Virus record (IMG/VR): IMGVR_UViG_3300005323_000009
Coordinates: 1-48,377 of that record
Direction: 5' to 3' (one strand)
DNA from: a virus
Taxonomy: Duplodnaviria > Caudoviricetes
Length of the DNA stretch: 48,377 nucleotides
Numbering within the stretch: position 1 is the first letter of the stretch; every line of letters begins with the position of its first letter. Shown piece by piece: positions 1-48,377 of the stretch. A model generated the notes under the pieces. It was not told where the DNA came from, searched no databases, and saw only the letters and a program-made list of their open reading frames with translations. A program made the translations under genes and the position numbers.

Positions 1-123
1 CAATACCAACAACCATTCCCATGGCGGTTCTTTCGACCTAGAGAGCACTCTCCGGTCCATCGCACCAAACCCGGATGCTTCTCTTCCAAGCCCTTTGCCG
101 CCTCTTCCTCTCCTCCAGTCCCC
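1..123 (+). repeat. Direct terminal repeat, left copy (identical to 48255-48377)
   Basis: caataccaacaacc...ctccagtcccc is present identically at both ends; circular assembly overlap or terminal redundancy, unit length 48254 bp. Confidence 0.95.
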
Positions 124-677
124 CAGGGCTTTCAACGATGTGCCTACTATAGTCTCCTCTCCGAAGCGGTGTAGAAGCATCCGAGGAGGTAGCTACAGAT
201 TCTCTCTAAGGGAGGAAGAGCTGTCTTATGAAGTTTTCAAAGAACTTGTTGTGTTAAGTTAAGTAGACTTTAACCACCTTCTTGCTGCAAGTCAAGTCAA
301 GAGCCTTTTTCTTTTGTTCTTGTTCTTGTTCTTCGAACAGCTCGAAGAGTTGCTTTAAGAGGATTGCAATGGTGGTGCCAAGCTGGGATGCATAGCATTC
401 ATGCGTTTTCGCGCGGGATTTGTGGGAGTTGCAGCGGGAAAGGTGGCGGGATTTAGCGGTTTTAACCGCCGTTTTCGCGACAGAAAGGCGTCTGGAATGC
501 GCCATTTGGTGGGATTGTGGCGGGATTTCATCCGAAGGATGGCGTGATTTAAAGGGCCGTAGGCCGGTTGTAGGCCGGACCGGCCAAAGGCCGGTAGGGT
601 AGTCTATCCATGGGACCTTTGGTCCGTTTCACGCCCGTTCCACGGGCCTTCCAAGGCCCTACGGGCCGGACATACAC

Positions 678-725
678 CCCATCCTACGGATGCCCATCCT
701 ACGGATGCCCCCCCCCCCCCCCCCC
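678..725. repeat. Two tandem 15-bp units (CCCATCCTACGGATG) followed by a C18 tract
   Basis: Units at 678-692 and 693-707, each with an internal CATCC-TAC-GGATG inverted repeat; poly-C at 708-725. Confidence 0.85.
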
Positions 726-765
726 GGCGTGAACAAATCCATCTACTGGCATAGCTAGATATTCA

Positions 766-805
766 GATAGTTGGATAGTTGGATAGTTGGATAGTTGGAT
801 AGCTG
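766..805. repeat. Tandem 8-bp repeat GATAGTTG x4 plus GATAGCTG
   Basis: Read directly from the sequence. Confidence 0.9.
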
Positions 806-1234
806 AATAGATGTATACATGAGTATCTTGATATGTTAATATCTGTATATGTGTATAGTCAGATGTCTTTCCCTTGGCTACTTTGGCAGACTACCGTAGG
901 TAACGTAGATAACGAAGCCACCACTGGGGCGAAGCCCCCCCCCCCCGTACCCCAGGCGGCCCTGGGAGAGCGTGAAGTGGAACGTCTTGGATACTCGAGG
1001 AATTTTTTAAAGTAAAGAAAGTGGGGTTTGGGAAAGAGGGTGTTTGGACATTAGGGGACATGGAGGGACAAAAGGGGACAAAACAGGGCAAATGGGTGAA
1101 CTGAGTTTTCGGTATTGGGAATTTGGTGAACAAAAAGAATGGAGTGAAACGAGTTTCCGGTAACGGTCCTTCGGACCAAAACCCAATAAAATCAACTCTT
1201 TACATAGCCATGTGTTAAAAACTTTAACAGTATT

Positions 1235-1551
1235 GGCACTGGCAATGGCAACGGTAACGGTAATAAACCTTCTAAAATATATTGAGCCCTTCCCCAGCCG
1301 TCAAATACACATTGTGTATTTACCAAAATGCCCCCCCCCCCATTCAGCTGTCACACTGGTATCTACTATGTATTATATATATATAGTATATATATTTATA
1401 AAGAAAAGAAAAAGCAGTGAACAGAGTGAAGACCCGGAACGACAAATACACAGGCTGGAAGGAAGGGAGAAGGGAGTGATCCTTGGACCCAATATATTTT
1501 AAGGGGAAAGTTGCCGTTGCCGTTACCAATGCCGTTTCCGGTACCGATACC
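1235..1551. promoter_or_regulatory. Origin/control-like cassette 1: hexamer repeats, AAAATATATT box, 19-bp palindrome, AT-rich core, inverted box and inverted hexamers
   Basis: GGYAAY-like hexamers 1235-1264, box 1274-1283, palindrome 1303-1321, TA-rich 1371-1400, AATATATTTT 1491-1500, GTTRCC-like hexamers 1510-1551; function is inferred. Confidence 0.55.
1303..1321. repeat. 19-bp palindrome copy 1
   Basis: AAATACACATTGTGTATTT. Confidence 0.95.
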
Positions 1552-1767
1552 AACAACTCCGCAAAGCATTGATTTCATTACGTTTTCGATGGAAATGTTA
1601 CCAGGTTTATTGGATTCACTGGGTTCACTAAATTCCCATTGCCGTTGCCAATGCCATTGCCAACACCAACAACCCATCTACCTCCTTCCAACCATCTTCA
1701 TAACCCCATTTACAACTCTCTAAAACTCCCTTTTTAATAAAGGAAGAAAAGAAAGGAGGAAGTTAAA

Positions 1768-2100
1768 ATGGAAAAGGAAAAACCAGAAACCTCTATTCCA
1801 CCTCAGAAATGTCAAACCTGCGAATTCCATTCCGATCTTGTAGATCGCCTCCTTCTTCGAGAAACAGATTTCACCTGGCTTCTTCGAATCTTAAAATGGG
1901 TTGTCTATGTCCTAACTGCCGTTGTCCTTTCCAACATTGGAACTTGTTCCACTTTTATTTATAAAACTGGAGAAATGTCAAAGGCCCTGGATGGGATAAG
2001 GCAACTCCAAGAAGATTGCGATTCTCTTAAGAAAGAAACTTCTTACATAAGACGTTTCCTCCATACCCATGGACCTTCGATTCAAAGGGATGATAAATAA
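1768..2100 (+). CDS. Hypothetical single-TM protein with coiled coil (holin/lysis candidate)
   Basis: AGGAGG RBS; hydrophobic WLLRILKWVVYVLTAVVLSNIG segment. Confidence 0.65.
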   Translation: MEKEKPETSIPPQKCQTCEFHSDLVDRLLLRETDFTWLLRILKWVVYVLTAVVLSNIGTCSTFIYKTGEMSKALDGIRQLQEDCDSLKKETSYIRRFLHTHGPSIQRDDK

Positions 2101-2113
2101 GGAGGGCTTTAAA

Positions 2114-2299
2114 ATGCAGACAAACGAAGAGAAAAGAAAACACCTTTGTTGTCTTCATTCAATTCCCTTTCCATTTCCTTCGGAAAACTGTATCCCTTCT
2201 GAATGTTCTTTTATTTGTCTTAAAACCTACTGTCTTACCTTCCCAAGCACTTGCATAAACTGCCCTTCTTTTTCTGAAAGAAACTCCAGTGGCTCTTAA
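2114..2299 (+). CDS. Small Cys-rich hypothetical protein
   Basis: GGAGG RBS before ATG 2114; 8 Cys in 61 aa; overlaps the next gene. Confidence 0.5.
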   Translation: MQTNEEKRKHLCCLHSIPFPFPSENCIPSECSFICLKTYCLTFPSTCINCPSFSERNSSGS

Positions 2300-2798
2300 A
2301 AGAGACCTAGACATCGAAGTCCTCTATGATCTTTCTGAAAGAGGTCTTTCGAAGAAAGAAATGGCTTCTGAACTTGGAATATCCACAGAGACCCTTTCGA
2401 AGAGGATGTCTGACATCCGTTCGAAACAGGGTCTTTTGATGGAATATCGCGCTATTCAAAGTCTCCAACTAACTGAACTTCAAGCCCGTGTTCTTGAAGC
2501 AATAACGCCAGAGAAAATCCAGGAAGCTCCCCTTGGGGAGTTGGTTAAAGCCTATAAGATTCTAAAAGACCACGAACTTACCCTAGAGGGAAAACCAAAA
2601 GAACTCAAAGGTCTTGTTGGTTACCTCATTCAAATAGAAAAAGAAGAAGCTGCTTGCAAAGGCATCCTCCCTCCACTTCCTTCGGAAGAGGCGGAGTTTA
2701 CTGAAATCACTCCAATAGAAGAAGAAATCTTCTCTGAAGGAGAAGAAGAGGAAAAATCTCCTCTCGCTTCTCCGTCTGACTGGATTCCTAACCTTTAG
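2289..2798 (+). CDS. HTH DNA-binding protein, probable terminase small subunit
   Basis: N-terminal HTH (GLSKKEMASELGISTETLSKRM), helical body, acidic tail; lies upstream of TerL. Confidence 0.55.
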   Translation: MALKRDLDIEVLYDLSERGLSKKEMASELGISTETLSKRMSDIRSKQGLLMEYRAIQSLQLTELQARVLEAITPEKIQEAPLGELVKAYKILKDHELTLEGKPKELKGLVGYLIQIEKEEAACKGILPPLPSEEAEFTEITPIEEEIFSEGEEEEKSPLASPSDWIPNL

Positions 2799-2824
2799 TT
2801 TTTTTTCTAAAAGAGGTACTTTAA

Positions 2825-4606
2825 ATGCCAACTGAATACGTCCTCATAACAACAACAACGGGAAATACTCCAATCTCTGAAGCAAACATTGTCCAGCGTC
2901 CTCTTTCTCTTTCTGAGTTTACTTCCCTTCTTTCTGGGCAATACGCTACCGCAGGTAGTTATCTTTCTCTTCCCCTTTCCACTTCCGCTCCTGTAAACGC
3001 CATTGCTGCTTCTAAGATCCTTACTGTTTCTGGGAATCCCACAGATAAAGAAACCGTTACCATTGGAGCAAAAACATATCGTTTCCGCACTGCTATCGGT
3101 GCTGCTGTTGCTGCAACTGGAGTTCTCACTTTCACCGGGCTTCCGTCTGCGGAGCAAACCGTCGTCCTCGGTTCAAAAACCTACCGTTGGACTTCCGCTA
3201 TCGGCGCTGGAACAACTGCATCGAAACAAGTTACCTTCTCTGACGTTGCTGTAAACGCAGAGACTATTACAATTGCAGGGCGTACGTATACTTGGAAAAC
3301 CAATCTCACCGAAGCAAAAGCCACTTCTACTCTTACCATCTCAACCAACTTCACTGATGGAAATTCCGTTACCATCGGTTCAACTGTCTATACATTCAAA
3401 GAAACCCTTTCTTCCGCATTCCAAGTTCTTATCGGAGTTTCTGCTTCTGCTACACTGGATAACCTCATCGCTGCAATAACTGGAGCAGCTGGGGAAGGTT
3501 CCACTTATGGAACTGGAACAACCGCCCATCCAACTGTTACCGCAGTCGCTGGAGCTGGTGACACTATGGACGTCACTGCTCTTTCCATTGGAACCGCGGG
3601 AAACTCCATAGCAACAACCGAGCTATCTGGCGTAGCCAGTTGGACTGCAGGAACTATGTCCGGCGGTCTTAACGCCGTTGTGGATGAGATCAAGGTTTCA
3701 GCTTCGGTGTCTGAATGTATTGACTACCTTCAAGAAGCAATCACCCATTGGGGTGCAGCAGAAGGTCTTCATTATTCGACCGGAACTGTCGTTAATGCAA
3801 CTTGTAGTGCGACAAAAGATGATGTAAGCCACATTACTATTAATGCTAAAGTAATCGGTTATGCCGGAAATGTTATTACCATTTCTGAGACCATGACTAA
3901 CGCCGCCTTTGCCGGAGGCGCTACTGCCCTTTCTGGTGGCGTAGACGCTGAAGCTGCTAACGATGTTCTTATTGCAGGAACTGCAGAAGGCTGCATCGAC
4001 AACCTTGTTGCTGCAATAAACGCCGCCGCAGGCGCAGGAACAACCTACGGAACCGGAACAACTGCAAACACTCTTGCCTCAGCTGCAAAAACTGCTGCAG
4101 ATACACTAACTGCAACCGCAGTCACCGCAGGCGACGCCGGGGACGACATTGTAACAACCGAAACTTCAAGCAATGCAAGTTGGGCAGACACAACAATGGA
4201 TGGTGGAATCGACGTTGCTGTTGCAAACGACGTTCTTATCGGCGTGAACGCCGAAGCTTCCATAGATAACCTTGTCCTTGCAGTAACTGCAGGCGCCGGG
4301 GCCGGGACTAACTACGCCACGGGAACAACTGCAAATGCAACAGTTACTGGAGTAAAATCCGCCGCGAATACCTTTACTGCAACCGCACTTACAAAGGGCG
4401 TTTCTGGAAACTCTATCGCCATCGCAGAAGCCTGTGCTAACTCCAGTTGGGCCGGTGGTGCTGTTATCCTCTCCGGAGGAGTAGACGGTACCGTAGGTAC
4501 CCAAGATGAAATCCGCCGAGACACCTCCTACCTCTACATCTGCATCGCTGTAAACACTATTGCAGATGCTAACTGGAGACGTGTTTCCCTTGGAGCGGCT
4601 TTCTAA
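2825..4606 (+). CDS. Ala/Gly/Thr-rich virion appendage (fibre-like) protein with nested repeats
   Basis: 593 aa; four 'TVTIGxxTY' repeats then four 'VLIGxxAxxxIDNLxxAI...SGG' repeats; C-terminal 'EIRRDTSYLYIC...NWRRVSL' motif like those in phage fibre proteins. Confidence 0.65.
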   Translation: MPTEYVLITTTTGNTPISEANIVQRPLSLSEFTSLLSGQYATAGSYLSLPLSTSAPVNAIAASKILTVSGNPTDKETVTIGAKTYRFRTAIGAAVAATGVLTFTGLPSAEQTVVLGSKTYRWTSAIGAGTTASKQVTFSDVAVNAETITIAGRTYTWKTNLTEAKATSTLTISTNFTDGNSVTIGSTVYTFKETLSSAFQVLIGVSASATLDNLIAAITGAAGEGSTYGTGTTAHPTVTAVAGAGDTMDVTALSIGTAGNSIATTELSGVASWTAGTMSGGLNAVVDEIKVSASVSECIDYLQEAITHWGAAEGLHYSTGTVVNATCSATKDDVSHITINAKVIGYAGNVITISETMTNAAFAGGATALSGGVDAEAANDVLIAGTAEGCIDNLVAAINAAAGAGTTYGTGTTANTLASAAKTAADTLTATAVTAGDAGDDIVTTETSSNASWADTTMDGGIDVAVANDVLIGVNAEASIDNLVLAVTAGAGAGTNYATGTTANATVTGVKSAANTFTATALTKGVSGNSIAIAEACANSSWAGGAVILSGGVDGTVGTQDEIRRDTSYLYICIAVNTIADANWRRVSLGAAF

Positions 4607-4610
4607 AAAC

Positions 4611-4629
4611 AAATACACATTGTGTATTT
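4611..4629. repeat. 19-bp palindrome copy 2
   Basis: AAATACACATTGTGTATTT, 4 nt after a stop codon. Confidence 0.95.
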
Positions 4630-4650
4630 ACTAAAATCGGAGCTATTAAA

Positions 4651-4890
4651 ATGCCAAGAGAAAAGAAAAATTTCGCTACTCTCAAGGAAAGTGACCTTTC
4701 TTCCCTTGCTTCCTCTGCTATGCAGGGAGGAGAGAGACCTTCTTCTGCAAACCCAGGCCCCACTCCAAGAAAGGGCCTCTCCCTCAGAACAATGAATGAA
4801 ATGATGTCTGATATGTCCGACCTTTCTGAAGAAGACTTTTCCAAGAAGTACGGAAGAAAGCGTTCTGACATGCTAAAGTGGAGCTACTAG
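4651..4890 (+). CDS. Hypothetical protein
   Basis: GGAG RBS; fills the gap before TerL. Confidence 0.6.
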   Translation: MPREKKNFATLKESDLSSLASSAMQGGERPSSANPGPTPRKGLSLRTMNEMMSDMSDLSEEDFSKKYGRKRSDMLKWSY

Positions 4891-4899
4891 GAGCTTTCT

Positions 4900-6396
4900 A
4901 TGTCTGTTGCCCTGCAAAAGCTAAAAGAATGGCGCTCTTCCCCTCTTGTCTTTGTAAAAGACTGCATCCAAGTTACCCCCTCAAAGCAGCAGACAGAACT
5001 CCTTCTTTCCTTTGCGAAAGAAAAACGTATCTCCATTCGTTCTGGCCACGGAACTGGGAAAGATGCCGGGGCTGCTTGGTGCATCCTTTGGTTCCTTACA
5101 ACACGCCCGTATGCAAAGGTAGTCTGCACAGCCCCAACCGCAAGACAGCTTTCCGACATCCTCTGGAGCGAGATCTCAAAGTGGCTTAGGAAAAGCATCC
5201 TAGCTGACGAATTTGTAATCCAGAAAGACAAAATCTTTCACAAAGAGTCAAAAGAAGAATGGTGGGCTCGGGCTGTTTCTACTTCTGTAAAAGCATCCTC
5301 TGAGGATCAAGCAGAAACCCTTGCTGGCTTCCACGGAGACCACCTCCTTATCATAGTAGATGAAGCTTCCGGTGTTCCTGATCCTGTCTTCGTTCCTCTT
5401 GAAGGCGCTTTAACCCAAGAAGACAACCGCGTTCTTCTCATAGGAAACATGACTCGGAACCAGGGTTACTTCTACGACACTCACTACCATTCTGAAATAA
5501 GAAAGAATTGGTTTAAGCTTCACTGGGACAGCCGCGAAAGCGAAAATGTCACAAAAGAAATGATAGAATACTTCGCTATCAAATACGGAATCGATTCAAA
5601 CATCTTTCGTATTCGCGTTGCTGGAGATCCTCCTCTTGAAAGCGAAGATACTCTCATTTCTCTTTCCTGGGCACTACAGTGCATTGGAAACGAAGTTTTC
5701 ATTCCAGAAGACGAACCTCTTTACCTCGGCGTTGATGTTGCCCGATTTGGAAGTGACAAGTCCATTATCCTCCCCAGGAAGGGTCTTCGCATCTTCCCTT
5801 GGGAAGAGCACTCTGGTATGGACACCATGTTTATAGCTGACCGTGCCCTCCTAGCTTTCCACGATTTAGACGCCAGTGGAATGGCCGTGGACGAGATTGG
5901 TGTCGGCGCCGGTGTCATAGACAACATCCACCGCGCTTCCCAAATGCAACGCTGCGCTTTTGGAATAAACGTTGCAACTCCTGCTATGGAACCAAAACGT
6001 TTCCATCGCCTCCGTGATGAACTCTGGTGGATGGTTCGAGAACGTTGTGCCCGTGCAGAATACTCCTTTCCTGACATCGAAGTCCCTGGTCCTGGAGGTT
6101 ATAAAATCAACCTCGGAAATGAACTTGCAAATGAACTTTCCACTCCAAAATACAAACTCCGTGAAGAAGATGGAACTATCCTTGTAGAGTCTAAAAGAGA
6201 AATGAAAGCTCGTGGTCACGAAAGCCCTAATATCGCCGACGCCCTTTGCCTTACAGAATATTTTAGCTCCATTGCATATAGCTGCTTTGGGACGAAGCAA
6301 CTTGAAAAAATTGCCCAGGCGCGCTTAAAGAAACAGAAGTTCTTTAAAGATCTCCAAAAGAACACTCCCCGAAGGGGAGGCTGGATGTGCTCCTAG
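4900..6396 (+). CDS. terL: Terminase large subunit
   Basis: Walker A SGHGTGK, Walker B IIVDEA, coupling motif IGNMT, nuclease motifs LGVDVARFGSDKS and SPNIADAL. Confidence 0.93.
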   Translation: MSVALQKLKEWRSSPLVFVKDCIQVTPSKQQTELLLSFAKEKRISIRSGHGTGKDAGAAWCILWFLTTRPYAKVVCTAPTARQLSDILWSEISKWLRKSILADEFVIQKDKIFHKESKEEWWARAVSTSVKASSEDQAETLAGFHGDHLLIIVDEASGVPDPVFVPLEGALTQEDNRVLLIGNMTRNQGYFYDTHYHSEIRKNWFKLHWDSRESENVTKEMIEYFAIKYGIDSNIFRIRVAGDPPLESEDTLISLSWALQCIGNEVFIPEDEPLYLGVDVARFGSDKSIILPRKGLRIFPWEEHSGMDTMFIADRALLAFHDLDASGMAVDEIGVGAGVIDNIHRASQMQRCAFGINVATPAMEPKRFHRLRDELWWMVRERCARAEYSFPDIEVPGPGGYKINLGNELANELSTPKYKLREEDGTILVESKREMKARGHESPNIADALCLTEYFSSIAYSCFGTKQLEKIAQARLKKQKFFKDLQKNTPRRGGWMCS

Positions 6397-6401
6397 CCAA
6401 C

Positions 6402-6420
6402 AAATACACATTGTGTATTT
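6402..6420. repeat. 19-bp palindrome copy 3
   Basis: AAATACACATTGTGTATTT between terL and portal. Confidence 0.95.
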
Positions 6421-6457
6421 ATCCAATATCCCACATGCTTTTATTGGAGTAACCTAA

Positions 6458-8425
6458 ATGCCATCTGAATACCTACAGAACACATGGAGTGAGATTCCTC
6501 CCGGCATCGGGAAGCTCCTAAAGCAACTTCGGGATAGTGAGAATTCTCTTTCAGAGAGAACCTGGAGAGAAACTGCCCTGGAAGACTACAAGTTCTACGC
6601 TGGTGACCAGGACTATGACTACGTTATTCAGAAACTTGAATCTCAATCTAGACCAACTTCTGTCTTCAATGAAGTTAAACCTAAGATAGATATGCTCATT
6701 GGCCTCGCCGCCCAGGGAAAGCACGATACTACCCTCGTTCCCGTTTCCAGGGAAGATGAACCCCTTTCTGAATTAATGTCCGGTGTTCTAAAGCACTACA
6801 GAAACAAGCTTTCCCTTACTAGAAAAGAACTTGATTGCTTTGAGCATACTGTAAAATCCGGAAGAAGTCTTCTTCACTTCCACGTAGACACTTCGAATCC
6901 CTTTAAACCGGAAATAAAAGCCCAAAGAGTTCGTGGATATAACTACTTCGGCGATCCGAATAGAAAAGAATACGATCTTTCCGACTCTCGCTATCTCTTC
7001 ATAGAAAACTGGCTTCCTGAAGAAGAACTAAAAGTCCACTTTCCCTCCATCGATATCTTTCACCTCCAGCAATTCGGCGCTCGTTATGCTGATCTTCCTC
7101 AGTTCTTTAATGAAGCCAACGATCTTTACCGCATTATAGAAGCATGGTACTACAAGTATGAATCCGTTATTTACTTCATCAACCCTATGACACAAAAAGT
7201 CGAAGATGCCTCTCCAGGAGATTTCAAAAAAATCCTTTCTGCATTTGCGGAGGGGATTCCTTCTCCCACTGGAGAGACACTTCGCTTTAATCCAGACCAA
7301 ATTCAACAAGCAAAAGGGGTTAAAAAAGTCCCTTACTATACTATCTTTTCTGGAATGCAAATAATTGAAGAAGGGAAAAGTCAACTCAATTGGCCTTCTT
7401 TCCCCTGTGTTGAATTCGGCGCCTATAGAAACGAAGATACAAACGCTTGGTTCTCTGCTGTTACTATGATGAAAGACAGCCAGCGTTGCATTAACACAAT
7501 GCGTCGGCAACTCGATCACCTTCTTCAGACACTTCCAAAAGGAATCCTAGTTCATGAAGCTGGAGCCATCCTCAACATAGAAGAATATGAAGAACACTCC
7601 TCTGAACCAAACTTCCACCTCGAACTTTCCAAGGGTTCCATAGATCGTTATCGCTTTGAAACTCAGCCACAAATCTCTCCCATCTATGGAGAGTTAAACC
7701 TAATCTACAGACAGGCAATGAAAGATGCTTCTGGAATCCAAGATCCCCTTATGGGGATTCAGAAAACTGGCCGCGAAGCCGGGGTCACGGAACGTATGCG
7801 GCAGGAAACTGGAATAGCTGTTCTTTATCTCCTTTTTTCGAATTTCCAGTCCAGTCGTCATCAAGCAACAAAGATTCTTATGTCCCTTATACAACAATAC
7901 GTTACCCTCCCTGAGGTCATCCGAATTGAAGGAGAAAGCGGCGCTTCTCTTATCGAAATCAACACTCAAACAAATCGCCAAGTCCAGGGCTTTAACGATA
8001 TCTCCGCAATGCAGTTCGACCTTGAGGTGGAAGACACTGCAGAAACTGCAACAATGCGCATGACCACTGCGCAGATTTTAACGGATGTAAATCACAACAA
8101 TCCTGGTTCTATTCCTCCAGATATCATCTTAGAGTATAGCGATGTTCCCTTTTCTATAAAACAAAGAGTGAGGCAAGCATATGAAGCCACCCAGCAAATC
8201 CAGCAAGAACAGCAACTTGCCGAATCTGAGCGAGTTAAAGCAGAAACAGAAATCAAAAAAGCCGAACTCAAGCTCAAAAAAGAAGAAATAGAGTTAAAGA
8301 AAGCTGAACTTGCTCTGAAACAGGAAGAGCTTAAATCAAAAGAGAAAATTGAAATGGCAAAGATAAAGGTAGCTAAGGAAAATCCACAGCCTTCTTCCCC
8401 TCCTTCTACAGGTAAAAGGAAATAA
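6458..8425 (+). CDS. Portal protein (P22/N4-like, with C-terminal coiled-coil barrel)
   Basis: 655 aa following TerL; 'DYKFYAGDQ...RP..VFNEVKPKIDMLIG' and 'MKDSQRCIN' patterns typical of podoviral portals. Confidence 0.88.
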   Translation: MPSEYLQNTWSEIPPGIGKLLKQLRDSENSLSERTWRETALEDYKFYAGDQDYDYVIQKLESQSRPTSVFNEVKPKIDMLIGLAAQGKHDTTLVPVSREDEPLSELMSGVLKHYRNKLSLTRKELDCFEHTVKSGRSLLHFHVDTSNPFKPEIKAQRVRGYNYFGDPNRKEYDLSDSRYLFIENWLPEEELKVHFPSIDIFHLQQFGARYADLPQFFNEANDLYRIIEAWYYKYESVIYFINPMTQKVEDASPGDFKKILSAFAEGIPSPTGETLRFNPDQIQQAKGVKKVPYYTIFSGMQIIEEGKSQLNWPSFPCVEFGAYRNEDTNAWFSAVTMMKDSQRCINTMRRQLDHLLQTLPKGILVHEAGAILNIEEYEEHSSEPNFHLELSKGSIDRYRFETQPQISPIYGELNLIYRQAMKDASGIQDPLMGIQKTGREAGVTERMRQETGIAVLYLLFSNFQSSRHQATKILMSLIQQYVTLPEVIRIEGESGASLIEINTQTNRQVQGFNDISAMQFDLEVEDTAETATMRMTTAQILTDVNHNNPGSIPPDIILEYSDVPFSIKQRVRQAYEATQQIQQEQQLAESERVKAETEIKKAELKLKKEEIELKKAELALKQEELKSKEKIEMAKIKVAKENPQPSSPPSTGKRK

Positions 8426-8428
8426 CAA

Positions 8429-9421
8429 ATGGCTACTGACGCACCAGTTATATCCGCAGAAAACGAATCTATAAACCCATTTGCTGATTTGGATGCTCCT
8501 GATGTTGCAGGAGATACAACTCCGTATAGTGAAGTTATTCCAGAAGTAAAGCCAGAAGTACCTACAGTTTCGTCTGACAGCGCCGGGGCTACTCAGCCGA
8601 TTCCTCCTGTAGGTACTTCTGGTGAACCTACAGTTCCGGAAGTGAAAACATCCGTCCCTGCTTCTGAACCCAACGATCGTCACGAGATTCTTCAGACACT
8701 CAGGCAACTCCGCCACGATCTTGCCCTTGCAAATGCTCGTACGCAGCGACAGGACGAAGAACTTAAAGCTATCAGGGAAGTTACGAAACAAGTCGCTGGT
8801 CAGACAGTCCAGGTAGCTCAATCCACCGTTCGCTCTTCCGAATCTGACGACCTTGTTAACTTTGGCCAGCCTACTCTGCAAGGTGTAAAACTCGAAGAGG
8901 TAAAACTTCCTGAAACAAAGCTTTCTGAATTCGAAGAACTCCAGAGTGAACTTGCTGACCTTGGCGCTTCCATAGGAAGCCAACTCCAGACTCTCGTAGA
9001 GAGCATGTCCTTTAACCCCGCCTACTCTGATGTAAAGGCAGTTTGCAGTAGAAGCAACCTAAACGACCTGGTTGATGCAATGGCAAGTTCTATTGCAGCA
9101 GATGAAAACCTCGACCCGGTCGTAACTGCACTGAAGGTGGAAAAGGCGATTTGGTCTTTGGACAATCCCTATAAGTGGATGTACAACACTATTAAAGCAA
9201 ATCATCCTGCTTATAGGAAAGCTCCAGTGGTTCCAAAGGAACCCAAATCTCTCGAGGCTCCCAAGCCTACATCCGCTCCTCCTTCCGTCGTTCCTATTGG
9301 CTCATCAGCCGTTGGAACATCTGGCTTTAGTGCTTCGCAACTTGACCTTATGGATGAACTGGACTTTATAAAAGTCCCTGAAAACATCCGGAACATGTAT
9401 CTGAATGGCCAGTTGGCCTAG
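8429..9421 (+). CDS. Capsid scaffolding protein
   Basis: Between portal and capsid; Pro/acidic disordered N-terminus, coiled coil, short C-terminal helix. Confidence 0.7.
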   Translation: MATDAPVISAENESINPFADLDAPDVAGDTTPYSEVIPEVKPEVPTVSSDSAGATQPIPPVGTSGEPTVPEVKTSVPASEPNDRHEILQTLRQLRHDLALANARTQRQDEELKAIREVTKQVAGQTVQVAQSTVRSSESDDLVNFGQPTLQGVKLEEVKLPETKLSEFEELQSELADLGASIGSQLQTLVESMSFNPAYSDVKAVCSRSNLNDLVDAMASSIAADENLDPVVTALKVEKAIWSLDNPYKWMYNTIKANHPAYRKAPVVPKEPKSLEAPKPTSAPPSVVPIGSSAVGTSGFSASQLDLMDELDFIKVPENIRNMYLNGQLA

Positions 9422-9437
9422 ATAAGGATAAAACAAA

Positions 9438-10517
9438 ATGGCTCCTAAAACCCAATTTCTTACAAACGATGCCCTTACTCGAAAGAGATGGGCAAAAGAT
9501 CTTTTTGCTGTTATCCTCCCTGCAGTTGAATTCAACGATCTTGTTGGAACTGGAAGCGATTCCATTGTTCAGATTAAAACCGAACTCGGTAAGGGAGAAG
9601 GCGACAACATTACTTTTGGAATCCGCCTCCCTCTTACTGGCGAAGGTATCGTCGGTACCGATACCGTAGAAGGAAACGAGGAAAAGCTCGTTTTCAAGAA
9701 CTTCAACATGACTATTGAAGAGCTCAACCACGCTGTGGATACTGGCGGAAAGATGGAGGAACAGAGAATCCCTTGGGATCTTATGAATGAAGGGAAGAGT
9801 GGTCTTCAGGACTGGTGGGTCGAAAAGCTTTCCATGCTCGTTATTAATACTTTGGCAGGGAATTCTGCTTTCCGTATTGCAGGGAAGGTCTTTGGAAACT
9901 CGATTAATGAGCCCGATACAGACCATCATATGGCCATTAACCAAGCTGACTCTACTGCCGTTGCTACTGCAGAACTTGCCCTCGGTTCCGGCGATGTCAT
10001 GGACCTTACCTTCCTTGATCGCATGAAGCAGCGGGCAGAAATGCCTCTGAACGATTCTTTTAAGATTCGTCCGATAAAGCGAGGCGGAAAGAACTACTAC
10101 CGCATTATCCTGCACACCTTTGTCTTCGATGCTCTTCGGCAGAATACCAACACCGGCCAGTGGGGAGATATGCTTCTCCGGGCGAACAAACTCCAGATGC
10201 CCAACGTAGACTTCGAATACAACGGTCTTCTGGTTTCCCGCAGCGAACGCATTCCCAAAGTCCTCACCGTTGGTTCTGGCGGTATCTACCGCAATCTTCT
10301 CCTGGGCGCACAGAGCGCTTGTTGGGCCTGGGGCGGGGCTGGTGAATCCAAATCCTCTGTCATGTCCTTTGTTCCTTACGAGAAGGATGCTAAACGCTAC
10401 GTTATGATTCGTGGTGGTGGTATCTTTGGAGTAAAGAAAACCCAATTCACCCTTTCTGGAGCCACAAAGGACTATGGTTGTGTTGTCGGTTCCACCTACG
10501 GCGTCCGGCTGGTCTAA
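9438..10517 (+). CDS. Major capsid protein (N4-gp56/DUF4043-like)
   Basis: 'ELGKGEGDNITFGIRLPLTGEGIVG...EGNEEKL' and 'LLLGAQSACWAWG' motifs; synteny. Confidence 0.88.
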   Translation: MAPKTQFLTNDALTRKRWAKDLFAVILPAVEFNDLVGTGSDSIVQIKTELGKGEGDNITFGIRLPLTGEGIVGTDTVEGNEEKLVFKNFNMTIEELNHAVDTGGKMEEQRIPWDLMNEGKSGLQDWWVEKLSMLVINTLAGNSAFRIAGKVFGNSINEPDTDHHMAINQADSTAVATAELALGSGDVMDLTFLDRMKQRAEMPLNDSFKIRPIKRGGKNYYRIILHTFVFDALRQNTNTGQWGDMLLRANKLQMPNVDFEYNGLLVSRSERIPKVLTVGSGGIYRNLLLGAQSACWAWGGAGESKSSVMSFVPYEKDAKRYVMIRGGGIFGVKKTQFTLSGATKDYGCVVGSTYGVRLV

Positions 10518-10531
10518 TCTAGGAGGACCTG

Positions 10532-10912
10532 ATGGCTACTGACTTCTATAGCAACTACAGCTCTGATAATTTCAGAGTCGCAAGATCGAGGCTATTCGAT
10601 TCTCCTACTGCAGCTACCTATAACGCTATTCGCGTTCCTCGTTTTGCCTTGGTCCTTGGAGTTCACCTTAACATCATCACTGCGTTTGGCGCTGCTGGAA
10701 CGATCACTGTTGGTTATAGTAGTTACTCCGGCGGCTCCTCTGCTGATTTCTTCTTCGACACAGTTACTGCGGATGCTGAAGTAATTGGAAACAAATTTAG
10801 CGGGGTTGGCTTCCACGCCTATACTGACTCTGCCATCATCACCGTAACCACCGTAACCGGCGGAGCCGCTGGTGATTTCTTCATCTTCGTTCCCTATATT
10901 ATCATCCACTAG
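10532..10912 (+). CDS. Putative capsid decoration protein (distant paralogue of the next two)
   Basis: AGGAGG RBS; beta-rich 'VHLNIITAFGAAGTITVG' pattern shared with the following genes. Confidence 0.6.
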   Translation: MATDFYSNYSSDNFRVARSRLFDSPTAATYNAIRVPRFALVLGVHLNIITAFGAAGTITVGYSSYSGGSSADFFFDTVTADAEVIGNKFSGVGFHAYTDSAIITVTTVTGGAAGDFFIFVPYIIIH

Positions 10913-10920
10913 GGGAGAGT

Positions 10921-11436
10921 ATGGCCACTATAGTATGCACTGACTATCGTCGAACAGACACGCAGAGGACCAAGGCCGCTGTTCCCTATTGGCTCAAGAG
11001 TCAGACCGTTGTGGGCTCGGTAGTAGAGGACAGAGGAGCTCTTTGCTTTTCCTTCCCTCGGGTAAAGAACTACCTGATCCTGAATGTGTACTTTCAGGTT
11101 CTTGTAGCCTTTACAACTGGAACCGTTATCGATATTGGTTCTGGTACCATCGCCACTGATGCCGTAACCACAGATGGTAATATCACCATTGTAGATGCTG
11201 ATGAATACATCAAGCAAGGTGATATCACTATCGCAACTCCTGCACGCTACGGCTCAACAACCGGAAATACATCCGATTGGCTCACCGCAGCTATTGCAGG
11301 AAGTTGGGCTGCTCCGTTCCTTCTTACAGGAGCTGCAACCACCGTCCCTGTAGTTTATGCTACCATTGCCAACGCTGGCGATACCATCGTTGCTGGAACT
11401 GGCGTTGTTCACATGCGAATCCTTGAACTTCCCTAA
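10921..11436 (+). CDS. Putative capsid decoration protein, paralogue A
   Basis: Shares DEYIKQGDIT, YGSTTGNxSDWL and AGSWAAPFxxxGAATTVPVVYATI with 11448-11966. Confidence 0.65.
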   Translation: MATIVCTDYRRTDTQRTKAAVPYWLKSQTVVGSVVEDRGALCFSFPRVKNYLILNVYFQVLVAFTTGTVIDIGSGTIATDAVTTDGNITIVDADEYIKQGDITIATPARYGSTTGNTSDWLTAAIAGSWAAPFLLTGAATTVPVVYATIANAGDTIVAGTGVVHMRILELP

Positions 11437-11447
11437 AGGAGTTTTAA

Positions 11448-11966
11448 ATGGCCACAATCACTGCAATCGATTACCGCAGAAACGATCTTCGGAATCATGT
11501 CTGGCCGAATCCCTATTGGATCTCTTCCGGAGTTATCAACGGAATTGACTCCGAAGACAAAGGTGCTCTTCTTTTTTCTTTCCCTACTGTCAAGCATATC
11601 CTTGTTCAGATGGCTGTCTTCCAGGTAATCACTGCTTTCACTGTCAACACCTTAATTGATGTTGGTACGGGAACCATCGCTACTGACGACATTACCACAG
11701 GTGGTGATATCACCGTCGTAGACTTGGATGAATACATCAAACAAGGCGACATCACCGTCGGCACTGCCGGTTGGTACGGTTCCACAACCGGCAACGCCAG
11801 CGACTGGCTCGTTGCCATGATCGCTGGAAGCTGGGCAGCCCCGTTTAAAATTCTCGGCGCTGCAACCACTGTCCCCGTTGTCTATGCAACCATCTCGAAT
11901 GTTGGAACTATCGCAGCTGGAACGGGCCGTTTCCATATGCTCGTGTACGATGTTCCGGGATTCTAG
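11448..11966 (+). CDS. Putative capsid decoration protein, paralogue B
   Basis: Tandem paralogue of 10921-11436; AAGGAG RBS. Confidence 0.65.
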   Translation: MATITAIDYRRNDLRNHVWPNPYWISSGVINGIDSEDKGALLFSFPTVKHILVQMAVFQVITAFTVNTLIDVGTGTIATDDITTGGDITVVDLDEYIKQGDITVGTAGWYGSTTGNASDWLVAMIAGSWAAPFKILGAATTVPVVYATISNVGTIAAGTGRFHMLVYDVPGF

Positions 11967-11968
11967 AC

Positions 11969-11987
11969 AAATACACAATGTGCATTT
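11969..11987. repeat. 19-bp palindrome copy 4 (1 mismatch)
   Basis: AAATACACAATGTGCATTT. Confidence 0.9.
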
Positions 11988-12009
11988 GCCCTAAATGAAA
12001 GGACCTTCC

Positions 12010-12183
12010 ATGAAGTACGAAAGCCACGTACTACTCGGCATCCTTGGATGTATAATCCTGGCTTTCTCTGGAATCAGTTACTTCGTAACAGAATTCCGTG
12101 AAACGGCTAGGTTTCTCCTCGGGCAGTACGTGGCTGGAGTACTTACCTTCCTTGTTCCAAAGGGAAAGAAGGAATCTAAATGA
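12010..12183 (+). CDS. Small two-TM membrane protein (holin candidate)
   Basis: AAGGA RBS; two hydrophobic segments, basic C-terminus; ATGA overlap with the next gene. Confidence 0.55.
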   Translation: MKYESHVLLGILGCIILAFSGISYFVTEFRETARFLLGQYVAGVLTFLVPKGKKESK

Positions 12184-12824
12184 CCTTCGAAGAGATCCGA
12201 GATGAACTCAAGAATCTCGCACCAGAACCGAGTTTCTCGGATCTGGATTATAACAATGTTATTAACGATGTTCAAAGAGAGGTATGTGCAAAACTTCTCA
12301 TCCCAGAACTTAAGCGAATCACCACAGTTCAAACCGTTCTTTCAACGCAGTATGTTTCTCTTTCTGCTGTTTCAAGTGGTTTTTCCGGTCTTCTTCGAAG
12401 AGTTCGAAATGCGTCTAACTCAGACGAAGCAGTCACCATCTACAGGAACCTCGATGATCTTTTCGAGTTCTATGGAACTGCCTGGGGCGATTCTGGTACA
12501 GTTGAATCCGTTGCCCTAGAAGGTTCTACTCTCTGGTATGCTTATGTTCCAAATCCAGTTCAAACACTAACCATTCTCTATACTGCAAATCCAACGGCTC
12601 TTTCCGTAGATAGCGACATTCCTATCTTTCCTTCCTTCCTTCACCGCAAGCTTCTTGTAAATGGCTCCGCTCGCGTTATCTGGAACCTCATCGAAACAGA
12701 CATCGCAACAGAGAAGATCCAGACCAATGCAAACGAATATCACTTTGAAAAAGGTCTTCAGGAATACCGAGAGTTCCTTGGGAAAAACCGTCGGCATTCC
12801 ATCATCTCTTTCTGGGATGTCTAA
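12180..12824 (+). CDS. Head-tail adaptor protein
   Basis: 'MTFEEIRDELK...INDVQREVC' start and 'LWYAYVPNPVQTLTILY...IPIFP..LH..LVNG' pattern; synteny. Confidence 0.7.
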   Translation: MTFEEIRDELKNLAPEPSFSDLDYNNVINDVQREVCAKLLIPELKRITTVQTVLSTQYVSLSAVSSGFSGLLRRVRNASNSDEAVTIYRNLDDLFEFYGTAWGDSGTVESVALEGSTLWYAYVPNPVQTLTILYTANPTALSVDSDIPIFPSFLHRKLLVNGSARVIWNLIETDIATEKIQTNANEYHFEKGLQEYREFLGKNRRHSIISFWDV

Positions 12825-13750
12825 TGAAAAAGAATACCTTCAAAGACTTCATTGGAATGAATAACGCAGTTGACCCCACCGATCTTTTTTATGATCCGGA
12901 AAAGGGGACAACTGAACTTTCTTATGCTCTCAATGTAGATATCATTCAGCCGAATCGAATCATTCGAAGAAAGGGATTTAATCGACTTATCTCAACTGAG
13001 CTTCCGCATAGCCTCTTTTACTCTCCAGGTCTTCCATACGCTATCTTTGTTCAGGGAGAAAACTTAAATCTTCTTTACCCTAATAACCAGGTAGTGACCA
13101 TTGCATCAACGGATAGAAACAAGCGTCTAAGCTACGTTGAAGTAAATAAAACTGTTTTTCATTGTAATGGTACTAGGAATGGTGTTATTGTAGATGGCGA
13201 AGAACTTCAGTGGAGACGCCCAAATGGAAAAACAAGACCACCTAATTCACCTGGAGAGAGTTTTGCAACTTTTAGTGACCCTCCAGTTGGCACACGCCTT
13301 GATTTCTATAATGGTCGTGTGCTTGTAGCAGTAGATAACACAGTCTACGCTTCTGTTCTTTTTTTCTTCTCTTTCTTTAGCCTTCTTGATTCTCACTCCT
13401 TTGATGGAAGAATTCGTTTTCTTCGCTCTGTGGATAATGGAATCTATGTCGGAACAGCGCAGAAAGTCTACTTCTGCAAAGGAGATACATTTGATTCGCT
13501 TAAGCCGGTAGAGTTAGAAGAGAAGTTCAGTCACCCTGTAATCGGAACCGATCTTGTAATAGATGGTTCTGACTTTAGCCCAGAGGTAAATGGAAAAGCA
13601 ATCCTCTGGACTTCTCACAAAGGAATTTGTCTTGGTGATTCGAATGGGAATACTTCCATGTTGACAGAATATCGTTTTAAAATTCCCAAGGTAACACACG
13701 GTTCTGCTGGCTATTGGGATAACACCTATCATGTAACGCTGTTTTCCTAG
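12824..13750 (+). CDS. Tail nozzle/stabilisation-like protein
   Basis: 'F.GMNN.......ALNVDI....IIRRKG' N-terminus typical of podoviral nozzle proteins; beta-rich. Confidence 0.65.
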   Translation: MKKNTFKDFIGMNNAVDPTDLFYDPEKGTTELSYALNVDIIQPNRIIRRKGFNRLISTELPHSLFYSPGLPYAIFVQGENLNLLYPNNQVVTIASTDRNKRLSYVEVNKTVFHCNGTRNGVIVDGEELQWRRPNGKTRPPNSPGESFATFSDPPVGTRLDFYNGRVLVAVDNTVYASVLFFFSFFSLLDSHSFDGRIRFLRSVDNGIYVGTAQKVYFCKGDTFDSLKPVELEEKFSHPVIGTDLVIDGSDFSPEVNGKAILWTSHKGICLGDSNGNTSMLTEYRFKIPKVTHGSAGYWDNTYHVTLFS

Positions 13751-13762
13751 GAGATATAAATA

Positions 13763-14521
13763 ATGGCACTCTACTACAGCACCTGTCTTCGAAACTTCCT
13801 TGCTTCACGTCAGGGACGTGTAAAGGCTTTTTTCTCTGGAGCTACACTCGATTACTACGATAATGGAGGTAGTCCAGATACTATCACAGAGTCTGGCAAC
13901 GGCCTCATCACTGCTGGCTTTGCCCCAAACATGCTCATTACAACGAAGAATGCAACGACTGGTGGAAATAACATTACCAATGTTACCCTCACAGCTGTTG
14001 TTGCAGGAACGCTTTCCTTTGCTACTGGAACTCTTGCAGGAACAGAGGTCTTCCCTGCTGCCGGTTGTGTCATCGGCTGTTCTGGCGGTTCTCTCCGTGA
14101 TATCCTCATGGATGGAGTTATCAACATTTACAATGGTTCTATTCCTGCAAGTGCAGATGCTGCTACTGCTGGAAATATCGTTGCTACGATAACTCTTTCT
14201 TCAGCTGCCTGGGCTGCTGGTGCCTTTGCAAACGGCCTCGAACTCGGAGATGCGGTTGCTGGAGTCGTAAGTAAGGTATCTGGAGAAGTCTGGAGTGGTG
14301 CTGGCCTTATCAACCCATCTGGTTCTATGACTTATTTTCGTTGGGTTGCGAATGCTTCCGATCCTGGAACAGCAGATACAACTCCTTTCCTTTACCCACG
14401 TATTCAAGGAACCGTAGGTGTTGGAACATCCTACAATCTTAACGTCTCTTCCACCGCTCTAGCTCTCAGCGTAACACTCACAATCGACACTGCTTCATTT
14501 ACCTTTCCTGCGAGTGTTTAA
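13763..14521 (+). CDS. Virion structural protein
   Basis: AGGAG RBS; Gly/Ala/Thr-rich with 'INIYNGSIPASAD' and 'PRIQGTVG' motifs; in the tail module. Confidence 0.65.
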   Translation: MALYYSTCLRNFLASRQGRVKAFFSGATLDYYDNGGSPDTITESGNGLITAGFAPNMLITTKNATTGGNNITNVTLTAVVAGTLSFATGTLAGTEVFPAAGCVIGCSGGSLRDILMDGVINIYNGSIPASADAATAGNIVATITLSSAAWAAGAFANGLELGDAVAGVVSKVSGEVWSGAGLINPSGSMTYFRWVANASDPGTADTTPFLYPRIQGTVGVGTSYNLNVSSTALALSVTLTIDTASFTFPASV

Positions 14522-14528
14522 AAGGCAC

Positions 14529-14547
14529 AAATACACAATATGTATTT
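14529..14547. repeat. 19-bp palindrome copy 5 (1 mismatch)
   Basis: AAATACACAATATGTATTT. Confidence 0.9.
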
Positions 14548-14577
14548 GTTTCCTTTTCAACTTAAAAGGAGATAGAA

Positions 14578-15204
14578 ATGGCCGAAACGGGTTCCCTTCT
14601 CCTTTCCATTCCAGCTATCTCCTTTTCCATTGCTCCTGGTTGTTCTGCTGAACTTGCTTTTCTTAATACCTCTTTTACTGGAAATGGATTTTACGAGTCT
14701 TCTTTAAACGTTGTCTCAATAACCCTTTCTATGGGAGCTACAGTACATACACTTGGCTCCCTTTCTCTTTCTGGGATTGTTCCAGATCTTTCGATAGGTC
14801 CGCCAGAAACTGGTATTTTAGAAATCGACTTTCTTGAAGTTGACCTTCTTTGCTTTGGTGGAGCAAAGCCAAAGCCGGATCAATTCGTAATTGAACCTTT
14901 TCTTTTCATGACTGCATCTATGGAAGTTCGCGGGAATATGGCGCTTAACTTCCTTGATGTAGATTTTACACAGGATGGCATTAGTAATGCTGGTAGCCTT
15001 CTTGGAACATATAAAATAACATTCTCTAGCACTGGCATTGTTGGAGATACGAGTGTTTCTGGCTCTCTTGCTCTTGCGTGTATCCTCGGAGCAATGGAAG
15101 GAATGACTATAGGAGTCGAAAGCAACGATATCTTTTCCGGCCTCGAAGGAAGCATATCGAAAGGCTTCTCAGATTATAACCCTCGTTTCGTGAGGAATGT
15201 ATGA
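14578..15204 (+). CDS. Putative tail protein (Gly/Ser-rich beta repeats)
   Basis: AAGGAG RBS; position in the tail module. Confidence 0.55.
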   Translation: MAETGSLLLSIPAISFSIAPGCSAELAFLNTSFTGNGFYESSLNVVSITLSMGATVHTLGSLSLSGIVPDLSIGPPETGILEIDFLEVDLLCFGGAKPKPDQFVIEPFLFMTASMEVRGNMALNFLDVDFTQDGISNAGSLLGTYKITFSSTGIVGDTSVSGSLALACILGAMEGMTIGVESNDIFSGLEGSISKGFSDYNPRFVRNV

Positions 15205-15359
15205 ACCGTATGATTCAGTGTGACATATGCAAACAGTGGACTATTTTCCTTGAAAAAGAGAAGGCTTTCTGCCCTTCTTGCGGAATGCTTCTCGATCCAT
15301 TTAAGTGCTTTCAGATGATAGAACCCGACCTTCGAATGACTGGTCGTATAGGAGATTAA
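15201..15359 (+). CDS. 52-aa zinc-ribbon protein (not in the ORF track)
   Basis: ATGA overlap; MNRMIQCDICKQW...FCPSCGMLLDP...; CxxC-13-CxxC. Confidence 0.6.
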   Translation: MNRMIQCDICKQWTIFLEKEKAFCPSCGMLLDPFKCFQMIEPDLRMTGRIGD

Positions 15360-15363
15360 TCAA

Positions 15364-15825
15364 ATGAGCGAACTCACAGTAGTTTATCGAATGAAAAATA
15401 AAGCCATCTCTATGTATAACAACTTTGCATTTGTAAGCTTCTGTGAGTTCGCAGGGAAAGTCCTTGCGGCTGGAGTAGATGGAATCTACGAAGTAGATAC
15501 AGGTGACAATGATGAAGGGAAAGATATTCCTGCGGAAGTAGAATTTGTAACTGACTTTGGTAGTAGTTCGGCTAAGAAACTCAGACAAGTTGATATCTTT
15601 TGCGCTTCGGATGGTTACGTCCGTATTTCTACTTCCTTTGATGGAGACGTTACTGACATTAACCTGATGGCAAAACCATCTATGCTAACTGGAGTTCGAA
15701 AAGTTTCTCTTTATGGAAGTAAAAATTCAAAGGGAGATTTCTGTAAGATAAACTTTGGTAATACAGAAGGACAAGATTTTAGTCTTGACCGTATAGAGAC
15801 TACAGTCGTGGAGACAGGGAAATGA
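15364..15825 (+). CDS. Tail protein (nozzle C-terminal-like)
   Basis: AGGAG RBS; 'TDFGSSSAKKLRQVDI' pattern; synteny. Confidence 0.6.
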   Translation: MSELTVVYRMKNKAISMYNNFAFVSFCEFAGKVLAAGVDGIYEVDTGDNDEGKDIPAEVEFVTDFGSSSAKKLRQVDIFCASDGYVRISTSFDGDVTDINLMAKPSMLTGVRKVSLYGSKNSKGDFCKINFGNTEGQDFSLDRIETTVVETGK

Positions 15826-17237
15826 AATCTAATCGAATTCATAAGGACTTCTGGATTGAAACACCAGGGAAAGAAACGAAGTTATTTACAAAATTTATCT
15901 TAGAAGGTGATACAGATGTAGCTAGTTCCCACGAGCATGACGGAAAACTGTTTACTCAGAGAGCTCGGATGGATAATAGGCAAAACTCTCCTGTATTTCG
16001 AAAAGAAACTGTCTTAAAAGATGGAAGTCGTCTTATTTACCAAGACATCTATGGAAGCGAGACTGTTACAATAACAGGGCAATCGCAGAAAAAGGGAAAA
16101 AGAAGAAGCATAGTTAATCGACATAAATATCTTTTTCCTATTCCAGCTATAGTAGTTGGTAAACCAAATAGTTATAAAACACATGTCTGTATTCCAAGGT
16201 TTACTACTTGGGACAATATGCTTATTATTCTCGAACTAGCAGACATTGAACTAAAAGACACAGTTTATTACACTCATGCAAAAACGCATGGTTTAGATAT
16301 AAAGTTTAAAATCGAAAATCTTGACTTAATTAGTTTGTATGGTTCATATAAAAATGCTGGGGATAGTACACAGGTAAATGAAGAGTCTGTATCGGGTGAA
16401 AGTGGCGAATCACTCCTGTGTGGCTCAATTATATGTGGTGACTCTTATAATCCATGGAGTAGAGGCTATTGGAATTATTTTGGATCACATAATGGATATG
16501 CACAATTAAGAACTCCTAACGGAAGTATGCTGTTTAATAAATCATACTACTATTCGTCAAATCGTACTGGAAGTTCATATTTTATATATTGGTGTGAAAC
16601 ATATCAAGTAAATGGTCCAGTTACCTGAGGTAACGTACACACCTCTGGCTGGTCCAGCGAGGCAAGCGTTACTTCAGGAAGTTTTAGGGAAATTAAGCTC
16701 TGGAAAAGTCGTGAAACTGAGGATAAGAAACACAATATCACATTAGTAGCTGTTCAAGATTGGGTAATTGCAAGGTCGTCAGGTTTTTCATTAAATGTAG
16801 TTATTGACGGTGTGTCTACTTTTACTAGTTATAATCGAGATGAATCAATTTGTACATCTAATCTGTATCTTTGCATAGATGACGAAATGTTTACGTTGTT
16901 AGATACAGCTTCTGGTCCTACAGAAATACCAAATATTACTAAAGCAAATTTCTTTTACGCTCCTGATATGAACATTTATGATTACAATGACGAACCTGTC
17001 TATGTCTATAGCTATAATAATGCTGCTACCAGTACCAAAGAATACGGCATGGTATATAAAAATAAACTGCTTAGGTCCAGAAAATTTCCGATGGAAAATC
17101 CTGATGATCCAGCTAGGTGGATAACTTCAACTCATGTAGTTAACGAAAAAGCAGGTGATATGAAAAGTATTGGATATTGTGCTGCTTATGGGCTTACAAC
17201 TGTTCATGAAACCAGTAAAGAAATAGAGGAGAGTTAA
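15822..17237 (+). CDS. Tail-region protein with one in-frame UGA (codon 269, 16626-16628); 471 aa if read through, candidate selenoprotein
   Basis: ORFs 15822-16628 and 16812-17237 are in the same frame and the 61 intervening codons are open; SECIS-like hairpin at 16624-16678. Confidence 0.7.
16624..16678 (+). promoter_or_regulatory. Candidate bacterial SECIS / stop-readthrough hairpin
   Basis: 12-bp lower stem CCUGAGGUAACG/CGUUACUUCAGG containing the UGA, upper stem CCUC/GAGG, 5' U(G) bulge, GCUG/CAGC closing a GUC loop. Confidence 0.6.
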
Positions 17238-17238
17238 A

Positions 17239-18417
17239 ATGGGCACTGGTGGAACTGGAGATGCATACGAACCTGTCGTTGAAGGTCTTGCTGCTGGACT
17301 CGTCCAGGGACGATGGGATATCTCACAGGACTATGTTAAAGAAACCTATGAAAGAGCAACAGAAGCGTTTGAAAATCTTTTGGCATACGATTTTATTGCA
17401 GGAGGACTTGGAGAGTATCTTCAAACACATATACAAAATGCTCTTGCAAAAGTAACAATGCCTTATGAAAAACAAACAAATGTACTTAAAGAAGTTGAAC
17501 TTCCTGACGAACCAGATGACGTAACTATAAAAGATCAGAAAGTCACTGATCCTGACGTAACAACGTGGACTAACTGGGAATACGCATATACATCCGATCT
17601 ACTTACAGAGGTAAAAATAAAATTTCTTAATGCTCTCGAACAAGGTGGAACTGCTCTTTCTCCGGATATGGAAGAAGCTATATTTAATAGGACAAAGCAT
17701 AAGCTTGATGAATTGTTTGAAAAAGACGTTAATAATCTTAACGAGCAGATAGAAGCTGTTGGATGGAAGATTCCATCTGGGCACTATGAAGTTAGAGTAG
17801 ATAGGATAAATAGAGAGAAGCTTCGTGAACTTGCAAAGTTAGATTTTGAAATAGCTACAAACAATGCAACTTTAACACAAGAGAATATTCTTCGAACAAG
17901 AGATGCTGCTTCTACGTTATCAAACTATATCATGTCTCATGAGGTGGAGAAGGAAAAGAACTTTATTGAAACATTCACAGCAAAGATGGAAAGGGTTAAA
18001 ACAGTAATAGCAAAGGATTTAGGTATCGCACAGATAAATAGCGTCATCACAGAGAGTAGGATTAAGAAGTATCTTGCTCAAATAGAGCGAATAAAAGTAA
18101 TGTACGAGGCCATAAATAATGGCCTCGTCGCAGAAATAGAACAAGAGAAAGCAAAAGTAACTGCAGACTGGCAATACGCCAGTGCTCTTCTAGAAAGCGC
18201 ATCTACTCTTTTTGGAATTGAGAAGGAAGTTATTAGAGCTGTTGCTTCTGTCGCATCTCAGATAAGTGCAGCTGCCCTCGGTTCTATCTCCGCTTCTGGG
18301 CAAATTGGCTATAGTGAAAACAGAAGTGATTCAACCAGCGCAAATGCAAGTAGCGCGATTAGTGAACAAACTGGAACTAGCGTTTCCATTATCAATGAAT
18401 GGATTCATCAAGATTAA
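17239..18417 (+). CDS. Coiled-coil virion protein (tail or ejection protein)
   Basis: GAGGAG RBS; helical, Ala/Ser-rich C-terminus; synteny. Confidence 0.6.
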   Translation: MGTGGTGDAYEPVVEGLAAGLVQGRWDISQDYVKETYERATEAFENLLAYDFIAGGLGEYLQTHIQNALAKVTMPYEKQTNVLKEVELPDEPDDVTIKDQKVTDPDVTTWTNWEYAYTSDLLTEVKIKFLNALEQGGTALSPDMEEAIFNRTKHKLDELFEKDVNNLNEQIEAVGWKIPSGHYEVRVDRINREKLRELAKLDFEIATNNATLTQENILRTRDAASTLSNYIMSHEVEKEKNFIETFTAKMERVKTVIAKDLGIAQINSVITESRIKKYLAQIERIKVMYEAINNGLVAEIEQEKAKVTADWQYASALLESASTLFGIEKEVIRAVASVASQISAAALGSISASGQIGYSENRSDSTSANASSAISEQTGTSVSIINEWIHQD

Positions 18418-18428
18418 AGGAGTTTAAA

Positions 18429-18947
18429 ATGGCTTATAACGATCTTCCTATGGAAGCTAAACTCGCTATTGCTTTTGATAAGAAAGCACAGCGAGAGTAT
18501 ATTAGTTCTCAGGGTGCTATCGATGTAGCTAGAATAAACGCAGAGGCGGCTAACTACGGTGATGCTGAACGTACTGGGGCTAGTCGTTTTGGTTCTGCAC
18601 TTCAAGCAAGAACAGCTGCCTTTACTGCGCAGTATGGTGCTAGGTCAGATAAAGAACTTGCCCGGATAGCTGGAACGAATCGAATTGATGTTGCAAATAT
18701 CGAAGCACAGTCACGTAAGGACATTGCTAAGACAGAAGCAGATATGCGAAAGGAAGCCTCTATTTCTCAGGCTGACTTAACCAAAGCTGTTCAGAGCCTT
18801 TATCCTAAAAGTTCACAAGAGGGAACTGAACTCGCTACTCCTGTAACTCCTACAAGAAAAGCAGTTGCAAAAGCAAAGCAGTTACGGCAGCGAAAAAGAA
18901 TCATTAATCTCGATACTGCCGGTTCCATTCTTGCTCAACCGGGCTAA
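18429..18947 (+). CDS. Putative internal virion (ejection) protein
   Basis: AAGGAG RBS before ATG 18429; Ala-rich and helical. Confidence 0.55.
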   Translation: MAYNDLPMEAKLAIAFDKKAQREYISSQGAIDVARINAEAANYGDAERTGASRFGSALQARTAAFTAQYGARSDKELARIAGTNRIDVANIEAQSRKDIAKTEADMRKEASISQADLTKAVQSLYPKSSQEGTELATPVTPTRKAVAKAKQLRQRKRIINLDTAGSILAQPG

Positions 18948-18960
18948 CCCAGCAAAAGTC

Positions 18961-18987
18961 GAACAAATACACAATGTGTATTTGTTC
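18961..18987. repeat. Palindrome copy 6 (core 18965-18983, extended to 27 bp)
   Basis: GAACAAATACACA-A-TGTGTATTTGTTC. Confidence 0.95.
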
Positions 18988-19004
18988 TACCAAAAGGGGA
19001 ACAC

Positions 19005-22000
19005 ATGGCAACAGCCAGTATTCTAAACCGAATCGCCTCTGCTACAGTGGAAAAAGAAGACCTCCTTGCAAGACCAGATGAAGTTGATAAACTGGTTGCG
19101 AGAGAAGTTGATTTTCTTCTTCCAACTACAAAAACTCCGAAGTACTCTAAAGCTCCTGATCGAACTACTGCGTTAGATGAAACAATTCCAGAAGATCATC
19201 CCTTGAAGGGATATGTTCCTGCTGTTCGGCAGAAGGTAGAGCAAGCTCTGGCAATGCCGGAGTTTCGGCAGTTTAAAGCAAAAGATATTGCAAATGTAAT
19301 TGTAAAAGCAGAAATTGCACAACCTGGGAAGTCAGGAAGATCAAAACTCGAAGAGGCATATCGGTACAAAAGAGAAGCTGACGCAAGTACACTCTTCGGG
19401 GAAAACAAACAACTAAAGAAACTTCCTGGGCACGAAGAGTATCTTCAAGATGTTAAAGCAGAAGAAGATAAACGTCTTGCAGAAGAAAGTTATCTTGCAT
19501 CTCCTGCTGATATCCTAACCGCCGGTGGCCTTGGCGCTGCTGTTGGTGCTGTAACAGGTGGTCCTGGAGGAGCTGTTAGCCTTGGAGTTCTTTCCGCGGC
19601 GACTGAAGTTCTTTCCCATCCCGTTCGAAAACTTCTTCACCAAACAGAATGGTATCGTGCAAAAGAAGCTTCTGATAGTCTCCTGGATAAGGCAAAGCTT
19701 CTTGGAGCTGACTTTATTCCAGATGTTGTTGGCGGCGCTGTTCTTCAGAAGAGTTTTCCGAAGGTTCTTCAGAAGGCTGCTGAAGCAGGGATTCTAAAGG
19801 AAGAAGCTGCTTCTATCTTTAACCGCTTTCCTACCGCAGCAAATGCGGTAAAGATGGGAAGTGCAATAAAGGCAGAGAAAGATTTCAATAATCTGATAGA
19901 CAATGCAGTAAAAGAAGGCGTTGACTATAAGGGTATTGTCTTCGACCAAACAAAGAGATTCCAAGAAGCTGGGGGTGGATACTTCGACGAAGCTGCCGGA
20001 AGAATGGTAGTTGATCCCTACTTTGTAGAAGCTGCAAAAGCTACAAAGAGGACAACGCCGCTTCAGTCAGCTCTTCAGTTCGAAGAAAACGTTCTTCTTC
20101 GAAGAGCGCAGGGAACAAAGGTAGCTGCTACTCAGGCAGTTGAAACGCAAGGAAACCTCCTTCGAAATACATTCAAAGAACTTTCTGACGAAGCTGCTGA
20201 AGATGCTCTTCGAAAAGCCGAAGCAGGTATTCGCATTGAAGATGCAACAAGGGAAGCCTCTCTTGCTTCGAAGGCTATTCGAGAGACGACTGAAAAACAA
20301 CAGAAGCTTTTTGGATTTGAGTCTACTTCAAGTCAAGAAGAAATAGCCAGACAGTATCAATCCGTTTCTGCAAGGAGAACGCAAGAACTCGATGCTTCTA
20401 TGACAAAGAAGCAAGCTCTTTGGGAACGAGAGAATGCTTCTAAAGTAAGGGAACTACAAGCAAACACAGCTCTTCGAGAACGCTATAGCAGCCAACTTTC
20501 TAACTACGGTGTTGAAGGTACTAAAATTCCAACACAAGCATTGGAAAAACAAAAAGGTCTTACTTCTGTAAAGCGCATGAAAGGACTTGTTTCTGAAGAG
20601 CAAGCGAAGACAATGGGCTGGGGTGGAGTTAAAGAAGCTGAAGATGACCTTAACGCTTTTTACAATATCTTAGATGAAGAAGCGATTACTGCAGTAAAAG
20701 CAAATGTAAAGAAAATTCCAAAGGGAGCTGGCATTGTTTCAGGAGAAGGAAAAGGTCTTTCCGCGTCTCAACTTACTGACGATATGGTTTTTTCTTCGAA
20801 GACGCTTGGGGAGTTGAAAGAAGGTATAGCTTCTGAGGCCGCCTGGGTCGAAAAAGAAATAAATGAATTCTTCTCCGAACGTGTTGCACTTGAAGGTGCA
20901 GAAAAGGGAATAGAAGCATTTCAAGATATTTTGAATCCAGGAAAGATAATAGGAAGGATCTTTGGCGAGAAGGTAAAGGCAGGAGCTTCAGTACTCGAAG
21001 CAAAAGCACAGTTAACTAAAGCAAATGCGTCTTATTCCAGTATATTCAATAAGATTCTTTCCAGGAGAAGTGCTCTTATCCTTCTTGCACCTACGCTGAT
21101 AAGTGGTTCAATTGCTTTAGATAGTCTCTTTGGAGTAAAGGAAGCTGAGGCAGGAGTCTTTTCTCAGGCAGCTAAGACAATTCCCAAGGTTCTTGTTCCG
21201 CAGGTTGAAGGACTTGCGAAGAAGGTTGGCCTGGAAAAGGCAGCTGAGATTATAAATAAACTCCATCTTGATTCTGTTCCTGTAGATCCATTGAATCCCT
21301 ATGTCCTTCCCAGGATGCAAGAAGGTCTCCGTGTCGGAAAGGGAGCTTCTGCTGCTTTTGGACATTTGACTAAGGCAGTCGAACGGACAACTGGTCTTCC
21401 TATGAAAACTGATAGACTCCTTACTCCGTATGCAAGAGGGGTTGTTTTTTATAAAGAAGGTGCAAATCCTGCTGTTGAAATTGCAAGTGTTCAAACGGCG
21501 TATCTGAATAATAGCGAAAAGGCAATCCAAGTTGCAAAGAATATTCTTGATGTAGCTGGAATTGGAACAGATGCAAAGGTAACAAAAGTTATTTCAGATA
21601 CAATGGAACCTCTTGCAAAGAGGTATGGACCTGACGTTGCTCTTCGAAGGGCTGTAGAAGCACAGCATGGCGTAGATACAAAGGCGTTGACTGGGCTTCG
21701 GAGATACGTATCAAAGTATCCAGAGAAGGCAGGAAAGATATCTGATAAGATTACAGAACTCGAAGAACGCCTTGGCGTTGCTACAAAGATAATGGACGAC
21801 TTGAAGCCGCAGCATGAGGCATATCTCAAAGAATGGGAAGAGACAGTCAAAGGACTTGCAGACAAGTATTCTACTGTCCGTGTTGCTCTTGCATCTGAAG
21901 ACACTGCGTGGAATACATACTATCCATGGCTTAAAGGGAAGCTTTCCTTCACAGAGCGTTCCGCGATTTCTCGAATCCAGAAGCTCATGGGAGACTACGC

Positions 22001-23564
22001 AGTCCGTTCAAAGGAAGCTGGACTTCATCCTCTAACAGAGCGCCCCTATATGCACCACGCTTGGCATCCTGCTTGGAACGAAGAATCCGTAGCTCTTCGA
22101 ATGAAGGAGCTTAGTCTTTCTGCAACTGATTCGACTCCGTTGACGAAGTTCTTTCAGCGTGGAAAGTACAGTAGGATGATGCTTCCTGATACATCCTATA
22201 TTCTTTCGAAATATATCCCAGACGCAGAGAGAAGGATTCAATGGTCTTCTTTCTGGGGAAGAGGACAGAAAGACGGATGGTATGCTCATATGCGGTCTTC
22301 TGTTGTACAGGGAAATCCTGCTCTTAAAGCTTTCTGGGACTCTATCAAGGAATCTTCGATTCCTATTCAAAGCACAACAGCGAATCAATGGGCAAATCGA
22401 TACGCAGCTTTTGAAGTTGCTAGACTTATTGGCTTTGCTCCTTCAGTTGCATTCAAGCACATCTTTAAGAACGTAGGAACATGGTCTGCTTTAGGTCTTT
22501 CAGAATCTCTGAAGCACGCTCCAGAGGCTATTGGAGCAGCAGAAAGAAACTGGCTATATCGTTCTGCGAATACAGGACTTCTCAGTTCTCTTGGAGTTAC
22601 AAAGGCCGGGGCGCAGAGGGCTTTGACTGACCAGTACGTCGATAGCTTCGCTCATACAAACCGCCTTATGTCCATCGTAGCAGATATGGAGGTAAGTGAT
22701 CTTACTGCTGGAAAGGGAATTTGGAAGTCTGTTGATAGTGCTCTTGCAAAGATAAATGACAAAGGTTCTGTACTTGTTGGATCTATTGAAGCATTCGACC
22801 GTGCACACTCCGTTATCGCAGCTACAGAAATAGCAATGAAGAGAGGAATGACTGGGCAGCAAGCTGCTTACGGTATCTACGATACTATTCTAAAGAACAA
22901 CTTCCTTGGCGGAGCATTGAATCCTTCTTGGCTTCGTGATCCAAAAGTCCGCGCACTCTTTCTATTTCAATCAACTCCTTTTAAAATCTGGGAACGCCGG
23001 GCAATCCAGGCATACAGAACAAATCGTGCCTTGACTGTAGCTGGAAGGAATCTAAAAGGTGCTTCTCTTGGGGATTTCGTTCAGGCATTGAAGGGGTTGA
23101 AGAATTTCATTCGGGATGGCGAAGCTGGATTTAAAGGCGGACTTATCACAGATGCGTTGAACACAGAAAGAGATTTCTTCGGAACTCTCGTTGCAAAGCA
23201 GCTTGTAAAGGACATGGTTATTTCTGGAGCATTGATTTCTGCAGGTGGTTCTCTTGGCCTTGACCTCATGCCACAAGTCGGACACGTTCCCTTTCTGAAT
23301 ATGGAAGCAACAGAACCCTCTCTTCGTGTAGCTCCAATAGTTGGAGGAGTTTTTGAAACACTTGCAAAGAGACATCAAGCGAAGCTTGTAAACGAAGAAC
23401 CCGATTTCATCGTAACGGATTTCTTGAGTAACTGGCTTGGTCGAAGCGGGATAATTCCCGTTACAATAAATAAAGCAATCCGAATCAGTGAAGTAGATAT
23501 TCCAGAAATCTACAAGGATAGTCCTCTTCAGTATCTCTTTTCCGTTCCAGCAAATAAGAAGTAA
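19005..23564 (+). CDS. Large internal virion / DNA-ejection protein
   Basis: 1519 aa, Ala/Lys/Glu-rich and helical, Gly-rich hydrophobic patch (GGLGAAVGAVTGGPGGAVSLG); typical podoviral position. Confidence 0.65.
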   Translation: MATASILNRIASATVEKEDLLARPDEVDKLVAREVDFLLPTTKTPKYSKAPDRTTALDETIPEDHPLKGYVPAVRQKVEQALAMPEFRQFKAKDIANVIVKAEIAQPGKSGRSKLEEAYRYKREADASTLFGENKQLKKLPGHEEYLQDVKAEEDKRLAEESYLASPADILTAGGLGAAVGAVTGGPGGAVSLGVLSAATEVLSHPVRKLLHQTEWYRAKEASDSLLDKAKLLGADFIPDVVGGAVLQKSFPKVLQKAAEAGILKEEAASIFNRFPTAANAVKMGSAIKAEKDFNNLIDNAVKEGVDYKGIVFDQTKRFQEAGGGYFDEAAGRMVVDPYFVEAAKATKRTTPLQSALQFEENVLLRRAQGTKVAATQAVETQGNLLRNTFKELSDEAAEDALRKAEAGIRIEDATREASLASKAIRETTEKQQKLFGFESTSSQEEIARQYQSVSARRTQELDASMTKKQALWERENASKVRELQANTALRERYSSQLSNYGVEGTKIPTQALEKQKGLTSVKRMKGLVSEEQAKTMGWGGVKEAEDDLNAFYNILDEEAITAVKANVKKIPKGAGIVSGEGKGLSASQLTDDMVFSSKTLGELKEGIASEAAWVEKEINEFFSERVALEGAEKGIEAFQDILNPGKIIGRIFGEKVKAGASVLEAKAQLTKANASYSSIFNKILSRRSALILLAPTLISGSIALDSLFGVKEAEAGVFSQAAKTIPKVLVPQVEGLAKKVGLEKAAEIINKLHLDSVPVDPLNPYVLPRMQEGLRVGKGASAAFGHLTKAVERTTGLPMKTDRLLTPYARGVVFYKEGANPAVEIASVQTAYLNNSEKAIQVAKNILDVAGIGTDAKVTKVISDTMEPLAKRYGPDVALRRAVEAQHGVDTKALTGLRRYVSKYPEKAGKISDKITELEERLGVATKIMDDLKPQHEAYLKEWEETVKGLADKYSTVRVALASEDTAWNTYYPWLKGKLSFTERSAISRIQKLMGDYAVRSKEAGLHPLTERPYMHHAWHPAWNEESVALRMKELSLSATDSTPLTKFFQRGKYSRMMLPDTSYILSKYIPDAERRIQWSSFWGRGQKDGWYAHMRSSVVQGNPALKAFWDSIKESSIPIQSTTANQWANRYAAFEVARLIGFAPSVAFKHIFKNVGTWSALGLSESLKHAPEAIGAAERNWLYRSANTGLLSSLGVTKAGAQRALTDQYVDSFAHTNRLMSIVADMEVSDLTAGKGIWKSVDSALAKINDKGSVLVGSIEAFDRAHSVIAATEIAMKRGMTGQQAAYGIYDTILKNNFLGGALNPSWLRDPKVRALFLFQSTPFKIWERRAIQAYRTNRALTVAGRNLKGASLGDFVQALKGLKNFIRDGEAGFKGGLITDALNTERDFFGTLVAKQLVKDMVISGALISAGGSLGLDLMPQVGHVPFLNMEATEPSLRVAPIVGGVFETLAKRHQAKLVNEEPDFIVTDFLSNWLGRSGIIPVTINKAIRISEVDIPEIYKDSPLQYLFSVPANKK

Positions 23565-23581
23565 ATACACAATGTGTATTT
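23563..23581. repeat. 19-bp palindrome copy 7
   Basis: AAATACACAATGTGTATTT overlapping the TAA of the upstream gene. Confidence 0.95.
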
Positions 23582-23598
23582 GATTCGAAAGGAATTAA

Positions 23599-25152
23599 AT
23601 GGCTTCGACATACTACGTAAACAGTGGAAACTCTGTTGTCTGGGCTCCAACTACAGCATACGGAGCGAATGCCCTTGTTTACTGCCGGATTGCGTATGCA
23701 ACTACAGCAGCAAGAGCATTCGTTTACGAAGCAGACGTGGATGGTGGTACGTCTGGAGGAAGTGAACCAACTTGGCCAACAACTCCCGGAAATACCGTTG
23801 TAGATAATGACATTACCTGGACTTGTAAAGCCATTACTTCATGGGCCTATGCAGGTCCATTTATTTACTGGGCACTTACATACGCTGCAACAGCAACTGG
23901 AGATGTTGTAAAAGTTCATAGTGCACATAATGGATCTTATGCAAACACGGGCAGTTTTTCAATAACCTGTGGCTCAACCATAACAAACATAAAAAAGGTT
24001 ATTTCTGTAGACAAAGATGCTGCTGACGCTCTTACTGCTGGGGCAGTTGAGACGTATACCGGAACTGGTGCTTATACAGTTACACTTGATGGATCGTTGT
24101 ATTCATATGGTGTGACCTATGCTAATGCAAATATTGCATCGTCCGGCGCGTTTAAGCTAGACACGACTAGAGGAATAGTTATTCTTGAAAGTAATGGTGG
24201 GACCGTTATTGATCTTACTTCTGCATCAACGCAAAGGCTAGTCATAACAAACGATAGCACATTGCGCATAATTAATGGAGATTTTAAGGCTGGTAATATC
24301 GGAAGTTACATTATGGGTGGTTCTACCTTAAACCCAGGGATCGGATATCTGGAATGGTTCGGTGGAGCAGTAGTCAATACAGTCGGAGCAACAGCCTTGT
24401 TTGCTCGTGGGACTACTGCTGGGTATCATTTAGTCTTGGATATTAGAGATGTAGATTTCACAGGAGTTGGCCTTGGCGCTACTGCAACAGCACTGCTTGA
24501 CTTAGATGGTGCCGCTGGGCTTGATGCTATATTAACTCGTTGTAAACTACCAACCGACGCAGGATTTACAGTAACAGTTGGAACAGTCGCGACTACAGAT
24601 CCTAGTGTACATTATAAACTTCATCATTGTTCTGGTGCAAATAATACCTATGATTTTTACGAAGAAACTTCCTTTGGAACTTCGCAAGATGAGATAACGA
24701 TTGTTCGAACAAGTGGAGCAGTCCATGGAGCTACAGCAATATCTTATAAGTTAATTTCAAAATCAACTTCACAAGACAACTATATAGCGCACCCATCCCC
24801 ACCTATTGAAAGCTACACAGCTTCAGCAACAGAGAAGACTTTTACTGTCGAAGGAGTCTACGACTCTCTAACTAATCTTCAGAACGATGAAGTCTGGATG
24901 ACGTTTGAGTACCCCGCAAACGGAACAGACGGCCTTGGAGCAGTAGCTACAACAAAATGTGCAATTTTGGGGACACCTGCGGATTTAGCGACATCTTCCG
25001 TTGCCTGGACGACTACTGGAATTACGAATGTAAACAAATTTAAATTTGCTGTAACTGTAACTCCCGGCAAAGCCGGGCCTATAACCGCTCGTATCTACGT
25101 AGCAAAGCCAAGTACAACGATTTATATTGATCCAGTTATAACGGAGGCATAG
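23599..25152 (+). CDS. Tail fibre / receptor-binding protein
   Basis: N-terminal 'WAPTTAY...GGTSGGSEPTWPTTPGNTVVDNDITWTC' module common in phage fibres; Thr/Gly-rich beta body. Confidence 0.65.
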   Translation: MASTYYVNSGNSVVWAPTTAYGANALVYCRIAYATTAARAFVYEADVDGGTSGGSEPTWPTTPGNTVVDNDITWTCKAITSWAYAGPFIYWALTYAATATGDVVKVHSAHNGSYANTGSFSITCGSTITNIKKVISVDKDAADALTAGAVETYTGTGAYTVTLDGSLYSYGVTYANANIASSGAFKLDTTRGIVILESNGGTVIDLTSASTQRLVITNDSTLRIINGDFKAGNIGSYIMGGSTLNPGIGYLEWFGGAVVNTVGATALFARGTTAGYHLVLDIRDVDFTGVGLGATATALLDLDGAAGLDAILTRCKLPTDAGFTVTVGTVATTDPSVHYKLHHCSGANNTYDFYEETSFGTSQDEITIVRTSGAVHGATAISYKLISKSTSQDNYIAHPSPPIESYTASATEKTFTVEGVYDSLTNLQNDEVWMTFEYPANGTDGLGAVATTKCAILGTPADLATSSVAWTTTGITNVNKFKFAVTVTPGKAGPITARIYVAKPSTTIYIDPVITEA

Positions 25153-25154
25153 CT

Positions 25155-26312
25155 ATGGGAGGTGGGTGGTTTGTTCCAGGACGTGGGATGGTGCAGGTAA
25201 CTTCAACAACAGGATGGTTTCTTCCTGGAGTCGGGATTATAACGATAACTATTGGAGGAACAACGTATGAACTGACGTTATCTGACGGAGCTAAGGGAAG
25301 CGATACAACGATAGGGAATATAACTATAGCAATTTCTCTGGCAGATGGTGTATCTGGTGGAGATACAGACGGCGGAGTGATTGATTTAACAACTCTTATA
25401 TCTGACGGAGGTAGCCTTTCTGACATTGTATCTGTACTAGGAATTTTTAATAAAGAACTTTCAGATGGAGCAAAAACTAGTGACACATCTACTGTAGTCG
25501 CAAGTCTTCTCGCCTCTCTGGCGGATACTGCAAAAGTAAGTGATGTAATAAGTGAAGTTGGAACGTTCTTAACAAACTTATCTGATGGTCTTTCTGTTAG
25601 TGATCTTCAAGAAATTTTCAATACAATGCAGATGGTCTTGTCAGATGGAGGAATCTTTTCCGACTCTATCGTAGATGGACTTGGTTTTGACATTGCTCTT
25701 GCTGATGGAACAACCGTATCGGATAGCTCTTCCGGTTCTGTGACTATTTCTGGAAGTCTATCGGATGGAACAACTGCTGGAGATTCATCTTCTTCGGAAG
25801 GAAATTTCATTAACGCAATCGGGGATGGATTGACTCTCTCAGATACCCTTGTTGCATTTGGAATTTTTACTCGGCTTTTAGCAGACGGAGCGAAAGCTAG
25901 TGATAGTGTTTTAATAATTGGATTTACATACAACGAAAATCTTTCGGATGGTTCTGCCGCAGGAGATTCATCAAGCGGATTTATTACCAGAGTCGAGGCA
26001 ATTGCAGATGCATTTGTAGCATCTGATTCTGGAGTAGCTTTTATTACCGCGCTTGCTGCATTGGCAGATGCTTTAGTAGCGTCCGATTCCATTGGAATGA
26101 TTGGGACGTTTACAGTAACACTTTCTGACGGAGCAAGCACAAGCGACGCAGCAACTGCATTTCTTACATTACTTCTTTCACTAGGAGATGGAGTTCTTGG
26201 AAGTGATGTTGTTCTATCTCACGGGAGGGTCGGGACAAAGATAAGGTTCAGTGTCAAGGAACGAACGATAGAAGTTATCTTCACTAAACGTACTATCTCA
26301 ATTGGAGAATAA
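25155..26312 (+). CDS. Tail fibre-like protein with 16 ~20-aa (L/I)xDGxxxSD repeats
   Basis: GGAGG RBS; repeats counted by eye. Confidence 0.65.
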   Translation: MGGGWFVPGRGMVQVTSTTGWFLPGVGIITITIGGTTYELTLSDGAKGSDTTIGNITIAISLADGVSGGDTDGGVIDLTTLISDGGSLSDIVSVLGIFNKELSDGAKTSDTSTVVASLLASLADTAKVSDVISEVGTFLTNLSDGLSVSDLQEIFNTMQMVLSDGGIFSDSIVDGLGFDIALADGTTVSDSSSGSVTISGSLSDGTTAGDSSSSEGNFINAIGDGLTLSDTLVAFGIFTRLLADGAKASDSVLIIGFTYNENLSDGSAAGDSSSGFITRVEAIADAFVASDSGVAFITALAALADALVASDSIGMIGTFTVTLSDGASTSDAATAFLTLLLSLGDGVLGSDVVLSHGRVGTKIRFSVKERTIEVIFTKRTISIGE

Positions 26313-26313
26313 C

Positions 26314-26847
26314 ATGGCTCTTGGAATGATTCAGAAGGCTTTGTTAGGTGGATACTTTACATTCGAATGCTTTGGGGCGGATGGGAAGCTGAAGTGGACT
26401 GAAGGTCCAATACATAATCTTGTAACGACAGAAGGAATTAATCACGATCTTACTATTCTTTTAAAGAATGGAACTGTGATTGACCCGTGGTATGTCGTTA
26501 TTTTCGAGTCGAATACAACACCACTTGCAGCGCATACGTATGCTGTTCCCGGTTATACAGAGAGTACTGCTTATACCGAAGGTACTCGGCCTGAATTCGT
26601 TGACGGAGCAATCGCGGCAGGGGCAATCAATAACTCTGCTTCTAAAGCCGTCTTCTCCATCAATGCAACAAAGACGATCTACGGCGGCGCCCTAGTTGGC
26701 GGTGGAGCTGCGGCATCTACGAAGGCAGACACCGCCGGAGGTGGAAAGCTTCTTTGCTCTGTTCTCCTCGGAGCTTCCCGTGCTGTTATCTCTGGCGATG
26801 TTCTCAACGTCCAGTACACCTTTACCCTTGCTGACGATGGAGTCTAA
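26314..26847 (+). CDS. Tail-associated structural protein
   Basis: GGAG RBS; 'DGKLKW....HNLVTTEGINH' and 'V.SGDVLNVQYTF' pattern seen in phage tail proteins. Confidence 0.65.
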   Translation: MALGMIQKALLGGYFTFECFGADGKLKWTEGPIHNLVTTEGINHDLTILLKNGTVIDPWYVVIFESNTTPLAAHTYAVPGYTESTAYTEGTRPEFVDGAIAAGAINNSASKAVFSINATKTIYGGALVGGGAAASTKADTAGGGKLLCSVLLGASRAVISGDVLNVQYTFTLADDGV

Positions 26848-26850
26848 CCT

Positions 26851-28446
26851 ATGAGTGAGATACTCCCCTCCGTTGGCGAGGGGAGTTCTCTTTTTTTATC
26901 TTTTAAAGTTAAGGATAAATACGGAGAACTCTCAATTCCAACGAGCTTGTCGTATTCAGTTTACTGTGCTACAAATAACGTAATCGTTCGAGGAAATACT
27001 GCTATTACTCCTGCTGTTTCCTCTGGGGAAATTCACCTTACGTCAACAGACACAATCATTGTCAATCAAGATAATCCTGTTGAGACTAAAGTAGTTACAA
27101 TAACAGCGCAGTATGGAAGTAGCGATGCTATAAATGTAGAGTTTACGTTCCAGGTTGACAACCTTCATATGATAAACGGAGGAAATATTTTAGTTCTTCC
27201 TCCTGTGGCTACTATAAATGTAAAAGATTACGGTGCTACAGGACTTGGTGTAGCTGATGATTCTGATGCTATCAACCGAGCCACAGCTGCTCTTAGAACG
27301 TATCTCTCTTCTGCTGGGGGTGACGTAGGAGCTAGGCTAATATTTCCGCAAGGAAGATATAAAACTACAAAAGGGCTTGATTTTACAAATCTCAGAGTTC
27401 CTAGTAGAAATTCTTTTTACGTAATTGAGTTTTACGGAGCTACGGTAGTAGGTTCTTGTCCAGGTAAAGCTGCTATGGATTTCACTCGGTCTAATTCTGG
27501 AAGACTAATAAATGTGCATGTTTACGGTGATCCTGCGGCAAGACCATCTATAGGAATACAAGTAGCTCGTGGTAATGATGATGAAACTGCTGCTCAATTT
27601 AATTTTAGCAATGTAAAAACAACAGGAGAATTTACTTTTGCGAGTTTTTATAACCTTGCATCAGAAATGTTTGTTGGACTTGGCTGTTCTTTCTGGAATG
27701 ACCATGAAGATACTACTTCCTTTGGTATGGTACTAGATGGGAGGAATAAGTTTGGAATAAGCTCAGATTACTATCCTATAACAATTCCGATAAATACACA
27801 GCAAAGTTTTAATAGTCAACTTTTTCTACAGTGCGACTTTAGAAAGAGAATCCTTGGTACACCTATTCACATGACAAGTTGTAGGCGTTTAAATATGATT
27901 AACTGCTACGCAGTAGCAAAAGATCATCAAGCTGTTACTTATGACTTTGACGAAAGGATAGGAACGGATTTAAACTTTGATCTGCACGCAGAGTTATCAG
28001 GCGAGTTTCCGTACGTATTTAAATTTATGAGTAGCTTTCCTGGGATTACATCTGGAACTATTAGAGGATTTCATTGGAAAGAGATTAATTCCGGGGCTTC
28101 CTTAGCTTGCTTAACGACAGATGATATTGCCGTTGAATTACTTGATACAGATATATTTATAGGTAACTACAACGCTAATCCTACGTGGGGAGTATTTAGG
28201 CACAGTGATCTTTTTACTGTTAAAGGTAAAATCACTTCTATGACTAATCCGTTACTGTCTAGTGATCTTACGTTTGATGGTACACTGGTAGTGCAGAACA
28301 TGGCTCATTCGGAATTTGTCGTACCAAAAGGTTCTATAGAAATTCTTGACATTACACATAATGCAAGGGTTTTTAAAGGACAGGTGGCGTATCTCGGTGT
28401 TTCAGGAAATTCGTATACTGGGGATGATGTGGCGGGGGTTTTGTAA
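26851..28446 (+). CDS. Tailspike with pectate-lyase-like beta-helix (putative depolymerase)
   Basis: 'INVKDYGATGLGVADDSDAINRA...LIFPQGRYK' motif after a ~110-aa N-terminal attachment domain. Confidence 0.8.
   Translation: MSEILPSVGEGSSLFLSFKVKDKYGELSIPTSLSYSVYCATNNVIVRGNTAITPAVSSGEIHLTSTDTIIVNQDNPVETKVVTITAQYGSSDAINVEFTFQVDNLHMINGGNILVLPPVATINVKDYGATGLGVADDSDAINRATAALRTYLSSAGGDVGARLIFPQGRYKTTKGLDFTNLRVPSRNSFYVIEFYGATVVGSCPGKAAMDFTRSNSGRLINVHVYGDPAARPSIGIQVARGNDDETAAQFNFSNVKTTGEFTFASFYNLASEMFVGLGCSFWNDHEDTTSFGMVLDGRNKFGISSDYYPITIPINTQQSFNSQLFLQCDFRKRILGTPIHMTSCRRLNMINCYAVAKDHQAVTYDFDERIGTDLNFDLHAELSGEFPYVFKFMSSFPGITSGTIRGFHWKEINSGASLACLTTDDIAVELLDTDIFIGNYNANPTWGVFRHSDLFTVKGKITSMTNPLLSSDLTFDGTLVVQNMAHSEFVVPKGSIEILDITHNARVFKGQVAYLGVSGNSYTGDDVAGVL
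26857..26897 (+). terminator. Intrinsic terminator-like hairpin inside the first codons of the tailspike gene
   Basis: ACTCCCCTC-cgttggc-GAGGGGAGT followed by TCTCTTTTTTT. Confidence 0.5.
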
Positions 28447-28463
28447 ATACACATTGTGTATTT
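28445..28463. repeat. 19-bp palindrome copy 8
   Basis: AAATACACATTGTGTATTT overlapping the tailspike TAA. Confidence 0.95.
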
Positions 28464-28467
28464 GATG

Positions 28468-28500
28468 AAAAGGGCGGGGTTCTACCCCCGCCTCTTTCTT
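28468..28500. terminator. Bidirectional terminator where the two arms converge
   Basis: AAAA-GGGCGGGGT-tct-ACCCCCGCC-TCTTTCTT; GC stem with A and T flanks. Confidence 0.7.
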
Positions 28501-28595
28501 TATGGAAGGAGACTCACAGTGATTACACACCCAAGGAAAAGCATTGTGAGTAAGATAGATGTAGCAATACAAGAAGTAGCTTTTTTAGTCAGCAT
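28500..28595 (-). CDS. Possible 31-aa membrane peptide
   Basis: MLTKKATSCIATSILLTMLFLGCVITVSLLP; overlaps the upstream stop and ends at the terminator. Confidence 0.35.
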   Translation of the reverse strand: MLTKKATSCIATSILLTMLFLGCVITVSLLP

Positions 28596-28908
28596 CGTTA
28601 GCCTCGTAAACGTCTGGTTCGTTAAGTTCATCTCGGAGTTTGTCATACGCCAACTGGGCGTAGTGCGCGATTTTAAAAAGATCTCGGAGTCTTTCTTTAT
28701 TTCCTCGAACGGAAGTCCTCCTGCGATTAATGTATTTCTCGATTGCTTTAAAACAATCTTCTGCTGACCAGTCTGTAACTTGATCTTCGCCTTCGCGGTT
28801 GCCGTACTGGACATTTGCATATTCGTTGATATGTCTCCAGACTTTGTTTTGAAATACAGTCCACTGCCCAGTACGAGATGGTACGCGAGCAAAGAGTTTA
28901 TCGGTCAT
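28585..28908 (-). CDS. Hypothetical helical protein, possibly nucleotide-pyrophosphatase-like
   Basis: GGAG RBS; 'AIEKYINR...RDLFKIAHYAQL' resembles small phage DUF3310/dNTP-pyrophosphohydrolase-like proteins (tentative). Confidence 0.5.
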   Translation of the reverse strand: MTDKLFARVPSRTGQWTVFQNKVWRHINEYANVQYGNREGEDQVTDWSAEDCFKAIEKYINRRRTSVRGNKERLRDLFKIAHYAQLAYDKLRDELNEPDVYEANDAD

Positions 28909-28926
28909 CTTTCATCTCCGTTTCAT

Positions 28927-30132
28927 TTACCTTTCGTTAGCTGCCCAGACATACCAAATTCCCTCTTCCCCTGTTGGGGAATAGTACTTTCGAAGAACTG
29001 TCCCACTCCTGATAGCTGTATCTATGCAGTTATCAAACTTCTTTGCGTCTATATCCCTCCAAACCATCTGAAGAAGTTGCTTTTCTGAAATCACTTTGTG
29101 CTGCTGGATTATTCCAAGAAGAAGATCTACATCAGCTGTAACCTCCGAGCGTCCAATAGAAGCGAATGTTTTTCCCATGCGGAGTTCGACTTCTATAAGG
29201 TACTGCATTGCTTCTTCAATATGATGCCAGTGAATTAACATTTCCCCGGATCTTGCAGCTGCGAATATAAGGGCGAGCTTTAGAATAAACATCTGCTTTC
29301 TTGAATACCAGCCATTAAAGGCAGGGTCTCTACAGATTCTTCTCGGATCGCATTCGTCATAGTCGTTGTACCAGTCTATCCATTGCTGCCTGCATTCCGG
29401 GGAAAATTCGTAATTTCCTGAGATTCGTGATATGACTGAGAGGTCGTGGATTAATGCTTCCTTCAATGTCGCACTCGGAGCTTCGGGGATTGCAACCTTT
29501 TTCGTTCGTCCTGTTGCCCATACGAATATAATCCGAGTTGTGAATCCGTTACCTACAGCGGAAGGAGGAAGGGAACTTGCAAGGGAGTCTGGAGTTGTTG
29601 CTCCAAGGATGTTTAAGAAAACAGCAGGAGCTGTATCGCAGCCGCTTTGCTTTGTCTGATATTTCCAAGGAAGTTCTTCACAATCGAATAGGTCTGTTAG
29701 AAGGACGAGCATTTTAGTATTATCTTTCTTCTGCCCGATGAAGGATTCAAATTCTCTCGAAACGATTGAAAGAGAGCTATGTGTGAAGTTAGTTCCATCT
29801 GGCATTGGCTCGACTTCTACAGCATCAGAGATGGCTCTGATAAGAGCTTCCTTTGTTATTGCATCTGCAGAGGTGTGGATTCCAGGAATTTCGTGGATTA
29901 AGCGAGTTCCGTAAGAAATGGCCTGGGTCTTTCTAGAGGCGCCCGGTTCAGCTACTAGGATAATATAGAGATTTGGGTACATTCGAAGGCGTCCATAGCT
30001 AAGCCAGGTCTTCTTTCTTAATGCAGATGCAATGGCAGATACCCCTACCCATTTGTGGAAGATAGGGGCAGATTCTGTATCCTCGGTATATTCGGAGTAG
30101 GCTTCGAGCCAGTTAGGAAGTTTACGGTTCAT
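28927..30132 (-). CDS. DUF3987/YfjI-like P-loop NTPase, putative replicative helicase
   Basis: 'YPNLYIILVAEPGASRKT' P-loop, 'IVSREF', 'LNILGATTP', 'GFTTRIIFV'; C-terminal winged-helix-like region. Confidence 0.75.
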   Translation of the reverse strand: MNRKLPNWLEAYSEYTEDTESAPIFHKWVGVSAIASALRKKTWLSYGRLRMYPNLYIILVAEPGASRKTQAISYGTRLIHEIPGIHTSADAITKEALIRAISDAVEVEPMPDGTNFTHSSLSIVSREFESFIGQKKDNTKMLVLLTDLFDCEELPWKYQTKQSGCDTAPAVFLNILGATTPDSLASSLPPSAVGNGFTTRIIFVWATGRTKKVAIPEAPSATLKEALIHDLSVISRISGNYEFSPECRQQWIDWYNDYDECDPRRICRDPAFNGWYSRKQMFILKLALIFAAARSGEMLIHWHHIEEAMQYLIEVELRMGKTFASIGRSEVTADVDLLLGIIQQHKVISEKQLLQMVWRDIDAKKFDNCIDTAIRSGTVLRKYYSPTGEEGIWYVWAANER

Positions 30133-30156
30133 GAAGTTAGCTCCGAATAAAGGAAA

Positions 30157-31047
30157 CTATTCGTAAAGGTCAATGTCTTCGTTTTGGAGAAAGCTTTCGT
30201 TTACACGAAAAGCAACTTCTCTGATTCTAGGATGTGCTCCTTTTCCATAACGAAGTTTATAGAAGTGCTTCCAGGCGGAGAGTCTGCCGGAAACGATCAT
30301 GTCTGTAGCTATGCAGTGAGGAAGAACATCTCGCGCGATTTCTGGCTTTACATCCACATGAAGGAGCTGTTCGTATCGTGCGAGTGCTTCGTCAACTGCA
30401 TAGCGGAGTGTACTTGACATCTGTGTACCGGAGTCGATTATGATTCGTATTGGGTGATTCATGTAGTTAACATAGCGAGTGCTTTCCTGAGTGAACTGGA
30501 GAGTTCTATGCCGGACGATTTCGTGGGAGATACCGCGATCTACAGTCATTTTAAAAATATAGATAGGTTGATTTCCAGTTTGTTCGTCTTCGACAATAGG
30601 GGTATAGAAGTATTTAAACAAACTGGGCGGGTCCTCGAATATTTCTGGGATGTAGTTGTGAAGTGATTGGGTTATAATGCAGAGAGATGGATTTAGCCAC
30701 TTGTCTATTTCAATGTGGTGTTCGAGCCAGGAGCGCAAGGAACCAGAGAGATAGAGGTTTTGATTAATAACATCGATATGGAAGAAACGTGGCCAGATGT
30801 CTGTTAAAGGGAGGTTAGACTGCCCGTTAAGTTTACCGAGAAGAAGGGTGATGTTGCTATGTTCAAGAACAGAAGTATGACCACGAGAGATAAGAGTTTT
30901 TACAAACTTGAGAGAATTGGAATCTTCTTTTGGTTCGGACTTCCAACAAAGACGACCAAAAGATTCGAGTTGTTTGAGCATGGTGGCTGGGTTAGATGGT
31001 GCTCTTCCGATGTATTCTACATCCTGGTTTATGTATTCAATGTTCAT
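30157..31047 (-). CDS. thyX: FAD-dependent thymidylate synthase
   Basis: 'RGHTSVLEH', 'RGISHEIVRHRTLQFTQESTRY' (RHRx7S) and 'ARDVLP'; start at 31047 overlaps the pol stop (ATGA). Confidence 0.92.
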   Translation of the reverse strand: MNIEYINQDVEYIGRAPSNPATMLKQLESFGRLCWKSEPKEDSNSLKFVKTLISRGHTSVLEHSNITLLLGKLNGQSNLPLTDIWPRFFHIDVINQNLYLSGSLRSWLEHHIEIDKWLNPSLCIITQSLHNYIPEIFEDPPSLFKYFYTPIVEDEQTGNQPIYIFKMTVDRGISHEIVRHRTLQFTQESTRYVNYMNHPIRIIIDSGTQMSSTLRYAVDEALARYEQLLHVDVKPEIARDVLPHCIATDMIVSGRLSAWKHFYKLRYGKGAHPRIREVAFRVNESFLQNEDIDLYE

Positions 31048-33473
31048 AAGGATTCCTTCACGTAGTCTGTATACTCGACCTCTTTCATAGTTCCCCAGGT
31101 TTCTCCGATAGAGAAATCTACATCGATGGTGAATTCTCTTCCGTTTACTTCCAGGGGCATAAGCATACACTCTTTCATGGCTTTCATAACAAAAGGAACT
31201 TCAGAAGGATCGCAGTAGGCATAAACAGCATCATGAAGTTGAAGAAGGAGATCGATTAAATCAGGGTAGTTTTCATACATCTTAACGAGAGCTTTGTTCA
31301 TGAGATCGCCTACAGTGCTCTGGGGAATGTAGCTGTAAGCAGAACGGAATAAATTATCTCCCCAGCGGTCTGTGAATTTATGTTTCCTTCCGAAGAGGTT
31401 ATAGAGGGTTCTTGTTTTTCTGAGTTCGTCTTTAATGCGCTCATGCCAGAGGTGGAGTTGCGGACACTTGAGATGGTAGAGGGTCATAAGGCGCTTTGCT
31501 TCTGCAAGGGGAATGTTTAACTTTGTAGCGAGAACTCCAGGACCCGCACTGTAGTTATTTGCATGACGGATTGTTTTTCCAATTTGGCGTTGTTCTGGAG
31601 TAACCTCCTCGATAGGAAAACAGAACATATCTGCTGCAGTTACTTTATGTACGTCGAGATTATTTTCGCTACGATATTTCTTTGTCTTTCCATAAGACTC
31701 CTCAAAGAGTTCAATCAGCTTTCTATCTTCGATAAGATACGCTACAACAACAGCTTCGGCTTGCATGTAGTCAGGAGAAACAATTACTTTTCCCGGAACT
31801 TCGTAGATTTTCCTGGCTACCTTTGGGACATTCTGGAGATTTCCACTTCCATACGGAAGGATGATAGATGCACTGGAGGACCACCTCCCGAAGGAACGGT
31901 ACTGTTCTTCGTCATCTATGAGAAGTCCCTTGTCTTCTCGAAGCATTGTAGCGCCGGTTATGTTATAGCAGGTGTGGACTGTTCCTTTTGGACTTGGTTC
32001 AACTTCAATGAATTGAGAAAGCTTTGTAAGCTTCTTCCATTCGAGTATAAGGTCAAGTGTAGGGTTGTTGGAGATTCGGGCAAGCTTTTTGAGCGCTTCT
32101 GAGTCTGCTGTCGTTTTCCTTGTTTCATTGACTGATTTCCTCCGTTTGTACTGAGTTGGGAGGTTCATGTCTTCATAGAGGACTTTTTGAAGTTGTTGAC
32201 TGGAGTTTAAGTTTACTTTCTTTCCAAGGGCGGATTCGATTTCACTGTCAAGTTGTTTAATCCTGGGATAGATTCCTTTTGCAATTCCATTGTCGTCTAT
32301 GGAATCGTCGTGAAGAAGTTTCTTTTGTGTCTCTCTGTTAATTGGAATGCCCTGTAGCTGGAGCATGGAAGCGGGTTTAACTTGAGACATTTCAAAATCG
32401 AAAGTAGATTTGATGTTTTGTTTTATCATTTCAGCTTCGAGAGCGTTCCAAATTCCGTAGGTATTTGCAGCGTCACCGACGTTGTAGAGAGTAGGGAATT
32501 GGTTTGAGGTGTGCTTCCATGCGGGAACGTTAAGAAGAATAGAGGCAAGGAAGCCAAGACTTCTTGGATGCTCGGGCCAGACTACATGACCGGCTATGAG
32601 AGTGTCAGCGTAGAAATTCTTTGTAAAGATGTGGAGTTTTTCCCAGAGGACGTTGATGTCATAAAGTCCATTGTGCATTATAGTGTTGCATTTGGAAAGG
32701 ACTCGGGCGACGGAGAGCCAGATTTCCATTTCGTCAGATGTGCTATAGCGTGGGTGTCTTCCGTTAAAGAAGTCGAAAGAAAGAGCGTGATTTGGAGAGT
32801 CAGCAAACCCGATAATGTCTATATGCGTTCCAGGATTTTTGACTTCGATGTCTACTGCAATGGGAGCTTTGTGGTCGTGGAGGAGGAAGAGAAGATAATC
32901 GAGGAATTCTCTTCTGGATGAGGTAGCGTTCAGAGAACGCTTGTCTTGTGGCAATGCAGGTGAAGATGAATTTGCATAACCTTTTCGTAAGTCCATAACA
33001 CACGGAAAGTGTAGTTTCCATTCGTTGTCTACTGCTCCAGGATGGTAGGTGAAAATGCACTTTTGGCCAGGAACAAGGGTAGATTCCATAACGTAACCAC
33101 GGAACTGGGATATGGATGTCTGGCCAGTTAATGCCCAAAGAGCTGTTCTTCCAAGACCGATGACGATGTTAGGACGAAAGAAAAGGATATCCTTTTTAAG
33201 TTGTTCAACGAAGAGCTGCATTTTGTTTGTAGGTCTGGTACACTTCTTGTCTTCGAAGTAGAAGTCAATCCTGTTGCCAGGGGGGCGTTCCCTGGCAACA
33301 TTGGTTATAAGGCAGGCTTCTCGAACGATAGGAGTTTGATAGAGAAGGGAGTCAAGAACTCTACCATCGTGCCCTTTGAAGCACTTTCCAGTAGCTTCTT
33401 CGTCTGCCCCAGGGGCTTCGCCTATGAGAAGGATGCTAGCCGAGGCAGGACCCTCAGTGTGTGTTTGCGCCAT
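31044..33473 (-). CDS. polA: Family A DNA polymerase with N-terminal uracil-DNA glycosylase-like domain and 3'-5' exonuclease
   Basis: UDG family-4 motifs GEAPG and YHP; exo VDIE, HNGLYD, YNVGD; motif A DYMQAE, motif B RQIGKTIRHANNY, motif C QLHDA. Confidence 0.92.
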   Translation of the reverse strand: MAQTHTEGPASASILLIGEAPGADEEATGKCFKGHDGRVLDSLLYQTPIVREACLITNVARERPPGNRIDFYFEDKKCTRPTNKMQLFVEQLKKDILFFRPNIVIGLGRTALWALTGQTSISQFRGYVMESTLVPGQKCIFTYHPGAVDNEWKLHFPCVMDLRKGYANSSSPALPQDKRSLNATSSRREFLDYLLFLLHDHKAPIAVDIEVKNPGTHIDIIGFADSPNHALSFDFFNGRHPRYSTSDEMEIWLSVARVLSKCNTIMHNGLYDINVLWEKLHIFTKNFYADTLIAGHVVWPEHPRSLGFLASILLNVPAWKHTSNQFPTLYNVGDAANTYGIWNALEAEMIKQNIKSTFDFEMSQVKPASMLQLQGIPINRETQKKLLHDDSIDDNGIAKGIYPRIKQLDSEIESALGKKVNLNSSQQLQKVLYEDMNLPTQYKRRKSVNETRKTTADSEALKKLARISNNPTLDLILEWKKLTKLSQFIEVEPSPKGTVHTCYNITGATMLREDKGLLIDDEEQYRSFGRWSSSASIILPYGSGNLQNVPKVARKIYEVPGKVIVSPDYMQAEAVVVAYLIEDRKLIELFEESYGKTKKYRSENNLDVHKVTAADMFCFPIEEVTPEQRQIGKTIRHANNYSAGPGVLATKLNIPLAEAKRLMTLYHLKCPQLHLWHERIKDELRKTRTLYNLFGRKHKFTDRWGDNLFRSAYSYIPQSTVGDLMNKALVKMYENYPDLIDLLLQLHDAVYAYCDPSEVPFVMKAMKECMLMPLEVNGREFTIDVDFSIGETWGTMKEVEYTDYVKESL

Positions 33474-33690
33474 CAGCTTCTCCAAAGGTGGGGATAGGAG
33501 CTTCGAGAGAGTTGAGAAGTCCGCAGGAGGTGCAGATGTAGCCGGCAGGGACCTGGACCATGGTGTGGCTGGACTGACCAGTTACAAGAGGACTTGCATA
33601 GCGGACTTTAAATGCAGGAAGAAAGACATCGCAACCACACTGGCATTTGATAATGGGAAGATTGTTGATGTTCACGCTTAGTTGAGGCAT
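33454..33690 (-). CDS. Zinc-ribbon protein
   Basis: CQCGC...CTSCG; overlaps the pol start. Confidence 0.6.
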   Translation of the reverse strand: MPQLSVNINNLPIIKCQCGCDVFLPAFKVRYASPLVTGQSSHTMVQVPAGYICTSCGLLNSLEAPIPTFGEADGANTH

Positions 33691-33710
33691 GGATTGAGCC
33701 CTTTTTTGGT

Positions 33711-33729
33711 AAATACACAATGTGTATTT
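33711..33729. repeat. 19-bp palindrome copy 9
   Basis: AAATACACAATGTGTATTT, 1 nt beyond the stop of the ParB-MTase gene. Confidence 0.95.
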
Positions 33730-33730
33730 G

Positions 33731-35038
33731 TTAACGGTTTTTTAATTCTTCATACACGAGGGCAATTCGGCTTTGTGCTGTAACAAAAGAAGCATTGTCT
33801 ATTTCAATTCCAGTACAGATTAAGTTTTGTCGAAGACCTGCTTCAATGGAAGAACCGGAACCCATGAATGGGTCGATGAGGGTTTGACCAGGAAAAGAAC
33901 ATCGAGAAAGAAGGTTTGTAAGAAGCTCTACCGGCTTTTCATAGGGGTGCTTTCGTTTAGAGGAGTGGATAGGAGGGCATTCGATCCAGTCGGGTTGTGC
34001 TAGCTTTACAAGAGAAGATTCAGATCTTCTGCAATAGAGGATCATCTCGTAACAGGAAGATGGCCAACAGGACGGGGCAGTACATTGGCCTGTTTCACGT
34101 TTTATCCAGATAATAGGACGGATGTGGGGAAGCCAACCGGCTCTTTTAAAGATGAAGTAGACTGTTCGAATATGTTCTGGAGAAGAGAAGATGTATGCGT
34201 GGGAAGTTGGTTTGGTAAAGCGAAAAGATTCCTTTGCAAGAAGTTTGTAGTAGCGAAAAGCATCCGCCTTTCTGTCAGAAATCATAAATCCAGAGGTATT
34301 AAAAGTTCCGCTTGGAAGTCCTCCGATCTTGTGGCACTGGAGGTCTGCATCAATTCCATAGATCGGGTCGGTTAGGAGGATGTCAAAGGAGGCATCTGGA
34401 ATTGTAGGAAGATATACCTCTGCGTCTGCTTGAATGAGGGAAAAGGTTTTCTTTCCGTCGTCGAGGAGCTTTTGATGTTTCACTGCATCAATTGCAGCAG
34501 TAGCAATACGCTGCATTCCTTTTGCGGCTTTTTGAATTTCAGTAGCTGTCTTGGCTTCTTTGAGGTCAGGGAAGGATTGTACCATTTGATCGATTTGAAG
34601 TTGCTTTTCTACCTGGGCACGGGAAACACCAAGGGCGTTTGCAGTTTCTGTAATCCCCCAACCGTCAGTTATAGAACCCTTCTTTGCCGCACCGTGACGT
34701 TGTTGTTTAAGACGATGATAGTCCGCTACAGCAGCAGCGTAGTCAGCGGGGGTAAAATCCTCCCTAAAACAGTTTGCCTCTATCTCCAGTTCACGAAGTT
34801 CTGCATCGTCTGCAATGTCTTCGAAGGTACATTTAACATCTTTTCCTGCGAGGATGCAGGCGGCTAGGCGACGACCGCCATCTACGAGTTCATAGTTCCG
34901 TGTTACGATAATGGGAAGGATTTGGCGCTTTTCTTTTATACTCTTGGCAAGAGAGCTTACATCACCAAGAGCAGTACGGTAGCGCTTTTGTCCTTCGCGG
35001 ATTTTGATCTTACTGGGATGGACGAAGAAACATTCCAT
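33731..35038 (-). CDS. ParB-like (CTPase + HTH) domain fused to an N6A/N4C DNA methyltransferase
   Basis: ParB 'LAKSIKEKRQILPIIV...LVDGGRRLAA...EIEANCFREDF'; HTH 'WGITETANALGVSRAQV'; MTase 'TDPIY', 'HPYEKP', 'DPFMGSGS' in beta-class order. Confidence 0.88.
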   Translation of the reverse strand: MECFFVHPSKIKIREGQKRYRTALGDVSSLAKSIKEKRQILPIIVTRNYELVDGGRRLAACILAGKDVKCTFEDIADDAELRELEIEANCFREDFTPADYAAAVADYHRLKQQRHGAAKKGSITDGWGITETANALGVSRAQVEKQLQIDQMVQSFPDLKEAKTATEIQKAAKGMQRIATAAIDAVKHQKLLDDGKKTFSLIQADAEVYLPTIPDASFDILLTDPIYGIDADLQCHKIGGLPSGTFNTSGFMISDRKADAFRYYKLLAKESFRFTKPTSHAYIFSSPEHIRTVYFIFKRAGWLPHIRPIIWIKRETGQCTAPSCWPSSCYEMILYCRRSESSLVKLAQPDWIECPPIHSSKRKHPYEKPVELLTNLLSRCSFPGQTLIDPFMGSGSSIEAGLRQNLICTGIEIDNASFVTAQSRIALVYEELKNR

Positions 35039-35046
35039 GAAGTCTC

Positions 35047-35268
35047 CTAAATAAGGCCAAGTTTTCTGAGAAGTTCGCAGGCTTCTGGAGGGAGTTGAAG
35101 AAGATCTTTCTTTTTCGCTTTTGTCTTTGGTTCTTTTATCACCTTCGGGTCAACAACAGCGTTTGTAGTTAATTCTTTATCCCTTTCTTGGAAGTAGGAA
35201 AAGAAGAATGCCTGCTGCTCTGAGGGGGTAAGGTCGAGAACATTGGGATAGAGATCTTCTAGTCGCAT
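35047..35268 (-). CDS. Hypothetical protein
   Basis: Packed ORF in the operon. Confidence 0.6.
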   Translation of the reverse strand: MRLEDLYPNVLDLTPSEQQAFFFSYFQERDKELTTNAVVDPKVIKEPKTKAKKKDLLQLPPEACELLRKLGLI

Positions 35269-35519
35269 ATGGAGGTACTCAAGATTGCTTCGATTTTTGC
35301 AAGTTCTCTCTTGAGCAAGATTTCAGCCATGTTAAGAATCTGCTGAATCTCTTCATCGGAGATTTTTGGTGAGATATCTGAGCGAATACGAAGAGTTATC
35401 TCTCCTTCGAATCCAAGAGTAATGATAGGGATTTCTTCAGTTGTTTGAGCATTAAAACAGTGACATTCAGGACAGCCGCTTTCACAGGATTCTTGTTTTT
35501 GTTCTTCGTCTTTACACAT
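35259..35519 (-). CDS. Hypothetical protein with N-terminal Cys cluster
   Basis: GGAG RBS; CESGCPECHC. Confidence 0.55.
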   Translation of the reverse strand: MCKDEEQKQESCESGCPECHCFNAQTTEEIPIITLGFEGEITLRIRSDISPKISDEEIQQILNMAEILLKRELAKIEAILSTSICD

Positions 35520-35532
35520 AGAAGTCTCCAGG

Positions 35533-35557
35533 AAAAAGGGGCTCTTTCGAGCCCCTT
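35533..35557 (-). terminator. Intrinsic terminator after the SSB-like gene
   Basis: Minus strand AAGGGGCTC-GAAA-GAGCCCCTTTTT. Confidence 0.8.
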
Positions 35558-35581
35558 GTTACGAAATGGTTGCTGATTTAG

Positions 35582-36271
35582 TTAGGCTCTGGTTGTATCC
35601 AGAGTAATGGACTGAACACGATTCCTAGCGTCGCCTTTGTAGACTTCGATGTCTACAGCGACAATGACAGGGATACCGATCCAACGTTGTTCGATGATGG
35701 ACTGGGCGATGGCCTGACGATCCTTGCGGTCTTCGACGGGGATTTTCAAGTTGTCGAAGTCGCGCTTCATAGAGTTAATCTTCCCCTGGTGCTTTGTAAC
35801 GCGGCCGTTGGACTGGAGTTCGTTTTTATCGCCGGGCTTTGGGAGCCACATGCGGTAGTAATCGTGACTACCGTCAACAGCAGTAGTTCCGTCAGACATA
35901 ACAACACCGTTTTCAACGAAGCAGAGTTTGAATGCAATGGAGTACTTACTCGCTTCGTGAGTTACTGCTACGATGTTAGCGCGGTAGTTTCCGCCGGGGA
36001 TTAGAGGAACAGGTTTGAATTCATCTTCGAGGTTGAAGTCTACATTAAGACCAGCATCACTAGAGTCATCTGGGTGATTAGGAACTCCATCACCTTCGGC
36101 TTTGAGAGTTCCGTGCTTTACGTAGTGGTCGAGTTCTTCTTGAGACATAGCGGAAAAGTCGGGTTCGGCTGCTGTGGTTTCGGTAGTTGTCACTTCGGTT
36201 TCAATCTTCTTAGCCATTTTTAAATTCCTTCGTTCTTTGGATTGCTTTAGGAGTTTATTGAAATCAACCAT
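35582..36271 (-). CDS. DUF669-like single-stranded DNA-binding protein
   Basis: 'FKPVPLIPGGNYRANIV' and 'WIGIPVIVAVDIEVYKGDARNRV'; adjacent to the AAA ATPase and nuclease. Confidence 0.65.
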   Translation of the reverse strand: MVDFNKLLKQSKERRNLKMAKKIETEVTTTETTAAEPDFSAMSQEELDHYVKHGTLKAEGDGVPNHPDDSSDAGLNVDFNLEDEFKPVPLIPGGNYRANIVAVTHEASKYSIAFKLCFVENGVVMSDGTTAVDGSHDYYRMWLPKPGDKNELQSNGRVTKHQGKINSMKRDFDNLKIPVEDRKDRQAIAQSIIEQRWIGIPVIVAVDIEVYKGDARNRVQSITLDTTRA

Positions 36272-36289
36272 TTTGTTTTCCTCTGTAGG

Positions 36290-37084
36290 TTATTGTGTCG
36301 TTGTCTCCTTTGCTTTGATGGCGTTCTGTATCTGTTCCATGCGTTTTTTCTGCGCGGAAATAGCGGAACGGTAGGCGGACATAACAGCAGGATAGTTGTT
36401 TGGAAGTTCTGCTGGGAGAAGACTAGCTATACCGGACATGGTAGAACGAGCTTTATACATTCCCATGGGGATGGTGCGAAGGTACCACTCTGTTCCGCCG
36501 CCTTGCTTTGGCTTTGTAAAAGCACAGTAAACTTCTTCGAAATAACCAGGGACGCGAATAGCGAGTTGGCCAGTTAAGAGAGGCTCAATTCCGATGATAG
36601 CGCCAGTCTTTGCATCAGTCTTAATTTCAAGATGAGCGATGACAACGATATTGCAGTTGTATCCAATGAGAGAACGAAATTTCCCTTCCATGAGATTACG
36701 GACCATGCTGTAGTGTACGTTCCAGATAGGACCGTTTGTCTCGGAGCGCTTTGGATCGAGCTGAAGAGAGCGTTCCATTGCGATGTCAGACATGGCAGTG
36801 GTGGAGTCGAGAATGACGGTTTTGTATTTTCCTTCTTCGACGAGTTTGGAAACCTCTCTTTCTTCCTTTTCGTAGAGAACCCAGCCAGCAGGGGAAATTG
36901 GATATTCGGAATAGTCCCATCCCTGGTAACGGCTGTAGGTGGCTATCTTTCTATCGAAGTTGAAGACAAAGCCAGGGGTGGGGAAGGTGGCAGCAAATTC
37001 ACTTTTCCCTGTTCCGAAGTCTCCACAGATGAAGAACTTTCCGCAGGCTTCGTCGATTACGTGGTCGCAGGCGTGTAGGATCAT
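36290..37084 (-). CDS. AAA_24 / Sak4-like ATPase (recombination)
   Basis: Walker A GDFGTGKS, 'TVILDSTT', 'NIVVIAH'. Confidence 0.8.
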   Translation of the reverse strand: MILHACDHVIDEACGKFFICGDFGTGKSEFAATFPTPGFVFNFDRKIATYSRYQGWDYSEYPISPAGWVLYEKEEREVSKLVEEGKYKTVILDSTTAMSDIAMERSLQLDPKRSETNGPIWNVHYSMVRNLMEGKFRSLIGYNCNIVVIAHLEIKTDAKTGAIIGIEPLLTGQLAIRVPGYFEEVYCAFTKPKQGGGTEWYLRTIPMGMYKARSTMSGIASLLPAELPNNYPAVMSAYRSAISAQKKRMEQIQNAIKAKETTTQ

Positions 37085-38091
37085 AGTAAGTTATGCTCTT
37101 TCAGAAGATTCTCTCGACGGAGGTTTCGTTCAAAGGATGCTTGACGAACATCCCAAATAGGGCAGGTTATGAAGTTGTCTCCTAGGATCAAGTTATCTAA
37201 TGGACGTTGCTGTTCACAGAGCATGGAGTAAGAACAAGAACCCCAGTGATGACAGGAGTCTTGCTGCATTGGCCAGACGTTCGTGCGGTATGCGTGTTGG
37301 AGTTCAGAAGCAGTTTTTATTAGGGAGAGGCGCCACTGAGAAATGTCATAGGGAGTGTAGAGTTCTGGAACTCGATAGAAATCGATCTTTGGTGTTCCAT
37401 AGAGTTCAGTCTTTTTACTCTTTGTAGCAGAGAGGTGGTGAATGGAAACAAGGAAGCCGTCTGGAGAAGTTGGAAGGGTTTTAGAAGCAGCGTAGCTATA
37501 GCCGATGAACTGAGGATCACGACGAAGAGTCTTTGTAACAGTGGTAATTGGCTTTCCAGTGGACTTGAAGTCGAGAATCCAGGGGCGACCTCCGAGAAGG
37601 ATTTCGAGATCTATCTGGCCTGTAAAAAGGAAAGGGTTGATACAGAAAGAGGATTCTTCGCGGGTCTCGGGGACGATAGGAATTTCAAAGTAGCGTTCCG
37701 TTGCAAGGACAGTGAGAAAACCTTCGTCAGCTGAGAAAAAGGAGACATAACGCATAAAGGAATCAAGAAGGTTAGAGTGAGTGCGATAGTCTTCGTAGAA
37801 TTCACGGTTTTTTGATTCCTCCTGCCATTCGTAGGTGGAGACAAGGATGGCAGCTTCAATGGCTTTACCGTCTTTAATCCATCCGTTTTTCTGAACGTGG
37901 CTATAGAAAGCGTCCATCATGGCGTGCCAGACGGTTCCGTAGCGAAGGGCAGAGGAACCAAGGCGGGGTTGAAGCCCAAGGATGTGCTGATAGTAGTATT
38001 TTCGAAGGCAGTCAACTGCACAGGAACGGCGAGTGTTATCAATGCGAAGGAGGGAAAGTTCAGATACGGCGGGTTGATCTACTGGATACAT
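37081..38091 (-). CDS. PD-(D/E)xK (RecB/Cas4-like) exonuclease
   Basis: 'CLRKYYY', 'GTVWH', 'GQIDL...ILDFKS', 'QFIGY', C-terminal Cys cluster. Confidence 0.85.
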   Translation of the reverse strand: MYPVDQPAVSELSLLRIDNTRRSCAVDCLRKYYYQHILGLQPRLGSSALRYGTVWHAMMDAFYSHVQKNGWIKDGKAIEAAILVSTYEWQEESKNREFYEDYRTHSNLLDSFMRYVSFFSADEGFLTVLATERYFEIPIVPETREESSFCINPFLFTGQIDLEILLGGRPWILDFKSTGKPITTVTKTLRRDPQFIGYSYAASKTLPTSPDGFLVSIHHLSATKSKKTELYGTPKIDFYRVPELYTPYDISQWRLSLIKTASELQHAYRTNVWPMQQDSCHHWGSCSYSMLCEQQRPLDNLILGDNFITCPIWDVRQASFERNLRRENLLKEHNLL

Positions 38092-38159
38092 GCAAGAAAC
38101 TCCTATGCTTCTTCTAAGCGAATGAGATCATCTATCTCGTTTGGAGTTCTTTTGAGAAG

Positions 38160-38197
38160 AAGACAGCGTAGCCTTGGTTATGCGGCTACGCTGTCTT
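38160..38197. terminator. 14-bp perfect stem-loop (terminator or RNA processing site)
   Basis: AAGACAGCGTAGCC-10 nt-GGCTACGCTGTCTT. Confidence 0.65.
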
Positions 38198-38209
38198 TGG
38201 TTCGGGCGT

Positions 38210-38710
38210 TTACGAAATGCCCGGAATCTTGATATTGAGAGCTTTGAGAAGGACTGCTGCGGCTTCTCTTTCCTCTTCAGAGAGGTTCTTGAAGTTCGTT
38301 GCAACGTCCGCAAGAGAGACCTTGGGAGCGGCGGGCTTGCGGATAACCCATTCGCCTTTCTTGAGAGCTTCCCAGACCTTCTGGACGAAGGCTTCTGCTT
38401 CTACAGGGGATTCGGCAGCAGCTGCGGCATCACCCAGTTTGTGACCAACGCCGAATGGGACGAAGTGCTTGCGGATTTCTTCGGGAAGTTCATCGCAGTC
38501 AAAGACCATGGGGCCAGTCCCATCACGGACGGTGATGATGACTTTGCCGGGCTGGCTGGTTAGGTCCTTTTCAAGCTTCTTCGGGCGCTTCGGAACTGTG
38601 GGAACAACGACGTTTTCAGCTTCAACGAGTTCAACAGGCATTTCCATTACTTCAGGCATTTCGCTCATTGTAACATCTCCGGGTTCGAGTTCTTTCTTTT
38701 TACGAGGCAT
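38210..38710 (-). CDS. Hypothetical protein, paralogue of 47210-47845
   Basis: Start MPRKKKE at 38710; 'GVGHKLGDAAA...VWEALKKGEW'. Confidence 0.7.
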   Translation of the reverse strand: MPRKKKELEPGDVTMSEMPEVMEMPVELVEAENVVVPTVPKRPKKLEKDLTSQPGKVIITVRDGTGPMVFDCDELPEEIRKHFVPFGVGHKLGDAAAAAESPVEAEAFVQKVWEALKKGEWVIRKPAAPKVSLADVATNFKNLSEEEREAAAVLLKALNIKIPGIS

Positions 38711-38713
38711 CTT

Positions 38714-38747
38714 CTTTGTGTCCTTTGTGTCCTTTGTGTCCTTTGTG
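38714..38747. repeat. Tandem 9-bp repeat CTTTGTGTC x3.8 over the RBS region
   Basis: Minus strand reads (ACAAAGGAC)n directly upstream of ATG 38710. Confidence 0.85.
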
Positions 38748-38835
38748 AATGACTGTTTTGTTCTCTTTCGGTGATTGTGTTTATGACATGGTTGTGATGG
38801 AACGTCAATGGAAATTTTTCCAGTAGAAAACGGGC

Positions 38836-38854
38836 AAATACACATTGTGTATTT
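38836..38854. repeat. 19-bp palindrome copy 10
   Basis: AAATACACATTGTGTATTT overlapping the stop of 38853-39236. Confidence 0.95.
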
Positions 38855-39236
38855 AATCGGGTTGTGGTTTGAATTCAATCCTCCTTTCTCTGAAGAGATC
38901 GTATGGGAGAAGGTAAGTAATGGGGATGGAAAGGGAAAGGGCTAAAGTCAGCTCTTCCATAACTCCGATGGAGTCAGACCAGTCTTCGAGGCAGAGTACA
39001 GTAAACATATCGCAACGTTTGAGGATGTTGCTGCAATAAGGTTTCCAAAAGTCCCAAGAAAAGGGAAGATTGCAAACCTGGGAGACATCGTGGCAGTGGA
39101 TGACAGGGGAAATGACATGGTAGCCGTAGTGGAAGAGGAAGCCAACTGCGTCACGAACGAGGGAGTAGCCCCAGCAGGAAATGCGGTTGTCAGGGTGGCT
39201 GTAGGGAGAAGCGAGGTAGATAAGGCTGTTAGTCAT
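38853..39236 (-). CDS. DUF1937-like / nucleoside 2-deoxyribosyltransferase-fold protein
   Basis: 'IYLASPYSH', 'SPVIHCH', 'WDFW', 'RCD', 'WSDSIGVMEE'; GGAG RBS. Confidence 0.75.
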   Translation of the reverse strand: MTNSLIYLASPYSHPDNRISCWGYSLVRDAVGFLFHYGYHVISPVIHCHDVSQVCNLPFSWDFWKPYCSNILKRCDMFTVLCLEDWSDSIGVMEELTLALSLSIPITYLLPYDLFRERRIEFKPQPD

Positions 39237-39414
39237 AGATGTCTCCGTCTTCGTCTTCGATGAGGAGGTTTTCGAGTTTGCCTTGGGCAATACCAAAAGT
39301 GTAAAAGGGGCCTTCGTAAATGCCTTTCCAGACGAAGTAGAATCCTGGAACAAGGCCAAGGCAGTTATTCTTTTTTACTTCGAATGGACGCGGGGTGAAT
39401 GGTCTTGTTGACAT
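39229..39414 (-). CDS. Hypothetical protein
   Basis: GAGG RBS; packed ORF. Confidence 0.55.
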   Translation of the reverse strand: MSTRPFTPRPFEVKKNNCLGLVPGFYFVWKGIYEGPFYTFGIAQGKLENLLIEDEDGDIYD

Positions 39415-39418
39415 AGGA

Positions 39419-39799
39419 CTACCTCATCTGTTTAAAAGTTTCGCTCATAGCGTTCATGGATTTCTGACACCAGAGAAGTTTAGCCCTGGCGTTTGTGGCT
39501 GTCTCTATAACAAAGCCGAGTTCTTCGATGAGAGTTTCAAAGTTTGGAAGGTCAGAGCCGCAAATGGCTGGAGTGGCTTGAGTAGGTAGGTAGTAGACAA
39601 CTTGATTGGTACCTGAAAAGGCTTTAATTAACTTCCCTTCCTGGGAAAGGCGATTCATTTCTGAGATGATAGTAGAACGTAACCAAATACATGCGCTGGC
39701 TCGTTCGATGTCATCAATGGTGTATTCCTGTCCTTCCTTTAGAAAAGAAAGGAGCCATGTCTGAAAGCCTCTTTTTCTAGGGTTTGAACTTTCGCTCAT
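39419..39799 (-). CDS. Hypothetical protein, winged-helix-like
   Basis: 'YTIDDIERA...STIISEMNRLSQEGKLIK'. Confidence 0.55.
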   Translation of the reverse strand: MSESSNPRKRGFQTWLLSFLKEGQEYTIDDIERASACIWLRSTIISEMNRLSQEGKLIKAFSGTNQVVYYLPTQATPAICGSDLPNFETLIEELGFVIETATNARAKLLWCQKSMNAMSETFKQMR

Positions 39800-39803
39800 G
39801 ACT

Positions 39804-39977
39804 TTAGTCCTCTGTGGTGTCTTTAAGTGTTTCGATGAAGTGGTTATAAGCAAGGTGGAGGTCACTGGAATCTAAATAAGGGCCGTGGGGATGGTTGTTG
39901 TAGTCGTAGTAATACCACCCAGGTGAAAGGCCTGCTTTACTGCAGGCAGTGCAGTTTGGAACGTAAAATATTCTCAT
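39804..39977 (-). CDS. 57-aa hypothetical protein (not in the ORF track)
   Basis: AAGGAG RBS; MRIFYVPNCTACSKAGLSPGWYYY... Confidence 0.55.
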   Translation of the reverse strand: MRIFYVPNCTACSKAGLSPGWYYYDYNNHPHGPYLDSSDLHLAYNHFIETLKDTTED

Positions 39978-39989
39978 TAAATAACTCCT

Positions 39990-40838
39990 TTAAAAGAGAA
40001 GTTCGTACGCTACAAGGCAGTCGGGGATTTCTTTCGACTTCACAAGGCCGTATTTTACGGTAAGGGTTTTTCCTAAGAGCTGTTTTCGGTTATGCCAGTA
40101 GGTTATTCTCCTTTCTTTTGTGAGTTCGGGACCTGTTCCAACAAAGAAGGAAACTCCGTCGGAACGGATTACTTCAAAGGCGCCAAGCATTCCAGTTGCC
40201 CAGCCAGTTCCCTCCTTGAATCCAACGATAGTGCAGGGTTCTTTTTCAGTTGGTTTGAACTTTAGCATAGCTATAGTGCGCTTTGGAGTATACAAACTTT
40301 GCATAGCACGAATGATTATACCTTCGTATCCTTCGAGGAGATAGCTGTCACATACAGCTTTCCATAAAGAGATGTGCTTAAGCTGATCTTCGAGGATTCT
40401 AACGTGCGGGAGTTCAAGGGAACGAAAATCGTTGAGACGGTTAAGGCGATGGGTCTGTGGAATGTCTGCAGAAAGGTAGTCGAAGATGTGAAACTGAAGT
40501 TCCAGTGTATCGGGGTTTGTATTGTTTCGTTTTCGTGAAAGAGCAGAGTGAATGCGGTTCCTGGGCCAGCCATGGACGTAGATCTCTCCGTCATAGGGTA
40601 GGTGAGGAAAATTTTGAATTTCTTCGGAAATTCGGTTAAGAAATTGGAATTCATTTCCATAGCTAGAGAGGAAGGCAGGCTTAGCAGGGCAACCGTGCCA
40701 TTCGATTCGACAGCGCTCTCCGTTTAGCTTTGGCTGAGTGATACAGATATCTCCAAAGGAATTTTGGAATTTGAGAAGGGTTTTTGGAGACATCTTTTCT
40801 GCTAGTTGAACTCCATTTCGTTCCAGACGAACGGGCAT
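39990..40838 (-). CDS. ATP-dependent DNA ligase
   Basis: Motif I QPKLNGER, YDGEIY, FHIFD, GYEGIIIR, LKFKP; OB domain 'FFVGTG'. Confidence 0.92.
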   Translation of the reverse strand: MPVRLERNGVQLAEKMSPKTLLKFQNSFGDICITQPKLNGERCRIEWHGCPAKPAFLSSYGNEFQFLNRISEEIQNFPHLPYDGEIYVHGWPRNRIHSALSRKRNNTNPDTLELQFHIFDYLSADIPQTHRLNRLNDFRSLELPHVRILEDQLKHISLWKAVCDSYLLEGYEGIIIRAMQSLYTPKRTIAMLKFKPTEKEPCTIVGFKEGTGWATGMLGAFEVIRSDGVSFFVGTGPELTKERRITYWHNRKQLLGKTLTVKYGLVKSKEIPDCLVAYELLF

Positions 40839-40839
40839 T

Positions 40840-41280
40840 TCATGCCTCCTTTTTTATATACGCAGGAAAGAGTTCTTCGATTTCATCATCTGAAAGGGGA
40901 CCTTCAGCTTCTTCAATTTGCTCCTTGGTAAAGCCATCTTCGATCATAAGGCGAAGGCGACGAAGACGATCTACTCCGGGGTCAATGGTTATTCGACTGA
41001 TAGTGCCATCGGCTGATTTAAGGAAGCCGATGAATGGAGTCGCAGCAACGCGCTTTATAAAGACCCAAAAGCGTCCATCTCGGAAGGATTTTCCGGTTAT
41101 GAGATCGGAGGAGCTAACTGGGTCAAGGATTCGAAGAAGTTTTAACTCCTGGTTTAGGCCGTTGAGGTGCATTTGCTGTTCATCTCGTGTTTCTGCTTGG
41201 ATGTAGATTCCATCCCCTACAGAAAGGGTGAGGGCTTCACGGACCCAGAGGTGGTAGATGGATAGGGGAGTAGGGGCCAT
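40840..41280 (-). CDS. Hypothetical protein, paralogue of 42312-42725
   Basis: GAGG RBS; shares 'LSxGDxIxI', 'GxFxxxI', 'ADGxIxxIT', 'RxRLM'. Confidence 0.7.
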   Translation of the reverse strand: MAPTPLSIYHLWVREALTLSVGDGIYIQAETRDEQQMHLNGLNQELKLLRILDPVSSSDLITGKSFRDGRFWVFIKRVAATPFIGFLKSADGTISRITIDPGVDRLRRLRLMIEDGFTKEQIEEAEGPLSDDEIEELFPAYIKKEA

Positions 41281-41284
41281 GAAG

Positions 41285-41863
41285 TTATTCCTCTTTTTTT
41301 ACTGGGGAAGAAAGGGGATGGACTTTTCCAGAACAGGAAGCGATGGAGATGAGCTTTTTTATTAATTCGATCTTGGGAATTCGCTGGAGGTTCTTGAAGC
41401 AACAGTGGCAGGATTTTACCTTCTTGAGTTCGATTTTATCTGGTTTGGTGCTTCCGTCGCAGAAACAGGAACGGGCAACGAGGGAGTGGGTGTGGGGAGA
41501 AAGAAGACTAGGTTGCATGTCGTATAGGATAGTAAAGGTGGTTTGACAAAGGGAACAGGTTTGGGTAAGGGCAAGGATGTAGGGACGGAGCTTTCTTGTA
41601 GGGGGAGTGGAAGTGGGCTTTTTGAGAGACTCTTTGAGGTGGTCACAGATTAGCTCGAAGTCGGCGTCAAGGTTTTTGTTGTTTTTCCGAAGGAGAACAG
41701 GGCGTGGTTCCTCTTCTGGTTTCATACCGAGTTGAATGGCGAGATTCCTGGATTCGTCTGGAAGGGAATCCCAGATGTCTCGGGAGATTATTACGCCTTT
41801 GGAAAGGGAAAAGGAGGGTTTCTTGGGTGGATCGGGAGTTGATTTTGTTTTTGTCCTGGGCAT
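41285..41863 (-). CDS. Hypothetical zinc-finger protein
   Basis: AAGGAG RBS; CSLC...CHCC. Confidence 0.6.
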   Translation of the reverse strand: MPRTKTKSTPDPPKKPSFSLSKGVIISRDIWDSLPDESRNLAIQLGMKPEEEPRPVLLRKNNKNLDADFELICDHLKESLKKPTSTPPTRKLRPYILALTQTCSLCQTTFTILYDMQPSLLSPHTHSLVARSCFCDGSTKPDKIELKKVKSCHCCFKNLQRIPKIELIKKLISIASCSGKVHPLSSPVKKEE

Positions 41864-42226
41864 CTAGTTCTCCTTCTTTGAAGGAATGGAGTTCCAAAGG
41901 CAATCGTCTTTAAGGAAGGGATCGTTCCTTCCGTCGTAGGCGAAGCAAGCTTCTGGGCGATTGTGGTAGCAGTCGCAGCCTTTTGGAGTAAGGTGAGGGC
42001 ATTTATGAGGGATTATAAGGTAGGTGACTCCATCGTGCTGTTTGAGTTTAATCCCCCTAGCACTGTAAAATTCACGAATGTAGAATTGCTGACGGTTGTC
42101 TGAAGGAAGTTGAATTGCAACGTAGATTTGCTTACAGCATTTCTGGCATTTAAGACAAAGAGAGTTTTTCTCTATAGAGTCTTCCTGGATTGCTTTTGAA
42201 ACGGATTCGTAGAGTGTTTTGAGCAT
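41864..42226 (-). CDS. YkgJ-family (CxxCxxCC) Zn/Fe-S cluster protein
   Basis: CLKCQKCC ... CPHLTPKGCDCYHNRPEACFAY. Confidence 0.8.
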   Translation of the reverse strand: MLKTLYESVSKAIQEDSIEKNSLCLKCQKCCKQIYVAIQLPSDNRQQFYIREFYSARGIKLKQHDGVTYLIIPHKCPHLTPKGCDCYHNRPEACFAYDGRNDPFLKDDCLWNSIPSKKEN

Positions 42227-42247
42227 TTAACAGCTCCAAATGTGGGT

Positions 42248-42266
42248 AAATACACATTGTGTATTT
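42248..42266. repeat. 19-bp palindrome copy 11
   Basis: AAATACACATTGTGTATTT. Confidence 0.95.
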
Positions 42267-42302
42267 AGTGGCTTAGGAAGCTGGAAAAGTCCTAAGCCAC
42301 TA
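42266..42302. other. 13-bp perfect stem-loop abutting palindrome 11
   Basis: TAGTGGCTTAGGA-11 nt-TCCTAAGCCACTA. Confidence 0.7.
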
Positions 42303-42311
42303 TGTGAAGGT

Positions 42312-42725
42312 TCATTCTTCTGTTTGATTATCCAACTCCATAAGGCGTTTTCGCCGTTCGTCATCAGGGGAAAGTAGGGGGCATTCAGGAATGGGAATAG
42401 GGGGATTTTCCTCTTCTGAGGGAACCTGGGTAATACATTCGATGGAGCCATCTGCTCGAACGATGAAGGGAGTTGAGATAGGAGGGTTCTTTGTTATCAT
42501 GAGGTAGAATTTTCCATTCAGGGTCTTCTTTTCTGCAGTTATTGCAGAAGCTTCCTGTGTCCCGACGACTTTTTCGTATTTGCGTTTTTGAACGTAGAAG
42601 CGTGTACGAAAGGACTCTCTTTGTGCAGAAGAGGAGAATTCAATGGGGATGGCGTCGCCGGGGGAGAGAGCTACAGCGGCATCGAAGATGCCTTTGACAT
42701 AATTTCCTGTGAATTCAACGGTCAT
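42312..42725 (-). CDS. Hypothetical protein, paralogue of 40840-41280
   Basis: AGGAG RBS; shared motifs as noted for 40840-41280. Confidence 0.7.
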   Translation of the reverse strand: MTVEFTGNYVKGIFDAAVALSPGDAIPIEFSSSAQRESFRTRFYVQKRKYEKVVGTQEASAITAEKKTLNGKFYLMITKNPPISTPFIVRADGSIECITQVPSEEENPPIPIPECPLLSPDDERRKRLMELDNQTEE

Positions 42726-42740
42726 TTTGTTTTAAAGCTC

Positions 42741-42866
42741 CTACTTCAGGTGGGAAAGGCGCCTTTTGATGCAACGGCGCTGGAGGTATATGCGGAAGGT
42801 AAGGCACCAGTAGACGGTAAAGGAGAGGAAAAGCCAGAGGGCGACGTTTTCAAGGAACTCTAGCAT
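42741..42866 (-). CDS. 41-aa single-TM peptide (not in the ORF track)
   Basis: AAGGAG RBS; MLEFLENVALWLFLSFTVYWCLTFRIYLQRRCIKRRLSHLK. Confidence 0.6.
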   Translation of the reverse strand: MLEFLENVALWLFLSFTVYWCLTFRIYLQRRCIKRRLSHLK

Positions 42867-42868
42867 GG

Positions 42869-43093
42869 TTATCTCCTTTTTGGGGGAATTTCATTGAAAG
42901 CGGATTTGAGAGCTGTCATGTGTTCTACCGGAGTTGCACACCATTTGCTACCGTTGTTAAACCACTCTACGAGAAGGAACTCACGCTCTTTGAAAGAAGT
43001 AATACTTTTTGCTACTGTAAGTGCCCAGGAAGCAAGCCCTTCGAGAGAGTGGTCTTTTCGAATCTGGGTTACGCAAGGACATGTTTTAGACAT
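42869..43093 (-). CDS. Hypothetical protein
   Basis: AAGGAG RBS. Confidence 0.6.
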   Translation of the reverse strand: MSKTCPCVTQIRKDHSLEGLASWALTVAKSITSFKEREFLLVEWFNNGSKWCATPVEHMTALKSAFNEIPPKRR

Positions 43094-43107
43094 AGAAAAC
43101 TCCTTCT

Positions 43108-43452
43108 TTAAAAGTCATTTTCTTTCTCTAATGTAGAGTTTAAGGGAACTTCGCAAGCCTCTTCAAATTTATTATGGAACTGGGTTATAGAGATTCCATA
43201 GGCTTTGCAGAGTTTCGTTCGAAGGGAACGGAAATCGTGCCAAGTTCCAGTGAACTTGCAGAAGGAAATGGAAAAGGAGAAGGGGAAGTTGACTCCACCA
43301 GATGGAGGAGTTTTCACTCCTCCGATGATGGAAAGGCATTTGACTGCGTTTGCGCGGTATATCTGAGGGACAGAAATGGAAAGGTCCTGAAATTTGGGCT
43401 TTTCTCTTGGAAAGGTGGTAAAGGACTTTCTTTTTTCAGCATCGTAAGACAT
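43108..43452 (-). CDS. Hypothetical protein
   Basis: AAGGAG RBS. Confidence 0.6.
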   Translation of the reverse strand: MSYDAEKRKSFTTFPREKPKFQDLSISVPQIYRANAVKCLSIIGGVKTPPSGGVNFPFSFSISFCKFTGTWHDFRSLRTKLCKAYGISITQFHNKFEEACEVPLNSTLEKENDF

Positions 43453-43473
43453 GGAAGTCTCCTTCTAGCGAAG

Positions 43474-43683
43474 CTAGGTAAAAGAGGGACCTTTGTGAGT
43501 TAGTTTGTGGATTGCGGAGTGGATTTGTCTGAAGGCGATGGGATTTTCTGCCTGTTTTACATGGTATACGGTTCCGTCAACGCAGTAGATGTTAATTTGT
43601 GTTTCGGCGAAGGCGGCTATTTGAACAGAGAGAAGGTTAACAAGGATGTTGGTTGTGTCGTCTATCTGGACAAAAGGTTTCAT
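43474..43683 (-). CDS. Hypothetical protein
   Basis: AAGGAG RBS. Confidence 0.6.
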   Translation of the reverse strand: MKPFVQIDDTTNILVNLLSVQIAAFAETQINIYCVDGTVYHVKQAENPIAFRQIHSAIHKLTHKGPSFT

Positions 43684-43686
43684 TTG

Positions 43687-43959
43687 TTAGTATCTCCTTC
43701 CTTTCTTGTTTATCCGAGTTATTTTGATTGGCTTTACAACTGCCTGATTCCAAATAACGCCTTTTTTAACAAGGGAAAGGTGGCGACAGGAACCGCGGTA
43801 GGTAAAGCCAGGACAGGAACAGAAGTAACTTTCCTTTTTATTCTGAAGGAAAATCTCTAGAATATAGGGTTCTTGCATTCCTTCATGCCAAATGGAGTAG
43901 GTTCCATCGGGCATTTCTGTTATTACGTAGTCCTCCTGGGGCGTTTTTTCAGAAGACAT
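43687..43959 (-). CDS. SWIM zinc-finger protein
   Basis: YFCSCPGFTYRGSCRH (CxCxnCxH). Confidence 0.75.
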   Translation of the reverse strand: MSSEKTPQEDYVITEMPDGTYSIWHEGMQEPYILEIFLQNKKESYFCSCPGFTYRGSCRHLSLVKKGVIWNQAVVKPIKITRINKKGRRY

Positions 43960-43977
43960 TTAAATGCCTCCTTTCCT

Positions 43978-44166
43978 TTAGGAACAGGTCTTTCCTTCTT
44001 TTTCGAGAACGTTGTTGAGAGCCCTGATTGCGATGGACTTGGATTTTATTCCCTTTGCAAGGGGAATGAGAAGCTTTCCATCGTCCAGACAAATCATGTA
44101 TTCGGTCTTTCCGGTAGCTTCGTTAGTGTAGGGTTCGACTCGATAGTTCTTTCCTTTCTTTTCCAT
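43978..44166 (-). CDS. Hypothetical protein
   Basis: GAGGAG RBS. Confidence 0.55.
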   Translation of the reverse strand: MEKKGKNYRVEPYTNEATGKTEYMICLDDGKLLIPLAKGIKSKSIAIRALNNVLEKEGKTCS

Positions 44167-44494
44167 TCTCACTCTCCTCTTCTTCTTCTGATGGAAGGCA
44201 GTTTACTTCAAGGTGCCATCTGCAACAACCGTTGGAGCGGCAGATAACGCGAGTAGTGCAGAAGGCGTTTTTACAGGAAAACCAAACTTCTTCGGAAAAG
44301 CAGGGTTTTCCGCATTTCTTGCAGAACCACTGGTATTCGCAGAGGAACTCAGGTCCGAAGGAAAGGCGGAAGTTCTTAAAAAGTTCTCCCCTGTTGTCGT
44401 GGCTCTTTGGGTCAGAGCAAAGCTCTGAAGTGGTTGGGTCGGAAACCCAGCCGTCTACAAGGATATTTCCGTAGGTTTTTGAACTTTCTGACAT
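44123..44494 (-). CDS. Hypothetical Cys-rich protein
   Basis: CKKCGKPC...C...C...CRSNGCC. Confidence 0.5.
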   Translation of the reverse strand: MSESSKTYGNILVDGWVSDPTTSELCSDPKSHDNRGELFKNFRLSFGPEFLCEYQWFCKKCGKPCFSEEVWFSCKNAFCTTRVICRSNGCCRWHLEVNCLPSEEEEESENGKERKELSSRTLH

Positions 44495-44497
44495 AGG

Positions 44498-44827
44498 TCA
44501 GACTCCAGAATCTTGGAGAACAGGGGTGTAGATATGGCCGTGAGGTGCAGAGACCCAAAGGATCTTAAAACCACATTCTGGACAGGTGGAATGTTCTACA
44601 ATACAACCACAGTAGCCATCGTCCTTTCTTCCCCTTTCTAGGGAAACCATCTTAAGGCAGGAAATGCAGGTTGTTTTTGTTTCAAAACTATAGAACGGGT
44701 CGATCTTCAGAGGGGATGCGAGAATAGCTTTGATTCTTCCCTCTGTTCGAATAGCTTCGTCGAGGTTAATGGCCTCTGGGCGAAGCTGGTGATATGGATC
44801 ACCTAAATCACCTGGGTTTGACGTCAT
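44498..44827 (-). CDS. Hypothetical zinc-ribbon protein
   Basis: CISC...CGC...CPECG. Confidence 0.55.
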   Translation of the reverse strand: MTSNPGDLGDPYHQLRPEAINLDEAIRTEGRIKAILASPLKIDPFYSFETKTTCISCLKMVSLERGRKDDGYCGCIVEHSTCPECGFKILWVSAPHGHIYTPVLQDSGV

Positions 44828-45179
44828 TTAAAAGTCCTTTCCAGAAGTCCTCTGGAGGTGAGGTGGGTTTGTTTTCTGAAAGAAAACAGGTGGATTCACT
44901 TTCTGTCTTTCTGCAGGCAGAGATGGAATCGATGATAAAGCCGGAGTTACAACGGAGACAGGTTTTGTAGAAGCCGCCTTCAGGGTCACGAAGGTAGATG
45001 TGGCCAAGGCCACAGTCAACGAAGCAGGTTAAAGAGAGCTCGATTATGTGGTCGTATTCGAGGAGGAGAAGGGGCTCTCCCTGTGATTTCCAGAAGACAG
45101 GGGAAGCCCAATGGCTGTTTGAGAACTCTGTCTGGTTTTTGAAGAAGATGATCTTTTTTTCACTTTCTTCAAGTTGCAT
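44808..45179 (-). CDS. Hypothetical zinc-ribbon protein
   Basis: AAGGA RBS; CFVDC...CLRC. Confidence 0.55.
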   Translation of the reverse strand: MQLEESEKKIIFFKNQTEFSNSHWASPVFWKSQGEPLLLLEYDHIIELSLTCFVDCGLGHIYLRDPEGGFYKTCLRCNSGFIIDSISACRKTESESTCFLSENKPTSPPEDFWKGLLNDVKPR

Positions 45180-45200
45180 AAGGAAATGTTCCTTTTGTTT

Positions 45201-45398
45201 TTACCCGAGGTTAAAGCGTAGAAGTCTTGTTCCTTTGGCTGCGTCTTGAAGAACAAGACAAGCACCGTTTTGGTTCCAATACCAGTAAACAATCGTCCCT
45301 TCGTTGTGTTTAATGGTGTAGGTTTTCGAGATGCTGTAGTGAGCCGCAAGGCGGAACATAAATTCGATGTGTCTGGAGTGGATGTTAATTTCTTTCAT
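45201..45398 (-). CDS. Hypothetical protein
   Basis: AAGGAG RBS before ATG 45398. Confidence 0.55.
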   Translation of the reverse strand: MKEINIHSRHIEFMFRLAAHYSISKTYTIKHNEGTIVYWYWNQNGACLVLQDAAKGTRLLRFNLG

Positions 45399-45509
45399 AG
45401 GAAACTCCTTTAGTAAGGGTTTAATGTTTCTGTATTTACCTAAGTACTCAATGACGGCAGTGAATTTGGCTTCACCCACTGCCGCTTTTAGCACTTAGAT
45501 TTTGTGAGT

Positions 45510-45926
45510 TTATTCCTCTTCCTTCGAGTTGTTGTAAACGTTCATATCTACAATTCCGAGAGGAACGACGCGCTTTGCTACAATTACATCGAAATCTTCA
45601 ACATAGGCGCCTGTGTAGAGGCAGGCTAAGTCACCTCGGTGCGGTTCTTTGCAGAGGTGAATTCCAGAGGGGTATTCTTCTAATCTCATACAGCATTGTA
45701 CTATTACATCCTGTACAGCAAGAGTTTCTTTCATGAGAGTGTACGTGGTAACACGGTTAATTGCTTTAAATTCTTTTAAATCCTCACTGTTGCTCAGTCC
45801 GCCCGTTCCATCAGGATTAAAGTACATCCATTCGTTCGTAAAGACATTGGGATCTTCTGTTTTAATAACGTATTTATATCCAATGCCATAGGTGTGGTCT
45901 GTGGGTTTTGCATATTCTAAACACAT
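45510..45926 (-). CDS. Hypothetical protein
   Basis: AAGGAG RBS. Confidence 0.65.
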   Translation of the reverse strand: MCLEYAKPTDHTYGIGYKYVIKTEDPNVFTNEWMYFNPDGTGGLSNSEDLKEFKAINRVTTYTLMKETLAVQDVIVQCCMRLEEYPSGIHLCKEPHRGDLACLYTGAYVEDFDVIVAKRVVPLGIVDMNVYNNSKEEE

Positions 45927-45947
45927 CTTAATTCTCCTTTTCTTTCT

Positions 45948-46361
45948 TTAAAAAGAAACAAAGTGAACGAATTCGTCGTCCTCGAAGCCGTTTTTCTGAA
46001 GCTCTTCCAGTTCGCCTTCAAGGGTTTCGAGAAGGGCGTTTGCGGCAGAGAAGGCATCGCGGATGGCGGAAAGGATGCTGTACTTTCCGTAGAAGGTGAA
46101 ACCGAGGTTCCAGGAAAGTAAGCTTTCGATCATACAGCGTGCATCGTTTACAAGGCCAATCGCAGGAACGAGAGCTTCGTCCCAGTTGGAGTCGATGTAG
46201 AGGCGACTTCGATTGAGCGTATCCCATGCGGTGGAAATGTGGGTAGAGGCGGAAAGGCCGTCTACGGCTTCTTCTACGATGAGGTTGTTTGCCTTGCAGA
46301 GAAGGTCACAACCTTCGTAGAGTTCTTCAATTGCTCGGAGGTGGCTGAGGACAGGATTCAT
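45948..46361 (-). CDS. Hypothetical helical protein
   Basis: AAGGAG RBS. Confidence 0.65.
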   Translation of the reverse strand: MNPVLSHLRAIEELYEGCDLLCKANNLIVEEAVDGLSASTHISTAWDTLNRSRLYIDSNWDEALVPAIGLVNDARCMIESLLSWNLGFTFYGKYSILSAIRDAFSAANALLETLEGELEELQKNGFEDDEFVHFVSF

Positions 46362-46409
46362 CTCTTTCTCCTTTCGTTTTGTTTAGTTTGGTTTGTTTTG
46401 TTTGGGGGT

Positions 46410-46428
46410 AAATACACATTGTGTATTT
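46410..46428. repeat. 19-bp palindrome copy 12
   Basis: AAATACACATTGTGTATTT. Confidence 0.95.
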
Positions 46429-46442
46429 GTGGATTTTCCACT

Positions 46443-46712
46443 TCAAACAGAGACATGCCAGAGGATGTAATCCTCCTGGAAGATCCCAAAAACCCGAGCC
46501 ATGTCTTTTGCTTTAGAGGCAAGACGACGGGCTTCGCCTCCGACGAACTTCCTTGTTTTTCCATTTTTTCTAACTTCAACGCAGAAAAACGCCTTTGTTT
46601 CGTTTCCTTTGAAGAAAACCCTGGAGCCAAGTTCACGCTCTCTCTGGGCAAAGGCAGCTATGCCTTCGCCGAATTTCAACGCCTCGATGGCTACCTCCCG
46701 TTTCGATTGCAT
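46443..46712 (-). CDS. Hypothetical protein
   Basis: AAGGAGG RBS. Confidence 0.65.
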   Translation of the reverse strand: MQSKREVAIEALKFGEGIAAFAQRERELGSRVFFKGNETKAFFCVEVRKNGKTRKFVGGEARRLASKAKDMARVFGIFQEDYILWHVSV

Positions 46713-46787
46713 AGAGAAACCTCCTTTTCTTTTTGGTTAGGTACATCTAAGGGCAGAAATCTGCTTTTGTTTCTGCCCTTAATCTAA

Positions 46788-46964
46788 CTAACCAAGGTTG
46801 AAATAGCCGTAACGAAGAAAAGAGTCTCTTTGAAAGCAGAAAAAGCACCTTTCTCCAGGGAGACCGGAATAGAAGAATTTAACGAAAGTGTTTGTTCCAG
46901 GGATTTGGTAGAACGGGGACACGGCGAATTCTCTTGTGAAAAGGCGTGCTTTTTGAAATTTCAT
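46788..46964 (-). CDS. 58-aa hypothetical protein (not in the ORF track)
   Basis: AAGGAG RBS; MKFQKARLFTREFAVSPFYQIPG... Confidence 0.55.
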   Translation of the reverse strand: MKFQKARLFTREFAVSPFYQIPGTNTFVKFFYSGLPGERCFFCFQRDSFLRYGYFNLG

Positions 46965-47209
46965 AGCTTTCTCCTTTTGATTGAAAGAACCTAACCTACC
47001 TTACTTTACTTTAACACCTTGATTTGTAAACAAGGCGGCTGCAAACGCCTGACAGCCCAAGCTTGGTTAGGTTCTCTTCTTGTGAGTGGTTGGTAGGTTA
47101 GTTAGGTGGTGATGGATGTACCTTTACCAATACCATTACCATTCCCGATACCGATTTATAACGCATTGGATCTATCTGGGAAGAGAAAAATTCCAGTTTC
47201 TTCGAGAAG

Positions 47210-47845
47210 CTACGCTTCCTGGCTTTCGGAAGGAGCTTCCTCTTCTCCCTCCAAGACTTTTTCTTCCTCTGTTTCGGAAACTTCTTCTGAAGCTCCTTCC
47301 TCCTTTTCCATTGCTTCGTTTTTGATCTTTTCCCATTCTGAAAGAGTCTTTCCCTCGAACTGGAGCCCCAGGAGAATAGGTTCGAGACCTTTCTTCGCGG
47401 CCTTTTTCATCCCTGCAGGCATTGCCTCGATTCCCTTTTCGAGCTGCTCGATCATGCTCTGGAGAGCTTCGATTGCGACGGTGTACTTCGGTTTTGCGCC
47501 CCTTCCACCACGGCCTTCGGCTGGTTTATTCCAAAGGCCCTTTTCGGAAATTCTCTTCCAGTTTTCCTCTACGAGCGCTCTTCTTTCGGAGATGGAGAAA
47601 GCAGCTTTTTCGCCTTTTCCCGCGAGGCCGTCAGAGAGTTTCTGTTTGATTCCATTGGAAATGGAATAGCGCAGGATGTCTTCGATGTTTTCCCACTTTA
47701 CATTGCTTCGCAATGTAAGGTTCTTCAAGGAGATTTCAATCGATTCGAGGTTGGTTGATTTATCGAACGTGAGGTAGATGACTCCCTCTATGAGGAGAGT
47801 GTCTTCCTTCCAGGTCATGAGGCGTTTCTTTGCTTCGGCTTCCAT
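47210..47845 (-). CDS. First early gene; hypothetical protein, paralogue of 38210-38710
   Basis: GAGGAG RBS; 'NGIKQKLSDGLA...ENWKRISEKGLW'; acidic tail. Confidence 0.7.
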   Translation of the reverse strand: MEAEAKKRLMTWKEDTLLIEGVIYLTFDKSTNLESIEISLKNLTLRSNVKWENIEDILRYSISNGIKQKLSDGLAGKGEKAAFSISERRALVEENWKRISEKGLWNKPAEGRGGRGAKPKYTVAIEALQSMIEQLEKGIEAMPAGMKKAAKKGLEPILLGLQFEGKTLSEWEKIKNEAMEKEEGASEEVSETEEEKVLEGEEEAPSESQEA

Positions 47846-47861
47846 TTGATTCTCCTCTATT

Positions 47862-47930
47862 CTACAAGGACATAAAGCCGGGTAGGAGGCTGGTTTCCTT
47901 CTTTCTCCTACCCTTCTTATGTCCTTGTAG
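47862..47930. other. Long two-part stem-loop just upstream of the first early gene RBS
   Basis: CTACAAGGACATAA/TTATGTCCTTGTAG (14 bp) enclosing GGGTAGGAG/CTCCTACCC (9 bp). Confidence 0.7.
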
Positions 47931-47941
47931 GTAAGGGTATC

Positions 47942-48254
47942 GGGAATGGTAATGGTATTAGTAATGGGGATGGTAACGGCAACGGCAACGGCAACAAACG
48001 CCCTTAAATATATTCACCCTCACCTCAGCTCGGACTTTCGGTCCATTACTGACACCTCTTTTATATATAATATATAAATATATATACTATATATATAAAA
48101 AGACAAAGCAATACCAAGGAACCTACTTTGTAGACAGAGTCTACTTTCTATCCACTCTCTCAGTAATCAAATACACATTGTGTATTTGGGAGCTGGCGGA
48201 GGGGTGAATATATTTAAAGGGGTTTATTACCGTTGCCATTTCCAATACCAACAC
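47942..48254. promoter_or_regulatory. Origin/control-like cassette 2, inverted counterpart of 1235-1551
   Basis: Hexamers 47942-47995; CCCTTAAATATATTCACCC 48001-48019 and its near-inverse 48202-48221; TA-rich 48059-48100; palindrome 48169-48187. Confidence 0.55.
48169..48187. repeat. 19-bp palindrome copy 13
   Basis: AAATACACATTGTGTATTT. Confidence 0.95.
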
Positions 48255-48377
48255 CAATACCAACAACCATTCCCATGGCGGTTCTTTCGACCTAGAGAGC
48301 ACTCTCCGGTCCATCGCACCAAACCCGGATGCTTCTCTTCCAAGCCCTTTGCCGCCTCTTCCTCTCCTCCAGTCCCC
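48255..48377 (+). repeat. Direct terminal repeat, right copy
   Basis: Identical to 1-123. Confidence 0.95.

Follow-up and report, generated by a model that had tools for sequence, protein, structure and literature searches.

A virion-module gene interrupted by a single TGA codon

We analyzed a complete virus record of 48,377 bases bounded by direct terminal repeats (hereafter, the window). It encodes a terminase, a portal, a major head protein, an SU10-type adaptor, a head-closure protein and a tailspike-like protein, along with a DNA polymerase, a primase and a ligase for replication; no tRNA genes were found. The gene considered here is located after the adaptor and closure genes and before three genes whose order is kept in relatives. 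From gene order, we infer a short-tailed phage and a tail-tip role for the gene product. The label 'tail protein' in the first-pass annotation thus has a positional basis: the 471-codon protein had no family or fold match in PHROG, Pfam, NCBIfam or PDB, its structure model (pLDDT 38.9 overall) is confident only for residues 1-90, the fold search gave a best Z of 5.6, and all Atlas matches were below 0.9.

Elsewhere in the window, two tandem paralogues (10921-11436 and 11448-11966) lie behind the capsid gene and share approximately 72% DNA identity over 300 bases; the related phage G001 carries a single copy in this place. A palindromic motif, AAATACACATTGTGTATTTG, is found at 48147-48188 and 28445-28475, the two ends of two transcription blocks, and is possibly a regulator site.

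The gene of interest (15822..17237; this and all features below are on the plus strand) is a virion-module gene of no named family. Its ATG at 15822 overlaps the stop codon of the upstream gene as ATGA and is preceded by a Shine-Dalgarno (SD) sequence, GGAG, at 15810..15813 (anti-SD pairing of -6.4 kcal/mol). As first proposed, 15822-17237 is one frame of 471 codons, counting UGA as a residue, with a sole internal stop, the TGA at 16626-16628 (codon 269, the candidate selenocysteine). The 61 codons that follow (16629..16811) are all open, for which the chance is about 0.7% from local composition, and are coding-like, with a codon score of +0.11 in frame and -0.64 and -0.79 in the other frames. 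The conserved C-terminal region (16812..17237), recognized from the C-termini of relatives, is called as a separate ORF starting at a GTG that indeed has no ribosome-binding site: its SD pairing is +0.7 kcal/mol, compared with -4 to -12 in most well-supported genes, and the nearest downstream start with SD pairing lies 178 codons past the TGA. The gene has been deposited as separate proteins of 268 and 116/141 aa.

TGA terminates 13 of the 62 listed ORFs, several of them as ATGA overlaps; most TGA-ended ORFs have short open run-ons or are such overlaps, and the long genes are open under table 11. The codon is not sense-only in this genome, which speaks against a genome-wide reassignment of UGA (codes 4 and 25), in agreement with the first-pass annotation. 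Because TGA is an ordinary stop elsewhere, UGA at codon 269 is a single-site event.

The TGA was confirmed in assembled contigs rather than raw reads: it is present at 100% identity in L002 and in L068, the latter being the likely source, in one Logan contig with a depth of 20.7, which is a possible source, and in a strain variant (L003/L069) with 15 differences in 4.7 kb. Because a common source is possible for the window, L002, L068 and run X1, we count two haplotypes in total; in runs X2 and X3 the sequence does not reach the TGA. A groundwater metagenome run gave the best match to the phage and may be its source, and there was no RNA run among those listed with phage sequence. A third haplotype, L004, shows four clustered differences from the window at 13692-13698, near the end of the head-closure gene.

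Between the two strains, a patch covering codons 178-236 (16354..16529) is hypervariable, with 11 SNPs in 10 codons, every one of them changing the amino acid, within surrounding DNA that is near-identical. The chance of all 10 codons being non-synonymous is about 0.08 under neutrality, and six of the changes recur in run X2. This pattern hints at a region of host contact that is either under diversifying selection or has acquired a patch by recombination. A search for a diversity-generating retroelement target gave no repeat of 16341-16640 above 33/60 matches; the changes are not A-specific, and no reverse transcriptase was present among the scanned ORFs of the window.

Relatives encode the gene as one open reading frame

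Relatives were gathered via the capsid protein (58 loci) and via a neighbour gene. The N-terminal domain (15822..16106, approximately residues 1-95) is common to the whole family, with HMM matches in 32 rows, and is the only confident part of the structure model (pLDDT 67-84). The profile of this domain, applied to loci from L009 onward, gave 26 non-self rows. In 20 of these, one a duplicate, the gene is a complete single ORF, measuring 347-807 aa when counted from the start of the domain; 5 run off the contig and 1 (L053) is broken. Furthermore, a profile built from 8 single-ORF relatives, with the window excluded, and scored on 603 window segments ranked the two halves of the gene first and second, with E values of 1.5e-6 and 2.2e-6, the next segment being at 0.25. 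Pairwise, L046 matched both halves (E of 1e-8 and 3e-5), and the C-terminus of P0005 matched the 16812..17237 region (E of 7e-9).

A partial protein of 182 aa, P0004, is 66% identical to residues 293-471. It retains codons 293-330 of the linker but lacks a Val where the GTG would be; its C-terminal half, although diverged to 66%, is still open and ends at the same residue. By sequence comparison, relatives encode the gene as one ORF and the linker is coding, and the concern that the halves might be separate genes in relatives was not borne out.

The break in L053 is a TGA at 5615-5617 of the homologous gene. We rejected it as support for recoding: its twin L054, 99.93% identical, has GGA, and there is no SECIS-like hairpin. 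It is probably an error or a nonsense allele; a TGA without the hairpin indicates that stray stops do occur in the family.

With phmmer, the whole protein library yielded 4 matches, and word-index searches yielded 1, 4 and 5 proteins; in those protein searches, no homologue had an identity in the range from about 33% to 64%. When viral and metagenome sequences were scanned with the protein, nothing but the same phage was recovered, no further loci were found for P0005 and L059, and L006 and L007 were discarded as false matches.

The TGA lies within an exceptionally strong hairpin

Folding of the region reproduced all elements described earlier. The hairpin (16624..16678) consists of a 12-bp lower stem (16624-35/16667-78) that holds the UGA, an internal loop and an upper stem-loop. 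The latter is SECIS-like by the model of PMC13188914 and spans 16642..16662, with CCUC/GAGG, a bulge U16646-G16647, GCUG/CAGC and the loop G16652-U-C, whose G is the 24th base past the UGA. The hairpin is both the minimum free energy (MFE) and the centroid structure (-28.3 kcal/mol, z of -2.9, 0/200 shuffles as strong); none of 2000 synonymous shuffles reached the observed -28.2 kcal/mol, the mean being -12.7 +/- 3.0. It ranks second in strength among 7747 windows of the genome and first among 62 gene ends, and the segment has 56% G+C within a gene of 35%. Since the haplotypes do not differ over the first 532 bases of the gene either, the identity of the hairpin in every copy found is no sign of special conservation.

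The element had no Rfam match at E <= 10, and no terminator-like site was detected at the hairpin. Elsewhere, the element was found only in the same phage, the other match to the pattern being one unrelated, out-of-frame sequence; the idea of a mobile unit was rejected on these grounds. An inversion between the stem arms was also set aside as, judging from the sequence, it would keep a TGA. Other strong hairpins of the genome are located in coding regions near 4447 (about -30 kcal/mol) and 2383 (about -28 kcal/mol), also on the plus strand and with no stop involved. In two genes that could be aligned, such hairpins were not insertions; for the one near 2383, this was seen by comparison with the G001 phage.

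A second, local hairpin of 6 bp (16620..16634), whose loop contains the UGA, competes with the long stem, as the six bases on either side of the UGA are complementary; palindromes of this kind are found at 53 of 46470 positions. In addition, an 8-nt direct repeat is present at 16613-16620 and 16650-16657, and an alternative fold (-18 kcal/mol) engages the SECIS loop as long as the 3' arm has yet to be transcribed, which may amount to a folding switch.

Comparison with bacterial SECIS elements

Known selenoproteins are mostly redox enzymes. In the E. coli genes fdhF and fdnG, as in the phage gene, an in-frame UGA precedes a stem-loop whose apical loop contains G-U; when folded, fdnG shares the GUC loop with the phage hairpin and likewise has an unpaired U at -6 from the loop G. 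The accessible text of PMC8659212 names U17, G23 and U24 as the SelB determinants and gives an E. coli UGA-SECIS spacing of 11 nt; the E. coli loop is 4 nt nearer to the UGA than that of the phage hairpin. Compared with bacterial selenoprotein genes, the phage gene has a 2-nt bulge and a far stronger lower stem holding the UGA, and its protein is a virion-module protein rather than a redox enzyme, with no firm Sec/Cys pair.

The bacterial SECIS model, as given in the accessible part of PMC13188914, calls for a loop of 3-9 nt, an upper stem of 4-16 bp, a G at loop position 1 or 2 with G or U next to it on the 3' side, a UGA-to-loop distance of 16-37 nt and an MFE <= -7.5. Measured against that description, the phage hairpin, with its 3-nt loop, 8-bp upper stem, G-U-C loop closed by G-C, UGA-to-loop distance of 23 nt and free energies of -8.3 (upper hairpin) and -22.0 (from the UGA), agrees with the model on all four of its criteria; moreover, the in-frame UGA stands in a gene that is continuous among relatives, as the SECIS class requires.

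The basic model alone, in our version, is permissive, passing 1521 of 11378 phage codons (13%). Adding the G-U loop leaves 348 codons, and requiring in addition an unpaired U at -6 from the G leaves 15, among them neighbours of the hairpin itself. A G-U loop combined with an MFE <= -22 singles out the hairpin at codon 269 plus one other site.

As a natural comparison, we used 44 Sec sites from Bacillota genomes (SelD, GrdB-type and formate dehydrogenase genes; 3 of 47 loci lacked a Sec motif). Of the 44, 37 passed the test, and the usual positions of the loop G were +19 and +34. The phage loop at +24 is inside the natural range of +18 to +34, yet none of the 44 natural sites has it at +24, and none of those that passed carries the unpaired U at -6. 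Natural stems average -14, the strongest reaching -22, equal to the -22 of the window; none of the 44 pairs its UGA as strongly. The Thr-UGA-Gly context and the next bases (16626-16640) are similar to the Sec site found in host genes of the GrdB type (L124-L153), probably by chance.

Codon 269 is located in a variable loop

Codon 269 falls in a loop between two loosely conserved tryptophans, which are separated by 16, 16, 17, 23 and 30 residues in relatives and by 38 in the window. Its candidate partner is Cys258 (16593..16595), giving C-x10-U; a C-x10-C stands weakly in register in L059. This relative (17% identity) is the only one of five aligned full-length relatives with a Cys partner at the column, in a region that is poorly alignable. 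Moreover, the register appears when C is substituted for U; with X, the local z is 1.2 and 35 of 300 shuffles are as good, and a global alignment with X does not place the L059 Cys opposite residue 269. No TGA was found at this column in an independent lineage among the family rows, and when the loci were scanned for further breaks combining a TGA with a hairpin, none was convincing. The homologue alignment suggested at the outset gave no fixed residue in the variable loop and a Cys in 1/5; TGA was confined to the two haplotypes. With its seven Cys and residue 269, the protein has an even number, eight, enough for four possible bridges; the number of Cys per protein in the family is 2-23.

Searches bearing on the host

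The only genome bin with a member of the clade is a Bacillota MAG that carries selB, selD and two UGA-bearing formate dehydrogenases. The contig in question (G001:C102, L091-L093) is a 47.4-kb phage fully syntenic with the window; it is not flanked by host sequence, and the gene lacks the TGA there. A search of 399 genomes of one class for spacer-like matches to 28500-48377 returned only AT-rich chance matches, and no cultured phage above 34% capsid identity was found.

Proposed decoding of the UGA as selenocysteine

Given that the UGA lies inside a SECIS-shaped hairpin, the host likely inserts selenocysteine at codon 269. From the sequence, we consider it somewhat probable that host SelB and tRNA(Sec) read the UGA as selenocysteine, probably within a Cys258-Sec269 loop. 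In the original proposal to this effect, the single gene, the coding linker, the lack of a second start, the SECIS-like hairpin and the unchanged code have all stood, whereas neither a conserved TGA nor a solid Cys partner emerged from the independent relatives, which align poorly at this column.

A ribosome arriving at the UGA would melt the lower stem, and the upper stem-loop, which starts 14 bases downstream of the UGA, would stay outside the ribosome, where SelB could bind it through the G-U loop and the bulged U. Having no tRNA of its own, the phage would depend wholly on a selenocysteine-using host. Sec269 would then close a surface loop, Cys258-x10-Sec269, within the variable region of a protein at the tail-tip position, a region that probably contacts the host, and failed insertion would give a 268-aa product lacking the conserved C-terminal region. 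Regulation by selenium, or the making of two isoforms, is speculation. A SECIS function leaves unexplained the extra palindrome around the UGA and the repeated GUU-ACY. We tentatively propose, as a real possibility, a structural virion protein that carries its own SECIS in a variable loop, in which an Se-S bridge would replace the disulfides of relatives and tie maturation to a Sec-competent, selenium-supplied host.

Alternative explanations

The UGA might instead be a real stop, either in a split gene with re-initiation or as a locally fixed nonsense allele, the hairpin having another job such as RNA processing or pausing. TGA is a normal stop in this genome, a single phage population is known to carry it here, and L053 shows that such stops arise in the family. 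Re-initiation, however, would have no SD-led start for 178 codons, and the GTG is not kept in P0004 although the linker is. Also against a real stop, the C-terminal half of P0004 has stayed open at 66% identity and has the same end residue, and the genome is complete with terminal repeats. In a variant of this explanation, the hairpin marks a palindromic insertion that is lost by slippage between 11-nt near-repeats; against it, no slippage joint was seen in contigs, which show presence only. Taken together with its variant, we regard a real stop as unlikely.

The long product of phage Q-beta is a virion protein and is read by a near-cognate tRNA. Readthrough of this kind, whether programmed or leaky, could also involve a suppressor, the inserted residue being Trp, Cys or another; with help from the hairpin, it would make only the ratio of the 471-aa to the 268-aa product matter. 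Such readthrough needs only a continuous frame and a low yield, it would suit a site in a variable loop with no fixed residue among relatives, and the stop of the Q-beta coat gene, as described in the accessible text of PMC8310308, is a precedent. Nevertheless, it leaves unexplained the G-U loop with the unpaired U at -6, found at 15 of 11378 codons, and a suppressor is not to be found in the phage, which has no tRNA. Readthrough without selenocysteine comes next in plausibility and is likewise unlikely.

Translational bypassing, which the first-pass annotation did not consider, has some of its features at this site. In a hop of the type described for phage T4 gene 60 (10.1101/2022.08.31.505936), the peptidyl-tRNA(Thr) would leave ACC, slide 48 nt and land on ACU (16671-73), yielding 455 aa without residues 269-284; the possible landing site is the GUU ACU at 16668..16673, a repeat of the GUU ACC before the UGA. 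In accessible descriptions of gene 60 and its homologues, the take-off codon lies in the 5' stem arm, with a stop next to it and a wobble-matched codon approximately 50 nt further on. The same holds here: ACC and ACU are wobble-matched and both preceded by GUU, the stop is right behind the take-off codon, which lies in the 5' stem arm (16624-35), and a GAGG is located 8 nt before the landing site. In addition, the hop would shrink the 38-residue loop to 22, within the 16-30 of relatives, and would remove a segment that at 56% G+C stands out from the 35% of the gene. However, compared with gene 60 as described there, the phage site has no UUCG or GNRA cap beside the stop, its tip being a GUC triloop 24 nt away; there is no AU-rich landing zone; the mini-SD GAGG is taken up in stem pairing and does not fall within the 5-7 nt range; the gap keeps the reading frame, is open and resembles coding sequence; and no adjacent homing endonuclease was found. 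The element is found only in the same phage, and the family is rich in indels. We give bypassing only an outside chance.

Finally, a sequencing or assembly error at the TGA is very improbable: although the evidence comes from contigs and the window, L002, L068 and X1 may have one source, the TGA is also present in the second haplotype, with its 15 differences over 4.7 kb, the contig depth is 20.7, and an error would not be expected to fall inside the second strongest hairpin of the genome.

Implications for phage biology

The viral selenoproteins described in the accessible text of PMC8310308 are the glutathione peroxidases of poxviruses, which use the host Sec machinery, the SECIS of fowlpox virus also being located in the coding sequence; these are captured host enzymes with a eukaryotic SECIS, whereas here the protein is phage-specific and the signal of bacterial type. 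According to the same text, phage Q-beta, an RNA phage, also obtains a short and a long product from a UGA. In the code 15 crAss-like phages, as far as the accessible part of PMC9523058 describes them, a stop is read as sense in phage genes throughout the genome; here a single site is concerned and there is no suppressor tRNA. No phage-encoded selenoprotein was found in the literature searched, which included subscription papers only thinly; the nearest item in the accessible texts is a predicted phage tRNA(Sec) (PMC6145125), and the words 'phage' and 'virus' are absent from the available text of PMC13188914.

A structural phage selenoprotein, if true, would mean that phages plug into host recoding. 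It would provide a sequence marker for host range, pointing to Sec-using bacteria, and would imply that gene callers split such genes. The 60-nt cassette is a directly testable element.
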